Assembly: GCA_010093995.1 (NCBI GenBank)
Contig: ML992501.1
Location: 3,120,489-3,184,488, forward strand
Direction: 5' to 3'
Length of the DNA stretch: 64,000 bases
Origin: Elsinoe ampelina
Lineage: Eukaryota
The notes beneath the pieces were generated by a model. It had not been told where the DNA came from, made no database searches, and saw nothing but the letters and a program-made list of their open reading frames with translations. Below, one piece after another: positions 1 to 64,000 of the stretch (positions are counted from its first letter, which is position 1; each line of letters opens with the position of its first letter). The position numbers were made by a program, and so were the translations under genes.

Positions 1-438
1 GGTCTACAAGCGGCAGGTCATCAGAGAGATGCGTTGCGTATCGTGCCGGACACTGGTGAGAGATCAGCGAATTATGACGACTCGGGAATGCAAAGCCTGG
101 AACGCGGGTCGGTCTTGGAGGGCCAGAAAAGCACGAGAGCCCAGGAAGAGATTCAGAGCATGATGAGGTGTTGGGAAGCGCAGTATCCTGGTATATTGAG
201 CGGGAAGGGGCGTCACTTGCTCAGCGTCGACTTGCGGTTGATGGATGATTTGGAACCTGTATTGCAAGAGCTCGGTGTGCGGAACGGAAATCACCCAGGA
301 CACCAGCCATCACATGTGATTGGTAAAGAACTTGAGATGGAAGCTAGAAGACGCCGGCATCGCCAGCTAGTGTTCCGTGGTGTGGACGGCAGTCGAGAGG
401 TCTTCAAACTGGACAGCAAATCATCGATCCAGATGTAG
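1..438 (+). CDS. Probable 3' end of a gene entering from the left edge (unknown product)
   Basis: Frame 1 is open from base 1 to TAG at 436-438. No recognisable motif. Confidence 0.3.
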   Translation, partial: GLQAAGHQRDALRIVPDTGERSANYDDSGMQSLERGSVLEGQKSTRAQEEIQSMMRCWEAQYPGILSGKGRHLLSVDLRLMDDLEPVLQELGVRNGNHPGHQPSHVIGKELEMEARRRRHRQLVFRGVDGSREVFKLDSKSSIQM

Positions 439-1109
439 ATTTGGGTAGCCTTTGCATTTTTGAGCCAGAATCACTTTAATATTCTCGTCAACATAGCTAG
501 ATGACGGATACATGGCAGTCATAATCACAAGTGTCATCTTTGTGCTCCCCATGTGAAATAACGAGCATTTGACAGGTGGTGATTCGCCTTCCAAGTGGAG
601 GTCGGAAGTTTGACGGGCCAATGACGTTGACGGACGGAAGCAGCCGCAGCTCTGGAAAAAAAGGCAAGAAGAAGCGGGACGAGCAGCAGAAAGCCAAAAG
701 CTACTGAACCTCTTCCGCGGTTCGACATGACCACAACTTCACAACCCACCACCTCTTCATCTTCGCGGTAATTTTTGTGTGCTTTGTGCATTCCGGAGAT
801 ACCCTTGCGCGATCTGATTCAGTTCTCCTTCGACTCACGGCAGATTGGACGACAAACGACTAGTGTTCTGAAGGCGCTGCACCGCTCGACAGCTCACTGC
901 CAGATCATCTCCGCTGCCGGAAGAGCTTGGTGACAGACATCATCCCCAGCAACACTCCAGCTGTTGCGCCTCTCCAAACCGAGCGAGACACCAAGATCCT
1001 AGCACCGATCCTTGTGAACCTTTCGGCGCACCTCTTACCTGCCAAAGGGACTTCGCCATCACCTCCAGTCCTGGCGGACCTTCGGCAACACCTCGTGTCT
1101 TGACACGAG

Positions 1110-4100
1110 ATGGGGAGGATCAAAAAATCGGCCAAGGAGGGCCACGATGCTACACTTGTGAGTGAAGCTATACAGAAGTCAAGCGCACGACTAATAATCT
1201 CCAGTCTCCATATGTCGCAGAATTCATCTCAAAATGCACAGAGTTACCCCTCCACCAGCTACCCGCACATCTCGCCTCATTCCCGCCACAGTGGGACTTT
1301 CCCAAGAGTGATCTCCACTCCTGGATACCAGTCCTCAATCGCCTGGACCACATTCTGGAGCTGATCGTTGCTGAATACGGTCTTCGCGATGGACCTCAGA
1401 CGAAGCCTTTCGGGACAAGTGTTCTACGCAGGGGAGATGAGGACAAGAGCGCAGAGGTGGAGGACAGCACACTTCATGAGCTGGATTTCGAGCCTGATGG
1501 AGACTGCAAGCTTGCACAAGCTGTACTTGACTTCTCAGCATTCCTGCTCGAGCACAGCAGCAATCGCGGCCTCTACTCAAGCCAGGATCATATCAACCAT
1601 CTCCTCAACACCACCTCCCTCTTCCTACTCAAGACCGTGCTGAAGGTTTGTCTCCCCCTCGCTGTCCGGTTCTACGCGAGCAAGCACCGCTACACCTCTC
1701 CGCCCACGCCGCACCACATTCTGCTTCACAGTCACTACAACATCAATCAGGAACGGTTGTTGAAGATCGCTTCAAGCTTCGCAAAGAGGAATTCACCGTC
1801 ATCTCACTATGATGCCATCGCGGGCAAAGGCAAGCAGAAAGAGTCTGGCGCGGCGCACAACCCCAATGACATAAGTTACTTCCTCAAGAGCAAGAATCTG
1901 CCAGAAGTCATCAGACAGTCTTTAGGCGATGTGACCATCAGCTATTACGACCGGTCTGCGGTGGCACCCCCTTCGCAAAGGATGGAGCAGCCAGCAACCC
2001 CGGCAAGCCCAACGCCAGTCCGCAAACCTTCAGGGCTAGCACAATCTTCAAAGCCTGATAGCGAAGATCCGCCAGCACGACAGGAGCATACGAATAGCGG
2101 ACCAAAGGTCTTCCGGATCCCTGGAGATGAAGCCTCCAGCACCTCCCTTGAGACCATCCTGCAGGAGAATGTGAGCAAGCTTCCGGCGGAACACAAGTAC
2201 GAGCTCCTGCAACAGCTGCGTGTGGCTCGTGGGTTCAGAGGGTCAAGAAAAGATCTCCAGGACCTCATCTCCTGCCGCATTCTAGCAGTCGCCAACCTCG
2301 CCTACACTTACCAGGACGCGAACTTCATGCAAAGACTTGGTCAACCTGATTCTGAGCAGCCAAAGGACTTCCAATTGGCATTCCAACTCGCCGATCTACT
2401 TCAACCTGCAGGGGAAGACGGTGTCGCGGTTCCGAAGGAGATTATCACATACGCTGTCAACGCCTTGGAGGCTATGGTCAAGCTAAAGTCAAGGACGACA
2501 GACGTGGCTGCTGCGCTGAACGTCAGCGTGAGCCATGGTGTCCTTTTCTATGCATTCCGACAAGTCATCGCGAGTCTAGAAGCCAACATTGACACCACCG
2601 AAGAGCGCGAGTGGCGCCATGCAATCATCACACTCGTCCACGGACTTGCCCAACCACCAACCTCTTATCATCGGAATAGCGATCAAATGGTAGCGGCTGG
2701 TGTAATCGGGCTCTGGGTCCAGGCGCTGACCCTACGTACACCTGAGGCTCAGGCTTTCTACCAAGACGTCATACATTTCCTCGACAACTTCGTCAACAAC
2801 GGTGTCCGCGACTCCTTCAACTCCCTTGTCAATAGTCAGGGCTTGGAAGCGATCGCAGGCGTGACTGCTTACCTGGTGGATGCATCCATCGAAGAAATTG
2901 AAGCCGGCAAAGGCATGCCCGACCAGTACAAGACAAAGGTTACCGACTACCAGATTCCCTTCTTCAAACAACAAGCTTTGAGGCAAGTACTCAAATTCAT
3001 CCTTCACATGTTCAATCTGAACGTTGGCAACGACCGACATCTTCGGAACTTGATCGACACTCCACAGCTTCTCGGTGCTTTGAAGACCATTCTCGCCAAG
3101 CCAAAGATATTCGGCTCCAACATTTGGATCAGTGCGGTGAGCATCATCAGCAGCTTCATACACAGTGAGCCCACCAGCTACAACATTGTCCACGAGGCTG
3201 GCTTGGTCAGTGGTATCTTGGACTCGATCGCTCCACCCGGTAAGATTGGCACCCCTGAACCTGATACCATCTTGTCAGTCGAAGAGACACTGCGCGACAT
3301 ACCTAATGCGTTTGGCGCCATCTGTCTAAATGAGGCGGGTATGAAGCTGTTCCAGAACTCGGAAGCTCTCAACACCTACTTGAGTATATTCCTAAGCCTC
3401 AATCACGTTGAAGCATTGGAAAACGCAGGAGACTCGGCTGTACACATTGGTGCTTCGTTCGATGAACTGGTCCGCCATCATCCAGATCTCAAGGATCAAG
3501 TCCATGCAGCAGTGCTCCGAATGACCAAGATGGTTGTCACGCACTGTCAGGAGCGAGCGGAAACACGAGGCGTGGGTGCCAAGTTGTGGTTGCCAGGTCC
3601 TGACACCGATCCTATCGTGTCGGGCGGCTGGAATGGTCTCGCAGGGCCAAAATACGCGTCGACCATCATGGACCAAGACCATGACGAGCGACAAGTTACT
3701 GACAAGGATATTGAGAGTGACGACATGGTCAATGACCACACAAATGGTCGATCTACATCAGATGTCATCAGTGTATTGTGCAAGTTCTTGCAAGGCTATC
3801 TCGCCAACAATAACATGCTTCCGAGATTCTGTGAGGACGGAGGCATCGTGAGCATCCTCGAGCTGGCGATGTGCCCTTGCAACCCATACAACACCAATCG
3901 GCTATCGTCGTATGATGAGATCCTGAAGCTTCTCACTAATATCCAAGAGACCAAGGCTCATTTACTGCTACCACTTCTGATCAACAAGGCCAAGGAGGCT
4001 TTACTTTTTCTACGCCCGCTCCTGGATCACCCCAGGGAGAAGTCCTATTTCGCTCCTCTGACGAGCATCAACAACGAGTCGGCCGATGAAGCACCTCTGC

Positions 4101-7100
4101 AAATCAGGCAGAATGGGACGCACATGGTCAAGGGTCTGGTCACCGCCCAGGTGCTGATCAGTCTGGTTGCCGATATCTACCTCACTCAGGCCTTATACGG
4201 TCAGCGCCCTTCTCACAACAACCCAATCTCGCAGGTCAATCTTACCGATCTCTACGTCCAAGTTGTTGATATGCTTGGTCGTCTACATTCAGCCTGCATT
4301 TGCGAAGTAATTCACCTTCAAAACAGTATGCCAGAGGTCTGGCTGGAACAGACCAAGGTCAAGGGGGCAACCTTTGACAATGTTCAAGCTGACAACATTA
4401 TGGGTCAAGTCAGCGCTCCCACGAACGGATCTGGCAGTGATGACAAGGCTGGCTCGGAGGCTAAAGACGAGCAGCAGTCTTCACATGATCTAGCACACGA
4501 ACACCCGGCACAATTCAGGAATACCGGAATTCTGCGACATTTGTTAAGCCAAATCCCATTCGCTACAACCTCTTTCATGCAGCAACTCGGGAGAAGCCTG
4601 TACACCAAGGGTAGAGTCATCATGGATGGTTGGCAGCGGCAGAACGCAACTGCCGTGGCCGAGCGCATATCAAGCGTCTTCGTTCGGCTCCTCGATGCGC
4701 CGTTCCCAGCTGAAGACTTGAAGAACCTGCAACGCTACCAGGTCGTCACACTTGTAACCATGTTGAAGACCTACCTTGACAAGCGTCCCTCTCACCGAAG
4801 CAATCAGCCGGAACTTCTGGTCGCGATTCTGAACCAGTTCTTTCTGCAAGGTGGATTCGCCAAGTTGAACGCCTGGGCTCTCTCCAGTTACCAATGTGTC
4901 AAGACATCGAAGGTGGAAGATGGTCATGATCCTGAATCTCCCCGTGCCTATGCCGAGAGGATCATCGGTGAAATCCTCGATTTCTACTCTAGGATCGTAT
5001 CTGCAAAGCTTCTCGAAAGCTCTCCTCAAGGATCGTCACTCAACGCGCACACTGGTGATCCTTCTTATGCAGGATATTTCGAGCCTGCCCAGCTTCTGAT
5101 CGAGATTCGGCACGCCGTCTACCCAGTTGCAAAGGAGATCTGGACACCCGAGGATGGCGATACCCACATACACCTCGAGACAGAAGACATGCGCGCGGTC
5201 ATCGGCACCCTGAAGCATATCCTGCAAGCCGACGGCGAAAATAAGGTCCGAAATCATGGACGAAGTCGCGGACAGATTCAGAAGAGGAAATGGAAGCCAA
5301 AAAGCACAGACAGCTTGCAGAACTTGACTAACTCTGGTATTCCGCGGGATCTTGCGCTCGAAGGACTCTTCCGGTGCTGCGACAACTTGAATAATGCTCG
5401 AGAGTACTGTGCACTTCGACAGAATGAGGAAATCGAGGCGGTCGATCGTCTACCACCACCTACCGAAGATCTGGAGCAGTCGCCGCCACCAAGTCAGGAG
5501 CCCTCTAGACAACAAGGTCAGTCTGGAGAGGCCAGCGCCTCTGCCCTGGCTCGCGTACCCTCGGTTGAGATGGAGGACGCAGATGCGGATGAGCCAACTC
5601 GCTCAAGGACTGATAATGACGACGTCATGTCTGACGATGATCCTTCTACCAGCATGTTCACAAGACTCAATACCCTTGCCAGTCGTACGTCCGATACTCT
5701 CAACATTGACTCCGACAACAGCACAGACGTCAGGAGTACAGTGAGCGAACTTCCAAGCCACCAACGTGCTGTCTCCGAATCAGAGAAGACAACCAATGAC
5801 ACTGCTGAGGAGCTTGAGAAGATGCGCAAGGCTCTTCGAGAGAACTTGGTGGATCGATGTATCGATATTCTGAACGAGCTTTCAGATGTCACGTTCGACA
5901 TTTCTGAGCTCATCCAAGCTGCGACATCAACTAGTCGGCCCGAGAGTAAGGAGCTCAAGGAGTCTATTGGTGAGACACTAGCAATGTCCTTGGTCTCGCT
6001 CTCCACCGATGAAACACCTCAGCGTAATAAGAAGATTGCGGCTGTTTCTCACCTACTTGCCCTGGTCCTGCAGGAGCGAGACTTCTTCGAGACCACCATT
6101 CAGACGCTCAAGCTCAATTTCGAAGAGTTTGTTGGACTTCTCAAGGTTCCATCGGACACTACCTCTGACAATTCTACTCCATACATGAGTAACGTTTTGC
6201 TCTTCATGGAAAGAATTCTCGTTGAGGATGAGCAACCTGCGCAGATTCAGTGGCACCCTCCATCTACGGACAGTATCCAAGAACTAACACCCCTTGACTT
6301 GCCACCGCCTGTGGTTGAGTTGCAGAGCAAGCAGACACTGTTTGCAGCAATTCTTGAGCTGCTGCCAAAGATTGGCAAGAATGAGCTTCTTGCTCTCTCG
6401 GTCATCCGTGTGCTGGTCATGCTCACTCGAAGGCGTCAGATCGCCAAGCAGCTCTCGGAACGACCCAATATCGGGCGATTATTCTTGATGGTCAAGCAGC
6501 TGTCCGGACTGGCAAATGACAAGCTCCAGAGCGGATTTCTGACAATTCTTCGTCACATGGTGGAGGATGATGACATTATCCGACAGATCATGAGGACTGA
6601 AATTCAGAACTTCTTCGACACGAATAGAAATCCCAGATCTATCGACACTGCTTCTTTCACCAGACACTTGTACCATCTGGTGTTGAGAGATCCCGAAATC
6701 TTTGTCGAAGTCTGTGCTGAGAAGATCGAGCTCAATCGCCTCGACACGCACTCACGGAACTCGCAGACTCTGGCGCTGAAAAAGAAGATTGAAGAGCCGA
6801 AGCCAAAGGAGCAGGCCTCCGAAAGTGCTGTGCTTAGCACCGAGCAAGCTGCTATTGAAGAGAAACCTCAGCTCGAAAGAGTCAAGACGTCAGAGATGAA
6901 GCCGCCGGTGGTAGAGAACCCTGACGGTGTCATTCAATTCATCTTGAAAGAGCTGTCTTCCTATCGGGACGTGGATGATAAGAACACCCCTGACGCCGCT
7001 CCAGCCGAGCCGCTTGAGCCCTCGGACACTCCAGATGTTGAAATGCCGGATATGACACCGCCTCCCGAAGCACCGCCTAGTGCTCGCCTGCCGGTCTCAC

Positions 7101-10100
7101 CATCGAAGACCGAGCGGGCCATCTTCAAGACTGAGGAGCATCCGATCTTCACGTACCGCTGCACACTTCTCCAGTGTCTCACAGAACTTCTGTCTTGTTA
7201 CAACCGCACCAAGGTTGAGTTCATTAGCTATTCCCCCAAGACAGAATCTTCGGCGACTACGCCATCCAAGCCCCGGTCTGGTCTTCTCAACTACATGCTC
7301 ACAACGCTGGTACCTGTTGGTACCCTCCAACATCAGGAAGACGTGGCTCACAGGAAGAAAGCGGCCACCTCCAATTGGGCCATCAGCACAATCGTGGCCT
7401 TGTGCGCGAAGACACAAGAGAATGCACTGTCTTCCAGGAACTCCGACAGATCGTCTTCAAATCTCGAAGATGAACCAGAACTTCTCTATGTTCGACGTTT
7501 CGTATTGGAACAGATCCTCAAGGCACTCAATTCTGCCATGCACTCTACTGAATCTCTCGACATGCGCTACTCTCGCTTCTTGGCATTGAGCGATATCATC
7601 AACAAGATGTTGACCGGCAAGCCTAGTGCCACCAACGCTCAGCTTAACAACGAGATCATCTCTTCCTCCATGAAGAATGTGGGCAAGCTCATGTACGAAA
7701 AGAATTTCGTCTCTGCTTTGACCGCAGCGGTGGCCGAGATCGATCTGAACTTCCCCAGCGCCAAACGGGCGATCAAGTATATTCTGCGTCCGTTGAAGTG
7801 GTTGACCGAAACCGCGGTCCAGCTCAGCTTGACGACAGATCTGGCGGGTCCAGGTAGCACCGAGGAGGACGACCTCTCCTCTTCTACCTCCGTTACCAGC
7901 GACGACTCCGATGAACGCGACGCGACGCCAGACATCTTCCGCAACTCCACCCTGGGACAATTCGAGCCTGGTCGTGAAGAATCCGAGTCCTCTGAAGGCG
8001 AGGACGAAGACGACTACTATGGCGACGAGTATGACGAGGACGAGATGGACTACGAAGACGAGCGGCCCATGGCAGCACACGGTGATGTTGTCTCAGATGA
8101 TGACGAAGATGTCGACGGAATGAGTCCAATCGAGGGCATGCCTGGAGATGTCAACATGGACATTGAGATTGTAATGGATGGAGAAAGCGGCGGCGACTCG
8201 GACGAAGACAGCTCGGACAATGACGATGAGGATGACGACGAAGATGATGAAGATGATGAGGATGGCGACGATGATGAAGGTAGTGTTGAAATCATCGACG
8301 AGATCAATGGCGATCGTATGGACGACGTTGAAGACATGGAAGGTGAAGACGAAGGAGATTGGGAAGACGATGACGACGATGGAGAAGGGTATGATGAGGA
8401 AGACGAGATGCAACACGAAATGTTCACTCGCGGCGGCCCTCTCGACAATCTTGTCCGCGTCATGGGTGGTGGAGATGATCAAGCCGACTTCATGGACCGT
8501 TTCGAAAACCCTCGAGTGATTGTCGACCGTATTGAGGAGGAATACTTCGAGGACGAAATGCCCCCAGAAGACGACGAAGATGAGATGGATGATTATGACG
8601 AGGAAGTCGTGTACGAGCCCGAGGCCGAATTCGACGAAGAGGAAGACGAGGACGACGACGAGGGTCCACCCTTTGGCGGGGCTTGGCAGCCAGATCCGAC
8701 TCGCTTCTTCCGTCATCATCAACACCATGCACGCATTCCTCCTGACCCCTGGGGCTCTAGAGATGCGCCTTTCGATGCTTACAATGCGGTGCGCACCCAC
8801 CGGCCCGGCATGACTGGACGCGGACAAGACGATGGTAGCAATCCGCTACTCCACCGCAACGAGGCTCGCGCCGTGGTCGTGCAAGCACGTCCGGGTGAGC
8901 AACCTTTCAGTGAGACGCTGTTCGCCGAGTACGGCCTCCCTCGTGGTCCTGGTAGGCATGGAACTGGTCGTCCTGCGGAGATTCCTCCCTTCCTGGCAGA
9001 TTTGATCTCAATGGTCGGTTCACCTACGGGAGGTCGACTCGAGTTTTATCCCGACAGGCACGGAAATATGAACGCATTCCAGCCCTTGGTTATTTCGGCT
9101 GGTCCTGGTGGTCTTGGTCTCCCACACCTACGCCATACTCGTCCCGGCACTTTGAGCGGCATGCTCCGCGGACAGCGTACAGATGGTACGATGCCTCTAC
9201 GCCCACCAACTCACGACCCTGGACAAGCAGTGTCCTTCATGCCAGCCCTCACAGTCGCGCGCTGGCAGGACGAAGCCCGACTTCTATTCGGAAGCCAACA
9301 TCAGGCTGAGGCTGTCAAAGTCACGAACTCAGTCTTAAGAGTCCTGACCCCTGCCGCAATCGAGGCGAAGCGCAAGAGAGACAAGGAAGAGGCCGAACGA
9401 AAGGCTGCCCAAGAGAAAGCACTTGAGGAGCAACGCAAGAAGGAAGAACAGGAGCGCAAGGAGCGTGAGGAGAAGGAACGTCAAGAACGTGAAGAAAGAG
9501 AGAGAATCGAAGCTGAGGCGGCAGCCGTGCATGCCCGAGAAGCGGCAGAGAAGGGTGAAGAGACATCGAACGCTCCCATGGAGGGTGTGGAGGGAACACA
9601 ACCTGCAGCATCGGCTACTACTGTGCCTGAACAGCCTGCCGAACGCCGTACAGCTCGAGTTCGGGGCAGTCTGGTCGACATCACCGAGCTTGGTATTGAT
9701 CAAAGTTTCCTCGACGAGATCCCAGAAGACATGCGTGAGGACGTCATCATGGCTCAACTACAGTCACGCCTTGAACAACAGACTTCAGCAACATCGCGAC
9801 CGCAACAAGCACAGCAGCCACAGCAACCGGCTTCCCGCGTACCAGAAGAGATTGATCGAGAGTTCCTCAGTGCATTGCCGGCAGATATACAACAGGAGCT
9901 CTTGAGAGCGGAGGCGACCGAACGCAGCCGCCGGGATCGCGAGGCGGCTCGCCGTCAAGCTCGAGAATCTGGTAACAATCAACCGGCGCAACCGGAGGAG
10001 ATGAACAGTGCTGATATCATGGCGATGTTAGAACCTCAACTCCGCCAGTCTGTACTAATGGAGGCTGATGACGAAATGCTTTCTGGTCTTCCAGCGGAAC

Positions 10101-12928
10101 TTCGCGCTGAAGCAGAGGCTCTCTTTGGCGGTCCACGCAATAGAATGCCGCGTATCCAAGATCTGATCGGAAATCGACACCGCGAGCTCGATCGGTCTAA
10201 CAGAATCCCTGCTGCATCGTCTGAACAGCGCACTCGTCGACCTGTGGTACAAATTCTGGACAAAGCTGGAGTCGCAACTCTGCTTCGACTCATGTTCGTC
10301 TCACTGTCTGGATCTGCACGCAGTGCCATGCTTGGTATTCTGACCGACATCTGCAAGAACACTCAGAACCGGGCGGAGGTGATTAGTATCCTCCTCTCCA
10401 TCCTGCAAGATGGCAGTTCCGACAGCGCAGCCCTGGATAAGAGCTTTGCACAGCTTACCACGCGTGCCAAACAGATGTCCGGTCCAAAGACGCCGCAACC
10501 ACTCCGACGTACGCTTACTGGGCAACAAGTCGCCCCGCTCAACAATGAAGCCAGCCCGCTCATGATCGTTCAGCAGTGTCTTTCAGCTCTCACGAGCTTG
10601 GCAGTCCAGAATGCTCGCGTGTCCACTTTCTTCCTCACTGAGCACGAGATGATATCTACGCAACGATCCAAGACGCCGAAGAAGGGCAAGAGCAAAGAAA
10701 GCAAGGCTCAGCGATATCCCATCAACGCCCTTCTGACTCTGCTCGATCGCCGTACCATCATCGAGAATTCGGCAGTCATGGAGCACCTCGCGAGCCTCTT
10801 GGTCAAGATCACGGAACCGCTGAAGACATATTTCCGTCGCGCCAAGGAAGAAGAGAAGAAGGCCGAGCAGGCTCAACAGGAAGCTCAAGAAACTAGCGAA
10901 GGTACTGCGGGTGGTTCCACCGATGTAGCCATGACTGAAGGCGCAACCGGAGAACAGCCTGCGACAGAGGGCGCCGAGAAGAAAGAAGCAGAAAAGCCCG
11001 ACGAGAAGAAGAAGCCGCGTGATGCACCACCGCCTGAGATACCTGAGGAGAACCTCTGCCTCGTCGTCAACATTATCGCCGCTCGCGAATGTAGCGGGAA
11101 GACGTTCCAGAACACTCTCGACATTGTCAACCATCTCTCTGCCATACCCGGTGCTCGCGACATCTTCGGCAAGGAGCTTGTGCGCCGCGCTTCTGAGCTA
11201 GGTGCCGAAGTTTTAGGTGATCTTGAGCAGCTACCAAAGCAGATCCGCAACGCCGAGAGCAATACTGAGATGCAGGGTCGTGCTTTGGCCGTCTTTTCAC
11301 CAGCAAGCTCGCACCAGAACAAGCTTCTACGGGTACTACTGGCGCTCGACTACATATTCGACCCGAAGCGCGCCAGCGAGAGAGGAAGCACCAGCACAGT
11401 GGAGAATCTTCCGCAAAAGGCCCGCGATGATCTTGTGTCCAGCCTTTACGACGACTCCACCTTTGTCAAGCTCTGGGATATTCTCAGTGACTGCTTGACG
11501 GCCATCCGCGAGCGTGGAAACATGAACAATATAGCCACTATCCTGCAACCTCTCATCGAGGCGTTCATGGTTGTCTGCAAGAACACCACAGCCAAGGAGA
11601 CGAATGTTGTGTCGACAAAGGACTTTGCTTCGCCACCACCCGAGAGTCGAATCGAGAGTCAATTCTTCCGCTTCACCGAAGACCACCGCAAGATCTTGAA
11701 TGACCTGGTCCGCCAGAACCCCAAGCTCATGAGCGGCACATTCGATGTGCTCGTCAGGAACTCCAAGGTGCTTGAGTTTGACAACAAGCGCAGCTTCTTT
11801 AACAAACGTCTGCATACCAGGTCACCCGAAGAGCGCGTGCCACACCAGACGCTCCAACTCAATGTTCGTCGCAGTGAGGTGTTCCTTGACTCTTTCAAGT
11901 CGCTGTTCTTCAAGAAGGCGAATGAGATCAAGTATGGCAAGCTTAATATTCGATTTGCCGGCGAGGAAGGTGTTGATGCTGGTGGTGTCACCCGAGAGTG
12001 GTTTGCAGCCATGTCACGCCAGATGTTCAACCCGAACTACGCACTATTCAATCCAGTGGCTGCTGACAGGACGACTTTCCACCCCAACCCGCTGTCGGTC
12101 ATCAACGAGCAGCATCTCACCTTTTTCAAATTCATTGGTCGCATTATCGGCAAGGCTCTGTACGAGAATCGTGTCCTCGACTGCCATTTCTCTCGCGCGG
12201 TTTACAAGCGCATCCTCGGTAAGAGCGTGAGCTTGAAGGACATGGAGACACTGGATCTGGACTACTACAAGTCGCTGATGTGGATGTTGGAGAATGATAT
12301 CACCGACGTGGCGTTTGAGACGTTCAGCGTGGAAGTGGACCGCTTTGGTGAGACCGAGACGGTGGATCTCAAGCCTAATGGACGCAACATCCCGGTCACG
12401 GAAGAGAACAAGCAAGAATACGTCAAGCTCGTGGTCGAACAGCGTCTCACCAAGAGCGTGGAGGAACAACTCGAACACTTTTTGATCGGCTTCCGCGAGA
12501 TTGTCCCGCTCGAACTCATCTCCATCTTCAACGAGCAGGAACTGGAACTTCTCATCTCTGGCCTGCCAGATATTGACGTTGACGACTGGAAGAACAACAC
12601 GGAATACCACAACTACAACCACACGTCCCCGCAGGTGCAATGGTTCTGGCGTGCCGTCCGCTCATTCGACGCCGAAGAGAAGGCCAAGCTGCTGCAGTTT
12701 GTCACGGGTACATCCAAGGTTCCTCTCAACGGGTTCAAGGAGCTGGAAGGCATGAACGGGTTCAATCGGTTCAACATCCACCGCGACTTTGGCAACAAGG
12801 ACAGGTTGCCTAGCAGTCACACTTGTTTCAACCAGCTGGATCTGCCGGAGTATGACAGCTACGAGGCGTTGAGGAGGCAGTTGTATACTGCCATGACGGT
12901 GGGGAGTGATCATTTTGGGTTTGCATAG
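1110..12928 (+). CDS. TOM1: HECT-type E3 ubiquitin ligase, Tom1/HUWE1 family (~3923 aa); exons 1110-1157, 1205-12928
   Basis: Exon 1 MGRIKKSAKEGHDATL, then intron 1158-1204 (GTGAGT..CTAAT..CAG) joining in frame to the long ORF. Features: N-terminal 'DLHSWIPVLNRLD', central D/E-rich tract, UBM-like 'IDQSFLDEIPEDMREDV' and 'IDREFLSALPADIQQELL', and a C-terminal HECT domain ('GEEGVDAGGVTREW', 'LLQFVTGTSKVP', catalytic 'LPSSHTCFNQLDLP', ending GFA). Confidence 0.97.
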
Positions 12929-15362
12929 GCGAGGGGAAAGGGCAGGACGTGGATGTGGGTCGAAGCGAGTTGGGGGACAGGAGGCATCGGGAATGATGAC
13001 GGGCAAGCATGGATGGCGTTGAACATGTCTCGCGTGCAGGCGGGCGTGGCAACTGGTATTTATGCTCTTGCCGTTTCTCACGGGGGAAAAGAGTGCTGGG
13101 ATTGGGATGGGATGGTATGCATGGAATACAATGGGGTTAGCGAGGCAGGCGAGGAGTTCTGATGAGCTTTTATGCGGGTTGTGGAGCAGTTTCGGTAAAT
13201 GCATGCATTATGTTATATCCTATTCGTCTTTGTGGCTGTGTGACTGTCTCGCTTGTGCATGACCGAGGTATTGGACAGGTCACGTTATCGGGACCAAGAA
13301 AAGTGTGACGTGGAGCTCCACATGTCTCGATCTGGAGCGACGGGAGTGGCATCTACTTCCGTGTCTGCGAGGGCGTGATGGAGGATAAAAATACTTCTGA
13401 CCGCAGACGATACATGGATGCCCAGGTAGCATGCGGGAGGTCAGCCTCCGTAGGCGCACCGCTCTTGCTCACGTAGGGCAAGGGGAGGTGACAGGGCTCT
13501 ACCCCAAAAATCCCTCGGATCGGAGCAGAACGAGAGCAACAGGCAGCACTTGTAAAACCTGAACAAGGTTGTGGTTAACTGAGCACATGCTCCAGCTGAT
13601 CGAGGTAGCGGCGCTGCTGGGCGGCAAGCGTCGGCGGAGTCGCGGCGGCATGGCGGTGGATTTGGAAGCCAGTCGTGGCGGGGCCTGGGTGGGTTTGCCT
13701 TGGGTTGGCACGGCGGGAAAGAAATGCTCGATCTGCTGCACCGAGACAAACGTGCTCTTGTTGTTCAATGGTTGGCTCTCAACGGGTTCAGCAGGGGCAG
13801 ATGGTGAGACGCTTGCAACGCTTTTTCATGGCCGCCTCGGTGCAGTGCGTTGATGCTGCTGGGACAAGAGGCCGATACGCTTGGCTGCCAATGTTGCATG
13901 TTCGCGCGCATCTTGTGACAGAGGATGCACGCCGCACGGGTGGGAAAATGAGGATAGACGAGAGCTTATACACGGGGCGGCCAGGGACAATTGTTTCACG
14001 GTGGCATCGGGGAGAAGGGCGGGCGGAGGCGTCGTAATTGTGACGGCGTCCATGTCCACTTCATCTCAGATCTGACTGCGGGAGGCGTGAGACTGCAAGC
14101 GAGAGGCGTCGCGGGATTGGCGTCGAGGGGACCAAGTGTCTCTTTGCTTGGGTCACCTTTTTTTGCCCTGCTTCGTGCCAACGGTGCTCGATCGGTGGTA
14201 AAGATTAATTGGCTGGGTAAAACTCAATGACCATCTGGTTGTTCCAACGGGAATAAAGCGTTGGATCTTGGGAGGGGACAAGGCAGGGCTTGGAGTGCAT
14301 ATCGATGAAATTGGTATTCTTCCAACTCACGATTGTGAACAGCTTCAAGATAGGAGGTGCAGCAGCTGTTTGGCATAATCCGCGGACATGAGTGTTGATC
14401 AGCGGTCCCCTTTGCACCCGCCGTCGAATGCACCCGCTGTCGAAGACAAGAGCTGGAACGAACTCGAGATGAAATGCCAAGTTGCGCAGCAGGCCCTTTC
14501 GATAGTGTTGCTTGGAGCCAAGCGGCCAGGTTGAGACTCGAAACAAGGGCAAGAATGGCAAAGATGGAGGGGGCCGCGCATTGCTATACCATGATTGCCA
14601 ATGATTGCACGTATTCGAGTATTGACAGGACTGCTATTTGCCGACCGATACACTGGCATACTGTCGGACGAGCATGACTACAAGAATACCTACTGTCAAA
14701 TACAGAGAAAGCGAGTGTTTGAGTGCATTTCCCTTGAGGAACGCGCCAAGTCGTCCGTGATTTGGTCCCGCGCCGTTTTTGGATTTCCGCAGCAGAATAC
14801 CGCCGACAGAGTTTCCTCCATCTCTCGTCCAGCTTCATCATGCCCTGCAGGACAACAGCATCAAGCAAAGACTGTTCACCACCGCTACAACCAGCTCCAT
14901 CAGAAGAAAACCCCATGTCCGTCCAACCTCGAGGCGGCACCGCTACCGGCTCCATCATGTCCATCCTGCCGCGCCCAACCAATTACGTGACGCCTTCCGC
15001 GACGGCGCCGAGAGCCAAGATAATCCCAAGACGCCGAGCTCCAAAAGTCGTTTCGCCCAACTGGCGCTCTGCTGGGCCTGCTGCCACCCTGGCGCGGGCT
15101 CCCTTTTGCTCCCCTCCTCCTACCGTCACTCTGTCCGCCGCCCTGCACTCACAGCGCCCCGGATGTGTCGCCCAGGGACTTGGTGTCTTCACGGCCAAGT
15201 TGCCCAGCTGCTTCTCCTTCCTCTTGTCCTCGCCGGTGCCCACAATATAACCAATCCGACCCGGCTCCTTCTTTCGAGGTGATGGACGCTCTCTACACAC
15301 CACGCCAGTCATTACACGCTGGACTCTCTCATAGTTGACGGATTCGACTACGGTGATCTACC

Positions 15363-16294
15363 ATGACTGTCATAGCACCAGGTTCCCTCGGCCGGGAAGT
15401 CACAGACGAGCCACGCCGACCAGAACCGACGGCGAGTCCGCGCTCCTCCCGCTACAGATGGAAGGAAGAGTATGATGAGAAGAGCACATCACACAACAAC
15501 CTCGTCGCCAGCCACCACCACCCTTCGGTGTCGTCGGCGGGTGGGTCTTCGTCGAGGACTACCGACAGCATCGACTTGGAGAAGCAGGCTCTCAGCGCAC
15601 ATACCCGCGAAAGGGAAGAAAGATGGTCACAACGGTCAAGTCCGAGAGAATCACAAGATCGGAGAAGCAAGCATGAAGGTCCCTTCTATCGTGTCGGTGG
15701 AGGTTCAGACTCTTCACCCCACCACCAAACCATCCGTCACTACTCCAACGACGATGATGACGCCGCACCTCGGGACTCTCCTCTGTCTTCAAAGGCCTGT
15801 CAGTTTTTGGTATGTTGCAAACGACCTCGTTGTCATCAAGGTCTCGTACTAAAGTATCACAGATGTTCTTCATGCTCCCTGCGCCTCTCCTCTCCTTCGC
15901 CCTCGCCATTTGGACCATGATCATCACCCTCACCCTTATCTTCCTCCACCCTATTCGACTCATCTTCACCCGCAAGCGATCCTTCAGCGAGGTCGTGCTG
16001 TCTATACTGGCTCCGACACTCAACCTACACCTACGCTGCATCCACTCCTTTCCCATCGCCGGCGCCGAGCTTCAATTGCCACAGACGCTCGCTGTCCTCT
16101 TGGCATCTTCCTTCTTCAGCATGGGCATTGCCATCTGGTGCATGGTATTGTGCGTTTACTGGGCATTCGCTGCTGTCATTGGCAACCCAGACGGTCTTGA
16201 TGGCCGCAGCGACGGAAGGGAATTGGTTTTGAGCACCAGGCAAAAATGGGATGACTGGCTCCGACTCTCTGTGCGACCTGAGCTCAGGTCGTGA
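15363..16294 (+). CDS. Uncharacterised fungal membrane protein (~292 aa); exons 15363-15809, 15863-16294
   Basis: Intron 15810-15862 (GTATGT..CAG) joins a disordered S/R-rich exon to an exon with several hydrophobic helices ending 'IGNPDGLDGRSDGRELVL..W..WL'. Confidence 0.8.
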
Positions 16295-17473
16295 CATCGC
16301 CCTCCCCGCCTGCAACATGATTACTCGCTATAGCTTGCCCTTCTTCGCCCCCGCACATGGGGCCAAGGAGAACTTGGCTGGCAGACCGCAGTCTCCATTT
16401 CGAGACATTCACGACTCGAAGCATTTGCACACATGATTTTCACAGCGAGGAGTTTAGGGCGCTAGGCATGGCATGATCGGTCACGGTCATGGACACGGAC
16501 GGCTTTTACTTGGTTTGGAAATCACGAGATATCCCGTGGGAACGACAGGCCCACATGTTTGCTTTATGGTTACATTATGCAGCGCGCGCACGCATCATGG
16601 CAGCTAGATGAGAATGAAATGGCAGACTTGCCAGAGTTCACACACTTGGAATGTCCTTGTGCAATCCTCGTATCCCCCTGCCTCCAAAGTTTTCGGATCA
16701 GCCTTAAGAAGCAACCTCAAGCATCACCTAATGCCAAGAATCTTGGAGATCATCATCCATTTGAGTTTGCCATCCTCTTTTCCTTTTTCTAACTTTCACA
16801 AGTCTTGGACTTGGATTTATCCTTACTGTCTCCTGATCATCCTTGTTATCTTTGATGGCGGTTCTGACCTACTGGCTATTGAACATGGCTGTGCAGAATT
16901 GAAGACACTGTACCCACCATTTGTGCCAAACACTACCGTGGCCCTACTTGTGACATGAGCAACGGCATGCAGAAGACACTCCTTTCCATCTGCGACATGC
17001 GACGGCCTGCTTATCCTCGCTGACCGCTGTGAAATATCGCTAGTGTGCATTGTGATTTTTGCCCTTGGTGTCAGCCTGAGATGGGCGCGTTCGTGCCTGT
17101 TGCGGACGAACTCGCGGTTCCAGCTTTTTCGGTGGCTCTTGCCAAACGAAACCTCGAGCTCAACGTCAAGAGCTCCAGAGGGCAAACAGCACTCACTTGT
17201 AAGATCATTCTCTTCTGATAACCGGGAAATCATCATCTCACAATCAACGCCCGTTCATCAATGCTCATTGCGGAGAGATGAAGCATTGGCACCGCTTATC
17301 TGGGTCAGCACCATCCTTCATGAGGTGAGTAGTAGGCACTGTCAGCTCATCTGTACCGGGAATCTAACTTTGCCAGACTCCGGGCATAACTTCAGCTGCC
17401 AATCATCGAACCCTCTCATCCCGCTACTGCAATTTGCCGACCTCATCAACTCCGCCACAGCTCATTGGTCACA

Positions 17474-18271
17474 ATGTCTTTCAGCCCGCGCCGCACTCGT
17501 ATTATGGGTTTGGAAGACAAATCAGCCCAAACAGCCTCAAAGCGAAAGGCGTCTTCTTCGATCGACGAGGAGCCAGCTCCGAAGCGAGCCTCTCGCCGGT
17601 CCTTCGTGATTGACGACTCGTCTGTCGAGGAATCGTCAGATGACGAACCAGAACTCGGAGTTCCACGCGCTGGTACTTGGAAACGCAAAACAGCTCCCAG
17701 TCCCAGGATCAAAACTCAAGCCTCGACCTCTGGCGAAGCTCGTTTGATATCAGTACATGAGTATCTGGATGCTCAGGATCTCATCCATCAGCAGAAGAAC
17801 GAGCTGAATGAACTCCGACTGGTCACCTCTAACTTGGCAGCTGCACTCGGTCGAGTTGAACCGAATCCTACCACTATCTCGGATGAGCTCGAGGAGATAC
17901 AGACTCGCTATAACCGTGAGAAGACGTTGTCAACCTCGCTGAAGATTGAGCTAGAAGCTCTGCGTTCGCAGCTCACCGTGATGAAGAGGGCCCATCAGGG
18001 TGTGCATCAGGGTCGGGCAGCCGTCACACAGCAGAATCGCGAGCTCCGAGTCGCCATGAAGAAGCTTGAGGCAGAACTCGCGGCAGAAAAGAAAAAGTCT
18101 GATAGGATCACCGTAGAGAAGGACGGGCTCACACGCCAGAACAGCCAATCAAGGGCGGACACGGTCGGTGACCATGCCAGAGAGACGAAGGTGAAGAAGG
18201 AACCAATTATGCAGCAAGAGGTGGAGCTGAAAAGGGAGAATGGTGTGCGACAGCACGTCACATGGGACTAG
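17474..18271 (+). CDS. Hypothetical coiled-coil protein with basic NLS-like N-terminus (~265 aa)
   Basis: Single ORF, ATG at 17474 in ACAATG context. Basic clusters ('PAPKRASRR', 'WKRK') precede a long heptad-rich helical region. Confidence 0.65.
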   Translation: MSFSPRRTRIMGLEDKSAQTASKRKASSSIDEEPAPKRASRRSFVIDDSSVEESSDDEPELGVPRAGTWKRKTAPSPRIKTQASTSGEARLISVHEYLDAQDLIHQQKNELNELRLVTSNLAAALGRVEPNPTTISDELEEIQTRYNREKTLSTSLKIELEALRSQLTVMKRAHQGVHQGRAAVTQQNRELRVAMKKLEAELAAEKKKSDRITVEKDGLTRQNSQSRADTVGDHARETKVKKEPIMQQEVELKRENGVRQHVTWD

Positions 18272-19865
18272 AGGTCGTTGAGATTGATGTGGCCACTTCC
18301 ATCATACACTTAGGGAAGCATCGATTCAATTGGTAAGTCACGGCGGCATACTTTAGTGACCACCAAGGGATCGTTGGGTTGCAGCATTAAGGTAGACAGA
18401 CCATATTCTCAACGGGACACATATTGACATGACAACACTTGCCTCCTATATCTTGGCCGACGAGCCGGGCAAACCTCATTGTGGTGAGCTGTCGGACTGA
18501 ATGACAGGCATGATGCAGTTCTCGCCCTCCACTCATACAAGCAATGTCCGAATAACCACGAACCTACTGCAACGTAGAATTCGATCATCTGACGCTTGTA
18601 TTTCCAACAGAGCGCTATACCAATGTCGAACGTCGACAATTATGCCTGTACTAATAAGCTTTTCTACCCGTCTAAACAAAAAGCTTCAAGACAAGTTGTA
18701 GATCGTCAAGAATACTAGATACTCTACATCCTCGTCAAGATTGAAGCTCAAGTTCAGTGAACGCGCTGGCATCATGGTCACACTAGCTATGGGCTCAAGG
18801 TGGATGGTATTACGCTAGGGTTCGCAGCAGGAGAGGTCTTCTGATGAACAGTGCCTGTTCTTCGAGATGTGCTGACTCCACACATCTATCCATTCCATCT
18901 ATCGTTCGAAAAGAAACTATACGGGACCATGACCTCTTTATTGGCGCAATTTTGGCAAGTGTGAGTTTCATACTATCTTCGTAGGCGATGACAATGCCTG
19001 ACGCGTCTAGATCAGATATCGTGGCCACAGATGACTTGCCCTTGATCGATAGTGCCCACCACTGTGAGCTGATCATTGTTGCCATCGAATGCAACTTTGC
19101 CGACGCTATCAGAACATGAGGAGATGCCTCCGGACTGTCCGCGAAAGAAGTCATGACTTGGAAGGTACTATAATGCATGAGACGGCCCCTGAGGGCGGGG
19201 ACGGCAACCTCATAAATTCCGGTATGGCACCAAAGGTACGCTGTGAGCACTGCGAAGTAGTCTGATCGGCGAGATACACTGTCCATCTCGAATCTTGACC
19301 AACGGAAGACCGCTCAGCCTATACATAGGTTGGTGACAATTGGAACACTCATTGGCACTGAAATTCTCACAGCTCTCGAGCGACGTCTTCGGAACCACTA
19401 GCAGCACTTCGGCAATCGACCGAGATTCTGATCCGAGCACTAGCCGAACTGTCCATAACATACTTGTGAAGGTTCCTGATTCTTTCGGCATCCTTCTGAC
19501 CAGTCATACTCGACATGCGGCTTGGCTTTGCACCATGACGGACCTACCCTTGATCACTGTCGCTTCGCAAGTGAACAGCCACGGCTCTGAGCTGGGGAGA
19601 TGGCGACTCTACGGATATATCTGCTATTCCGTGACCCGAAGCGTGGGATAGTTGTGAGAGTCTGCTTCACTGGCTGTTTCGTTACAGCAGATCTTTCCAC
19701 CCCTTGGATCAAGTCTATCATGGCGGTGCGGATATTCCACTCCGTTCTGAAGTCTCTTTTCCATGTCTCCAAGTAGGTCCTCAAGTCTCTCCCAGCTCTC
19801 CCAACGTTGTCAAATCCTTTCTATGTATATTCCGCATCGAATTCGCCCTGACGACCTTTTTGACC

Positions 19866-21377
19866 ATGGAAAACACTGCAGACATAAACAAGAATTACAT
19901 CAAGCCTGCGAAGGCGCTCTCGATCAGACTGGTTGAGAAGGACTTGGAGGTCGCTACTCAGCCACTGACTGCTCTACCACCACTGCCACGTGTGATATCA
20001 CCAGCACCTGGGCAACACCATAACAACATCTCTTCAACGCAATCATTATCCTCGGAGCAATCAACCACCTTCCCCCCGAAGCTCACCACCAAACGCTCCA
20101 ACCTCCTCCATCTCCTCTCCCAACCACAATGGACACCCCCCACCCCCCCCTCCCCTCCCCCCTTCTCCCTCGCCATCGTCCTCCTCTACGCCTGGGTCTG
20201 CACGACCTCCGTCGCCCTCCTCTACTACAACCAACCCATGCTCGACGAACTCGCCCTCTCCTTCACCACCACGCAGTCCTCCATCTCACTCATCCCAACC
20301 GTCATGCAAGCCGGCTCAGCCACCGGTCTCGCCCTCATCTGTCCCATGGGCGACATGTTCCCCCGTCGACCCTTGATCCTGGCCCTCCTCTCCCTGACAG
20401 CGCTGTCCTGGACGGGACTGGCGCTCACGTCCTCCCTGCCCGTCTTCACCGCCCTTTCCTTCCTGGTGGCCCTCACGGTGCTGTCGACTCAGCTCCTCCT
20501 GCCGCTGGTGGGGGACATTGCGCCGCCTTCCCGGAGGGCTTTTTGTCTCTCCGTTTGCGCATCGGGGATAACGCTGGGTATCGTCCTCGGGCGGGTGGGG
20601 GCGGGGGCGATGGCTTCTTCGCTGACGTGGAGGGGTGTCTACTGGTTTAGTCTGGGGACGCAGGGGTTGTCTTTGGGATTGCTGTGGTGGTTCATGCCTG
20701 ATTATCCGGTCGCTTGTGAGGGGTTGTCTTATGTCGCGGCTTTGAAGAGCGTGCCGATGCTGATGTGGCGCCACCCTGCGGTGGGCCAGATGTGTCTTGT
20801 GTTCTGTCTGCTGGCGGCTACGAATGCGAATTTCTGGACTACGTTGACGTTCTTGCTGGTTGGGGAGCCGTATGGGTTTGGGCCCGCGAGGATTGGGCTG
20901 TTTGGACTGTTCCCGCTGTTCGGGGCTGCGGTGACTCCGGTCGTCACGTCGGTAGCGGGGAGGAGGGTGCATTCGCTGGTGCTGGTCAGAATGGCGGTGG
21001 TGCTGGCTTGTGTGGGAATGGCGGTTGGTACTTTCACCGGGACGAGGAGTGTGGTGGGGCCGATGGTCCAGGCTACGTTGCATGATGCTGGATTCACTCT
21101 GTTGCAGGTCGCTGGAAGGGATGTGGCTTTTGCCGTGGATGTTCAGGCCAGGGGACGGATCAATACGGCATTGACGGTGTCGATCTTCGTGGGAAACTTG
21201 ATCGGGACGGCATTGGGAGGAACCCTATTCACGAACAAGGGATGGGTGTCGAATGGGGCCGTGATGCTGGGTATCGCTATTGCGGGCCTCGGGGTTGGTA
21301 TCTCGAGAGGTCCGCGGATAGATGGATGGGTCGGCTGGAAGGGAAGCTGGAAGTTGTCCGATGAGGGTACAGGCTGA
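19866..21377 (+). CDS. Major facilitator superfamily transporter
   Basis: About 12 hydrophobic segments, TM1 'LLYYNQPML', motif A-like 'PMGDMFPRRPL', 'LGIVLGRV', 'ARGRINT'. Start ATG 19866 is inferred. Confidence 0.9.
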   Translation: MENTADINKNYIKPAKALSIRLVEKDLEVATQPLTALPPLPRVISPAPGQHHNNISSTQSLSSEQSTTFPPKLTTKRSNLLHLLSQPQWTPPTPPSPPPFSLAIVLLYAWVCTTSVALLYYNQPMLDELALSFTTTQSSISLIPTVMQAGSATGLALICPMGDMFPRRPLILALLSLTALSWTGLALTSSLPVFTALSFLVALTVLSTQLLLPLVGDIAPPSRRAFCLSVCASGITLGIVLGRVGAGAMASSLTWRGVYWFSLGTQGLSLGLLWWFMPDYPVACEGLSYVAALKSVPMLMWRHPAVGQMCLVFCLLAATNANFWTTLTFLLVGEPYGFGPARIGLFGLFPLFGAAVTPVVTSVAGRRVHSLVLVRMAVVLACVGMAVGTFTGTRSVVGPMVQATLHDAGFTLLQVAGRDVAFAVDVQARGRINTALTVSIFVGNLIGTALGGTLFTNKGWVSNGAVMLGIAIAGLGVGISRGPRIDGWVGWKGSWKLSDEGTG

Positions 21378-22715
21378 CAACTCTCGAGCTTGAACCCACC
21401 GCGCAACCGTGGGCAACATGGCTCGAGAGCAACTGGAAGTCGACTCGTCCCACAGTGGTGTCTCATGTCGGTGATGACGCTAGATAATTCATGCAGGGTA
21501 CTCAGAGACAGCTGGAACTTGACTTATCCATACTGATCCGTGAGGGCAACCTTTGTTGTGTTTGATCTACCTACACGAGCCCAAACCTGCATGGGGAACT
21601 TGACAATGGAGCATGCAGGGGGATCTCCGGTCCATGTGGAGGTTCGAAAGGTGAGATTCTTCGGCAAACCCTTGCTGACACAGGGACAATAGGTTAGGGT
21701 TCAAGATGTGTGTAGGATTACGCATCGGCTGTAATTGTGCAGATCGTTGGGTCTGTACAATGCTCGGCATTCAAAGACCAATCAGGGAAGGTCCTACGAT
21801 TCGTACATGGCCTAGTGATGGCTGCGCAAATGTTGCCCTGATCGTTCCAGTCTACTTATATCCGAAGGCGAGACGACGACTGACCACTGACTAAGCTTGT
21901 GTCTATCGGAAGCTGGTTGCAATTGCAGGAGAATCACCATGAGTCGACATTGTCACGTCGGACCGAAGCCAACCCTGTTAGTAGTCACGCACGGATGCTT
22001 TGCTTTCATTTCAGAGGTCTTCCAGTGTAGTTGTCCACAGTCTCGGAGCCTGCATTCCATGAGATTATCATGTCTTGTGTTGCACCAATCTCACAGGTCG
22101 GGCTAGGGGTTTGGACAAGAAAGACAGACCATACACTATCGTTGTGGTTCAAACAGTGAGCTTTCAGGGGAATGTTGGTGTTGCAACCGGCATGTCTGAT
22201 CCATCTTGGTGTCCTGATTCTGCAGCCGATGTTGCATTTGTTGACTGGAGTGCTGGACGTTGACACTCCCCATTTCCTTTGTTCGTCAGTGATTGACTGC
22301 CGATTTGCCACGGTTTGTAGCGGTCGAACCTTCTCCTTTTCCTTCCACGGCTAGCACTGCGACAGTCAGAGTGCTTGGTCGCTATGTAGCCGTGGCAAAC
22401 TCTTCGACCATGACCCGATGGTCGTAGCTGGCGAATCAAGCCATCCGGCACGTTCTTGCTTCCAAAGATAGACGGTGTGCTCAGCCGATAAGCTATCCCA
22501 GCAGCAGCCAAGAGCGTGCGAGCTCATACGGGAAATCATGAGTGGTTGAGACGAGCCGACAGCAAAGATTGCTTGATGCCCAATTGAATCGCCTTCCCCT
22601 GAGCCGATGCTTGTCGGATGAGTGCTTCGCGACATTGCCTTACGAGGTCATAAAGACTGCGGTGAAGGTGTTTCTTTTGCTCTGTGCCATTCTATGACTA
22701 TCCGTCACCATCATA

Positions 22716-23807
22716 ATGTCAAAGTGGCTTTGCGATTCAACGGCTCAAAGATACTTGACCCATTTGGGAATAAGTACCTGTACCCTTAGCGCGTTCCATC
22801 CTTTGGGTGTGCCTAATCTGGCATTACTCACCAGCCTCCACCGCAGCCACATTGCTACCATACCCTACGAGAACATATGCTTGCACTACTCGAGCGAGCG
22901 CTATGCGTCCCTCGATGCCGACAGCCTGCTGGACCGAATCATTTCGAAGCAAAGAGGAGGATACTGCATGGAGCTCAACATGATCTTCCACTTGCTCTTG
23001 GGACGACTCGGCTTCCAGACATATATGACAGGTGCACGGCTCGGTCAGGACTGTGGAGACGGAGAAGCGTTCAGCGGCTGGCGGCATTCTATCATCGTCG
23101 TCATTATACCAGGTTCAGGCTCGGAGCCTCCAGCAAGATACATGGTTGATGTTGGCTTTGGCGGTGATGGTCCTGTACTTCCCATCCCTCTAATTCATGA
23201 CACTACTCTGCCCAATCTGGGAACCCAAGAGATGCGGTTGACGTTCGGCCCGATCGAACGACTATCGTCAGCTCCGCCGGAAGTTCAGCCTCATTTGTGG
23301 TCATACTGGACTCGGAATACGAAGGAACACGCCTGGCGACGCCAATTCTGCTTTTCGCTGCTGGAATTCACCTCGGAGGACTTCAAAGTGATCAATCACT
23401 TTGCCAGCACTCATGAGGAAAGCATCCAGACCAAAAAGCTCATGGTGGTCAAGTTCCTGGCGGATTCGAACGGGACATCGTCGGAGGAGGAGAGTCCGAC
23501 GAAGATGGAAAGAGTTGACAGCGTGACTGGTCGGAAGGATGGAAGAGTGTCCTGTCGAACGGGAGGAGATGCCCGGAGACGATCAGTTGGTGACTGCCGC
23601 ATCACGGGCAAGCTCATACTGGTCAACGAGACGCTCAAGATCAATACAGGTGGAAGATCGAAGATCTTACGAGTGTGCTCGACTGAGGAGGAGCGGGTGG
23701 ATGTGCTCAAGGATCATTTCGACATCAGCATTGATGAGAAGGAGCGGTGCTGCATCGCCGGCAGTCCGGTTGAGCTGCCGAGCTCATTGTCGTCTTCGCC
23801 CGCTTAG
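22716..23807 (+). CDS. Arylamine N-acetyltransferase family protein
   Basis: 'IPYEN', catalytic Cys in 'RGGYCMELN', His in 'WRHSII', Asp in 'YMVDVGFG' (intact Cys-His-Asp triad). Intronless. Confidence 0.93.
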   Translation: MSKWLCDSTAQRYLTHLGISTCTLSAFHPLGVPNLALLTSLHRSHIATIPYENICLHYSSERYASLDADSLLDRIISKQRGGYCMELNMIFHLLLGRLGFQTYMTGARLGQDCGDGEAFSGWRHSIIVVIIPGSGSEPPARYMVDVGFGGDGPVLPIPLIHDTTLPNLGTQEMRLTFGPIERLSSAPPEVQPHLWSYWTRNTKEHAWRRQFCFSLLEFTSEDFKVINHFASTHEESIQTKKLMVVKFLADSNGTSSEEESPTKMERVDSVTGRKDGRVSCRTGGDARRRSVGDCRITGKLILVNETLKINTGGRSKILRVCSTEEERVDVLKDHFDISIDEKERCCIAGSPVELPSSLSSSPA

Positions 23808-24543
23808 GTAGATGGTAGTATTCTAGACGTCATGTTGTCTGGCAGTGCTTTGTCCAGGTCCTGGGAGAGGTGAGAGGTGAGCGTGTGTGAAGATCTTTTT
23901 CAATAGTCTTGTTGGCTGCTGCATGAAGACAGTAGACGCCAGCCATGTGCGGGGCGAGGGTGGAGAAATTTTCCAGATGGTGTTGGTTTGCTCGAGTCAG
24001 TCAAACCGATCGTTTCCGGACGAAAAAGTGTCGACACCGACTTCAGCCGCAAAAGGATATATTAAATTCTGACGCGCAATTTCGTGAGCTGAAACTCATT
24101 TTGCAGGTTGGTTCGACCTTCCTTCATCTGTCTGCTCATTTGCTTTCCAGACCTATTTTCCCATTCACAAGTCACCATTCGCCATTCGCGACAGGTGGCT
24201 TGATGACCTGCATGGTTAACATCTACCGCGCCGCGAGGCTTGGGAACGGTTCGCTGCTAGCTCGCCATCATACGGCGCCGATTAGGGCTTTTCCTTCTCC
24301 AACTCGCTTCTATGGGTCTTCTCTGCGGTAGAAACTCACTCACCGCATCGATTCATTGGTGGCGTAACTTACAAGGGCTCCTGCAAAGCGATGCCCTTGG
24401 CTGTACCGTTCTGGACGCCTGCATGGTCGCCTGGACGCCGCATGCGCCGCATAATGAACATGAGATTCCGGTAAGAAAACCAGAGGTGAGCCGCTGTTTT
24501 TTTTTTGCTTTGGACCTGCTCTGTGTCTTCACTGCTGGCTGTC

Positions 24544-25536
24544 ATGTTCCTCACAGCGCTGGTCACCACTGCTTTGGCAGTGACAGTAGCTTGTCAAAAA
24601 CCGAAGAGTGTCACGAACCAGTTCACGGGCAATCCCGGCGAAGAGTTTGAGAATCTCGCCATCCGAGCCAATGGCAACATCCTCATAACAGCAGTGGGCA
24701 AGCCATCAATCACTTCTCCTGTCCTCAACCCTCGCCGCTCTTTCGCTTCCGACCTCACTCCGTTCCCTGGTGTTGCCTCTCTCTTCGGAATCGGCGAGAT
24801 TGCACCAGACCTCTTCGCCGTCGCTGGCGGGACTTTCGGTCGTGGCCTTCCACCTACTCCTGGGACTTTCTCTGTATTCGCCATCAACCCAGCCACGGTG
24901 CCAGCCAAGATATCTACCATCGCCGCCGTGCCCCAAGCAGGCATCTTGAATGGATTGACCACCATCCCAGGTCGCTTCGGTACGAATGCAACAGTCCTCC
25001 TATCCGACACCCTTGTCGGCACCATCTATGCACTCAACCCTTCGAACGGGAAGATTTCGGTGGCGTTCCCGGCGCTGAATGCTTTGCGCACCTCGCCTCT
25101 CGTTCAACCTGGCATCAACGGCATCCGCTACGATGGTCGGACTTGTACGCTGTACTTTGCCAACACCATTGCTGCTGTGCTCGGAGCGGTAAAACTCAAG
25201 GTACGAATATCGAGGGACGGGACTCCTGCTGTCACCATCGCAGAGACACCAAAGATCATTGCCAGCAACCTGCCGGTGGACGACTTTGCTGTCGTTGGCG
25301 ATGGATCAGTGATCGCAGCTGTGAACTCGCTGAATCAAGTGGTCAAGATCAGCCCGAACGGACAAGTGACAACCATCTTCAACGGGACTGGATTCCCCAG
25401 CTTCGATGCGCCGAGTAGCGTCGCGTTCGGGAGGACGAAGGAACAATTTGGAAGCGTTTTTGTCACCACCGCGGGAATACAGTTGAGTGCAAATGGGACG
25501 GGTCCAGGAGGGGAGCTGTTTGAGCTGAAGTTTTGA
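24544..25536 (+). CDS. Secreted six-bladed beta-propeller protein (SMP-30/gluconolactonase/LRE-like)
   Basis: Signal-peptide-like MFLTALVTTALAVTVA. Blade motifs 'FENLAIRANGNILIT', 'LNGLT', 'GINGIRY', 'LYFANT', 'VDDFAV', 'PSSVAFGRT'. Confidence 0.85.
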   Translation: MFLTALVTTALAVTVACQKPKSVTNQFTGNPGEEFENLAIRANGNILITAVGKPSITSPVLNPRRSFASDLTPFPGVASLFGIGEIAPDLFAVAGGTFGRGLPPTPGTFSVFAINPATVPAKISTIAAVPQAGILNGLTTIPGRFGTNATVLLSDTLVGTIYALNPSNGKISVAFPALNALRTSPLVQPGINGIRYDGRTCTLYFANTIAAVLGAVKLKVRISRDGTPAVTIAETPKIIASNLPVDDFAVVGDGSVIAAVNSLNQVVKISPNGQVTTIFNGTGFPSFDAPSSVAFGRTKEQFGSVFVTTAGIQLSANGTGPGGELFELKF

Positions 25537-26171
25537 ATAGACCAAAGATGCGGCCATACTTGTGAATAGACGACGATAGAATGCATCGGTCTCGGAAAGA
25601 TTTCAACGTGCCTACTGGCGACATACTCACACATCGGTTGTCCTCTGTAAGATTGTTGGAGACCGATCCGATGGAAGAGTAGTATGCAGCTAGACCACGA
25701 TCAAGGTATTGTCTGTGATGCGTGGCAGACGTACAGTGTCAAGGTTGGACGGCCAGGAAGGCGGATCGGACAAAGTCCAAGTCTGATACCTCGGGCGTGA
25801 TGCACATTCGATGATCGTCCTACCTGATCTCCGCCTAGCTGGCTGAGTCATCGTTGCGCAAACAGGCCAGACCTTGATGCGTTGCACATCGAGTAGGGCT
25901 TCACGCTGACACTCTGCAGCGTCGGGCGGATTATTACTCCTCCTTATCAGGAGAGTGGGGATGCTCCGCATTCGCTTCTGTGATATGAGCACTGCCGAGA
26001 GCTACAGTCCCAGGGACTCTCAACGCTTCAGTTTGATTCCACTGGGTGGACGGGGAAGCAGCGGATGTGTTTCATCCATTCACATATCGACCGATGTGAG
26101 GTTACATTCCCATTGTTCGTCAAGGCTGTTCTTGTCGATAGCTGGCTAGAGAGGGCGATCCACAGTCATTG

Positions 26172-26233
26172 TCAGGTGTTCATCACCTAGCATGAGTCGA
26201 TCAGGTGTTCATCACCTAGCATGAGTCGATCAG
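26172..26233. repeat. Perfect 29-bp tandem duplication (TCAGGTGTTCATCACCTAGCATGAGTCGA)x2 plus TCAG
   Basis: Read directly: copies at 26172-26200 and 26201-26229. Confidence 0.95.
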
Positions 26234-27917
26234 TATAGAGAGAAATGGGTTGGTGTAGACCGGAAATAATGCTAAACGGATATTCAGATGTACCGACTTT
26301 TTCAACCGACGACATGTCGTAAATGACGTGCTTCGACAGAGATGCTATCCCAAGCGAAGCAAGGCATACCATGGAAAGGACGAGTAATGTGTGATGGCGG
26401 AAGGAGACCGGCGATCAATACTTTGGAACCTTCAGTCGGGAACCAGGTGAACCAGTAGAAGCTCGCCTCACAAGCATTTGCCGAGAAGGCTTGGACAGCG
26501 AACCACCGAGGAAGGGCAATCTCACCAGCGACTACCATGTTAGATGGACGTACAGTATCCAGATCGCCTCACATTTCCCCACGTCTTGAAGAGGATTGAG
26601 GTTGACGGAAATCCTCCATTGAAACTCAAGTTGCCTTCGCGTCATGCACCATCGAGCCGCGAGAGGAAAGTGATAGTATCTGGTCATGACTATTCTCATC
26701 GTGTGGAGCGTCAGTGGCAGCAATACACACCCATCCGTTGTCGAGGACATGGCAGACTAGACTGATGAAATCAGCAGGCGGCATCAAGTCCTCAACTACT
26801 CAAGTTCTACCTTGATATGTGGCCAGAGACTGGGCGGTACTTCATGGGCGCCACATAGCTGTCGCAGATAAAAGAAGGTCTTGTCCAAAAGGTGTTGCTG
26901 ACGAGTCTCGATTTAGCTCGCAACGCCATCTCGCTTCGACCGGCAAAAGCTTATTTGACGCGTTTCCCCCTCCGAACACGTTCTTTCCTCTTCACCTCTG
27001 AGCACCTAGACGCCCCTCCGTCATCCATATATATCAAACCAAAACTAGTCATCTCTCAACTGATATCATCGTCGTACCAAACGGTTGAAGGTCATACTCG
27101 GCGAATCACGAGTGGTAGGACAGCTGTCCGGAGGTACAGAGCCCTCGGAGAGTGATCCTCTCTTGCTGCAGCACGCGGAGCGCTCGTCATCGAACAAGAA
27201 CGTCATGGGAGGCTCTCTCTGTGGCTCGCTTTCATATCGGAACCTAGATGGCCTTTGATATCGGCAGCGTGTATAGTATACCGTCGAAGAATGGGGCCAC
27301 CCGTTCAGCCCAAGGACACAATCTAGTAGGAATCGGGGTGTCAAGTCTGGATGGAGACCCTGAGAATCCCATGGTGCCTCCCAGTTCCTGACACCGTGAC
27401 TCCACTCCAGGTAGGCCCTTGGCGATCATCACTGTCCAACGATGCCTCGAAGCGACCTACACTGCCAAGACCTCGACACTCCCGAAAGCACGGCTTACAT
27501 CCGGCTTATCCTGACAACCATCACCACCTTGATCACTTGTCTCTGACGCTCCGGAGTCTACATCAAGCTCGGATCCCGCAAAAGGAAACTTTCCTGTGGT
27601 TGCTGCCCGACTTTATGAAGCACGATGATTGCCTCGCTGATCGATGACATGACTTGATACTTCCTGCTAAGCTTCTGCTGTAAGGGTGGTTCAAGGCCCC
27701 ACGTGCTCGTCACAATCACTCCGACTGCCAAGATCCTCACGGAGGCGGAGGATCATGAGCCCTAAATGCAGCAAGTCATGGTTCATATTGGGCCAAGGTT
27801 GCAACAAGCTATGTTAAGCAATCCCTGGACATATGGTCTTAGGAGGCGAAGACGCAAGCATCTATTTGAGTCTCGAATCGGCTGTTCGGGCAGAGGATGT
27901 AAGCTTTCAACTCCAGC

Positions 27918-29123
27918 ATGTGCCCTTACCTGATGGATCAAGCCCTATGCTTGACCACGGAAGACCGATCCGATCGGAGGGAGCGAAGAGACCTCCGATC
28001 TGGCCCAACTATCTTTATCCTTGGGTCCCGAGGGACTAGAAAGACCCAGCTCGCACACTCGATCGCTGACCATGTCTCTGGAGAACTTGTTTCTATCGAC
28101 AGCGTCAAGGTGTACAGTGATGTTCCAGCACTTACTGGCAGATCTCAGACTCGCGTCAAAGAGCATATGACAGGATACCTGGCTACGACTGACGAGCCGT
28201 CTTGCTTCTTAAACGACGTGCATACCGTGATCGACGACATCCATCGTAGGAGACGGGTTGCTATCTTACACGGCGGGTCCACTTCCCTAACCACTCCATT
28301 GCTTTTCGACCCTCGCGTTCAGCTTTGTCGCCTCCTGGTCATCATTCTGCATGGCAAGCAAAGCGACATTGAAGCCAGCATTTCATCCCGGATTGATCGC
28401 ACACTGCCGTCAATTCTTGCAGATGTTCGCAAGCTTCATACTCTGGAGCGTCAAAATTACGACTCACAGCCGCTCTCTGGCGTCTTCAAAGCTCACGGCT
28501 ACCAAGAACTCCGTCCTTGGGCAAGAGCAGCAGCATTGGCGGATGCCCAGTCAGCGGACCGAGGCCCTCGGCTGCCTCCGCCATGTACAGCCCACAAATC
28601 TACTTCAAGTAGAAGTGCGCACAAGGCTGCTCGTCGACGGCTACATGGCTTGCTAGAAACAGGCGTGGCGCAGCTAAAGAAAGCCTCCACAGATCATGCT
28701 CGCAGACAATCACAATGGCTGTTCACTGAAGTCATTCCGACACTGCACTCCCAAAACATGGACTTTCGCATGTTCAATGTGCCAGGCCCGGACCAGTCAG
28801 AGGACCGATTCGACATTACGGTGACTCGACCGGTCTTGATTCACGTCCGAGAATGGCTAGATCGGCAGCGAGCAGAATGCATGCGAGCAGAACCTGACAG
28901 TCTGACTCATCTGTCGAGGCCAAAGCCGGAACGGGAAGGACAGAGATTTTGGAAGAACGGAAGATTTGATTGGAGCATGATCACACCCACAGGTGAGCAC
29001 GAAGACGAGCGGCGGCATGCTATGGAAAAGCAGCAGGGTAACGAAGGTCCTACGAGTTGCGGAGTAGAGGCAGACATGGATCTTCGAGACATACGGCAGC
29101 ACTTTGCGGGATACGGTCTGTAG
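27918..29123 (+). CDS. Isopentenyl/dimethylallyltransferase (IPPT family), adenylate-IPT-like, divergent
   Basis: P-loop-like 'IFILGSRGTRKTQLA', 'GELVSIDSVKVY', 'HMTGYL', 'ILHGGSTS', 'SRID', 'GVFKAHGYQEL' and 'STDHARRQSQW' match IPT family blocks in order. Start codon uncertain. Confidence 0.8.
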   Translation: MCPYLMDQALCLTTEDRSDRRERRDLRSGPTIFILGSRGTRKTQLAHSIADHVSGELVSIDSVKVYSDVPALTGRSQTRVKEHMTGYLATTDEPSCFLNDVHTVIDDIHRRRRVAILHGGSTSLTTPLLFDPRVQLCRLLVIILHGKQSDIEASISSRIDRTLPSILADVRKLHTLERQNYDSQPLSGVFKAHGYQELRPWARAAALADAQSADRGPRLPPPCTAHKSTSSRSAHKAARRRLHGLLETGVAQLKKASTDHARRQSQWLFTEVIPTLHSQNMDFRMFNVPGPDQSEDRFDITVTRPVLIHVREWLDRQRAECMRAEPDSLTHLSRPKPEREGQRFWKNGRFDWSMITPTGEHEDERRHAMEKQQGNEGPTSCGVEADMDLRDIRQHFAGYGL

Positions 29124-29308
29124 GATGGATGAATAGCGATTTATTTCATATCGACAATCATGCACGTAGCACTCGACAGGAGCAATGAAACAGAACAGGC
29201 ACTATGACAATCCCGGAATCTAACACTTCTACATCTGCTTCCTCGGTCCTCCTTCTCCCAGGTCACCTGCCCTATCCCATCCCATCCCTCCATCTCCCAC
29301 CTCCCCCA

Positions 29309-30337
29309 TCACTTCCCCCCCTCAGCAGCCCCACTCCCCTTCCAAGCCGACACAATCATGTCCTTGATAACATCCGCCTTGACCCCATTCTTCACCTGGG
29401 CAAACACCGTGGGACCCCCCTCCCTCATCCTCCTCGCATCCCTCTCCATGACGCCCAAATCCGCCCCCACAATCTCCGCCAGATCCGTCTTATTCACCAC
29501 CAGCAAATCACTCTGCGTGATCCCCGGCCCACCCTTCCTCGGGATCTTATCCCCCCCCGACACATCGATCACGTAGATGATGTAATCCGCCAACTCCCTG
29601 CTGTAGTTGGCAGCCAAATTATCCCCTCCCGACTCGATGAGCAAGATCTGCGTGTCGAACTCGCGATGCAGCTCCGTGAGAGCGGCGAGGTTGGCGCTAA
29701 TGTCCTCGCGCACCGCGGCGTGGGGACACCCGCCTGTCTCGATGGCGCGGATGCGTTCGGTGGGGAGGGCCGAGTGGCGCACGAGGAAGTCTCGGTCTTC
29801 GCGCGTGAAAATGTCGTTTGTCACGGCTGCGATGGAGAATTGGTCGCGGAGTTGCAGGCAGAGGGAGAGCATGAGGGCGGTTTTGCCAGAGCCGACGGGG
29901 CTGGGAGGGGGTTAGGGTAGGGGATAGGAGGAGAGGGGGAGGGAGTGGAAGGGGAGGGGAGAGGGAGGGAGTGGGAGGGGAGGTGAGAGGGAGGGAGTGG
30001 GAGGGGAGGGGAGAGGGAGCAGGGGAGGGGCCGTAGGGAGGGATAGTACAGATGGGGAGTCGTATAAAATCTAACCCGTGAAAGAGAGGGGCGATGAGGG
30101 TGGGGGTTAAACATGTCGTTGCGCTTGATGAGTGTGCCCGCAGATCAGAAATGCTTACCCTCCAATGCCAACTGTGAATGCCCTTTCTTTCCAGTCCCGT
30201 CCCTCGATTATTGGCATTTCCCGACCCAGATACGAGCCGGGTCCGTCCAGGATCTCATGCGAGTGACCATGATCTTGAGTGGCGGCATGGTCGTGGGAGT
30301 GTCCTCCGTTGGAGTGGTCGTGGGAGTGACCGCTCAT
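29309..30337 (-). CDS. ureG: Urease accessory GTPase UreG (~256 aa); exons 30337-30159, 29900-29309
   Basis: His-rich N-terminus. The P-loop 'GIGGPVGSGKT' is reconstituted across intron 30158-29901. Also 'ETGGCPH', 'ESGGDNL', '[10 protein letters not shown]', 'NKTD'. Confidence 0.96.
29904..30045 (+). repeat. G/A-rich polypurine low-complexity tract inside the ureG intron
   Basis: Many GGG/GGGG runs. GGGAGGGAGTGGGAGGGGAGG occurs twice. Confidence 0.85.
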
Positions 30338-30729
30338 TGCTGCTGCTCCGTGTGAGGGTCAGATTCATATGTCATGCACAGCAGAGACAGACCTAAGATT
30401 CCTTAGTCTGGATTTGAAAGTCCAGGTTGTGTACGGTTTGCCCGGATCGCCTTGAAATTATGGGATATGAGGTTCAAGGTGATGGACAAAAGCCTCAATT
30501 GCCCCTCGGTGGGGTTAAGCCGGAGCTGGCCGATCTCGGAAGCCCCGGCTAACTATATATACGCGGACTCATACAGGAAATGCTTTTCGATATCGTGACT
30601 ACATCAATTCATTACATGGCATGCCTGTACCGAAACTCCAAAAATGCTAGTTATGAATGCTCGCTAGACCGCCATCTGTTTTTCCAGATTGCAGCGCTGA
30701 TAGCTGTCCCCTTTCCAATCCGTTCAAGA

Positions 30730-33700
30730 TTACCACTTATTGTCATACCTCCCTACACCCTTCCGACCTCCGAACGCAGTGCCCGTGGTAACACTCGTCG
30801 AGCTACCCAACCTTCTCGTTCCTCCAACCTTACCAAGATCCTGCCAATCCTTCCTACCCTCTTTACCATCCTTGTTCTTCTTGTCGCTAGCACTCTGTTT
30901 GGCTCTGGCGATCATGTCCTCTACCCATCTCGCTTTCTGAGCATCAAGGCCTGTCTTCACAGTGCTCGGTCCTGAGGCAGGACTTGCCACTGGTGGAGAC
31001 GAGGTTGGCGCGATGCCACCAAGACTGTTCGGTCGTGACTGGATTGGGGGATCGACAATCTTGGGGAAAAGTGGATTGGATCGAAGCTGAGAGGTCGAGT
31101 CGCGAGATGGCGTCTCAGTCGAGTTGCTCTTCGCCGATGGCGAAGTCATGGTGTCAAAGTAATTGGATGGTTGAGATGCGGGTGATGCAACGCCCTCCGA
31201 CGACGGCGTGACCTCCTGGCTACGGGTTGGGTGGTTGAGAGTATATGCATCAGGCGTTGCGTTCAATGCATTGTGCTGAGGTGGCGAGGACGAGAGGTCA
31301 GGTGAGCGAGGATCATCGTGACGGAAGCCCATCGCAGACTCCGGGCGCGGAGACATGGCTTGTCGGAGGTCGGGTGTGCGTTTCTTGTTGCTGTCGACTC
31401 GTGAGGCTTCAGTCACTTCGATACCACCGTTGTTGCCCATGAATCGATGCGTGTGATGTTCCGCGTACTGACGAAGATAGTCTTCAAGGTCCATCCACCC
31501 TCCACCGACACGCACCATGACTCGCTCCTCCTTGCCCACCAAACGTACGAATAGCTTGATCGGTTGTTCCCGGCCAGGTTGAGAAAGATGGTAGAGTTTT
31601 GTCTCGCCGTCCTTGATATGGCGCTTCAGCGTAGCTTCGGGAGGGCTTGCAGGAGCCAACGTAAGGCCACGAGATGTCCTGCTCCCGCTCCGTCCCCCAC
31701 CCCGACTCGGCGAAGGTGTTTCGGCTCGTGCCTTCGAATTACCAGGTCGAGCCGAGAAGTGAATGTTGGAAGTCATCTTGCGCAACACCCTACTTACGTG
31801 TCGATCCATATAGTCGCCAGTAGAGGACGCTGTACTATCTCGCCTTTTCTCCGACTTCTGCGGAGTCTTTGGACGGGGCTCCTCTGTGGGAGCCGCAAGC
31901 TGTTCGGCCGGATCCTGGAATGTCTCTGGTCCGCGAATCGGCTGATATCGATTACCATTGAAAGCTAGAGGCTGTGGCTTCATAGCACCAAGTCTGCCTG
32001 CCACAATACTACGCTCCGAGTCGGACCTCAGAGCTTGCAACAAAGATTGCCCTTCCTTGGCGCTCAGAGTCCTCAAGTGAGTAGGCCGCGTGTTTGGTGG
32101 CATGGGAAAAGCTGGCTCAGATCGGGTTGTATCCGACCGGTCCCGTCCTGATTTTAGAGGAGAAGGCGCAGCGACTGCGGCGTCGAGGTAGGTAGACTGA
32201 GTCGAGGCGCTTTCACCAGTAGTTGGACGCATGTCTTCTTCCGCGTGTCGTGACCCTGGCGAAATTTGGCTAGCCATCTCATTGCGCGCGGACTCCTCGA
32301 GCGCCGCCATGGAAGCGCGCTTGCTTGCAGTTCGAGGGGATCTAATCGCTTCCTTGTCCGATCCTGATCTGTCAGCGTCATTATCGCCATCGAGGAACAG
32401 TCGAGGCTTGGTGGACTCTTGTGATTGTTTCCTGCTTGGCCCTGCCGCCTTGATGCCGTATTTGTCCTTCCTTGACTTCTTCTTGATACGATGCGCACGA
32501 GGCGTGGTGACCTCATGTGGTCTGAAGAAGCCCGCAGAAGACGCATTGTGTACCTCGGGAGTGGATGCTTGTGATCTGAGTATGCTTGAACTGTCGTAGC
32601 CATGTGATGATACCTTCTCTTCGCTCTTTTGACGTCCAGCTCGTCTACTGCCTTGTTTTCTTCGAGACCTCTGCCCTTTGATATCTTCGATGGTGTGGTT
32701 GTATACCCCGTCGACCATCTCATCTTGGTTCTGCGAATCGGTCATGAATGCTTCTCGTCTCATCTTCTCGATGTAATCGTCAAACGTGGCCAAATTGGAG
32801 TGGTAGGCATCGTCAAGCACAGGACTGATCGGCAATGTGTCGACAAACATCTGTTCGAAAGCGTCGCTCCTGATCGCGCCGTCCGGACTGGAAATTTCCT
32901 CCCCGACTATCTTGGTGCCCGCCGGGAAGGGCCAATTGCCAGACTCACGGCCGCCTTGAGCCATTGGCGAGTCGAACTTGCCAAGAGCGAGCATTGGCGA
33001 CGACTCCGACAATGGCCGTGACGAAATGACCTCTTTGTCCGACCAGTCTTGGTTCTGATGAGCAGAACTTGTCAAGCGATCTGGAGAGAGATCCCAGTTC
33101 TCAGCTGCAACAATCCTCTCGGGACTGCGTGAAGAGTCCTGGTTATCTGACGGCCTGCCATCGAGAGATTTCTTCACCCTGCCCCTGGCAGCCCCGGTAT
33201 CGAGCGAGAGATCAGAAGCTCGTTTGCTGTTGAAACTTGTTCGGCTTTTCTCCGACTGTGCGTTCTGCTTCTTCTTGAGGGTATTCTTGCTAGCATTCGA
33301 CCGTGTTCGAGAAGGTTCCCGGCTACTAGTCGCCTTGAACAGCTTCGTGAAAGCAGTGGAGGCATGCTCGAAAGGTCTGACGGGACTACTGGCTTTGAGA
33401 AGAATCTGCTTGCTTTCCAGATCGCCAGAGAAAACAGCACGGCGGGCAGCAATACTGCTTCCAGACGTGAATGGGCGCTCCTCTTCCGATGGGGCGGGCA
33501 GAGGAGGCTCTCTGTTCAGCGAGAACGGCTCGTCCTTCTCGTCACGAGGCGTGATGCCTGCCTTGATAGCAGCTTCACGGTAGGCCTGGACATCGATGGG
33601 AACATGCCTAGCACGCAATCGAGGTGACTTGGTTGGTGAGGGCGGTAGCTGCTCTTCCGCGGGCTCTGGCGGAGGGATGGGGTTCGACCTTTGTGCGAAA

Positions 33701-35121
33701 TCCATGGCTTTAAAGTCGGGCTGATCGTCAACGATGGGAGAAACTGCTTGATCTTGTGATTCCAGAATGACATCATCCACTAGCTGTGCAAACTCGCTAT
33801 CCTGTCGTAATCGAGCTTGGGGAGCATCGAGAGTAGTTGTAGAATCCCCTCTGTGCCACGGACGGTCCCCAAGGGTGGGACTCTCGACTCTACGATTGCC
33901 CTTGCTTGAGTCGAGTGTCACACGAACGACAGGGGCCGCCTCAAGCTCGTGCGCCTCCAAGGCATCATGCGGGTTTTGCTGCTCCGTAACAATGCCAAGT
34001 GCATCATATCCAGGTGTGGTAGCTGCAGTGGAAGGTAGGTCAAACTCCCACGCAAGGCCGGTCAAAGTACGTTCGGCCTGGACGACCCAATTACTGTACA
34101 GGGATTCCAGGGATTCGAAACGATCAATCCAGCCATCAGGTATTGTCTCTGACCTTCCCTCGAGCTGGTCCAGCATGCTATCCAATCTTTGGCCGAGTGC
34201 AGAGACTTTGCTACCGAGTACTGTCTGCATGCTCTCGAATCTGTCACGGACGGGGCTGACACTTTCTTTGGAATGATGATTGTCAATGGAAAGATCCTTC
34301 CAAGCCTCGCGTAGCTGCTTTTGGGTTTCTTCCAGCCCTAACAGGAAGCCAGGCACTTTACGCAAGACCAGCAAACGAACTGACCACTCATGCATGAGAC
34401 GAGTAAGCCAAGACAGGTATGGGAGAGCTTGCAAGATGGTGCCAGTGATGAGGGTTGTATAGTCGTCGATCGAGCGAACCCGGAAGGAGACGTATTCGTC
34501 TTGCTTTGGACTGTTCGCCTTGGGCAGAATATGGACGTTCCGGACATGATTCTTCAGCCCTTCGACATCCATGTCTTCCAGGGCTTTATCGATAGCATCA
34601 ATGCGATCCTCGTAGAAGACGACAAGTTCACGAGGAAGGCTACCCCAGAACCCGTCATCTTCTTCATCACTGTCCTCAGACAAATGTGATTGTGGTACAT
34701 GATGATCCGCCAGTAGTCTTTGTCGTTTCGAAGCTCTTTCTGCGGGTGGTGGGGGCTCGAATGTGCCTGGCCATTCCCAAGCCTCCACCTCGACAGCCCA
34801 TTCCCTCAAGTCCTTGCATGTCTGTGCTACCCGCACACCGAATGCACGATCCTCATCCGTGACATGTTCCACTTTCTTCATAAGGTCGTTTTCGGTTTCG
34901 GTGTATGACGTGGTACTGAAGGCTTGCAGAGTCTTTGTGGGGGAGAGATCTCGTAGGATGGGATCTTGAGCGATGGTATGGAATCGCAAACGAATGGGCG
35001 ATGATTCTGGGGAGCGAGAGTTGGACCGTAGAGGTGATATGGAGTTTGAACGGGGAGGAGGAGTTTCGGCGCCAGGCCTTGGTAGAAGAGGAGGATCGAT
35101 GGTGGGATCTCGAAGCGCCAT
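30730..35121 (-). CDS. GAS2/GAR-domain protein (putative microtubule-associated), 1463 aa
   Basis: GAR signature 'LYHLSQPGREQPIKLFVRLVGKEERVMVRVGGGWMDLEDYLRQY', N-terminal helical region and a long S/P-rich linker. Confidence 0.88.
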   Translation of the reverse strand: MALRDPTIDPPLLPRPGAETPPPRSNSISPLRSNSRSPESSPIRLRFHTIAQDPILRDLSPTKTLQAFSTTSYTETENDLMKKVEHVTDEDRAFGVRVAQTCKDLREWAVEVEAWEWPGTFEPPPPAERASKRQRLLADHHVPQSHLSEDSDEEDDGFWGSLPRELVVFYEDRIDAIDKALEDMDVEGLKNHVRNVHILPKANSPKQDEYVSFRVRSIDDYTTLITGTILQALPYLSWLTRLMHEWSVRLLVLRKVPGFLLGLEETQKQLREAWKDLSIDNHHSKESVSPVRDRFESMQTVLGSKVSALGQRLDSMLDQLEGRSETIPDGWIDRFESLESLYSNWVVQAERTLTGLAWEFDLPSTAATTPGYDALGIVTEQQNPHDALEAHELEAAPVVRVTLDSSKGNRRVESPTLGDRPWHRGDSTTTLDAPQARLRQDSEFAQLVDDVILESQDQAVSPIVDDQPDFKAMDFAQRSNPIPPPEPAEEQLPPSPTKSPRLRARHVPIDVQAYREAAIKAGITPRDEKDEPFSLNREPPLPAPSEEERPFTSGSSIAARRAVFSGDLESKQILLKASSPVRPFEHASTAFTKLFKATSSREPSRTRSNASKNTLKKKQNAQSEKSRTSFNSKRASDLSLDTGAARGRVKKSLDGRPSDNQDSSRSPERIVAAENWDLSPDRLTSSAHQNQDWSDKEVISSRPLSESSPMLALGKFDSPMAQGGRESGNWPFPAGTKIVGEEISSPDGAIRSDAFEQMFVDTLPISPVLDDAYHSNLATFDDYIEKMRREAFMTDSQNQDEMVDGVYNHTIEDIKGQRSRRKQGSRRAGRQKSEEKVSSHGYDSSSILRSQASTPEVHNASSAGFFRPHEVTTPRAHRIKKKSRKDKYGIKAAGPSRKQSQESTKPRLFLDGDNDADRSGSDKEAIRSPRTASKRASMAALEESARNEMASQISPGSRHAEEDMRPTTGESASTQSTYLDAAVAAPSPLKSGRDRSDTTRSEPAFPMPPNTRPTHLRTLSAKEGQSLLQALRSDSERSIVAGRLGAMKPQPLAFNGNRYQPIRGPETFQDPAEQLAAPTEEPRPKTPQKSEKRRDSTASSTGDYMDRHVSRVLRKMTSNIHFSARPGNSKARAETPSPSRGGGRSGSRTSRGLTLAPASPPEATLKRHIKDGETKLYHLSQPGREQPIKLFVRLVGKEERVMVRVGGGWMDLEDYLRQYAEHHTHRFMGNNGGIEVTEASRVDSNKKRTPDLRQAMSPRPESAMGFRHDDPRSPDLSSSPPQHNALNATPDAYTLNHPTRSQEVTPSSEGVASPASQPSNYFDTMTSPSAKSNSTETPSRDSTSQLRSNPLFPKIVDPPIQSRPNSLGGIAPTSSPPVASPASGPSTVKTGLDAQKARWVEDMIARAKQSASDKKNKDGKEGRKDWQDLGKVGGTRRLGSSTSVTTGTAFGGRKGVGRYDNKW

Positions 35122-35992
35122 GGTGACCAGGCCCTCGGCGGTGGAGAGCGCTGATACGAATAGACGGCAGGCGCGAGATTAAGGTGGGATAGCTCGGATT
35201 AGTCGTCGGTCCGTATGTCAAAACTTGAGCAAGTCGTGCATGCAAGAGGGGCCGTGCAGGACGCTGAGAGAGGTGCAGATGGCCAGTGGTGGTGACGATA
35301 GCTGCAGACAGGGAGGCCCCCTGTTTCAGTGGCATGCAAGCACTGGAGGATGACCTCCACTTGCCACTTGCCGGTCCTCGCCACGAGTTGACCACTTGTA
35401 AAATGGCAGCCGTCGTCCAGGACACAGCTGTCCAACGAGGGACAGAAGAAACGTGAAAGACCGTAGTTTCAGGGATGCAGAATTGAGGCGGACTTCGGGG
35501 AGAGGCAGGATCGGCGCTTGACGTGCATTAGCCCCAGATCCGCCCAGGGTAGAGTTGATCCTTTTTGTTAAAAAGGGTGGGAAAAGACCCCGGACTGTCA
35601 AACCCAAGGTGCTGGGATTGTTTGACTTTGTCACATTTGACAGGTCAAAGAGATGTTCCATGTCAGGACTGCGGCATATACAATTTCACTGTTTGCATGC
35701 CATCACTGCGCTTTGTCACCAAGCCATGGGGTGGCGCGTCACAACGACAACACGGTCTGCATGCATGCATCGACAAAGATATGGTTGATCCCCACAAGTT
35801 TATTGAATCGACCGTGCTTCTTCCGTGTTCGCGTCCGACCATCCAAAATACCCGACGTGTTTCTCAAAAGCAAGCATGGTTTGTTGATGATTCTTTGACC
35901 CCCAAGTGGTCCTGTGCGATGGGATCAAACATGCTTATGCATCCACTTCGCTTCTTCAACCTTGTCAGCTCCGGAGATGCCATGCCGCGCAG

Positions 35993-36754
35993 CTAGTGTT
36001 TCTGCTGTGCCTTTGCGGCTTGTTTCTCTTTGACGATCTTGTCGAATCTGCGGATGTCAGCACAAATTCAGTATTTCGGGAGACTTGCATCCGACCTGTG
36101 AAAGGAGCCAAAGCCCTCAATGAAGGCGTCGCCAACCCATAGCCAGAAGGCTTTGGTCCTCATGTTGACATTGTGCTTCTTGAGCCTGCCAGTGGCCATG
36201 ACATAGGCTTCGGTGCCGTGGATTGCGAAAAGACCGAACAAGAGATACGGCTGGATGGCATAGTTGAACTTTCGGATCACATCTGGCAGGATAGCGGCTG
36301 CCAAACTGTTTGGGGCGAAATTGGCTTGCCGGCTGAAGGCCACAAAGGTAGCTGATACAATGATGAATAGGTACAGGTACCAGCCGTAAGGAGTTGCGAA
36401 GTCTCGGACAGTAATGTCACTTCGACCCAGTGCTTGCACACACTCCTTGTCCATCGCCACCAGTCGCTCTCGTGCTTCCCGAAACGAAGTCATGGGTGGA
36501 TTTAGCGGGGTCGAGAATCGCCCAGCATCACTCTGGAAGGTAATGTCGGAGAGTGTGACATCTGTAATTCTTGCGCTGTAGGCGGACCATGACGACTGAT
36601 TGTGGTAATGCTCTAGATACCGTACGACCTAAATCGATCAGTCGATAGCAAGCATCGCGATGGCGCCATCACCCACAGAGTCGTGATGGTCAGCATTCAT
36701 ATGACCGATGATTCTCTGCTTCGCCGCCGCGTCCTTTGTCGCTTGGTCGTCCAT
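35993..36754 (-). CDS. DUF2470-like N-terminal domain plus membrane C-terminus (~221 aa); exons 36754-36677, 36628-36096, 36047-35993
   Basis: 'RIIGHMNADHHDS|VVRYLEHY' across a 48-nt intron, 'EARERLVAM', and TM helices with 'IHGTEA' and 'FIEGFGSF'. A second 48-nt intron restores the C-terminus. Confidence 0.85.
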
Positions 36755-37578
36755 GGCTACAATGTCGACACCGTCCCTGGCTATGGGGTAATATGACACT
36801 TTCTCCTGCTCGTGCGTGATCTGATAAGACACCTACCTTGGGCGCTGGAAGAATCAGGGACCTTGGCGATGGATGGTACGATCAGTTTTCTCCGCTGAGA
36901 TCCGACCTGACGAAGATCTCCCGGTCGCCGAAAAACAGCCACATTCCACGACAAAATCACGTGATGCGATTTCGATTATTGACCGACGCCAGGTCGCGGA
37001 TCGAGTAACTTATGGCAAACACCTTGAAACTTATGCTGATCATCAAGTCATGAGAAATGAGCAGCCCAAGCAAAATACGCAATGATTCTTGGGTGCAAAA
37101 GCCAATTCCACAGATCGTGATGAGGCGCACCAATGTTGAGCGCCACAAACTGATCAAGCCCCAAGCGGAAGGCGCCGGTGTTCGTTTGCGGGCATAATTT
37201 CTTCTGTCATCATACTTCCATCATCGCTTCACATCCTCGTCGACAAGCTCCACACCTCCTTGTCAGAGTTCCGTGTCGCGCTGGCCCATGTCAGGCAATC
37301 GTGCGTTTTGACACGTTCTCGCGATCTCGACCCAACACCTCGATCCCGTCTTCTGCACCGGTGGACGGCCAGCGTGAACGAAGCCCCATGTTTCTTCCGT
37401 GCTTGTGCCAGGAATTCGTGGCTGGTGACATATGGCTTGACGTCAAGTCTGTGCATCTCATGTGAGGCGCGCTGAGGCGCATTTCATTATCCACCCTGCC
37501 GTCTTCGACCCTGCTCTTTGCACATCAAAAGTCACTCTTGCATATCACCCCTCTTCTGCCTCCTCACAAAACTTCATC

Positions 37579-38322
37579 ATGTCCACTCAAGAAAAAACCA
37601 ACTCCGAAGTCAACGCCTCAGGTTCAGCTGCAGGTGGAGCTTCACTCGGTGCCAACGGTTCAGCTTCACTCTCATCCAAGCAGACCACACAACGCAAGAA
37701 GCCACAGAAGCTCGGCCAGAAGAAGGTCGAAGAGCCATCACAGCAGCCCACCCCCGACGCCACACCAGAACCAGATTCCGCTGGTGCTGAGGCAGAGAAC
37801 GAGACCAACGCCAACGCCGACACCGAAATGTCCGACTCGGAGGCAGAGCCACAGCCACAGGTGCAGTCGAGACAGCAGTCTCGCCGCCGCAGTCGTGCTC
37901 GCGGTCGTCGTCCTGCAGACAGCGACACTGAGTCTTTGGCACGCAGTGATGTCTCTGCATCAGGAGGACGTCGCCAGCGCCAGAAGGCTAAGAAGCAGAA
38001 GGGCAACAACCCTCTCGGCGGTATCACTGAGGACCTCCCTGGTGGGGAGCTAGTTGGAGGCGCCGGAGATCTCGTCCAGAACACTGCCGGCAACGCAGTC
38101 AACCAAGTCGGCAACACCGCTGGCAAGGCCCTCGGTGGTCTCACCGGAGGTGGCAAGGATGAAGGCGGGGAGAAGAACGAACAGCTGCGTCTGCGCTTGG
38201 AACTCAATCTCGACATTGAGATCCAGCTTAAGGCGAAGATTCACGGTGACTTGACTCTTGGTCTACTGTAAGTGTCATGGCTCACCAAGCTCACCCCAAT
38301 GCTAATGAATCGCAGGAACTAA
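37579..38322 (+). CDS. Hydrophilic protein with conserved C-terminal motif LRLRLELNLDIEIQLKAKIHGDLTLGLL (paralog A, ~231 aa); exons 37579-38267, 38316-38322
   Basis: Disordered Q/S/G-rich body. Terminal intron 38268-38315 (GTAAGT..CTAAT..CAG). Confidence 0.85.
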
Positions 38323-39358
38323 GAGCATCACTCGAGGGTTACACGGCGCGATGGTTGCTGGGAGAGATTCATGATCATGAAAATGTACTATAGTATAGCG
38401 CACAGCCTAATGGAAACTGAGTTTCAATCCATGATTATTGTCCGCGACATTCTCCAGCCTCGTGTCTATCACTCCGTTTTGTCGCAGTTACTTAGTACCT
38501 TAGGCTGTGCCAGTTTCCGAACAAATTCGTCCACGACTTCGATTCGTGGCGCAGGGGGGACGAACTGCTCGACAATCACAATCCGCCAGAACGATTCTCG
38601 ATCCATATGCTAAGTTAACCCCTCTTCTGCTCAGCATATATCCGAGAATCGATAAACCTCGTTTCTCTCTACCCAGCCCTGAGCATTTGTCGAGGTGTAG
38701 ACTCCACAATGACGACGCCACAGGCGTGGTCTGCCAGTTCCGACCATTCAAATCTCCAGCCACGACCCCGGCCAACCAGGTCCAATTTCCTCCAATCCCT
38801 GTTTATCCTTGCTCGCTTCGACCAAGCTTGATGCTCGATTGGGCGCTGATCAGCCGGTATCAAGCGTGTCGATCGGAGATGGCCCTTGTGACGTGTGGCT
38901 CGGTCACAATTTCTTCTTGCAGCTCCACTTGTTCTTCGGCGGAAACACCAACGCGAGTCGTTTCAGGCTCACCCTCCATCACGGATATTGCATGAACGAG
39001 GTAATCCTGCGTCTGCACGGTCATATCACATGCGCCTCTGACGCCACAGGTCACGAAATCAAGTCGTGGCATGGTCTCGCGATCGTGGCTATCGGTGCCT
39101 CAATTTGAGGCTGCCACCTCGACATCGAGCATCCTGGTCTGACGGCCTGGCCGGAGTCCTGTGGCACGTAATGAGTGACATAGCCAGTTCTTGACCAAAC
39201 TGCTTCTCCACCGTGCCATCTGACCCTTCTGCTGTGGCTCGTCATCGTAGTTCTCCCACTGTCCCGCTTTCTCCTTTCATCAATCACTTCAGCCACACCT
39301 GCATACAACTTCACTTCACTCGCCTCACATCCATACCACAAAGTCAACACTCCACATC

Positions 39359-40082
39359 ATGGCTGCCGACGCACCGCAAAAGCCGCAGAAGCAAATCGGT
39401 AATGGGGAAGACGACAACAATGACCAGAATGGTCAGCAGCAGGACAAGCAGGAGTCTTTACCTCCGGTTCCGTACATCCAGGAGCCACAGCTGGACCCGA
39501 CCGGCAAGAGGAGCCAGCGCACAGTGGAGCAGCAAAACAAGCAGAATGAACTCGTCAAGGCTCACAAGAGAATGAATGGTACGACAGGGCGCCGTCTTCT
39601 GCAAATCTCTCACTGACATCGACAAAGGTACGGACACAAATCGCTCGCGGTCATCGTCGAGAAAGGAGCGTCGCCGCCGTATACAGCAAGATATGACCGA
39701 TGGGAAATACATGCACACCTCGTCGCTCACAGCTCTCGAGGAAGCCGATGCCAACGGAGAGCTCAAGGCAATGCGACCATTCGAGCGCATCGGACCCGAC
39801 TCGACATCCATGGACGGTCCCGTCACCTTTGCTCGCGCCGAGCGAGGAGAGATTCCGGTTCGAGGCACAAACCCCGGGCAACCGTACTACAACCCACCAA
39901 AGAAGTTTGGCAGTGGTACCAGCAAGCTGGACGAGACCGACGGCCTGAAATTGACCCTTGAGGCGAATCTGGAGATCGAAATCGAGTTGAAGGCGAGCAT
40001 CCGTGGAGATTTGACACTGAGTCTGATGTAAGTTGTCCCCTTCCCCGAGTGTACGGTGCCAATACTACATGACAGGGCATAA
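39359..40082 (+). CDS. Hydrophilic protein with C-terminal motif LKLTLEANLEIEIELKASIRGDLTLSLM (paralog B, ~208 aa); exons 39359-39578, 39628-40027, 40076-40082
   Basis: Introns 39579-39627 and 40028-40075. The last intron is at the same codon position as in paralog A. Confidence 0.82.
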
Positions 40083-40545
40083 TCGGACTGAGCGATTGAA
40101 CAGGGAATAATGCTTTCAAGGACTTGATGCTATCGGGATTACCAAGTAGCAGAGGCGCCGAGTAATTGCTGGGGGAAAGCGCATTCGATACGAGTAATGA
40201 CATGTACTATAAGAAGCGACAGTAGCGGTCGCCGAACATGCAAACAAATGGTCATCTTCGATACTGAGGGTTGACCTCGCCGTCACACGCTTTTGCGGAT
40301 TTAGCCGCGGTTAAGTCCACGCTCTCATGCTCCGCTCCAATTTGACCAGACTCGTTCTATTGACACACATGCCACTCGTCAGTAACACGCCTTGAGAGCA
40401 CACAGTCAACCCAGTATAAAAGCATATTGACGGAGGAAAATTAATTTGATGGCATTGCGTGGGAAAGGACGGTGCTGTGCTGCCGAGTAGATGGAGTCGA
40501 TGTTCCGCCACCATTCCCGGCCCACGTGTTCAAACGATACTCACC

Positions 40546-43500
40546 ATGCCTCCTCTCACGAGCACGGTCTTTCCAAATACTCCACAGTCGCTTCCTTGCG
40601 ATAGCTCGGGTGACGAGCAGACCTTCCATACCCCCAGATCGACACCACGCAAGACTGGTATCACGGCACTCCCAAGCTCATCGCCATGGCGCCACGACGA
40701 AGCGCGACGCTTTCTTCAGGACATCAACAACTTCATTCCCCTAGGTTGTTTGATCGGCAATCAAAGAGCTTCAGACCTCACCATTGCATCAGAATGGACC
40801 GAGATCCACCAGATTGACGACGATGCCGGACTCGACGACAAGAAATCGCTCCAAGACTTTATCACAGCCGGCTGGATTCGAGTCTTCACCAGTGCTGCCA
40901 CTGATTTGGTGCATACCATCTACCGCATTCACATCCTTGCAGTCGATGCAGGTCATCGCTTCATCGAGCGTTATGATAAGACTGCACGTTCACGATATTC
41001 CGCTTGGCGCTCGCTCATCGGTGCTGTGGATACCGCTTCCTCTACCTGGAACGGGGTTGTAGCTGGCGACAAAGAGCCGTTCAGCTTCTGGGCCGCCGCT
41101 GACTCCGAGTCTCTATTCTGGATGTTTAACAATATCCCATCGCCCAACCCGGACCCAAACGCTGTCACCGATGTTTTCCGCAGGCAGGCAATGATCGAAG
41201 TGCTGGACCCGACCTTCAAACTCGGAGGGCTGCGGACAAAGCTGTATCCTTACCAGCGACGGTCTGCGGGTCAGATGCTGCAACGCGAGAGCGAAAGCCG
41301 ACTGTACCTGGATCCCCGCTTGGAGGCCAGGACATCGCCAGACGGTTCGCAATACTACTACAACGCACGAGATTTCGCTTTCCACCGACAGCCGATGAGG
41401 TATGAAGCAGGCAAAGGAGGCATACTTGCAGAGACCATGGGATATGGAAAGACCATTATCACGCTCTCTTTGATCACCTCAACTCGAGGAATACTTCCAA
41501 AGGTCCCCGTCGAGTATTCACAGACCAAGACTCGCGCGGCTGTAGGGAGTCTACTGGATATGTGCGTCACCGCGACCCAGCGACATGCCATCCCCTGGAA
41601 GACATTCTTGAACGAAAGTCAACGGGAGACCTTCGCAGCTCAGGCACTCGAGCAATCGGTACATGCGTACGAAATCCCTCAGATTCCCATTCGTCTTAAT
41701 CGTACTACGGCTACGCCGCCGCCCAAGACCAAGATCATGACTGCAACCACGGTCGTAGTCGTTCCTCGTAACCTGTGCCGTCAGTGGCAGTCTGAGATTG
41801 ACAAGCATGTCGTACCAACTTTCCTCAAAGTTCTCGTGATGGAGGACCTCAGAAAGCCGCTACCACCTCCGAATGAGCTTACCAAATACGATGTGATCCT
41901 CTTCAGTCGCAATCGATTTGAACAAGAGAACAGGGATGGATCAGACGAACAAGGCCGACGCTTTTCCAAGACACCACTATCATGTGCATGCCCTTACATC
42001 GGGTCGACGAGAGAGCGAGACTGCACTTGTCTGCGCCCAGATGATTTGTACAACTCGCCGCTCAAATCACTCCACTTTCTACGCATCATCATCGATGAGG
42101 GTCACTCATTCTCATCCACGAATTCAATTGCCGCACTCGTGGCTGAAAGGCTAGTCACGGCAGATCACCGCTGGGTCGTCAGTGGTACACCAGCCAAAGA
42201 TCTTCTCGGCGTGGAAATGGATCTGTTCAGTGCCGACCAGCCAGAGCAAAGTCTGACCGAGGACCAACAGCGTTCTGCACTTTTGGACCGCAGGAGAAGC
42301 TTTGAAGGCAAGGATGACGAGCGTGCTGCTGTGCAAAACCTCGGCGCTTTGGTCAGTCACTTCCTTCAGATCAAGCCATGGTCGACAGGACAAGGTGAAG
42401 AAGGCGCATCATGGGACGAGTACATCTATCGTCATGAGAATGCCCGAAAGAAGACGTACAAAAGCTTCTCCAAAGCACTCAGGCAGACACTGGATGCGGT
42501 CGTGATCAAGACTCGACCAGAAGATGTGGATAAAGACATCGAGTTACCGCCTCTGACTTATGAGACGGTCAAGCTTGAGCCTTCCTATTACGACAAGGTG
42601 ACCGCCAACCTTTTCACACTGGTCTTGACCTCCAACGCCGTCACCAGTGAGCGTACTGACCGAGATTACCTGTTCCACAAGGAAAGCACCAAGTTCAGGA
42701 TCCAGCTGATCGGGAATCTGCGACAAAGCGCCTTTTTCTGGACCGGCTTCTCGAGGCAGAATGTGCTAGACTCCATCGGCAACGCTGAGAGATACCTCAA
42801 GAAAGAAGGCATCAATTGTACAGACGAGGACAAAGTCATGTTACTGCAGTGTATCGAATCGGCTAAAATTACACTGGAAGACTATGGCTGGAGCGGGCTG
42901 AGCGCCACTCACGAGCTCGGAGTGTTTGTCAAGGACTGGCCATCGGCATCCGCAGAGACTTGGACAATGGACAGTAATGATCCAGTCATGACTGGAGCAC
43001 ACCAAGTGGCCGATGCTCAGGATCATGTTCATTCCCGCCTCGGTCAGGACAACGCAGAATTGAACCTCACTGGTGAGGGTATCAAGGCCATGGTTCGCGC
43101 TCGTGCTCGAGGTAAAGAGGAGACCGACTCGGCCGAGGGTCGAAGCTCAACAGCACTCGCCAAGTCTGGAGTCCCCCTGTCAAGCGTCAATGGGGAACCC
43201 AGCAAGAAGCGCAGCCTCACAAACAAGCGTAAAGCTACATCGGATCCGACATCGACCCCTCCAAGCAAGAAGCGACGCAGTTCGGCAGCACCACCAGCAC
43301 CACCAGTCCTCCGAGGTCCGCCTCCAGTCCTGCCGTTAGGATCTGACTTACATCAGCCTCGCTTGATCGGTACTGCCTCTGCCAAAGCCTCTTACTTACT
43401 TAGCTCCATCCTTTCTCACCATGAATCAGAAAAGTCTCTCATCTTCTTTTCTGGAGAAAATTCGGCATGGTATCTTGCTCAGTGCTTCGACATTCTGCAC

Positions 43501-44304
43501 ATACCCTACCTGATCTACGCCCGCGGTCTGTCCGCCGCCAAGAAGAGCGAGTACATCGTCCGCTTCAACGAGTCGCCCGTGGAGCGAGTAATGCTCATGG
43601 ATGTCAACCAAGCAGCGTTTGGCTTAAATTTATCCAGCGCGAGCAGGGTGTACTTTATCAACCCCGTTTTACGACCAGGTATCGAAGCGCAGGCCGTCAA
43701 GCGAGCTCACAGGATCGGACAGACAAGAGAAGTCAAGGTCAAAACGCTTGTGCTAGAAGGTACATGGGAGGAAGCCATGTGGGAGCGGGCCAGGCGGATG
43801 ACGAGGGAGGAGCAGAAGGTGAAGGATGTAGAGGAGGACGAAGGAGTCAAAGGCGTGGTGCAGAGCATGAAGTTGTTGGATCTTGGTGCAGTGGTTGGGA
43901 GCATTGAGAAGATGGCACCTCTTAGCTCACCGCAGAAGGTCTTCTGCAGGCAAGGATGGGACGAGTGGGGAGAAGGAAAGTGGTGGAAGAACAGGAAGGA
44001 CGTCGTGGAGGACAAGACATCGGTCGAAGTTGACTCACCTGATGCTGGTGGGAAGAAGGCGAAGAAGAGAAAGCATGGGAAAGAGAACCGAGACGTCAAC
44101 ATGGCAGGAGATGCGCAAGCTACGCCCTCTCGATCACAAACCCCGACGAGAAAGGTGAAGCTGAAGACGAAGAGGCCAAAGACGGTCGGCTTCGCAGCAG
44201 GAACCATTACGGTTGGGCCAGGTACCGTCACTCTTGGAGCGAATGCCACACTTCATGCGATGACGGGTGCAGGAGGGGTGGCATCCAGTGCTGGTGATCC
44301 GTAG
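40546..44304 (+). CDS. SNF2-family helicase/ATPase (Rad5/Rad16-like group)
   Basis: 'LYPYQRR', Walker A 'GGILAETMGYGKT', 'IIIDEGH', 'RWVVSGTP', 'GLNLSSASRVYFINP', 'QAVKRAHRIGQTREV'. Start ATG 40546 is inferred. Confidence 0.93.
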   Translation: MPPLTSTVFPNTPQSLPCDSSGDEQTFHTPRSTPRKTGITALPSSSPWRHDEARRFLQDINNFIPLGCLIGNQRASDLTIASEWTEIHQIDDDAGLDDKKSLQDFITAGWIRVFTSAATDLVHTIYRIHILAVDAGHRFIERYDKTARSRYSAWRSLIGAVDTASSTWNGVVAGDKEPFSFWAAADSESLFWMFNNIPSPNPDPNAVTDVFRRQAMIEVLDPTFKLGGLRTKLYPYQRRSAGQMLQRESESRLYLDPRLEARTSPDGSQYYYNARDFAFHRQPMRYEAGKGGILAETMGYGKTIITLSLITSTRGILPKVPVEYSQTKTRAAVGSLLDMCVTATQRHAIPWKTFLNESQRETFAAQALEQSVHAYEIPQIPIRLNRTTATPPPKTKIMTATTVVVVPRNLCRQWQSEIDKHVVPTFLKVLVMEDLRKPLPPPNELTKYDVILFSRNRFEQENRDGSDEQGRRFSKTPLSCACPYIGSTRERDCTCLRPDDLYNSPLKSLHFLRIIIDEGHSFSSTNSIAALVAERLVTADHRWVVSGTPAKDLLGVEMDLFSADQPEQSLTEDQQRSALLDRRRSFEGKDDERAAVQNLGALVSHFLQIKPWSTGQGEEGASWDEYIYRHENARKKTYKSFSKALRQTLDAVVIKTRPEDVDKDIELPPLTYETVKLEPSYYDKVTANLFTLVLTSNAVTSERTDRDYLFHKESTKFRIQLIGNLRQSAFFWTGFSRQNVLDSIGNAERYLKKEGINCTDEDKVMLLQCIESAKITLEDYGWSGLSATHELGVFVKDWPSASAETWTMDSNDPVMTGAHQVADAQDHVHSRLGQDNAELNLTGEGIKAMVRARARGKEETDSAEGRSSTALAKSGVPLSSVNGEPSKKRSLTNKRKATSDPTSTPPSKKRRSSAAPPAPPVLRGPPPVLPLGSDLHQPRLIGTASAKASYLLSSILSHHESEKSLIFFSGENSAWYLAQCFDILHIPYLIYARGLSAAKKSEYIVRFNESPVERVMLMDVNQAAFGLNLSSASRVYFINPVLRPGIEAQAVKRAHRIGQTREVKVKTLVLEGTWEEAMWERARRMTREEQKVKDVEEDEGVKGVVQSMKLLDLGAVVGSIEKMAPLSSPQKVFCRQGWDEWGEGKWWKNRKDVVEDKTSVEVDSPDAGGKKAKKRKHGKENRDVNMAGDAQATPSRSQTPTRKVKLKTKRPKTVGFAAGTITVGPGTVTLGANATLHAMTGAGGVASSAGDP

Positions 44305-45463
44305 CGAGGACCGAACAGTACTGCAAGAGGCAAAAGGAGGAGCATGTTAATCCGCTTGCATAGATACGAATTTTGCACAGATAAAGTCGAAGATATGAAT
44401 GAATTACAATGTATCAAACCCCTTGAGTAGGATGAGTAGTTCTTACCAAGAAATCCATGTCGTCGCTATCACCTCTCCACCGGTCCAGGTCATTTGAAGC
44501 CACATCCACAGCCAGACCACACACAGTTCAACTCTCACTCCGCTTGGAACAGCCACATGAGTCTCTCTTCCATTTCAAAAACAAGAATGTCATATGCTGC
44601 AAAGCTCTAGCTTGGTCTGATCAGTAGTCCCTGCTTGTGCTTTTCACCCGCATCCCATAGCGTCAAGCTCAAAACAGGCCCTGAGGTGCCACCACGCCCA
44701 GCTGCGTCAAACGAGGCACCAACGCTATACAAACCAGCAAAAGCCTCTGCAGGGCCAATTCAATGGTTCCGCGTGATTAGAGACAGGCTATTGAGTCATC
44801 CTGGTAGCTCCACTTCTGCCTGCACCCGAAACACAGGACCTGTTGTGTCGCCATGCAAAGACCCGGTCGTGTCACCGAGAACAACGGCGAACGATTGGAG
44901 AACAAAGAGACTGAGCAACAACCACAAGTGACGGCCATATCCGGTCTGGAAGGAGGATTTTGTGACTGCGACGCATGTCTTCACCGCATCTCGTCTATCT
45001 GCGACCTCTCATAAACGCTTCATCTGCGCCATGCCGCTCAAGCAGATCGGGTGCGTACATTCCGCGCTTCTATCTGCATGCTGCACCAATCAGATAGAAC
45101 TTATCGAACAACGATCAGGCGCGTGGTCATCGCCCCTCGACTCGTTGTCCGGCCCCTTGCTCGACAACAAGACCTCCGGAATGCATCCATCACCATCGCC
45201 GTTTGCAGCCTCCTCCCACCAACAAGACAATGGCCAGTCACTGACTGCTCGTTTGCAAACACCTCACGGTAAGCCCGAATCAAAGACACGATTCAGTAGG
45301 GACATTGCTACATGTCAACCACAACGGCAGACAAAGAAACTTTCTATCCTGTGTCTGGCTTGATTCCCTTTCATCACACCCTCATCCCCCACCGCTCTTG
45401 TCACCCTGAAAGAAGCCTATTGTGACCACCCGTCGTGCCTCTTCATTCCTCCTCACCCCTTCA

Positions 45464-47887
45464 ATGTCAGGCTCACGAGTCACCGTGTCGCGACCTGACA
45501 ATGTCTTTTACAACCACGACACTAGCATAGACCAGCCACAAGTCTGCTTCACGAGACAGCTTTGGCAGCGCAATATGCCCGCAGATCAGGAAATGACTTC
45601 GCCTACCGCGAGATTGCCGCGCGTATCTATCGGCAGTAGCATATCTTCTGAGCATCAGCCGGGCGCGAGATCCGCGTCGGTGGCTTCGCTCATGTCGGCA
45701 CCGCTGAGGAGTCTGGAGGGGCCACATACGCCGACGAGGTTGGGGTGTTCGGATGGACCTTCGCCGACACGCAGTCCGAGGAAGCGCTCGATAGACCAGG
45801 TTGAGGACGTTCAGCCGACTGCATTGTCATCGCCGAGGTCGGCGGTGGAGGCGTCGCCGTATCCTTGTCTGTGTCAGCCCGAGCCAAAGATACCTCGTCC
45901 CAGGAATGGTGAGTATCTATGACGATGGAACTGCAGACTACTGACACATCGCGCAGCTTTCATTTTATATCGTCAGCATCACAATGCTTCCGTCATCACT
46001 CGCTATCCCAACATGTCGAATCCCGAGATCTCCAAGATCATTGGTGAGCTATGGCGCAGCGAGCCGGAGGAAGAGAAGAACCGGTGGAAGTCATTTGCTG
46101 AGGTACACCCCTGTCCATTTCGAATCGTTGACAATGCTGACAGTGACCAGGAAGACAAGATTCAACACGCTCAGAAGTATCCCTCTTACCGCTATCAGCC
46201 CAAGCGAACAAACAAGCCCACACCGACCGAGGGCTCACCAGGTCCATGGACTGACATCCAGACCTGCCCGAAATGCAATGGTCGAAAGGTCGCTCAACCT
46301 TATCCTTCGAATCATGCACCTCAGAAGAGCCAGGAAGACAACCCCTCGCCCGACGAGCCATCTGCATCTTTACCGAGAAGGAGCAACACCATCACCCTCC
46401 CACCGCCCAAGCCTTCCTCCAGCACCACGCCCAGCACCCGCTACCTACCGATGCAAAACCTCTCCCTCTCCTCCCCTTCTTCAACCCAATACGCTTCCAC
46501 AAGAGAGCTCATCCCCGACACCATCCTCTCCCCGAAACGCCGCCGCATCGACCCCAGCCACACCCACCCGCAACACCCGCAGCACTTCCAGCGCGGCCCC
46601 ACCACCACCACCACTCCATTCAGGCAGACCTTCTTCCCGCCCAACCCCTACCACCCCGGTCCCACCTCCGCCCACCCCTCGCGCCGCGTCTCCCTCCCAC
46701 CAGCATCCGACCTCCTCGCCTCTTCCGCCCAAGGACAACGCATGCCACCCCCTCCCGTCCACCTTCCTGCTCAGCACCGACAGCACCAACCGCAAGCACA
46801 AGGGAGGCTCATCGCCCGGCGCACCCCGCCCCGCGCCGACCTCAGCCTCAACCTCCCCCCGATCCACACTTCCTTGTCCTCTGGCCCTGGCCCGGCGACC
46901 GCAAGCAGTGCGATGCCCCCCTCCGCGGCGATGAGGACGTTCGCAGCCGCCCACGCGGCGCAGTTGAGCGGATCATCTTCGTCGGGAGGAGGGATGAGCG
47001 CCGGCGGAGCGTCGCGGGGAGGGAACGAGTTGGCGCTGGTGAGGCACAAGATTGGGACGTTGAGGCAGTTGTTGTTGCCTTTGCCTTGTTCTCTTCCCGG
47101 GGGAAAGGAGGGGGACGTCGGAGGGGATGGGAAGAGAAGGGAGGGGGGAGGGGGGGATGCTGAGAAGGGTAGGGGAAGGAGGGGGAAGGGGAGAGGAGCG
47201 ATCGTCGCTGTGGAAGGGGATAGTCCTTCTGCTGCGAGGGAGTTGGCGGATTGGCTTGCTGATGCGATGAGGGGCCAGGGGGATGTGAGTGTGTTTGATG
47301 GACCGAGGGTGCCGGAGAGGGAGACGAGGGTGGAGGAGTTGTTGAAGGTTGTTGGGGCGTGGCATGAGAGGGGGAGAGAGGTGGGGAGGGTGGTGATGGG
47401 GGAGAGGGAGGTGGAGGGGACGGGGAAGGAGGGTGCTGGAGAGGAGAAGGAGAAGGAGACGACCAAGGGGAGGAAGGATAGCAAGAGTAGCGCTGAGACG
47501 GATGTGATGGATGTTGACGAGGTTGAGGAAGAGAAGGAAGAGAAGAGGAGGTTGTTGGTATTGAGGGGATATGTCCTTACCGCTACGAACCTGTTCGCCG
47601 CGAGGATTCCATTGACGGGGAATTATGACCCGAAAGGACATTGGGAGTGGACGGCTTGTTTGTGGAGAGGCATCGTGGCACCGGATGTCATCATCTATGT
47701 CAAGGACGTGGATGGGAAGGAGGGAGTCGACCTCGGTGGGTGCGAGGTGTTGGATGATGGGAGGCTGATCGTGGTGAGGAGATGTCGAGGGGAGACGGAG
47801 AAGACGGGCGTGGAGGGGGTGCAAGCAGGAGCACTGCGAAGGTTGGGTTTCGAGGTTGGAGAATGGCTCAGGTCTTTCTCTGGGTGA
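45464..47887 (+). CDS. HMG-box transcription factor (MATA_HMG/Rox1-Rfg1-like, ~775 aa); exons 45464-45908, 45957-46102, 46151-47887
   Basis: Spliced HMG box 'KIPRPRN|AFILYRQHH..NPEISKIIGELWR..WKSFAE|EDKIQHAQKYPSYRYQPKR' across two 48-nt introns. The start could instead be ATG 45575. Confidence 0.9.
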
Positions 47888-48554
47888 GAAGAACGAGTCC
47901 GGACATAGGTAGACTCGCAATGGAGATGTGCCGGAGATGCTCTCTGATCGTTTGTGGACATGCCACGTCAAGTTGCTTTGTGAGGAAGGTGGGAGAGGGC
48001 AAGGTTGACGTTTGTATGGTTGCAGATGTCAAAGATGGTGGTTTTGTGTGAAAAGTGCAAACAACGGTATGCTTCCCACGTGGCAAGGAAGAAGTCGGCA
48101 TGGCAAAAGGGCAGAAGGATAGAGAGTCGAGGTGGAGGAGATGTCATTTGGCGGGTCGTTGCGGGGCTGACGGGCAGCGTAAACAAAAAAAAAGAGCCCT
48201 AGAGGGAAGAAGCTCCATCCGTGGGGTCCACTCTTTCGCGTCAATGCACGCCCGCATAGAAACCACTCCTTGACATCCTCCATCATCGGACCGAACACTC
48301 AATTCTACTTCATACATTCCCTCGATTGTCTTTGACTCCCCTTCAATGCCCTACTTGCATTGAATTGACATATTCCACAGGTACGGTCCCCTTGCTCGGC
48401 CTCTGCCCGCATGACCCCTCGCTGACAACAGTGGAATGCACAGCGCAACACCAGCGTCCAAACGGCCACCGGCTGGTACACACACCTCTCTACACAAGGT
48501 CCATTTGAGTATCAAGAGCTTTGGAAGATACACTGCTGAAGGAGAGTCGCCAAC

Positions 48555-49781
48555 ATGACTTCCTTTATGCAAACAATGTTCGTCGCCCCTTCATCTTCCT
48601 TGACACCACCACATTCACCCCTCAAACATCATTTCCCCTGCGCCGCCAAACCTCTGTCACCTCTCCATTCCAATGTCTTCGCCGCCTCGACCAGCAGCCT
48701 GAATGGTGTGCCTCTCCCAGAACCACCACAGCAAGTGTACGAGAGCCCTCTGCAGAAACACTTTCGAGATGTTCTGCAGACTAGGAGCTCGCATGCTTCG
48801 CTGTTTAGCAACGCGACCGCAGCCGACTCGCGACCTGGATCGAGCAGCTCGGCATGCACTTCTTTGCTGTCCGGCAGCCCAACCAGGCGCGACAAGGTCA
48901 TCCTTCCGCGATCAAAAGCTGGAAGGGCACACCGCAGAGCAGTTCTGGTCGAGGAAGACGAAGAAGACAGAGGACTTGGAGCAGGGCTCGAATACATCAT
49001 GGCACAAGCAGATTTGTTAACATCTTCCGACAGCAACGCGAATGCGCGCACGAGGAGCGCCTTCAGGCCCCAGAGAGCGACAAAGGGAAGCAACAGCTGG
49101 CAGCTGAAGCAGTTCGCCGAAGCCACACTGGGGAGTGGCAGTCTCAAGAAGGTCGTGAAGCTGCCTGAAGGAGAGGACAGGGACGAGTGGTTGGCCGTCA
49201 ACAGTAAGTCCCTTCCGCATCGTGGATGCGACTGTCAACTCACACGAACCAGTCGTCGACTTCTACAACCAGGTCAACCTTCTCTACGGTGCCATCACAG
49301 AATTCTGCTCGCCGCAATCATGCCCAGAGATGAAGGCAACGGACGAGTATGTACAAGCTTCAAATCCCACCGTGGCTCATCTAACAATCACAGATTCGAG
49401 TACCTCTGGCACAACCCTCCCGACTTCCCCAAGCCAACCCGCCTCCCGGCTCCCACCTACATCTCCCACCTTCTCTCCTGGACCTCCGCCTACCTCTCCG
49501 ATCCCAACCTCTTCCCAACTCAGCCAGGTGTTCCCTTCCCTCCCAATTTCCTGTCGACCATCCGCCAAATCTTCAAGAGACTGTACCGAGTCTACGCCCA
49601 CATCTACTGCCATCACTACAGCGTGATTAGGGGTCTTGGACTGGAGGCACATCTCAACACCGGCTTCAAGCACTACGTTCTATTCGTCGAGGAGTTCGGA
49701 CTCGCAGATAGCGGAGAGGGAAGGAGGGAGTGGTTCGGACCCCTGGGCGAACTGGTCGAGAGCATGATCAGGAGCGAATAG
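48555..49781 (+). CDS. MOB1: MOB kinase activator Mob1 (~224 aa); exons 48555-48577, 49034-49203, 49253-49346, 49394-49781
   Basis: '[52 protein letters not shown]', '[16 protein letters not shown]', 'HLNTGFKH'. The predicted introns restore the frame. Confidence 0.95.
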
Positions 49782-50584
49782 TGGACATGACAAAGATGAT
49801 GACAAGCATGGGTTTGGGCAACAGCGTTGCGGATACGGATGGGGACAGTGGAACATGTCTACTTTTGAGTCCAGAAGACATGATGGATATACCAGATGAC
49901 TTTAATGTATGCCTTACGAGAATTTCGAAGAATGTGCATGCAATTGACTATGAAATGTGCTCATGCTATATTGAAATCAGTCAGACCTTGTCCACACCTC
50001 TGCTGCATCGAGAAGGATGCAATAGCTGAGTCTGAGGCAAGAGATACTACCAGCAGGTCGACACCTTGCACGTGTTCAGGAAAAGTCAGGATGACAGCCT
50101 GGTAGCAAAAGAAATAGGAGCTACCAACATATCTCCTCCGTGAATTCTATGACAAGGAGTCAGGAACATACCTGGTAAGTGTGGATGTAAAATTACTACC
50201 AGGTTGCCGTCCTCACCTCGGACCTCACATGGCGAAAATGCCGCAACATGGCAATACTACCAGAACAACATTGCCACACCACCACGATATTCACTCAATA
50301 GCAATACACATGTTCTCGCCTCCCAATCACCCACTTGCATTGTCACATACCTCACCTTGCATATCAATTGCCTTTGTCTCCCCGCCCCAACCCCCGAAAA
50401 CAGGACAATAGCAAACCCAACAAAGACACCTCACAATGGGCCCATTCCGAGCAATGCGCCGAAGACAGACAATACCGCAAGCAATCCCTCAAAGCACTCC
50501 CCTTCTTCTCCGTTGCCTATCTGCCCTTCCCTTCTCCCTACCAAAAACCCACAAACAACTTTCCTACCACCGCCACCACCAACC

Positions 50585-52030
50585 ATGGCACCAAAGCGCG
50601 CAACCACCGCAGCGAAAAAGGCAAAGGGTACGTCCCCCTCCCACCCAACTACTCGCGGGACACCGTCCGTAGTGGATCGGTATACTGACGCTCGAGCGAC
50701 AGGCAAAGCGACCCGCGGCGGCAAGAAGACGGCGCCAGAGGGGCGCATCACCAAGGCGGACAAGGGTGGCGGGAAGGCGGCTGAAGCGTTGGGGAAGTTG
50801 GCGACCGAGTTCGGGGTGAGGATGGCGGCGGCGAGGGAGGCGGCGAGGGAGGCGGAGGAGGAGGTCGTGGCTGGGGTGTTGTCTGGGGTGGAGGGGGTGG
50901 TTGCCATGTTGGGTGGGGAGGGGGCGGACGGGGAGGCGGAAGAGGAGGGAGAGGATGTGGCTGCGCTGACGGGGATGCTGGAGGGGATATATGGGGTGAC
51001 GAAGGAGGTGGTGGCGTCGCTGATGGGGAAGGGGGTGGTGTTTGTTGAGCCGCGGGCGGGGCGGTATGAGTTTGTGCAGCGCTGGATGCCGCATGTTTAC
51101 GATACCGACGATGAAGGGTACAAGGCCCATGCTCTGGTGTCGCTTATCAGCATGACTTGGGTTCGACAGCATCTCGGCCATGGTCCTTTTGGGCCGCAGA
51201 AGGGAGACGTCCTGCCGTATTTCGTTTATGTCGAATCTTTCCTTTCCGAAAGTCCGGATCACGCGCCATACAAGGCTTGGGTAAAACATACACTCTCTCT
51301 ACTGGATAAGCAACAGCCTTCACTGGTCACCAAGATGCTCGATAACCGCGCCGCTCAAACGTATGCAGCGATCACTCAAGTCTTGACAGCAGTAACATCT
51401 CTGAAGCTCACGGACGATGAGAAGAACAACATCGCTACCATCGCCGACCAAGCCACAGCACTTTCGAACGAGCTCTGGAAGAGTCCGACTGCCTGGCGAC
51501 TGATCCCCATGGGTTTGAACTTCAGCGAGAAGGACAGCTGTCCGACCTTCAAGAACGAAGCACACATGGCCCTGGATGTCGAAGATGGAGTCGAGTTACC
51601 ATACGATACGCCCATGCATGGTGTGGTATTTCCTGGTCTGTCGGAAGTCAAACGCGTGGATGGTAAAGCGCAGACGACTGCAAAGGCCAAGGTCAAGGTC
51701 GTCTGCACGGAGCCCGAAGGGAAAGAGGAAGGAGAGTCGGCAGGTGAACAGCCCAGCACAAGGCCAAAGAAGACGCCAGAGAAGACATCCGACAGGAGTC
51801 TGGAGGCAGGGTCAGAGAAGACTCTCGGAACAAGTCCGGAGGGAGGGTCGGAGAAGGGCGCTCGGACAACGCCAGAGGGAACCCCAGAAAAAACGCCAGA
51901 GGAGACCCCAGAGCGGACGTCAGAGGAAGCACCAAAGACAGGTGCAAAGAGGCGGCCAGAAAGCACGCCAGAGGGATCTCCAGAGAAGAGTCCAAGAAGG
52001 AGCCCAAAGAAGACGCCAGCGGGGACCTAG
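50585..52030 (+). CDS. Uncharacterised partner protein P1 (helical, GrpE-like C-terminal motif, T/S-P-E repeat tail; ~456 aa); exons 50585-50627, 50703-52030
   Basis: ATG in ACCATGG context and a 75-nt intron (GTACGT..CTGAC..CAG). Aligns with P2 ('MTWVRQHLGHGPFGP' vs 'MTWVRFHLHAGPFGP'). C-terminal 'VVFPGL..AKAKVKV'. Confidence 0.8.
   Translation: MAPKRATTAAKKAKGTSPSHPTTRGTPSVVDRYTDARATGKATRGGKKTAPEGRITKADKGGGKAAEALGKLATEFGVRMAAAREAAREAEEEVVAGVLSGVEGVVAMLGGEGADGEAEEEGEDVAALTGMLEGIYGVTKEVVASLMGKGVVFVEPRAGRYEFVQRWMPHVYDTDDEGYKAHALVSLISMTWVRQHLGHGPFGPQKGDVLPYFVYVESFLSESPDHAPYKAWVKHTLSLLDKQQPSLVTKMLDNRAAQTYAAITQVLTAVTSLKLTDDEKNNIATIADQATALSNELWKSPTAWRLIPMGLNFSEKDSCPTFKNEAHMALDVEDGVELPYDTPMHGVVFPGLSEVKRVDGKAQTTAKAKVKVVCTEPEGKEEGESAGEQPSTRPKKTPEKTSDRSLEAGSEKTLGTSPEGGSEKGARTTPEGTPEKTPEETPERTSEEAPKTGAKRRPESTPEGSPEKSPRRSPKKTPAGT
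51770..52027 (+). repeat. Coding 12-nt degenerate tandem repeat (TPEK/TPEG/TPEE/SPEK) in the P1 tail
   Basis: Recurring ACGCCAGAG/ACCCCAGAG units, translated 'TTPEGTPEKTPEETPERTSEE..STPEGSPEKSPRRSPKKTP'. Confidence 0.75.
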
Positions 52031-52694
52031 GCGAGTATTGAGGTTGACGAGGATGCGGATGCCAACCGAGCCCATTTAGAATATAGACAGCCTCCAGTAA
52101 TACACCATGTACATGATGTCGAGACCAGCATGACTTTCTGCGCAAACATCGGGATAGGAATGTGCTGTCTTTCAGGTTTGGCCTGTGTCGCTGACCGGAT
52201 CCGGCCGCCCTTCTTTGTTCGAGAAATCATGACACCAAGCCATTGTTGACCAGCCAGCTGAATGCTAGTGGTCAGTCATGAACGCGGCATAGCAATTTCT
52301 TGCTTTCGCTGGGAGACTGAAGACCGATGGAGACTTTTGGGATGTGGAAGGAGAGCAAACCGCGATGAGACGTGGGACCTCGGCAAAAGCCCGGCTCAAC
52401 CACCTCTCCTTTTCCTCGTCACCACTCCCTCCTACTACTCACTTACACGTATCGGACTGCTTTGCATCCAAATATGGATATGTATTGTAATACCAGGTTC
52501 GTTCAATTCTCAAAAACGCTCCAAGACACCAGCGCATGGAGACGCCACCAATAGCACGATCCTACCAGACGACATGTCTCTCCAGACATCAGCCGCCCTC
52601 CACACGTCTCATTTGAGGGAGCCACAGAACCTGTCAGCCCATAGAAGAGTCAATCCTGATCTCTATCGACCGACTCAATCCCACATTGCGTCCT

Positions 52695-54701
52695 TCAATC
52701 GAAACCTGTCGATGTTTCCGCAATGGTGGAGCCTCCAGCTTGCACCGAAACTACCAGCAGCCTTCCCGATACTTTCATGGCGATTTTGTAATCGAGTTGT
52801 CGATACAAGGTACCGTCAACCCGAACAATCTTGAATGCTCCGCGAGGTATCTTATCGGGATCAACTCTACATGTACATTGCGAGTGCATGCCGATCTGCA
52901 ATCGCTTTGGTCGATGACCGAGGTCTCCGTAGCTGCAGAAGACGTGGTGCGAGAAGCCAACAATCTTCTCGCCAATGCCATAGCGTCGCTCAAAAGAATA
53001 AAGGAAGACTGCACCCGGCATGAACGCCTTACTTTTCGAGATCCCCCACTCCATTTCGGCCACAACCCAGCGAGAGCCAGTCTCTGCATCACGAACCATC
53101 CACTCCTGGGGATCATGCCCCCATTGCCAAGGTCTTTCCCTCGTCAAACCGAAGCTGCATTTAGGAACAAGCCAGAACGCTACTTCCTCGTCGTGATCGA
53201 CTCCATAGCGTGCTGCGCCGAGCGCCACAGCTGCCGCGCCTAAGGATGGCTGGATAATTTGCAACGGCGCCGAGAGCTTTGAGTCTCGCAAGTTCTTGAA
53301 CTCCGCGTCGGTGGGATGGTAGGGACTGCTTTCCACGATGTCTGCAATTGGGCGTGCCAAACGTGCGTTGACGGCCACCTCAACACATTTTGCACCCCCG
53401 AATCCACCGACCATGATCACTGCCTTTGGAGGCGAGCCCCTCAGCGCGGCTTTTATAACCTCTGCTTCCAGCAACACAACAATCTTTCTGATCTCCTGGT
53501 CGAATATTTCATGCAGATGATCCCGCTCAAGATGAATGGCCGTTTTGAGCTTGCGTCCCGGCTGCCGCACCAGTAGGGTGAAGATACAATCCGCATCGTA
53601 CTCAATCGACGGGTCGTATTCCTTCTTCACGCATTCCTGAAACTCATGGAGAATCTCTCGCCACTGAGCAGGGTCTTCCTGCATGATCTGATCAAGAATA
53701 TTGGCTGGGAGGCGCCGGCGTAGATGACTTTGAAAGGCCAAATCGACAAAGACTCCGCCCCCAACCTGACCACTGCCAGCGATCTGGTTGAAACATCGTG
53801 GAGACTCTCTAGCAATGGTATAGGTGGCCGTTTGGATTGTTCCTCCTCCTGCATCGCAGACGATAAAAGTATCCCCCCCTCGCAGGGTCCGAGGGCTCAT
53901 GGAGTCGAAAACATGCACCACCGCTGCGTTCAGCTCGGAGAGAAGTATCAGATCACGCCCCATGCCAGCTTCCACTGCGGCACGCTTGATTCTGTCCCTC
54001 TCCATCTCGGACCATATGTTTGGCACCGTCACAACCCACTGAGTTCTGGCGGCATTATACACGCTGCTGTCGCAAGCGACTCTGACACGCTCCTCCATGG
54101 TCTCCCGGATTTTGACAAAGAAGTCGCTAATCACCTCGCCCGCCGTCTTCCCCACAGCCGCCATGTCCTTTCGGAGACCGGTGAGTTGCGGAAAGGGGGG
54201 TATCCGCTGTCTATCGTCGTACACGAGGAGCTTGAAATGGCGGAGGGTATCGTCAAAGCCGTCTGCTGCATCGCCGCAAGCTTCAACTACCCTGCTAGGT
54301 GCGTCAGGTGTGTCAGGTGTGTCAGGTGTGCCAGTGGTGCTAGGGGCGCCAGGTGCGCCAGTCGTGTCAGTCGTGTCAGTCGTGCTGGGTGCGGCGCGGG
54401 CTTGGTAGTATTTGACCTGTGTCTTGACCCTACCCTCCGCCGAACATCCTGGCCATCTACTCTCTATCAGTAAGAGCTCAAGATGATTGATGGAAGCCTG
54501 GAACATACCGCCGTATATGTCTCAAATCTACCACTTCCGTCGAGTCGTCATGGACCGTGAATGCTGCCCTGGGAAATATCAGCGGCCTGCGGCCCCTGCC
54601 TTTTGGAGGCTTATTTACTTTGTATACGTGGTTCCCAGATCGACAGCTGCGACGATGGTGTAACGGCTTAGTTGCCTTGATGAACGTCTCTTCAGAGACA
54701 T
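52695..54701 (-). CDS. Atypical Hsp70 (HSPA12-like) H1, divergent (~634 aa); exons 54701-54619, 54568-54509, 54456-52695
   Basis: Exon 1 'IVAAVDLGTTYT' (phosphate-1), 'HFKLL', 'VTVPNIWS', 'LSELNAAV', 'IVCDAGGGT', 'IMVGGFG'. Two phase-2 introns (54618-54569, 54508-54457). Confidence 0.9.
54294..54392 (-). repeat. Coding 9-nt tandem repeats (TTD/TPD/APG) inserted in H1
   Basis: GTCAGGTGT x3 and GTCGTGTCA repeats on the + strand, giving peptide APSTTDTTDTTGAPGAPSTTGTPDTPDTPDAPS. Absent in H2 and H3. Confidence 0.8.
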
Positions 54702-55113
54702 TGCAGTCCGTGGCAGAATTTGTCAAGCGGGTAAGAGTTCTGGATACTCATCTGGTCATTGCAAGCGAGGTACTACCAGCGAGGCGAACATTTAAATCCT
54801 CTCAAGGACAAAGACGATTGAACGTCACGCTCCCTCAAGGGAGGTCTGCCACTCCACAATCATTGAGATGTCAATATTTTGCTAGTCGAACAATTCGGTG
54901 TTCGCCCCAGCATTCCGCAAAGCAGATGATTCTGGAATCCATTGTTCGCAGAAGCTGAGCAACCCGTTTGCGGTGGCGGGCGACTCGCAACACAAAGAAC
55001 AATTGATAGCTTTCAAATCGGAACCGTAAGTCGCATAGGGAGGTTCGCAATCCCAAGTACGCTTCTATTTGACGCCCGCTTCCGTACCAACAGATAAGTT
55101 TTGCACGATTGCG

Positions 55114-56417
55114 ATGGCTCCTAGAGTAGATCCTCACACCAGGATATCCACCTCACCTTCCCCTACGCCTTCCCCTTCGGGCATTCGGAAAGAGGTTGCA
55201 GCGACAAAGGCGGATGATCTGAAAAGAAAGCAACAGCTCGAGGCAGAACTGAAGAAGCTACAGGATGAGATTGATGGCAGTGGTGATGCTGGAACAACCT
55301 TGCCACGCGACGAGGATGTTGAAGCTACCGATGGCAATGTCGAGGAGGAAGATCAATCGGGAGATCACGGCGAGGATGCGGAGCGCTGGAGGAACGAAGC
55401 AACGCAGTGGCATGATGACTACCTAGAGGTCGTTCAAGAGAACATCAGACTTAGAGAGTTACCGGACTACATCTCAGTGGACGACCTGCATCAAGAATTC
55501 GAAAGTCTATACTTCCACATACGCGGCTGGGTGGTGCGTACCATCGAGAATCACGGTAAGTGGGCTACTACCCATCACCGCAACCAGGCTGACATCGCAC
55601 AGATTTCGATTTTCGCACGAAACTGTTGAAGTGGTCCTCTGTAAGATGGTTCCGTGCATGGCAGCCTGGCTCGCTTTCCGGGCATACGTCGGACGAGTTC
55701 AAGAATAACGCCCTGATATGTCTGTTGGGCATGACATGGGTTCGTTTTCATCTGCACGCCGGACCCTTCGGACCGTCAACGAAGCTTCCCATGTCTGCTT
55801 ACGTCCAGATGGCCAAGCGCCTCGAAGGCATGCCACCCCTGCTCTACCACAGATGCGATATTGACCATTGACAACAGATAAGGCGTATATCGCTGAGTAC
55901 AGACCCTGGTTGATCAGCACCCGGAAATGGCTTGACAAGTACTACCCCGACGACATCAGCGACATGATGCAGCGCCGCCGTGATGGCATCGCAGAAGCCT
56001 TCTTCGACTCCATCCACCACGCCACCAACTTCAAGCTGGACGACGAGCTTCGCCGGCAGCTCCGACGACTCGCGGACCGTGCGGCCACACTCTCTGATCA
56101 CCTCCACGCTTCTCCCGCGACCTACGAGCTACCACCATACGAAGTCTGGTATGATCCGAAGAAGAGCACCGTCCCTCGCTACTCTAGGGAGACGCATGAG
56201 GATATGGACAGGGTAAACCGGCCGGACGATGTGTATGTGGCTTGCCACGCCCTCGTCTGGCCAGGATTGAGTCAGCACGCCGACGAGCGGTGCCAGAATG
56301 TGAGTGCTCTGCCTGAATTGATCATGGGGAAAGACTAATGGAGTGCAGGTGGAGGACAATGTGCGACGTGTGAAGAGCAGGATACGTGTGACGACGATGC
56401 CACTGCCGGATGATTGA
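55114..56417 (+). CDS. Uncharacterised partner protein P2 (coiled coil plus GrpE-like C-terminal motif; ~385 aa); exons 55114-55555, 55603-55827, 55878-56299, 56349-56417
   Basis: Three introns (the second a predicted GC-AG) join the ORF fragments into a protein colinear with P1 and P3, ending 'THED..LVWPGL..VKSRIRV'. Confidence 0.8.
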
Positions 56418-57467
56418 AGCGTGGCGGGCAGAGCGGCAGTTTCCTGATAGTCTGTCGATTTGCATGGTGTGCGAGAAGAGAGGGACGCTGGGAGTCATGG
56501 TTTGATGGATTATTGCTTGACCGTGCTGTCTCTCAATGGAATGCTTTTGGTGCACGTTAGCATGTCAGTCTATGCAGGCTGTCCATACTGGTAGACCTTC
56601 GGCTTAGAACATGTTGGAATGATTTGAGTATGCATCAATCTATACCATTTACACGCACTTTTTAGACCAACCGCATGTATGATTCGGGCCATGGCAATGT
56701 GATCAGGAGTCAAAATATTGCCGTCCAAGAAGTGGCAAGAAAGTTGCCGGCACAAAAAATGGAAAAAAAAGTTGCCCGCATGAGATGTGAGATTTCTAGA
56801 CCTCGGCAACCAATTTGCCACCACACCTGACCCCATTGCTCCCGCACAAGAATCTGTCACATCCCACTGGCCAGCACGAATCCATCTCACTGCTCGCCGG
56901 CACTATTTCAGACCTCGTGGCTATCGTTGAGATGCTCACCATCAGGTGCAACCACTCCGACCACCTCAGCCGCGCCCGCACGCTCGGAACATGACGGCAA
57001 ATGCTTCCTCCAGGACAAGGGTTTCGCGACATGGATGCCTGGAAGCTGTGAAAATGGAAACGGTTTCGGGTGGACTGACTTTTCTTCAGAGGTGATTCTG
57101 GTGGCCAACATGCAGAGTCGACCTGCGTTGCACTGCACCATCACCTAGACATGTTTCTCCAGCTTCGTCTGACAGCAACGTCCTGGACACGGACAGATCT
57201 GACCATGGGCAACCTCACGGCGAAAATTGATTAGCACATACATCTGCAATAACCCTCATTGAAGCAAGTCGATGTCTTGATACTATCGTCAGAAGCTATT
57301 GGATGCTGTGGCGCATCGTCTTCGGCATCCATCTTGTCGGTTACGCCGAGCACTCGCTGCGAGCACGAGCTCTCACAAGTCGCACGCACTACCCAGGCCT
57401 TCTTCCGATAATCGAATTCCTGATATGAAGTTTTACCATCAGCTGGTATCCAGATCATCGACCTCCT

Positions 57468-59418
57468 CTACTCGAACTTTGCGTCCACGCTCCCATGGAC
57501 TGTCCCTCCGATGCGGAAGTCAAACTTGAGACGACCTGACTCCAGCTGGACCCCGAGATGGAAGTCAAGCCTGAGATAGCCCCTTCCACTGAGACTCTCG
57601 CCTTCATGCCACTTGTGCTTGGGCACACGCTTGGTATTGGCGGTGACGTTGCAAAGCTTCTTGACTTTGCCGTATGGACTAGAGCTGTAAGCGGTCGGGG
57701 CCTCATCTTCCTCGCAGTAGTACAGTGTACTCCAACTTGAACTGGGTTGGCTCCAGCTGTACTGACAGAAGCTGTGGAGGACGGGAGAGTTCGATACAAT
57801 ATTGTCGCCTTTCTTGATGAACCACTTCATCTGACTTGAAGCTCTTGTCTTGCCGTCATACTGGTCCACATACTTGCTGGTGACTGGGTGTATCTCTGGA
57901 TCAAAGATTGGGTCGTACACAGTGCCGTAATGCCTCCTGGCTTTGCGGTGTGAGACGAGCTCTGTATTCATAGCGTTGCTTAGAACGGCCCCGCGCACAA
58001 CAGCGGTCCAAGCATGGGCGGACTGAATGACCTGGAGACCGCCCTTGGGGATCATCGTTGGCTTACTGGTCGGCTTGTGACCTGCTCGAGCGTATGGAAC
58101 AATCTGAAAGTCGTTCTCGACTGGGTTGGCGAAACGTCTGCGAATGCAATCATGCAGATATTGGGACATGCAGAATCCGCCAACCAGGATAACAGTCAGT
58201 GCCTTCTTGCCTTGAGTCGCAGCTTTATTTCGCTGATCTTCGATCAATCCGATCGTCTCATCAATCAATGGCCTGAAGATCGAAGCCACTTCGGCACTAG
58301 TGATGGTGAGGAAGCCGCCCTGGATACCCCTCGCAAGATCGTCCTCGACTCCTGGCACTGGAACGAAGAACTCTTCGGCGTCGTACTCATCTGATGTGTC
58401 CTGAGGATTGAAGTCTTTCTTTGGCCCGTCCTCGAACCAATCTTCGGCGTTACGCAGAGACATGGGTCTTTCTCTTTTCATCTCTTCGAACGCTTGGCTA
58501 CCCATCTTGCTCCGCAGCAATCCAACAAAGCGGATGTTGAGGAATGTAGCACCACACATACCGCCAGTCCCGGGAACGACTTCTGAAAACCTCAAAGGAC
58601 TGACGTTGTTCACCTCATAGGTGATGAGATCGACCGTGCCACCTCCACCATCGCAGACGATGTAGACTTGTCCGACCTTGACCTGGCCAGGGGGCAGTTT
58701 TGAGAGGGCGTAGATTGCTGCTGCTTCGGGCTCGCTGATCATCTGAACGCCGGCGCCGATGCCAGCAGTCTTTGCAGCAGTCATAGTCGCATCCTTCGCT
58801 GCATCGCTCCACATTGCCGGAACCGTCAGGACGTATTCAGTCTTCGTTGTAGCCATCAACTTGGCGCCGTAGCGGTTTAAGAGCGCCTTCTGAATCTGCT
58901 CCATCATCTCGGTCAAATAGTCTGCGGCGACCTGGACCGGGGTCTTTCCGATCTTCTTGAGCTGCTCCTCCAGAGTCGCCCTATCCACAAAGCTCGGTAG
59001 CCTCTGGTCCTTATCGAGCAGGAGCTTGATGCACTGGATACGGTCATTGTCGGACAAGGCGCGCTTCCCAATCACTGCGTTGGGACCCTTGCTGTAGGAG
59101 ATGATCGTCGGAAGCTTTTCAGATGTGGAGCTGTTGCCACCGAGCCAGCTATATTGATGTTAGCCTTCTCCATCGTGCAAGTCACACAGGTCACCTACGA
59201 CATGATCACGCGGATGTCATCTAGGTTAATCTCGGTGCTTCCGGCGTAGATGTACGCCGCCCTGGTAGTGGATTCGTGTGGTTCAGAACCATCAGTGAAG
59301 TGACTGACCCGCTGAACGTGGTGCCGAAGTCTATGCCAACCACGATCCTGTCTCTCGCGCGCGGACGTTCCGCTGCAGCCAGGGCTGCGAAGTCGTACTT
59401 GCTTGATTTGCGCGCCAT
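57468..59418 (-). CDS. Atypical Hsp70 (HSPA12-like) H2 (~617 aa); exons 59418-59309, 59261-59199, 59148-57468
   Basis: 'IVVGIDFGTTFSG', 'EKLPTIISY', 'LTVPAMWS', 'ISEPEAAA', 'CDGGGGTVDLITY', 'ILVGGF', 'AVVRGA', 'ARRHYG'. Same two phase-2 introns as H1. Confidence 0.95.
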
Positions 59419-59730
59419 GCTTGCTATTGTTCACTGGAGATGCCGAAAGTTTGACTGTAAGTGATGCTGAACTCAAGTGAGATCACGGCCTGGGAAGAAA
59501 CTTTGTGAATGGTGTCGAGGAAGGATGAGCTGAGTGTCTTGTTATATCATTGGTGTGTGATGCCGACGATGTTGATGTGAAGTGGAGAGAATATTTGGGT
59601 ATTGATTGTGTGAGGGCTGTTTTGTAAACGTGAGGGAAGGCAAGGGCAAAGAGAGGCAAGCACTGTGATACTTTTCTCTATGGGTTCTCCTCGAGGGTGT
59701 GAGGATATCAAGTGAAGTGAAAAGGAACGA

Positions 59731-59776
59731 TCACGTGCCCGGCATATCAGTCAGTGTCCACGTGCACTGCCACGTC
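59731..59776. promoter_or_regulatory. Cluster of E-box/ACGT elements in the divergent H2-P3 intergenic region
   Basis: TCACGTG at 59731-59737, CACGTG at 59759-59764 and CACGTC at 59771-59776, roughly midway between the two start codons. Confidence 0.4.
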
Positions 59777-60032
59777 AGTTAGAGTCCCTCATCATCACTC
59801 AACTTAGGAACGACCATACCTATATTTTACACCCACAATTTCTGGACTTACTCCGCTCTCAATTGACTTCTTGCGTCAAATCTTCACTACTCGATATGAA
59901 CTTCATCAATAGCTTCACAAGAGGGTAGAGTGGATCTTCGGACAGATACGTCGTCTTACTGACACTGTCATCAGATCGAGTTCCTCACACGATCATCACG
60001 CCACGGGTACGGAGGCTGCACGCGCTGGTAAC

Positions 60033-61487
60033 ATGAGTACATACAACAGACAGACCAGACAAAACACGACATCGGCAGGGTCTACGCGAGATCAACAAGA
60101 TACGGACCGCATCATGACTCTACGCATGGAAAACAGGAGGTTGCGTCAAGAGCTTGAACAGCTGCAGCTTCGAAACAACGCTTATCGGACGGCCAACAGC
60201 AACATCAACGACGCCAACAGGATTTTGAAAAGAAAGGTCCGGGCAGCGGGACAGACCATCAAGAGATGTCAAGACATGATCAACCTCCAAAAAACTCAAA
60301 TTCAAGCATTGCTCGAAAGGGCCAACACGGCTGAGAGTCTATACAAGGGCATACGAGCTTCGTTCGGCGAGTTGGAAGGCCAGAGGACAGATCTTCAGAA
60401 TCTTGTCATTGAGCTCAAGCAAGAGATCTCCACCCAGAATATGCTTGAGGACGAGCTGTCCGACGACGAGATCCATAAGCAGTGCAGAGCATTGTTTCAC
60501 CGCATGCAAGATTGGGCGGTGGGGGTCGCTCGTGACGCAGGTGGTAGGTACATCTGTCGTCCAAGCCTTCAGACACTGACACACGCGCAGGCAACCTCAA
60601 GAAGCCCAACACGTCAGCCTATTTGTTACACGAATACATGCCTGACATGGCCTACATGACACCAGCCGACTTTACGATCCGCTGGACCACCTATGTCCTT
60701 GCAACCACATTCTTCTGCCACTACCAGGGACTGTACTATTTCGGCAACAACAGTAGCGATGATATCGACGCGATCAACGAGACCTGCCGCATCATGTCAT
60801 GTAGGTACAACAACCCACGTGAATGAGCCTGTCTGACGTATACAAGTTTGTGACGACTTCAAGTCATGGCTACGCAATTTGCGGGAGCATATCCAGAAGA
60901 CATATCCTGACTTTGTGCAAGAGATGCATGAACACGTCCAGAAGAGCCTGGTTGACAAAGTGATTATCACCATAAAGACAACTCTGAACATCGATCTCAG
61001 CGCCACGAGGATCATCAGAGTCAACAACATCATCAAAGATGCGATGAAGCTCACCGACACCCTCCATTTTCACTCCGCAACCTACCTTATGGGGCTCCCC
61101 AACGGTGTCGATATGAGTCAAGGCAGTTTCCACTTCTACGACGGCGAGCAGCATGAAGACATCTCTGGGCCCACCCCCACCGCGCTTGAGACGGCAGTAG
61201 TGGGTGGGTCGGTCTTCCCTGCGTTGTACAAGACTCGCGATGACAAAGGCGCTTGCGTATGCACATGTTCCCCCGAGAGCGAAGAGTGTACTGACATCTC
61301 ACAGATGGAGGCCGAAGTCGTCAGCAAAGCCAGGGTCATCGCACTCCCTCACGTCAGCGCAATGGTCATTATCAAGCAGGAAGAAGGGTTGCAGGAGGAT
61401 GATTTAAGAAACGTCAGCTCCTTCGATCGGGACGGTGAGATGGGTGAGACAGAACGCAGTATGCCGGGAGCCTACACATATGGCTGA
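60033..61487 (+). CDS. Uncharacterised partner protein P3 (long coiled coil plus GrpE-like C-terminal motif; ~437 aa); exons 60033-60543, 60591-60800, 60847-61256, 61305-61487
   Basis: About 110-aa heptad region. Three introns at positions and phases equivalent to P2. Ends 'FYDGEQHED..SVFPALYK..VVSKARVIA'. Confidence 0.82.
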
Positions 61488-61953
61488 GAGATGCTTCACG
61501 AGAAAGCCGCATGTGGAGCGAGATACAGGAGTCAGCGTTACCTATTGATCTTTGATCAGAAGCGCTTTGGCGGGAACGACACAGCAGTGGTAGATGAGGG
61601 TGATGAGAATGTCAATATGCGCATGAGCAGTGGATGTTACTGGACGAAAGAAGTCCTCGTTTTGATTCCATCGTACATAGGAAACTCGTCTCCAGACAGC
61701 ATCTAATATGCAAGTCACTCAATGAGTCAAGTCATGAACTGTCTTCTGGCCAGATCTCGTATGCTTTTTGCCTGGATGCCTTTCAGCCGTATCATACAGA
61801 TCTCAGACCCTCTTGTCCATATCGGGCAGAACACCTGCCATCCATTCGCCCTCCGGTCATGAAAGTGCCACACAGACCCAGTCCTGCAGCATCAACGACA
61901 ATATGAACGTGTCAATGAGCACCCTCCTGCACAACAGCCACCGGTTCATCAAA

Positions 61954-63991
61954 CTATGGTGTCTCCGAGCGCCTGGTCCCAGCGGAACGCCCCCTGCGCT
62001 TCGGCGGCTGATGTATGAGAGACTTGCCGGGAGCACTAGATCCGACGAGCTCCATGTGATCGGACAGCTTGTTTGCGGCATCATCGTATCCCACTTCCTC
62101 AACCTCATAGACCTCGTCACCAAACACCATGCTGAAGCGCATGAGGCTTTGTCCCGTGTCGATTCGCAGCTTGTATGATGCACTCATGAATTCTGCCTCA
62201 TGTATGTCCTTATCCTGCTTCCAGTGATCATCTGGCAAGTTGTCTGTTCCGGTCCTAATGTCGCATGCGACCTTGACGTGCTCGTTGAGAAAGTCTGGTG
62301 GTTCGCCATCACCATCGAACCTATACAATATATCGCCGATGGACTCTGGCTTTCCGTCTGAAAGGTAGGTATCTTGCCAGAGATCGATTTCGTGCACTTG
62401 ACCAGACTTGATAACGTCACCCTTCTTGATGGGCCATGTCATGCGATATCGTTCGCGGGTGCAATTGCTGAACTTGTCGTAGTAACTATTGGGCGATCCT
62501 TCGGCCACCTTTGGATCACTGGCGAAACCATAGGAGAATCTTGACCTGCGAGAGGTGATCAAGGTGTCGTTACGCAAGGCATGATAGACAGCACCACGCG
62601 CGATGGAGTTCCATGCGGAATGGGCGGGCCTAGTAATCTCGATATTTCGCCGCTTTCCGTCAAAGTGTCTCTTGATGCGCTCATATAGGTACGCAGACTG
62701 GCCAAAGCCACCGATCAAGAGTAAACGGTCGATTTCGATGCCCTTGACCTCAACCGTCATCAGTTGTTCCTCGATAAGCTGGATGATCGGCTGTACAGCA
62801 CACTCGAAGATGTGGGTCAACGTAGTGGTGTCTAGATCTATGCGGTCCCCGACGATACCAAATTCGCTCAAGTCGTCCTTGGAAGTAAAGCAGATGGAGA
62901 ACTGCTTGTGTTTTGTGTGCTTGGTGTATGGGTTGAACAATCTCTTCGGACGACGATTGAATTCGACCAAGGCTTTAGGCCAGGCTTCAGGGGATGCTGC
63001 ACAGACTTCTTGGAATTTTTCGGTACTACCAAGCTTTTCTGTGATGAATGTCCGTAGGGCCATGTCCAGTGTTACGCCGCCGACTGTACCACCAGTCCCG
63101 GGAGCAACCTCTTCAAGCACAATAGGAGATGTTGCCACAACCTTGTATATGATTAGGTCGGCGGTACCGCCTCCAATGTCGCAGACAAGTACGTAATCGC
63201 CAACTTTGATAGTAGCACCAACAGTAGACTCTAACACACATACTGCAGCTGCCTCTGGTTCGGACAAGAGTGTGACATCAAGTCCGTACCCTGCTTTGAT
63301 AGCTGCGGTGCGTGTGTTCTGCTTTCCGGCTTCAGACCATACTGCCGGGTGGGTCAAAGTCCAGCATATCTCTGTGGTTTCCATGAACGATGGGCCGAGG
63401 TGCTCTATTAGCCAGTCTTCTGTTGCTTCGCGGACGAGTTTCAGCTGATCTGCAACAACATCGATTGGGCTTTTGCCCGTCGCCTCTCGAAGATTTCGCT
63501 GTTCTTCGAGCTCTGTGAATTCTCCAGGGAAAACTTTTTCGGGATCCAGGGAAAGCTTGGTATAACGAAAGATCTTCTCATCGTGCTTCTCTGGATCCGG
63601 CCATTGAGGGTTGCCAGCTTCATCATACACGAGCTCTGAGGGAGTCTTCTGCGCATTCTCTATGGGCCATCTACATTGGTCAGTTTTGATTAGCCATGAT
63701 ATTCGAGTTCACGAACTCTCGGAAGTTTTCGATGTCCTTCACACTCTTGAACGTGGGCTGGAATGCCCAGGCGACGCTACGACGAATGAGTATGATGAGT
63801 GCAATTTCAGAATAGGATTCATACCCGATGAAAGTTGTGCCGTAGTCAACTGTAATGGGCATACGCGGTTTTGGCCTGGACGGGAATTCATGCAGTGCTA
63901 CTGACTCTGAGGCGGTTTTGGTTGCGTCAATCGTTAAGTCGACGTCGCAAACTGGGAGAGTCGACAGCGTCGATCTACGGGTGGACACCAT
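61954..63991 (-). CDS. Atypical Hsp70 (HSPA12-like) H3 (~647 aa); exons 63991-63825, 63776-63717, 63670-61954
   Basis: 'ITVDYGTTFIG', 'QKTPSELVY', 'LTHPAVWS', 'LSEPEAAA', 'CDIGGGTADL', 'LLIGGFGQSAYL', 'SIARGA'. Same two phase-2 introns as H1 and H2. Confidence 0.93.
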
Positions 63992-64000
63992 GTTGTAGTG

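Follow-up and report, generated by a model that had tools for sequence, protein, structure and literature searches.

The locus described here raises the question of what protein a fungus places, repeatedly, beside a divergent Hsp70-type ATPase. GrpE (PF01025) is the nucleotide-exchange factor of DnaK and of mitochondrial Hsp70, and a first-pass annotation, made from the letters of the DNA, had proposed that the genes that we call P encode remote GrpE-fold proteins regulating the neighbouring ATPases, which we call H. The window that we analyzed is a 64,000-nucleotide stretch of contig ML992501.1 (assembly GCA_010093995.1) from Elsinoe ampelina, a grapevine-pathogenic fungus. Within it, P and H genes follow one another in turn, three of each, as P1> <H1 P2> <H2 P3> <H3. 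The range 55114–61487 runs from the start codon of P2 to the stop codon of P3 with H2 inside it, flanked by P1 and H1 on the left and by H3 on the right. The features are as follows:

50585–52030, + strand: P1 gene, a single exon encoding 481 amino acids, within the single open reading frame 50204–52030
51473–51718, + strand: C-terminal module of P1, with FKNEAH, VVFPGL and KAKVKV
52695–54701, − strand: H1 gene, main exon 52695–54461, exon 1 with VDLGTTYT, 5′ exons read by eye; matches Pfam HSP70
55114–56417, + strand: P2 gene, exons 55114–55555, 55603–55827, 55878–56299 and 56349–56414, then the stop codon; 385 amino acids
55828–55877, + strand: GC-AG intron of P2 as read from the sequence; the joint falls at 55825/55876 (it slides by 2) in 3 of 4 runs
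56102–56414, + strand: C-terminal module of P2, with YSRETHED, LVWPGL and KSRIRV, split by the intron 56300–56348
57468–59418, − strand: H2 gene, exons 59418–59309, 59261–59199 and 59148–57468, with the motifs GIDFGTT, VCDGGGGT and VGGF
60033–61487, + strand: P3 gene, proposed exons 60033–60543, 60591–60800, 60847–61256 and 61305–61487; 437 amino acids
61062–61364, + strand: C-terminal module of P3, with YDGEQHED, SVFPALYK and KARVIA, spanning a probable in-frame 48-nt intron at 61257–61304
61954–63991, − strand: H3 gene, main exon 61954–63630, with a 5′ exon carrying VDYGTTF within 63680–63991; start codon uncertain

The P1 protein begins with a basic disordered N-terminus, followed by a helical core, the C-terminal motif module and a tail of ~110 amino acids rich in Pro, Glu, Lys and Thr. 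The database model of P1 (P0001) begins at 50975, and the in-frame part upstream of that point aligns with the homologue fragment P0005. Our P2 gene model is identical to the database protein P0003 (385 amino acids); exon 3 holds both YSRETHED and LVWPGL, whereas KSRIRV is encoded by the last exon. P2 is transcribed and spliced: all three of its introns, one of them GC-AG, are bridged by spliced contigs from four runs in two studies (the runs were typed “RNA?” by guess and have no RNA label on record, the joining of contigs across introns being the sole basis for taking them as RNA). The contigs also cover three parts of H2 and parts of P3, and one match that starts at 61305, preceded in its contig by 19 letters that found no place, fits the P3 acceptor site proposed there. 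The three P3 motifs are read within the open reading frame 60879–61487; a search of the protein collection did not turn up P3.

Judged by their sequences, P1, P2 and P3 are true paralogues. A query with the P1 core finds P2 at E=5.7e-19 in an exhaustive protein search, and hhalign aligns P3 exon 3 with a profile of four family sequences at a probability of 98% (E=1.1e-13 over 129 columns), with a further weak match for P3 exon 2 (P=0.014). All three share the C-terminal pattern [FY]-x4-H ... V-[FW]-P-[GA]-L ... K-x-[RK]-[VI], and every motif string that the first-pass annotation had quoted for them is present in the sequence. The exhaustive search, which covered 1.84 billion representatives, returned seven matches including P2 itself. 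The pattern occurs in five of the other six, namely those that reach the C-terminus (P0002, P0004, P0006, P0007 and P0008, the last with Q instead of H), and all seven aligned C-termini keep the P and the L of FPxL unchanged. Word-based protein searches gave two matches for P1, one for P2 and none for P3. No Pfam family was matched by any member, PADLOC and NCBIfam scans returned nothing for P, and a metagenome scan with the four-sequence alignment gave 152 pattern matches, of which none was confirmed. When searched against PDB sequences, the full-family profile found only coiled-coil noise and the C-terminal profile had no matches at E≤10. Ascomycete clusters in the Atlas with the same predicted fold as P have 57–205 members.

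The first-pass annotation had described an N-terminal helical region, a helical middle and a beta-rich end, and DSSP on the AlphaFold model of P2 agrees: there are helices at residues 25–55 and 85–113, about nine helices within 122–300, and strands at 344–350 and 353–357, the beta end lying within residues 309–385, which are modeled below pLDDT 50. A separate model of the C-terminal 138 residues of P1 was unusable (mean pLDDT 48.9). The N-termini of the P proteins are basic and disordered, and that of P3 gave only sub-threshold matches to coiled-coil Pfam families (e.g. ZapB, E=0.011). The C-terminal module comprises ~75 residues built on the segments F-x4-H, V-F-P-G-L and K-x-K-V. An Atlas structure search also found a P-like core inside basidiomycete G-domain proteins (TM 0.72 over 250 residues).

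The H proteins match Pfam HSP70 (PF00012) with 28.0 (H1), 36.7 (H2) and 32.3 (H3) bits, versus a gathering score of 20.6. D-x-G-G-G-T and G-G-F are invariant in all three, and D-[FLY]-G-T-T is found in the 5′ exons; H1–H3 are divergent Hsp70-type ATPases that keep the phosphate-1, phosphate-2 and adenosine motifs. Their best solved and named relatives are DnaK and HscA, and the closest solved relative of H2 is the DnaK nucleotide-binding domain (E=4.2e-10). No effector-type domain was recognized in P or H by Pfam, PADLOC or NCBIfam, the single PADLOC match being a weak one of H3 to PDC-M61B (E=6.8e-4). Like HSPA12A/B, the H proteins combine a divergent Hsp70 nucleotide-binding domain, its phosphate and adenosine motifs intact, with a non-canonical C-terminal part. 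The W-x-G-G ... K-x-P-T stretch that follows the first motif also resembles HSPA12, and by such motifs alone the H proteins may be HSPA12-like. A 2026 review calls the function of HSPA12-type Hsp70s “presently unknown” and describes large expansions of HSPA12 in bivalves (PMC13580251).

The likeness of P to GrpE lies in the order of parts (first a disordered N-terminus, then long helices and more helical structure, and last a small C-terminal beta-containing module), in the adjoining gene for an Hsp70-type ATPase, and in four colinear segments, with [FY]-x4-H in P corresponding to F-D-P-x2-H in GrpE, G-x-V-F-P-G-L to V-x3-G-Y, and K-x-K-V to R-P-A-x-V. When the whole P profile was aligned with 31 GrpE sequences by hhalign, the best local alignment fell on both C-termini with the motifs in register, at a probability of ~1% (P 0.038–0.065). 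Its score was 16.9, compared to a shuffle mean of 11.1 (SD 2.3) and to 10.0 for the reversed profile, and 7 of 200 column shuffles reached it; E. coli GrpE alone also gave a probability of 1%. A GrpE cluster appears among the 30 nearest Atlas models of P2 residues 296–385, with a TM of 0.56 over 66 aligned residues; the Atlas itself cautions that a TM barely above 0.5 “means little” when the stretch is short.

Other searches did not recover GrpE. The Pfam GrpE family matched none of ten family rows (P1, P2, the P3 exons and five homologues) at E≤10, and HMMER searches of Pfam and the PDB gave no GrpE similarity, their filters dropping most matches above about 0.1. GrpE was not among the best 50 of three PDB fold searches, which are uninformative on this point because the query models are poor in that part (below pLDDT 50 at the C-terminus); one of the three, Foldseek with the P1 C-terminal model, returned nothing at E≤0.001 and no GrpE. 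There are also differences in build. In GrpE, two long N-terminal helices lead into a compact four-helix bundle to which each monomer contributes two short helices, whereas the helical middle of P spans ~190 residues and about nine helices, and P does not have the GrpE layout. The loops between the motif segments are longer in P, and its neighbor is a divergent Hsp70-like protein rather than a canonical Hsp70. The register of the motifs and the Atlas neighbor speak for a remote GrpE fold; the low alignment probability, the lack of a Pfam match and the larger helical middle speak against it, and we treat the GrpE-head likeness of the P C-terminus as a lead only.

The annotation had also suggested kinship with animal MIEAP/SPATA18 and plant IRKI/GIL1, and in both Atlas searches no named family other than MIEAP and GIL1_IRKI_C lies near P2. 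All of their scores lie under the Atlas bar for naming a family (0.9 for features): the feature scores are 0.83 (GIL1/IRKI) and 0.78 (MIEAP) for P2 residues 115–385, and 0.79, 0.77 and 0.76 for residues 296–385 (MIEAP 0.79; GIL1/IRKI 0.76). By structure, the TM by query for residues 115–385 is 0.56 for MIEAP (195 aligned) and 0.63–0.64 for GIL1_IRKI_C/DUF641 (217–221 aligned), and for residues 296–385 it is 0.55–0.61 over 61–68 residues for MIEAP and GIL1-IRKI, so that the ranges per family are 0.55–0.56 for MIEAP and 0.58–0.64 for GIL1-IRKI/DUF641. Neither Pfam MIEAP (PF16026) nor GIL1_IRKI_C (PF24994) matched any of the ten family rows at E≤10, and no profile method was significant for MIEAP, GIL1_IRKI_C or GrpE. 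The Atlas lends this kinship independent though sub-threshold support, and membership of P in a MIEAP/GIL1-IRKI superfamily is likewise only a lead. Overall, the results bear out the first-pass interpretation in part.

MIEAP/SPATA18 is a p53-induced protein, and to our knowledge no biochemical fold has been assigned to its structured C-terminal half. Plant GIL1/IRKI proteins act with a GTPase or a receptor kinase, which implies that such a superfamily is not tied to Hsp70 partners; the DUF641/GIL1-IRKI proteins (PF04859, PF24994) differ from P in that they have a dynamin-like GTPase as partner in plants and not an Hsp70-type ATPase. P2 (by DSSP and pLDDT), Mieap and COST1 (both as described in the literature) have a common architecture, with a disordered and, in P2 probably, coiled-coil N-terminal half and a structured C-terminal half (PMC10845071; PMC13189119). 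Mieap is described as having disordered regions around two coiled coils, followed by a structured hydrophobic C-terminal half for which binding of cardiolipin or phosphatidic acid has been proposed (PMC10845071); that paper names no Hsp70 partner for Mieap, the term “hsp70” occurring in it 0 times. COST1 is a dimeric plant DUF641 protein; it binds the GTPase RHD3, whose GTP hydrolysis it increases by 20–30%, and its C-terminal domain is modeled beside the G domain. The link of plant DUF641 proteins to an NTPase is recent (PMC13189119).

Our preferred explanation, which we put forward tentatively and at less than even confidence as a whole, is that P and H form a dedicated regulator–ATPase pair. 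The locus would be an array of three expressed two-gene modules, and P a fast-evolving ascomycete branch of a eukaryotic MIEAP/DUF641-GIL1-IRKI superfamily. The long N-terminal helices of P probably form a coiled-coil dimer, and P would most likely be the dedicated cofactor of a neighboring H: dimerization and positioning of P would fall to the coiled coil, and docking on the nucleotide-binding domain of H to the C-terminal module, which would thereby alter nucleotide turnover, whether release or hydrolysis. GrpE acts on DnaK in just this manner, by docking on the nucleotide-binding domain and changing nucleotide turnover, and COST1 is reported to act comparably on RHD3. Both the binding of P to H and any effect on nucleotide exchange are what we infer. 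A complex prediction for H2 (as three exon products) with P2 residues 115–385, run twice and without alignments or controls, scored 0.00, which says nothing about binding either way; unlike the tool’s calibration, this job had chains as short as 20 and 36 residues among its inputs.

The gene arrangement bears on whether P and H belong together at all. All of the linkage evidence comes from one locus, the Elsinoe ampelina window, and P and H could be functionally unrelated neighbors, their alternation being the footprint of a tandem segmental duplication. In keeping with that idea, each P is convergent with its downstream H, so the two have no promoter in common, and the closest pairs differ, being P1–P2 among the P proteins and H2–H3 among the H proteins. 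These nearest pairs also do not fit a simple duplication of convergent P–H units, although this is a matter that three taxa cannot decide. (Matching each H to a P by closest-pair identity was tried and dropped, as three taxa cannot separate topology from rate.) What makes a chance neighborhood improbable in our view is that the alternation has survived with neither partner lost or interrupted while identity fell to 21–34% among the P paralogues and 25–33% among the H paralogues, implying that the arrangement has outlasted long divergence; furthermore, H1/P2 and H2/P3 are divergent pairs, with ~410 and ~615 nt between their start codons, spacings that would allow for shared control regions.

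Two other readings would keep P and H together in different roles. P might be a MIEAP-like scaffold or lipid-binding protein, and H a remodeling chaperone that works on P or on its assemblies, so that P would be client or adaptor and not an exchange factor: the disordered region and coiled coil would drive assembly, and the C-terminal half would bind a ligand, for example a phospholipid. The parallel between the architectures of P and Mieap, as described in PMC10845071, agrees with this, as do the place of MIEAP among the nearest named families of P2, the long low-complexity tail of P1 and the disordered N-termini of all P proteins. We nevertheless consider it unlikely, if the strongest of the alternatives, since the P–MIEAP similarity is below threshold and the reading offers no reason for the alignment of the conserved C-terminal segments with those of the GrpE head. 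Immune modules centered on NTPases pair an NTPase switch with a sensor or effector, and the array might accordingly be viewed as a rapidly diversifying conflict or stress locus in which H would be the switch, P a coiled-coil sensor or effector, and the GrpE likeness convergent or spurious. The extreme divergence of paralogues within one locus points this way, as does the contrast between seven representatives in 1.84 billion by sequence and ascomycete clusters of the same predicted fold with 57–205 members, which is typical of fast evolution; so do the fusion of a P-like core to G domains and the bivalve expansions of HSPA12 (PMC13580251). The scans found no effector-type domain in either protein, however, and PADLOC offered only its one weak H3 match, and we judge a conflict role quite unlikely, ranking it behind the scaffold and ahead of unrelated neighbors.

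There is also a bolder proposition, which we regard as very doubtful, the least probable of those considered here: the C-terminal module of fungal P, MIEAP/SPATA18 and DUF641-GIL1/IRKI proteins might share a remote ancestor with the GrpE head and have diverged strongly since, and the whole superfamily might be one of coiled-coil dimers that control nucleotide turnover in non-canonical NTPases, with orphan HSPA12-type Hsp70s as the fungal, and possibly the animal, partner. If true, it would give a biochemical function to both MIEAP and HSPA12. In the literature searched we found no cofactor for HSPA12-type Hsp70s, and a full-text search found no co-mention of HSPA12 and Mieap; the co-mentions of HSPA12 and SPATA18 were omics or expression studies, judged by title, and where GrpE and Mieap occurred together the mentions were unrelated to each other. 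The occurrence of a MIEAP-like protein beside an Hsp70-like ATPase three times turns the idea that this superfamily regulates nucleotide turnover into a hypothesis that can be tested at the bench. Should the GrpE likeness fail, P would still represent an ascomycete protein family that is new and lacks annotation, and whose partner gene is conserved; the P–H system is small and intron-poor, and hence suited to expression in E. coli.

Between 50.5 and 64 kb of the window sequence, three genes for paralogous coiled-coil-type proteins (P1–P3), all on the forward strand, alternate strictly with three oppositely oriented genes for divergent Hsp70-type ATPases (H1–H3), in the order P1, H1, P2, H2, P3, H3. 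The source is fungal: a hypothetical protein of Elsinoe ampelina matches the P2 product from end to end with 100% identity. The start codons of the divergent pairs H1/P2 and H2/P3 are ~410 and ~615 nt apart, respectively. Identity among paralogues is 21–34% for P and 25–33% for H, the closest pairs being P1–P2 and H2–H3; judged by sequence, both sets are old, and the alternation has been retained despite their divergence. The genes to the left of 50 kb are ordinary (Mob1, an HMG-box protein, a SNF2 helicase, a GAS2-domain protein, an MFS transporter, an arylamine N-acetyltransferase and a Tom1/HUWE1-type HECT ligase). H3 reaches the window edge with its 5′ end (63680–64000); should the alternation go on, another P gene, the fourth, could follow immediately after 64000.

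Features of the locus and its left flank
1457–12928: Tom1/HUWE1-type E3 ubiquitin ligase, 3823-aa open frame with DUF908, DUF913, UBM and HECT domains; looks ordinary
50585–52030, forward strand: P1, one exon
55114–56417, forward strand: P2, four exons; model identical to the database protein P0003
60033–61487, forward strand: P3, three introns, probably four exons
61257–61304, forward strand: candidate P3 intron, 48 nt, in-frame, with signals GTATGC...CTGAC...CAG

Contigs from four public runs (two studies) precisely bridge all three P2 introns, including the second (55828–55877), a GC–AG intron with a GC donor that is bridged by spliced contigs in three of the four runs. One 2143-nt contig holds the whole spliced P2 message, and for H2 and P3 further contigs give partial coverage. 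With 61257–61304 spliced out of P3, the spacing from FPAL to KARV equals that in other family members, and one contig match starts at 61305, the predicted last P3 acceptor, preceded by 19 unplaced letters. The P3 protein had no match in the protein collection. Upstream of its start codon, 50 nt bounded by GT..AG (59924–59973) are missing from a single contig of one run. This suggests a 5′-UTR intron and a P3 transcript whose start, at 59759 or earlier, falls no more than ~340 nt from the H2 start codon.

All the C-terminal motifs quoted for P1, P2 and P3 in the first-pass annotation ([FY]-x4-H, V-[FW]-P-[GA]-L and K-x-[RK]-[VI]) are present in the window sequence, and homology of the three proteins is secure. 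A P1 core query retrieved P2 with E = 5.7e-19 in exhaustive HMMER searching of 1.84 billion representatives, and P3 exon 3 aligned with a four-sequence family profile at an hhalign probability of 98% (E = 1.1e-13); P3 exon 2 matched the P-family profile weakly (P = 0.014). The exhaustive pass yielded seven family proteins, six besides P2; five of these six reach the C-terminus, and all five contain the three C-terminal segments. The P and L of the F-P-x-L motif are invariant in 7/7 aligned C-termini, and one homologue (P0008) has Q where the motif His stands. P proteins matched no Pfam, NCBIfam or PADLOC model (for Pfam, none even at E ≤ 10), and P-family profiles matched no PDB sequence.

Each H gene consists of one long exon preceded by two short ones at the 5′ end. 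H1–H3 all exceed the gathering score of Pfam HSP70; they also match DnaK/HscA models with E values of 1e-15 to 1e-8, there falling far short of the family cut-offs. Among solved sequences, the DnaK nucleotide-binding domain comes nearest to H2 (E = 4.2e-10). D-x-G-G-G-T and G-G-F are invariant among the three, and D-[FLY]-G-T-T occurs in their first exons. Because of these matches and kept motifs, H1–H3 are taken as divergent Hsp70-type ATPases that are probably competent. Just after its first nucleotide-binding segment, H1 (minus strand) has a Thr/Pro/Asp-rich insertion of ~35 residues (54290–54400) that H2 and H3 lack.

The P proteins had been proposed to be remote GrpE-fold exchange factors for the adjacent, putatively HSPA12-like ATPases. 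AlphaFold models P2 (mean pLDDT 61) with a disordered start, helices at 25–55 and 85–113, a helical core at 122–300 (pLDDT ~60–94) and two short strands in an ill-defined end, where pLDDT falls below 50; an isolated P1 C-terminal construct reached 49. We compared the family by hhalign with 31 GrpE sequences (E. coli grpE plus those of 30 sampled genomes from the same phylum). The whole-family profile gave a single local alignment, P2 259–383 on GrpE 114–197 (probability 1%, P = 0.057), in the register of the motifs: p-F-d-x-x-H-e-d of P falls on F-D-P-n-x-H-Q-A of GrpE, G-x-V-F-P-g-L on the V-x-x-x-Q-x-G-Y strand, and K-x-K-V on R-P-A-m-V. The P C-terminus alone gave P = 0.065, or 0.038 with long tails trimmed. 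The real score of 16.9 was equalled or passed by 7 of 200 column shuffles (mean 11.1, SD 2.3), and the reversed P profile scored 10.0. In three PDB fold searches, whose query models were poor in the C-terminal region, GrpE was not among the best 50 matches, which were generic helical ones or noise. Thus several weak, partly independent pointers, including a GrpE neighbour in the ESM Atlas, concur on a possible GrpE likeness, although each is below significance alone. In the confidently modelled part, the helical middle of P2 (~190 residues) far exceeds the GrpE bundle in size and lacks a clear solved relative.

The Atlas, which includes P2, was searched by features and by structure with residues 115–385 and with the C-terminal 90. 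For 115–385, the closest clusters were unnamed ascomycete families (features 0.92–0.95, TM by query 0.73–0.80), and the closest named families were GIL1_IRKI_C (PF24994; features 0.83, TM 0.63–0.64 over 217–221 residues) and MIEAP (PF16026; features 0.78, TM 0.56 over 195 residues). Both recurred with the C-terminal 90 (features 0.76–0.79, TM 0.55–0.61), whose neighbours also included a bacterial GrpE cluster (TM 0.56 over 66 residues, within PF01025). All these values for named families fall short of the thresholds that the service itself sets, and we treat the likenesses as leads. At this sub-threshold level, the Atlas independently recovers both suggestions of the first-pass annotation, the GrpE likeness and the kinship with MIEAP/SPATA18 and IRKI/GIL1. 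According to one study, fungi lack Mieap orthologues (PMC10845071); Mucoromycota clusters with PF16026 appear in the Atlas, and P would add a fungal relative that is more remote still. A basidiomycete ‘G domain-containing’ cluster (MMR_HSR1 in 73% of members) matched P2 115–383 with a TM by query of 0.72 over 250 residues, which hints that the P core also exists fused to a GTPase.

According to a 2026 paper, the plant DUF641 protein COST1 is dimeric, binds the GTPase RHD3 and lifts its GTP hydrolysis by 20–30%, and the C-terminal domain of COST1 adjoins the G domain in an AlphaFold3 model (PMC13189119). Because of this precedent and the Atlas G-domain fusion, the most economical reading, by analogy, would make P a dimeric coiled-coil cofactor of an NTPase; nucleotide exchange in the manner of GrpE would be one specific, unproven version. 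Among the main alternatives, P could be a MIEAP-like scaffold or lipid binder (cf. PMC10845071) and a client of H, or the P–H array could be a fast-evolving conflict module. P and H could also be unrelated neighbours, the evidence for their linkage being one locus, that in this window. A superfamily derived from GrpE and dedicated to orphan Hsp70-like ATPases seems possible but improbable. Among open-access full texts and bioRxiv, we found no paper that ties MIEAP or proteins with DUF641 to GrpE or to HSPA12, whose function is called unknown in a 2026 review (PMC13580251).

The nearest relative of P1 is an Elsinoe batatas protein (91% identity). The database model of P1 (P0001, 351 aa) begins at 50975, and the in-frame upstream part (50585–50974) opens with MAPKR and aligns with the homologous fragment P0005. 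MAP[KR]-type N-termini also occur in P2 and the homologues P0006 and P0007, so the annotated P1 probably lacks its true 5′ part. At its other end (51719–52030), P1 has a low-complexity tail of ~100 residues, rich in Pro, Glu, Lys, Thr and Ser with PEKT/PEGS-like repeats, which is common to the E. batatas orthologue and absent from P2 and P3.
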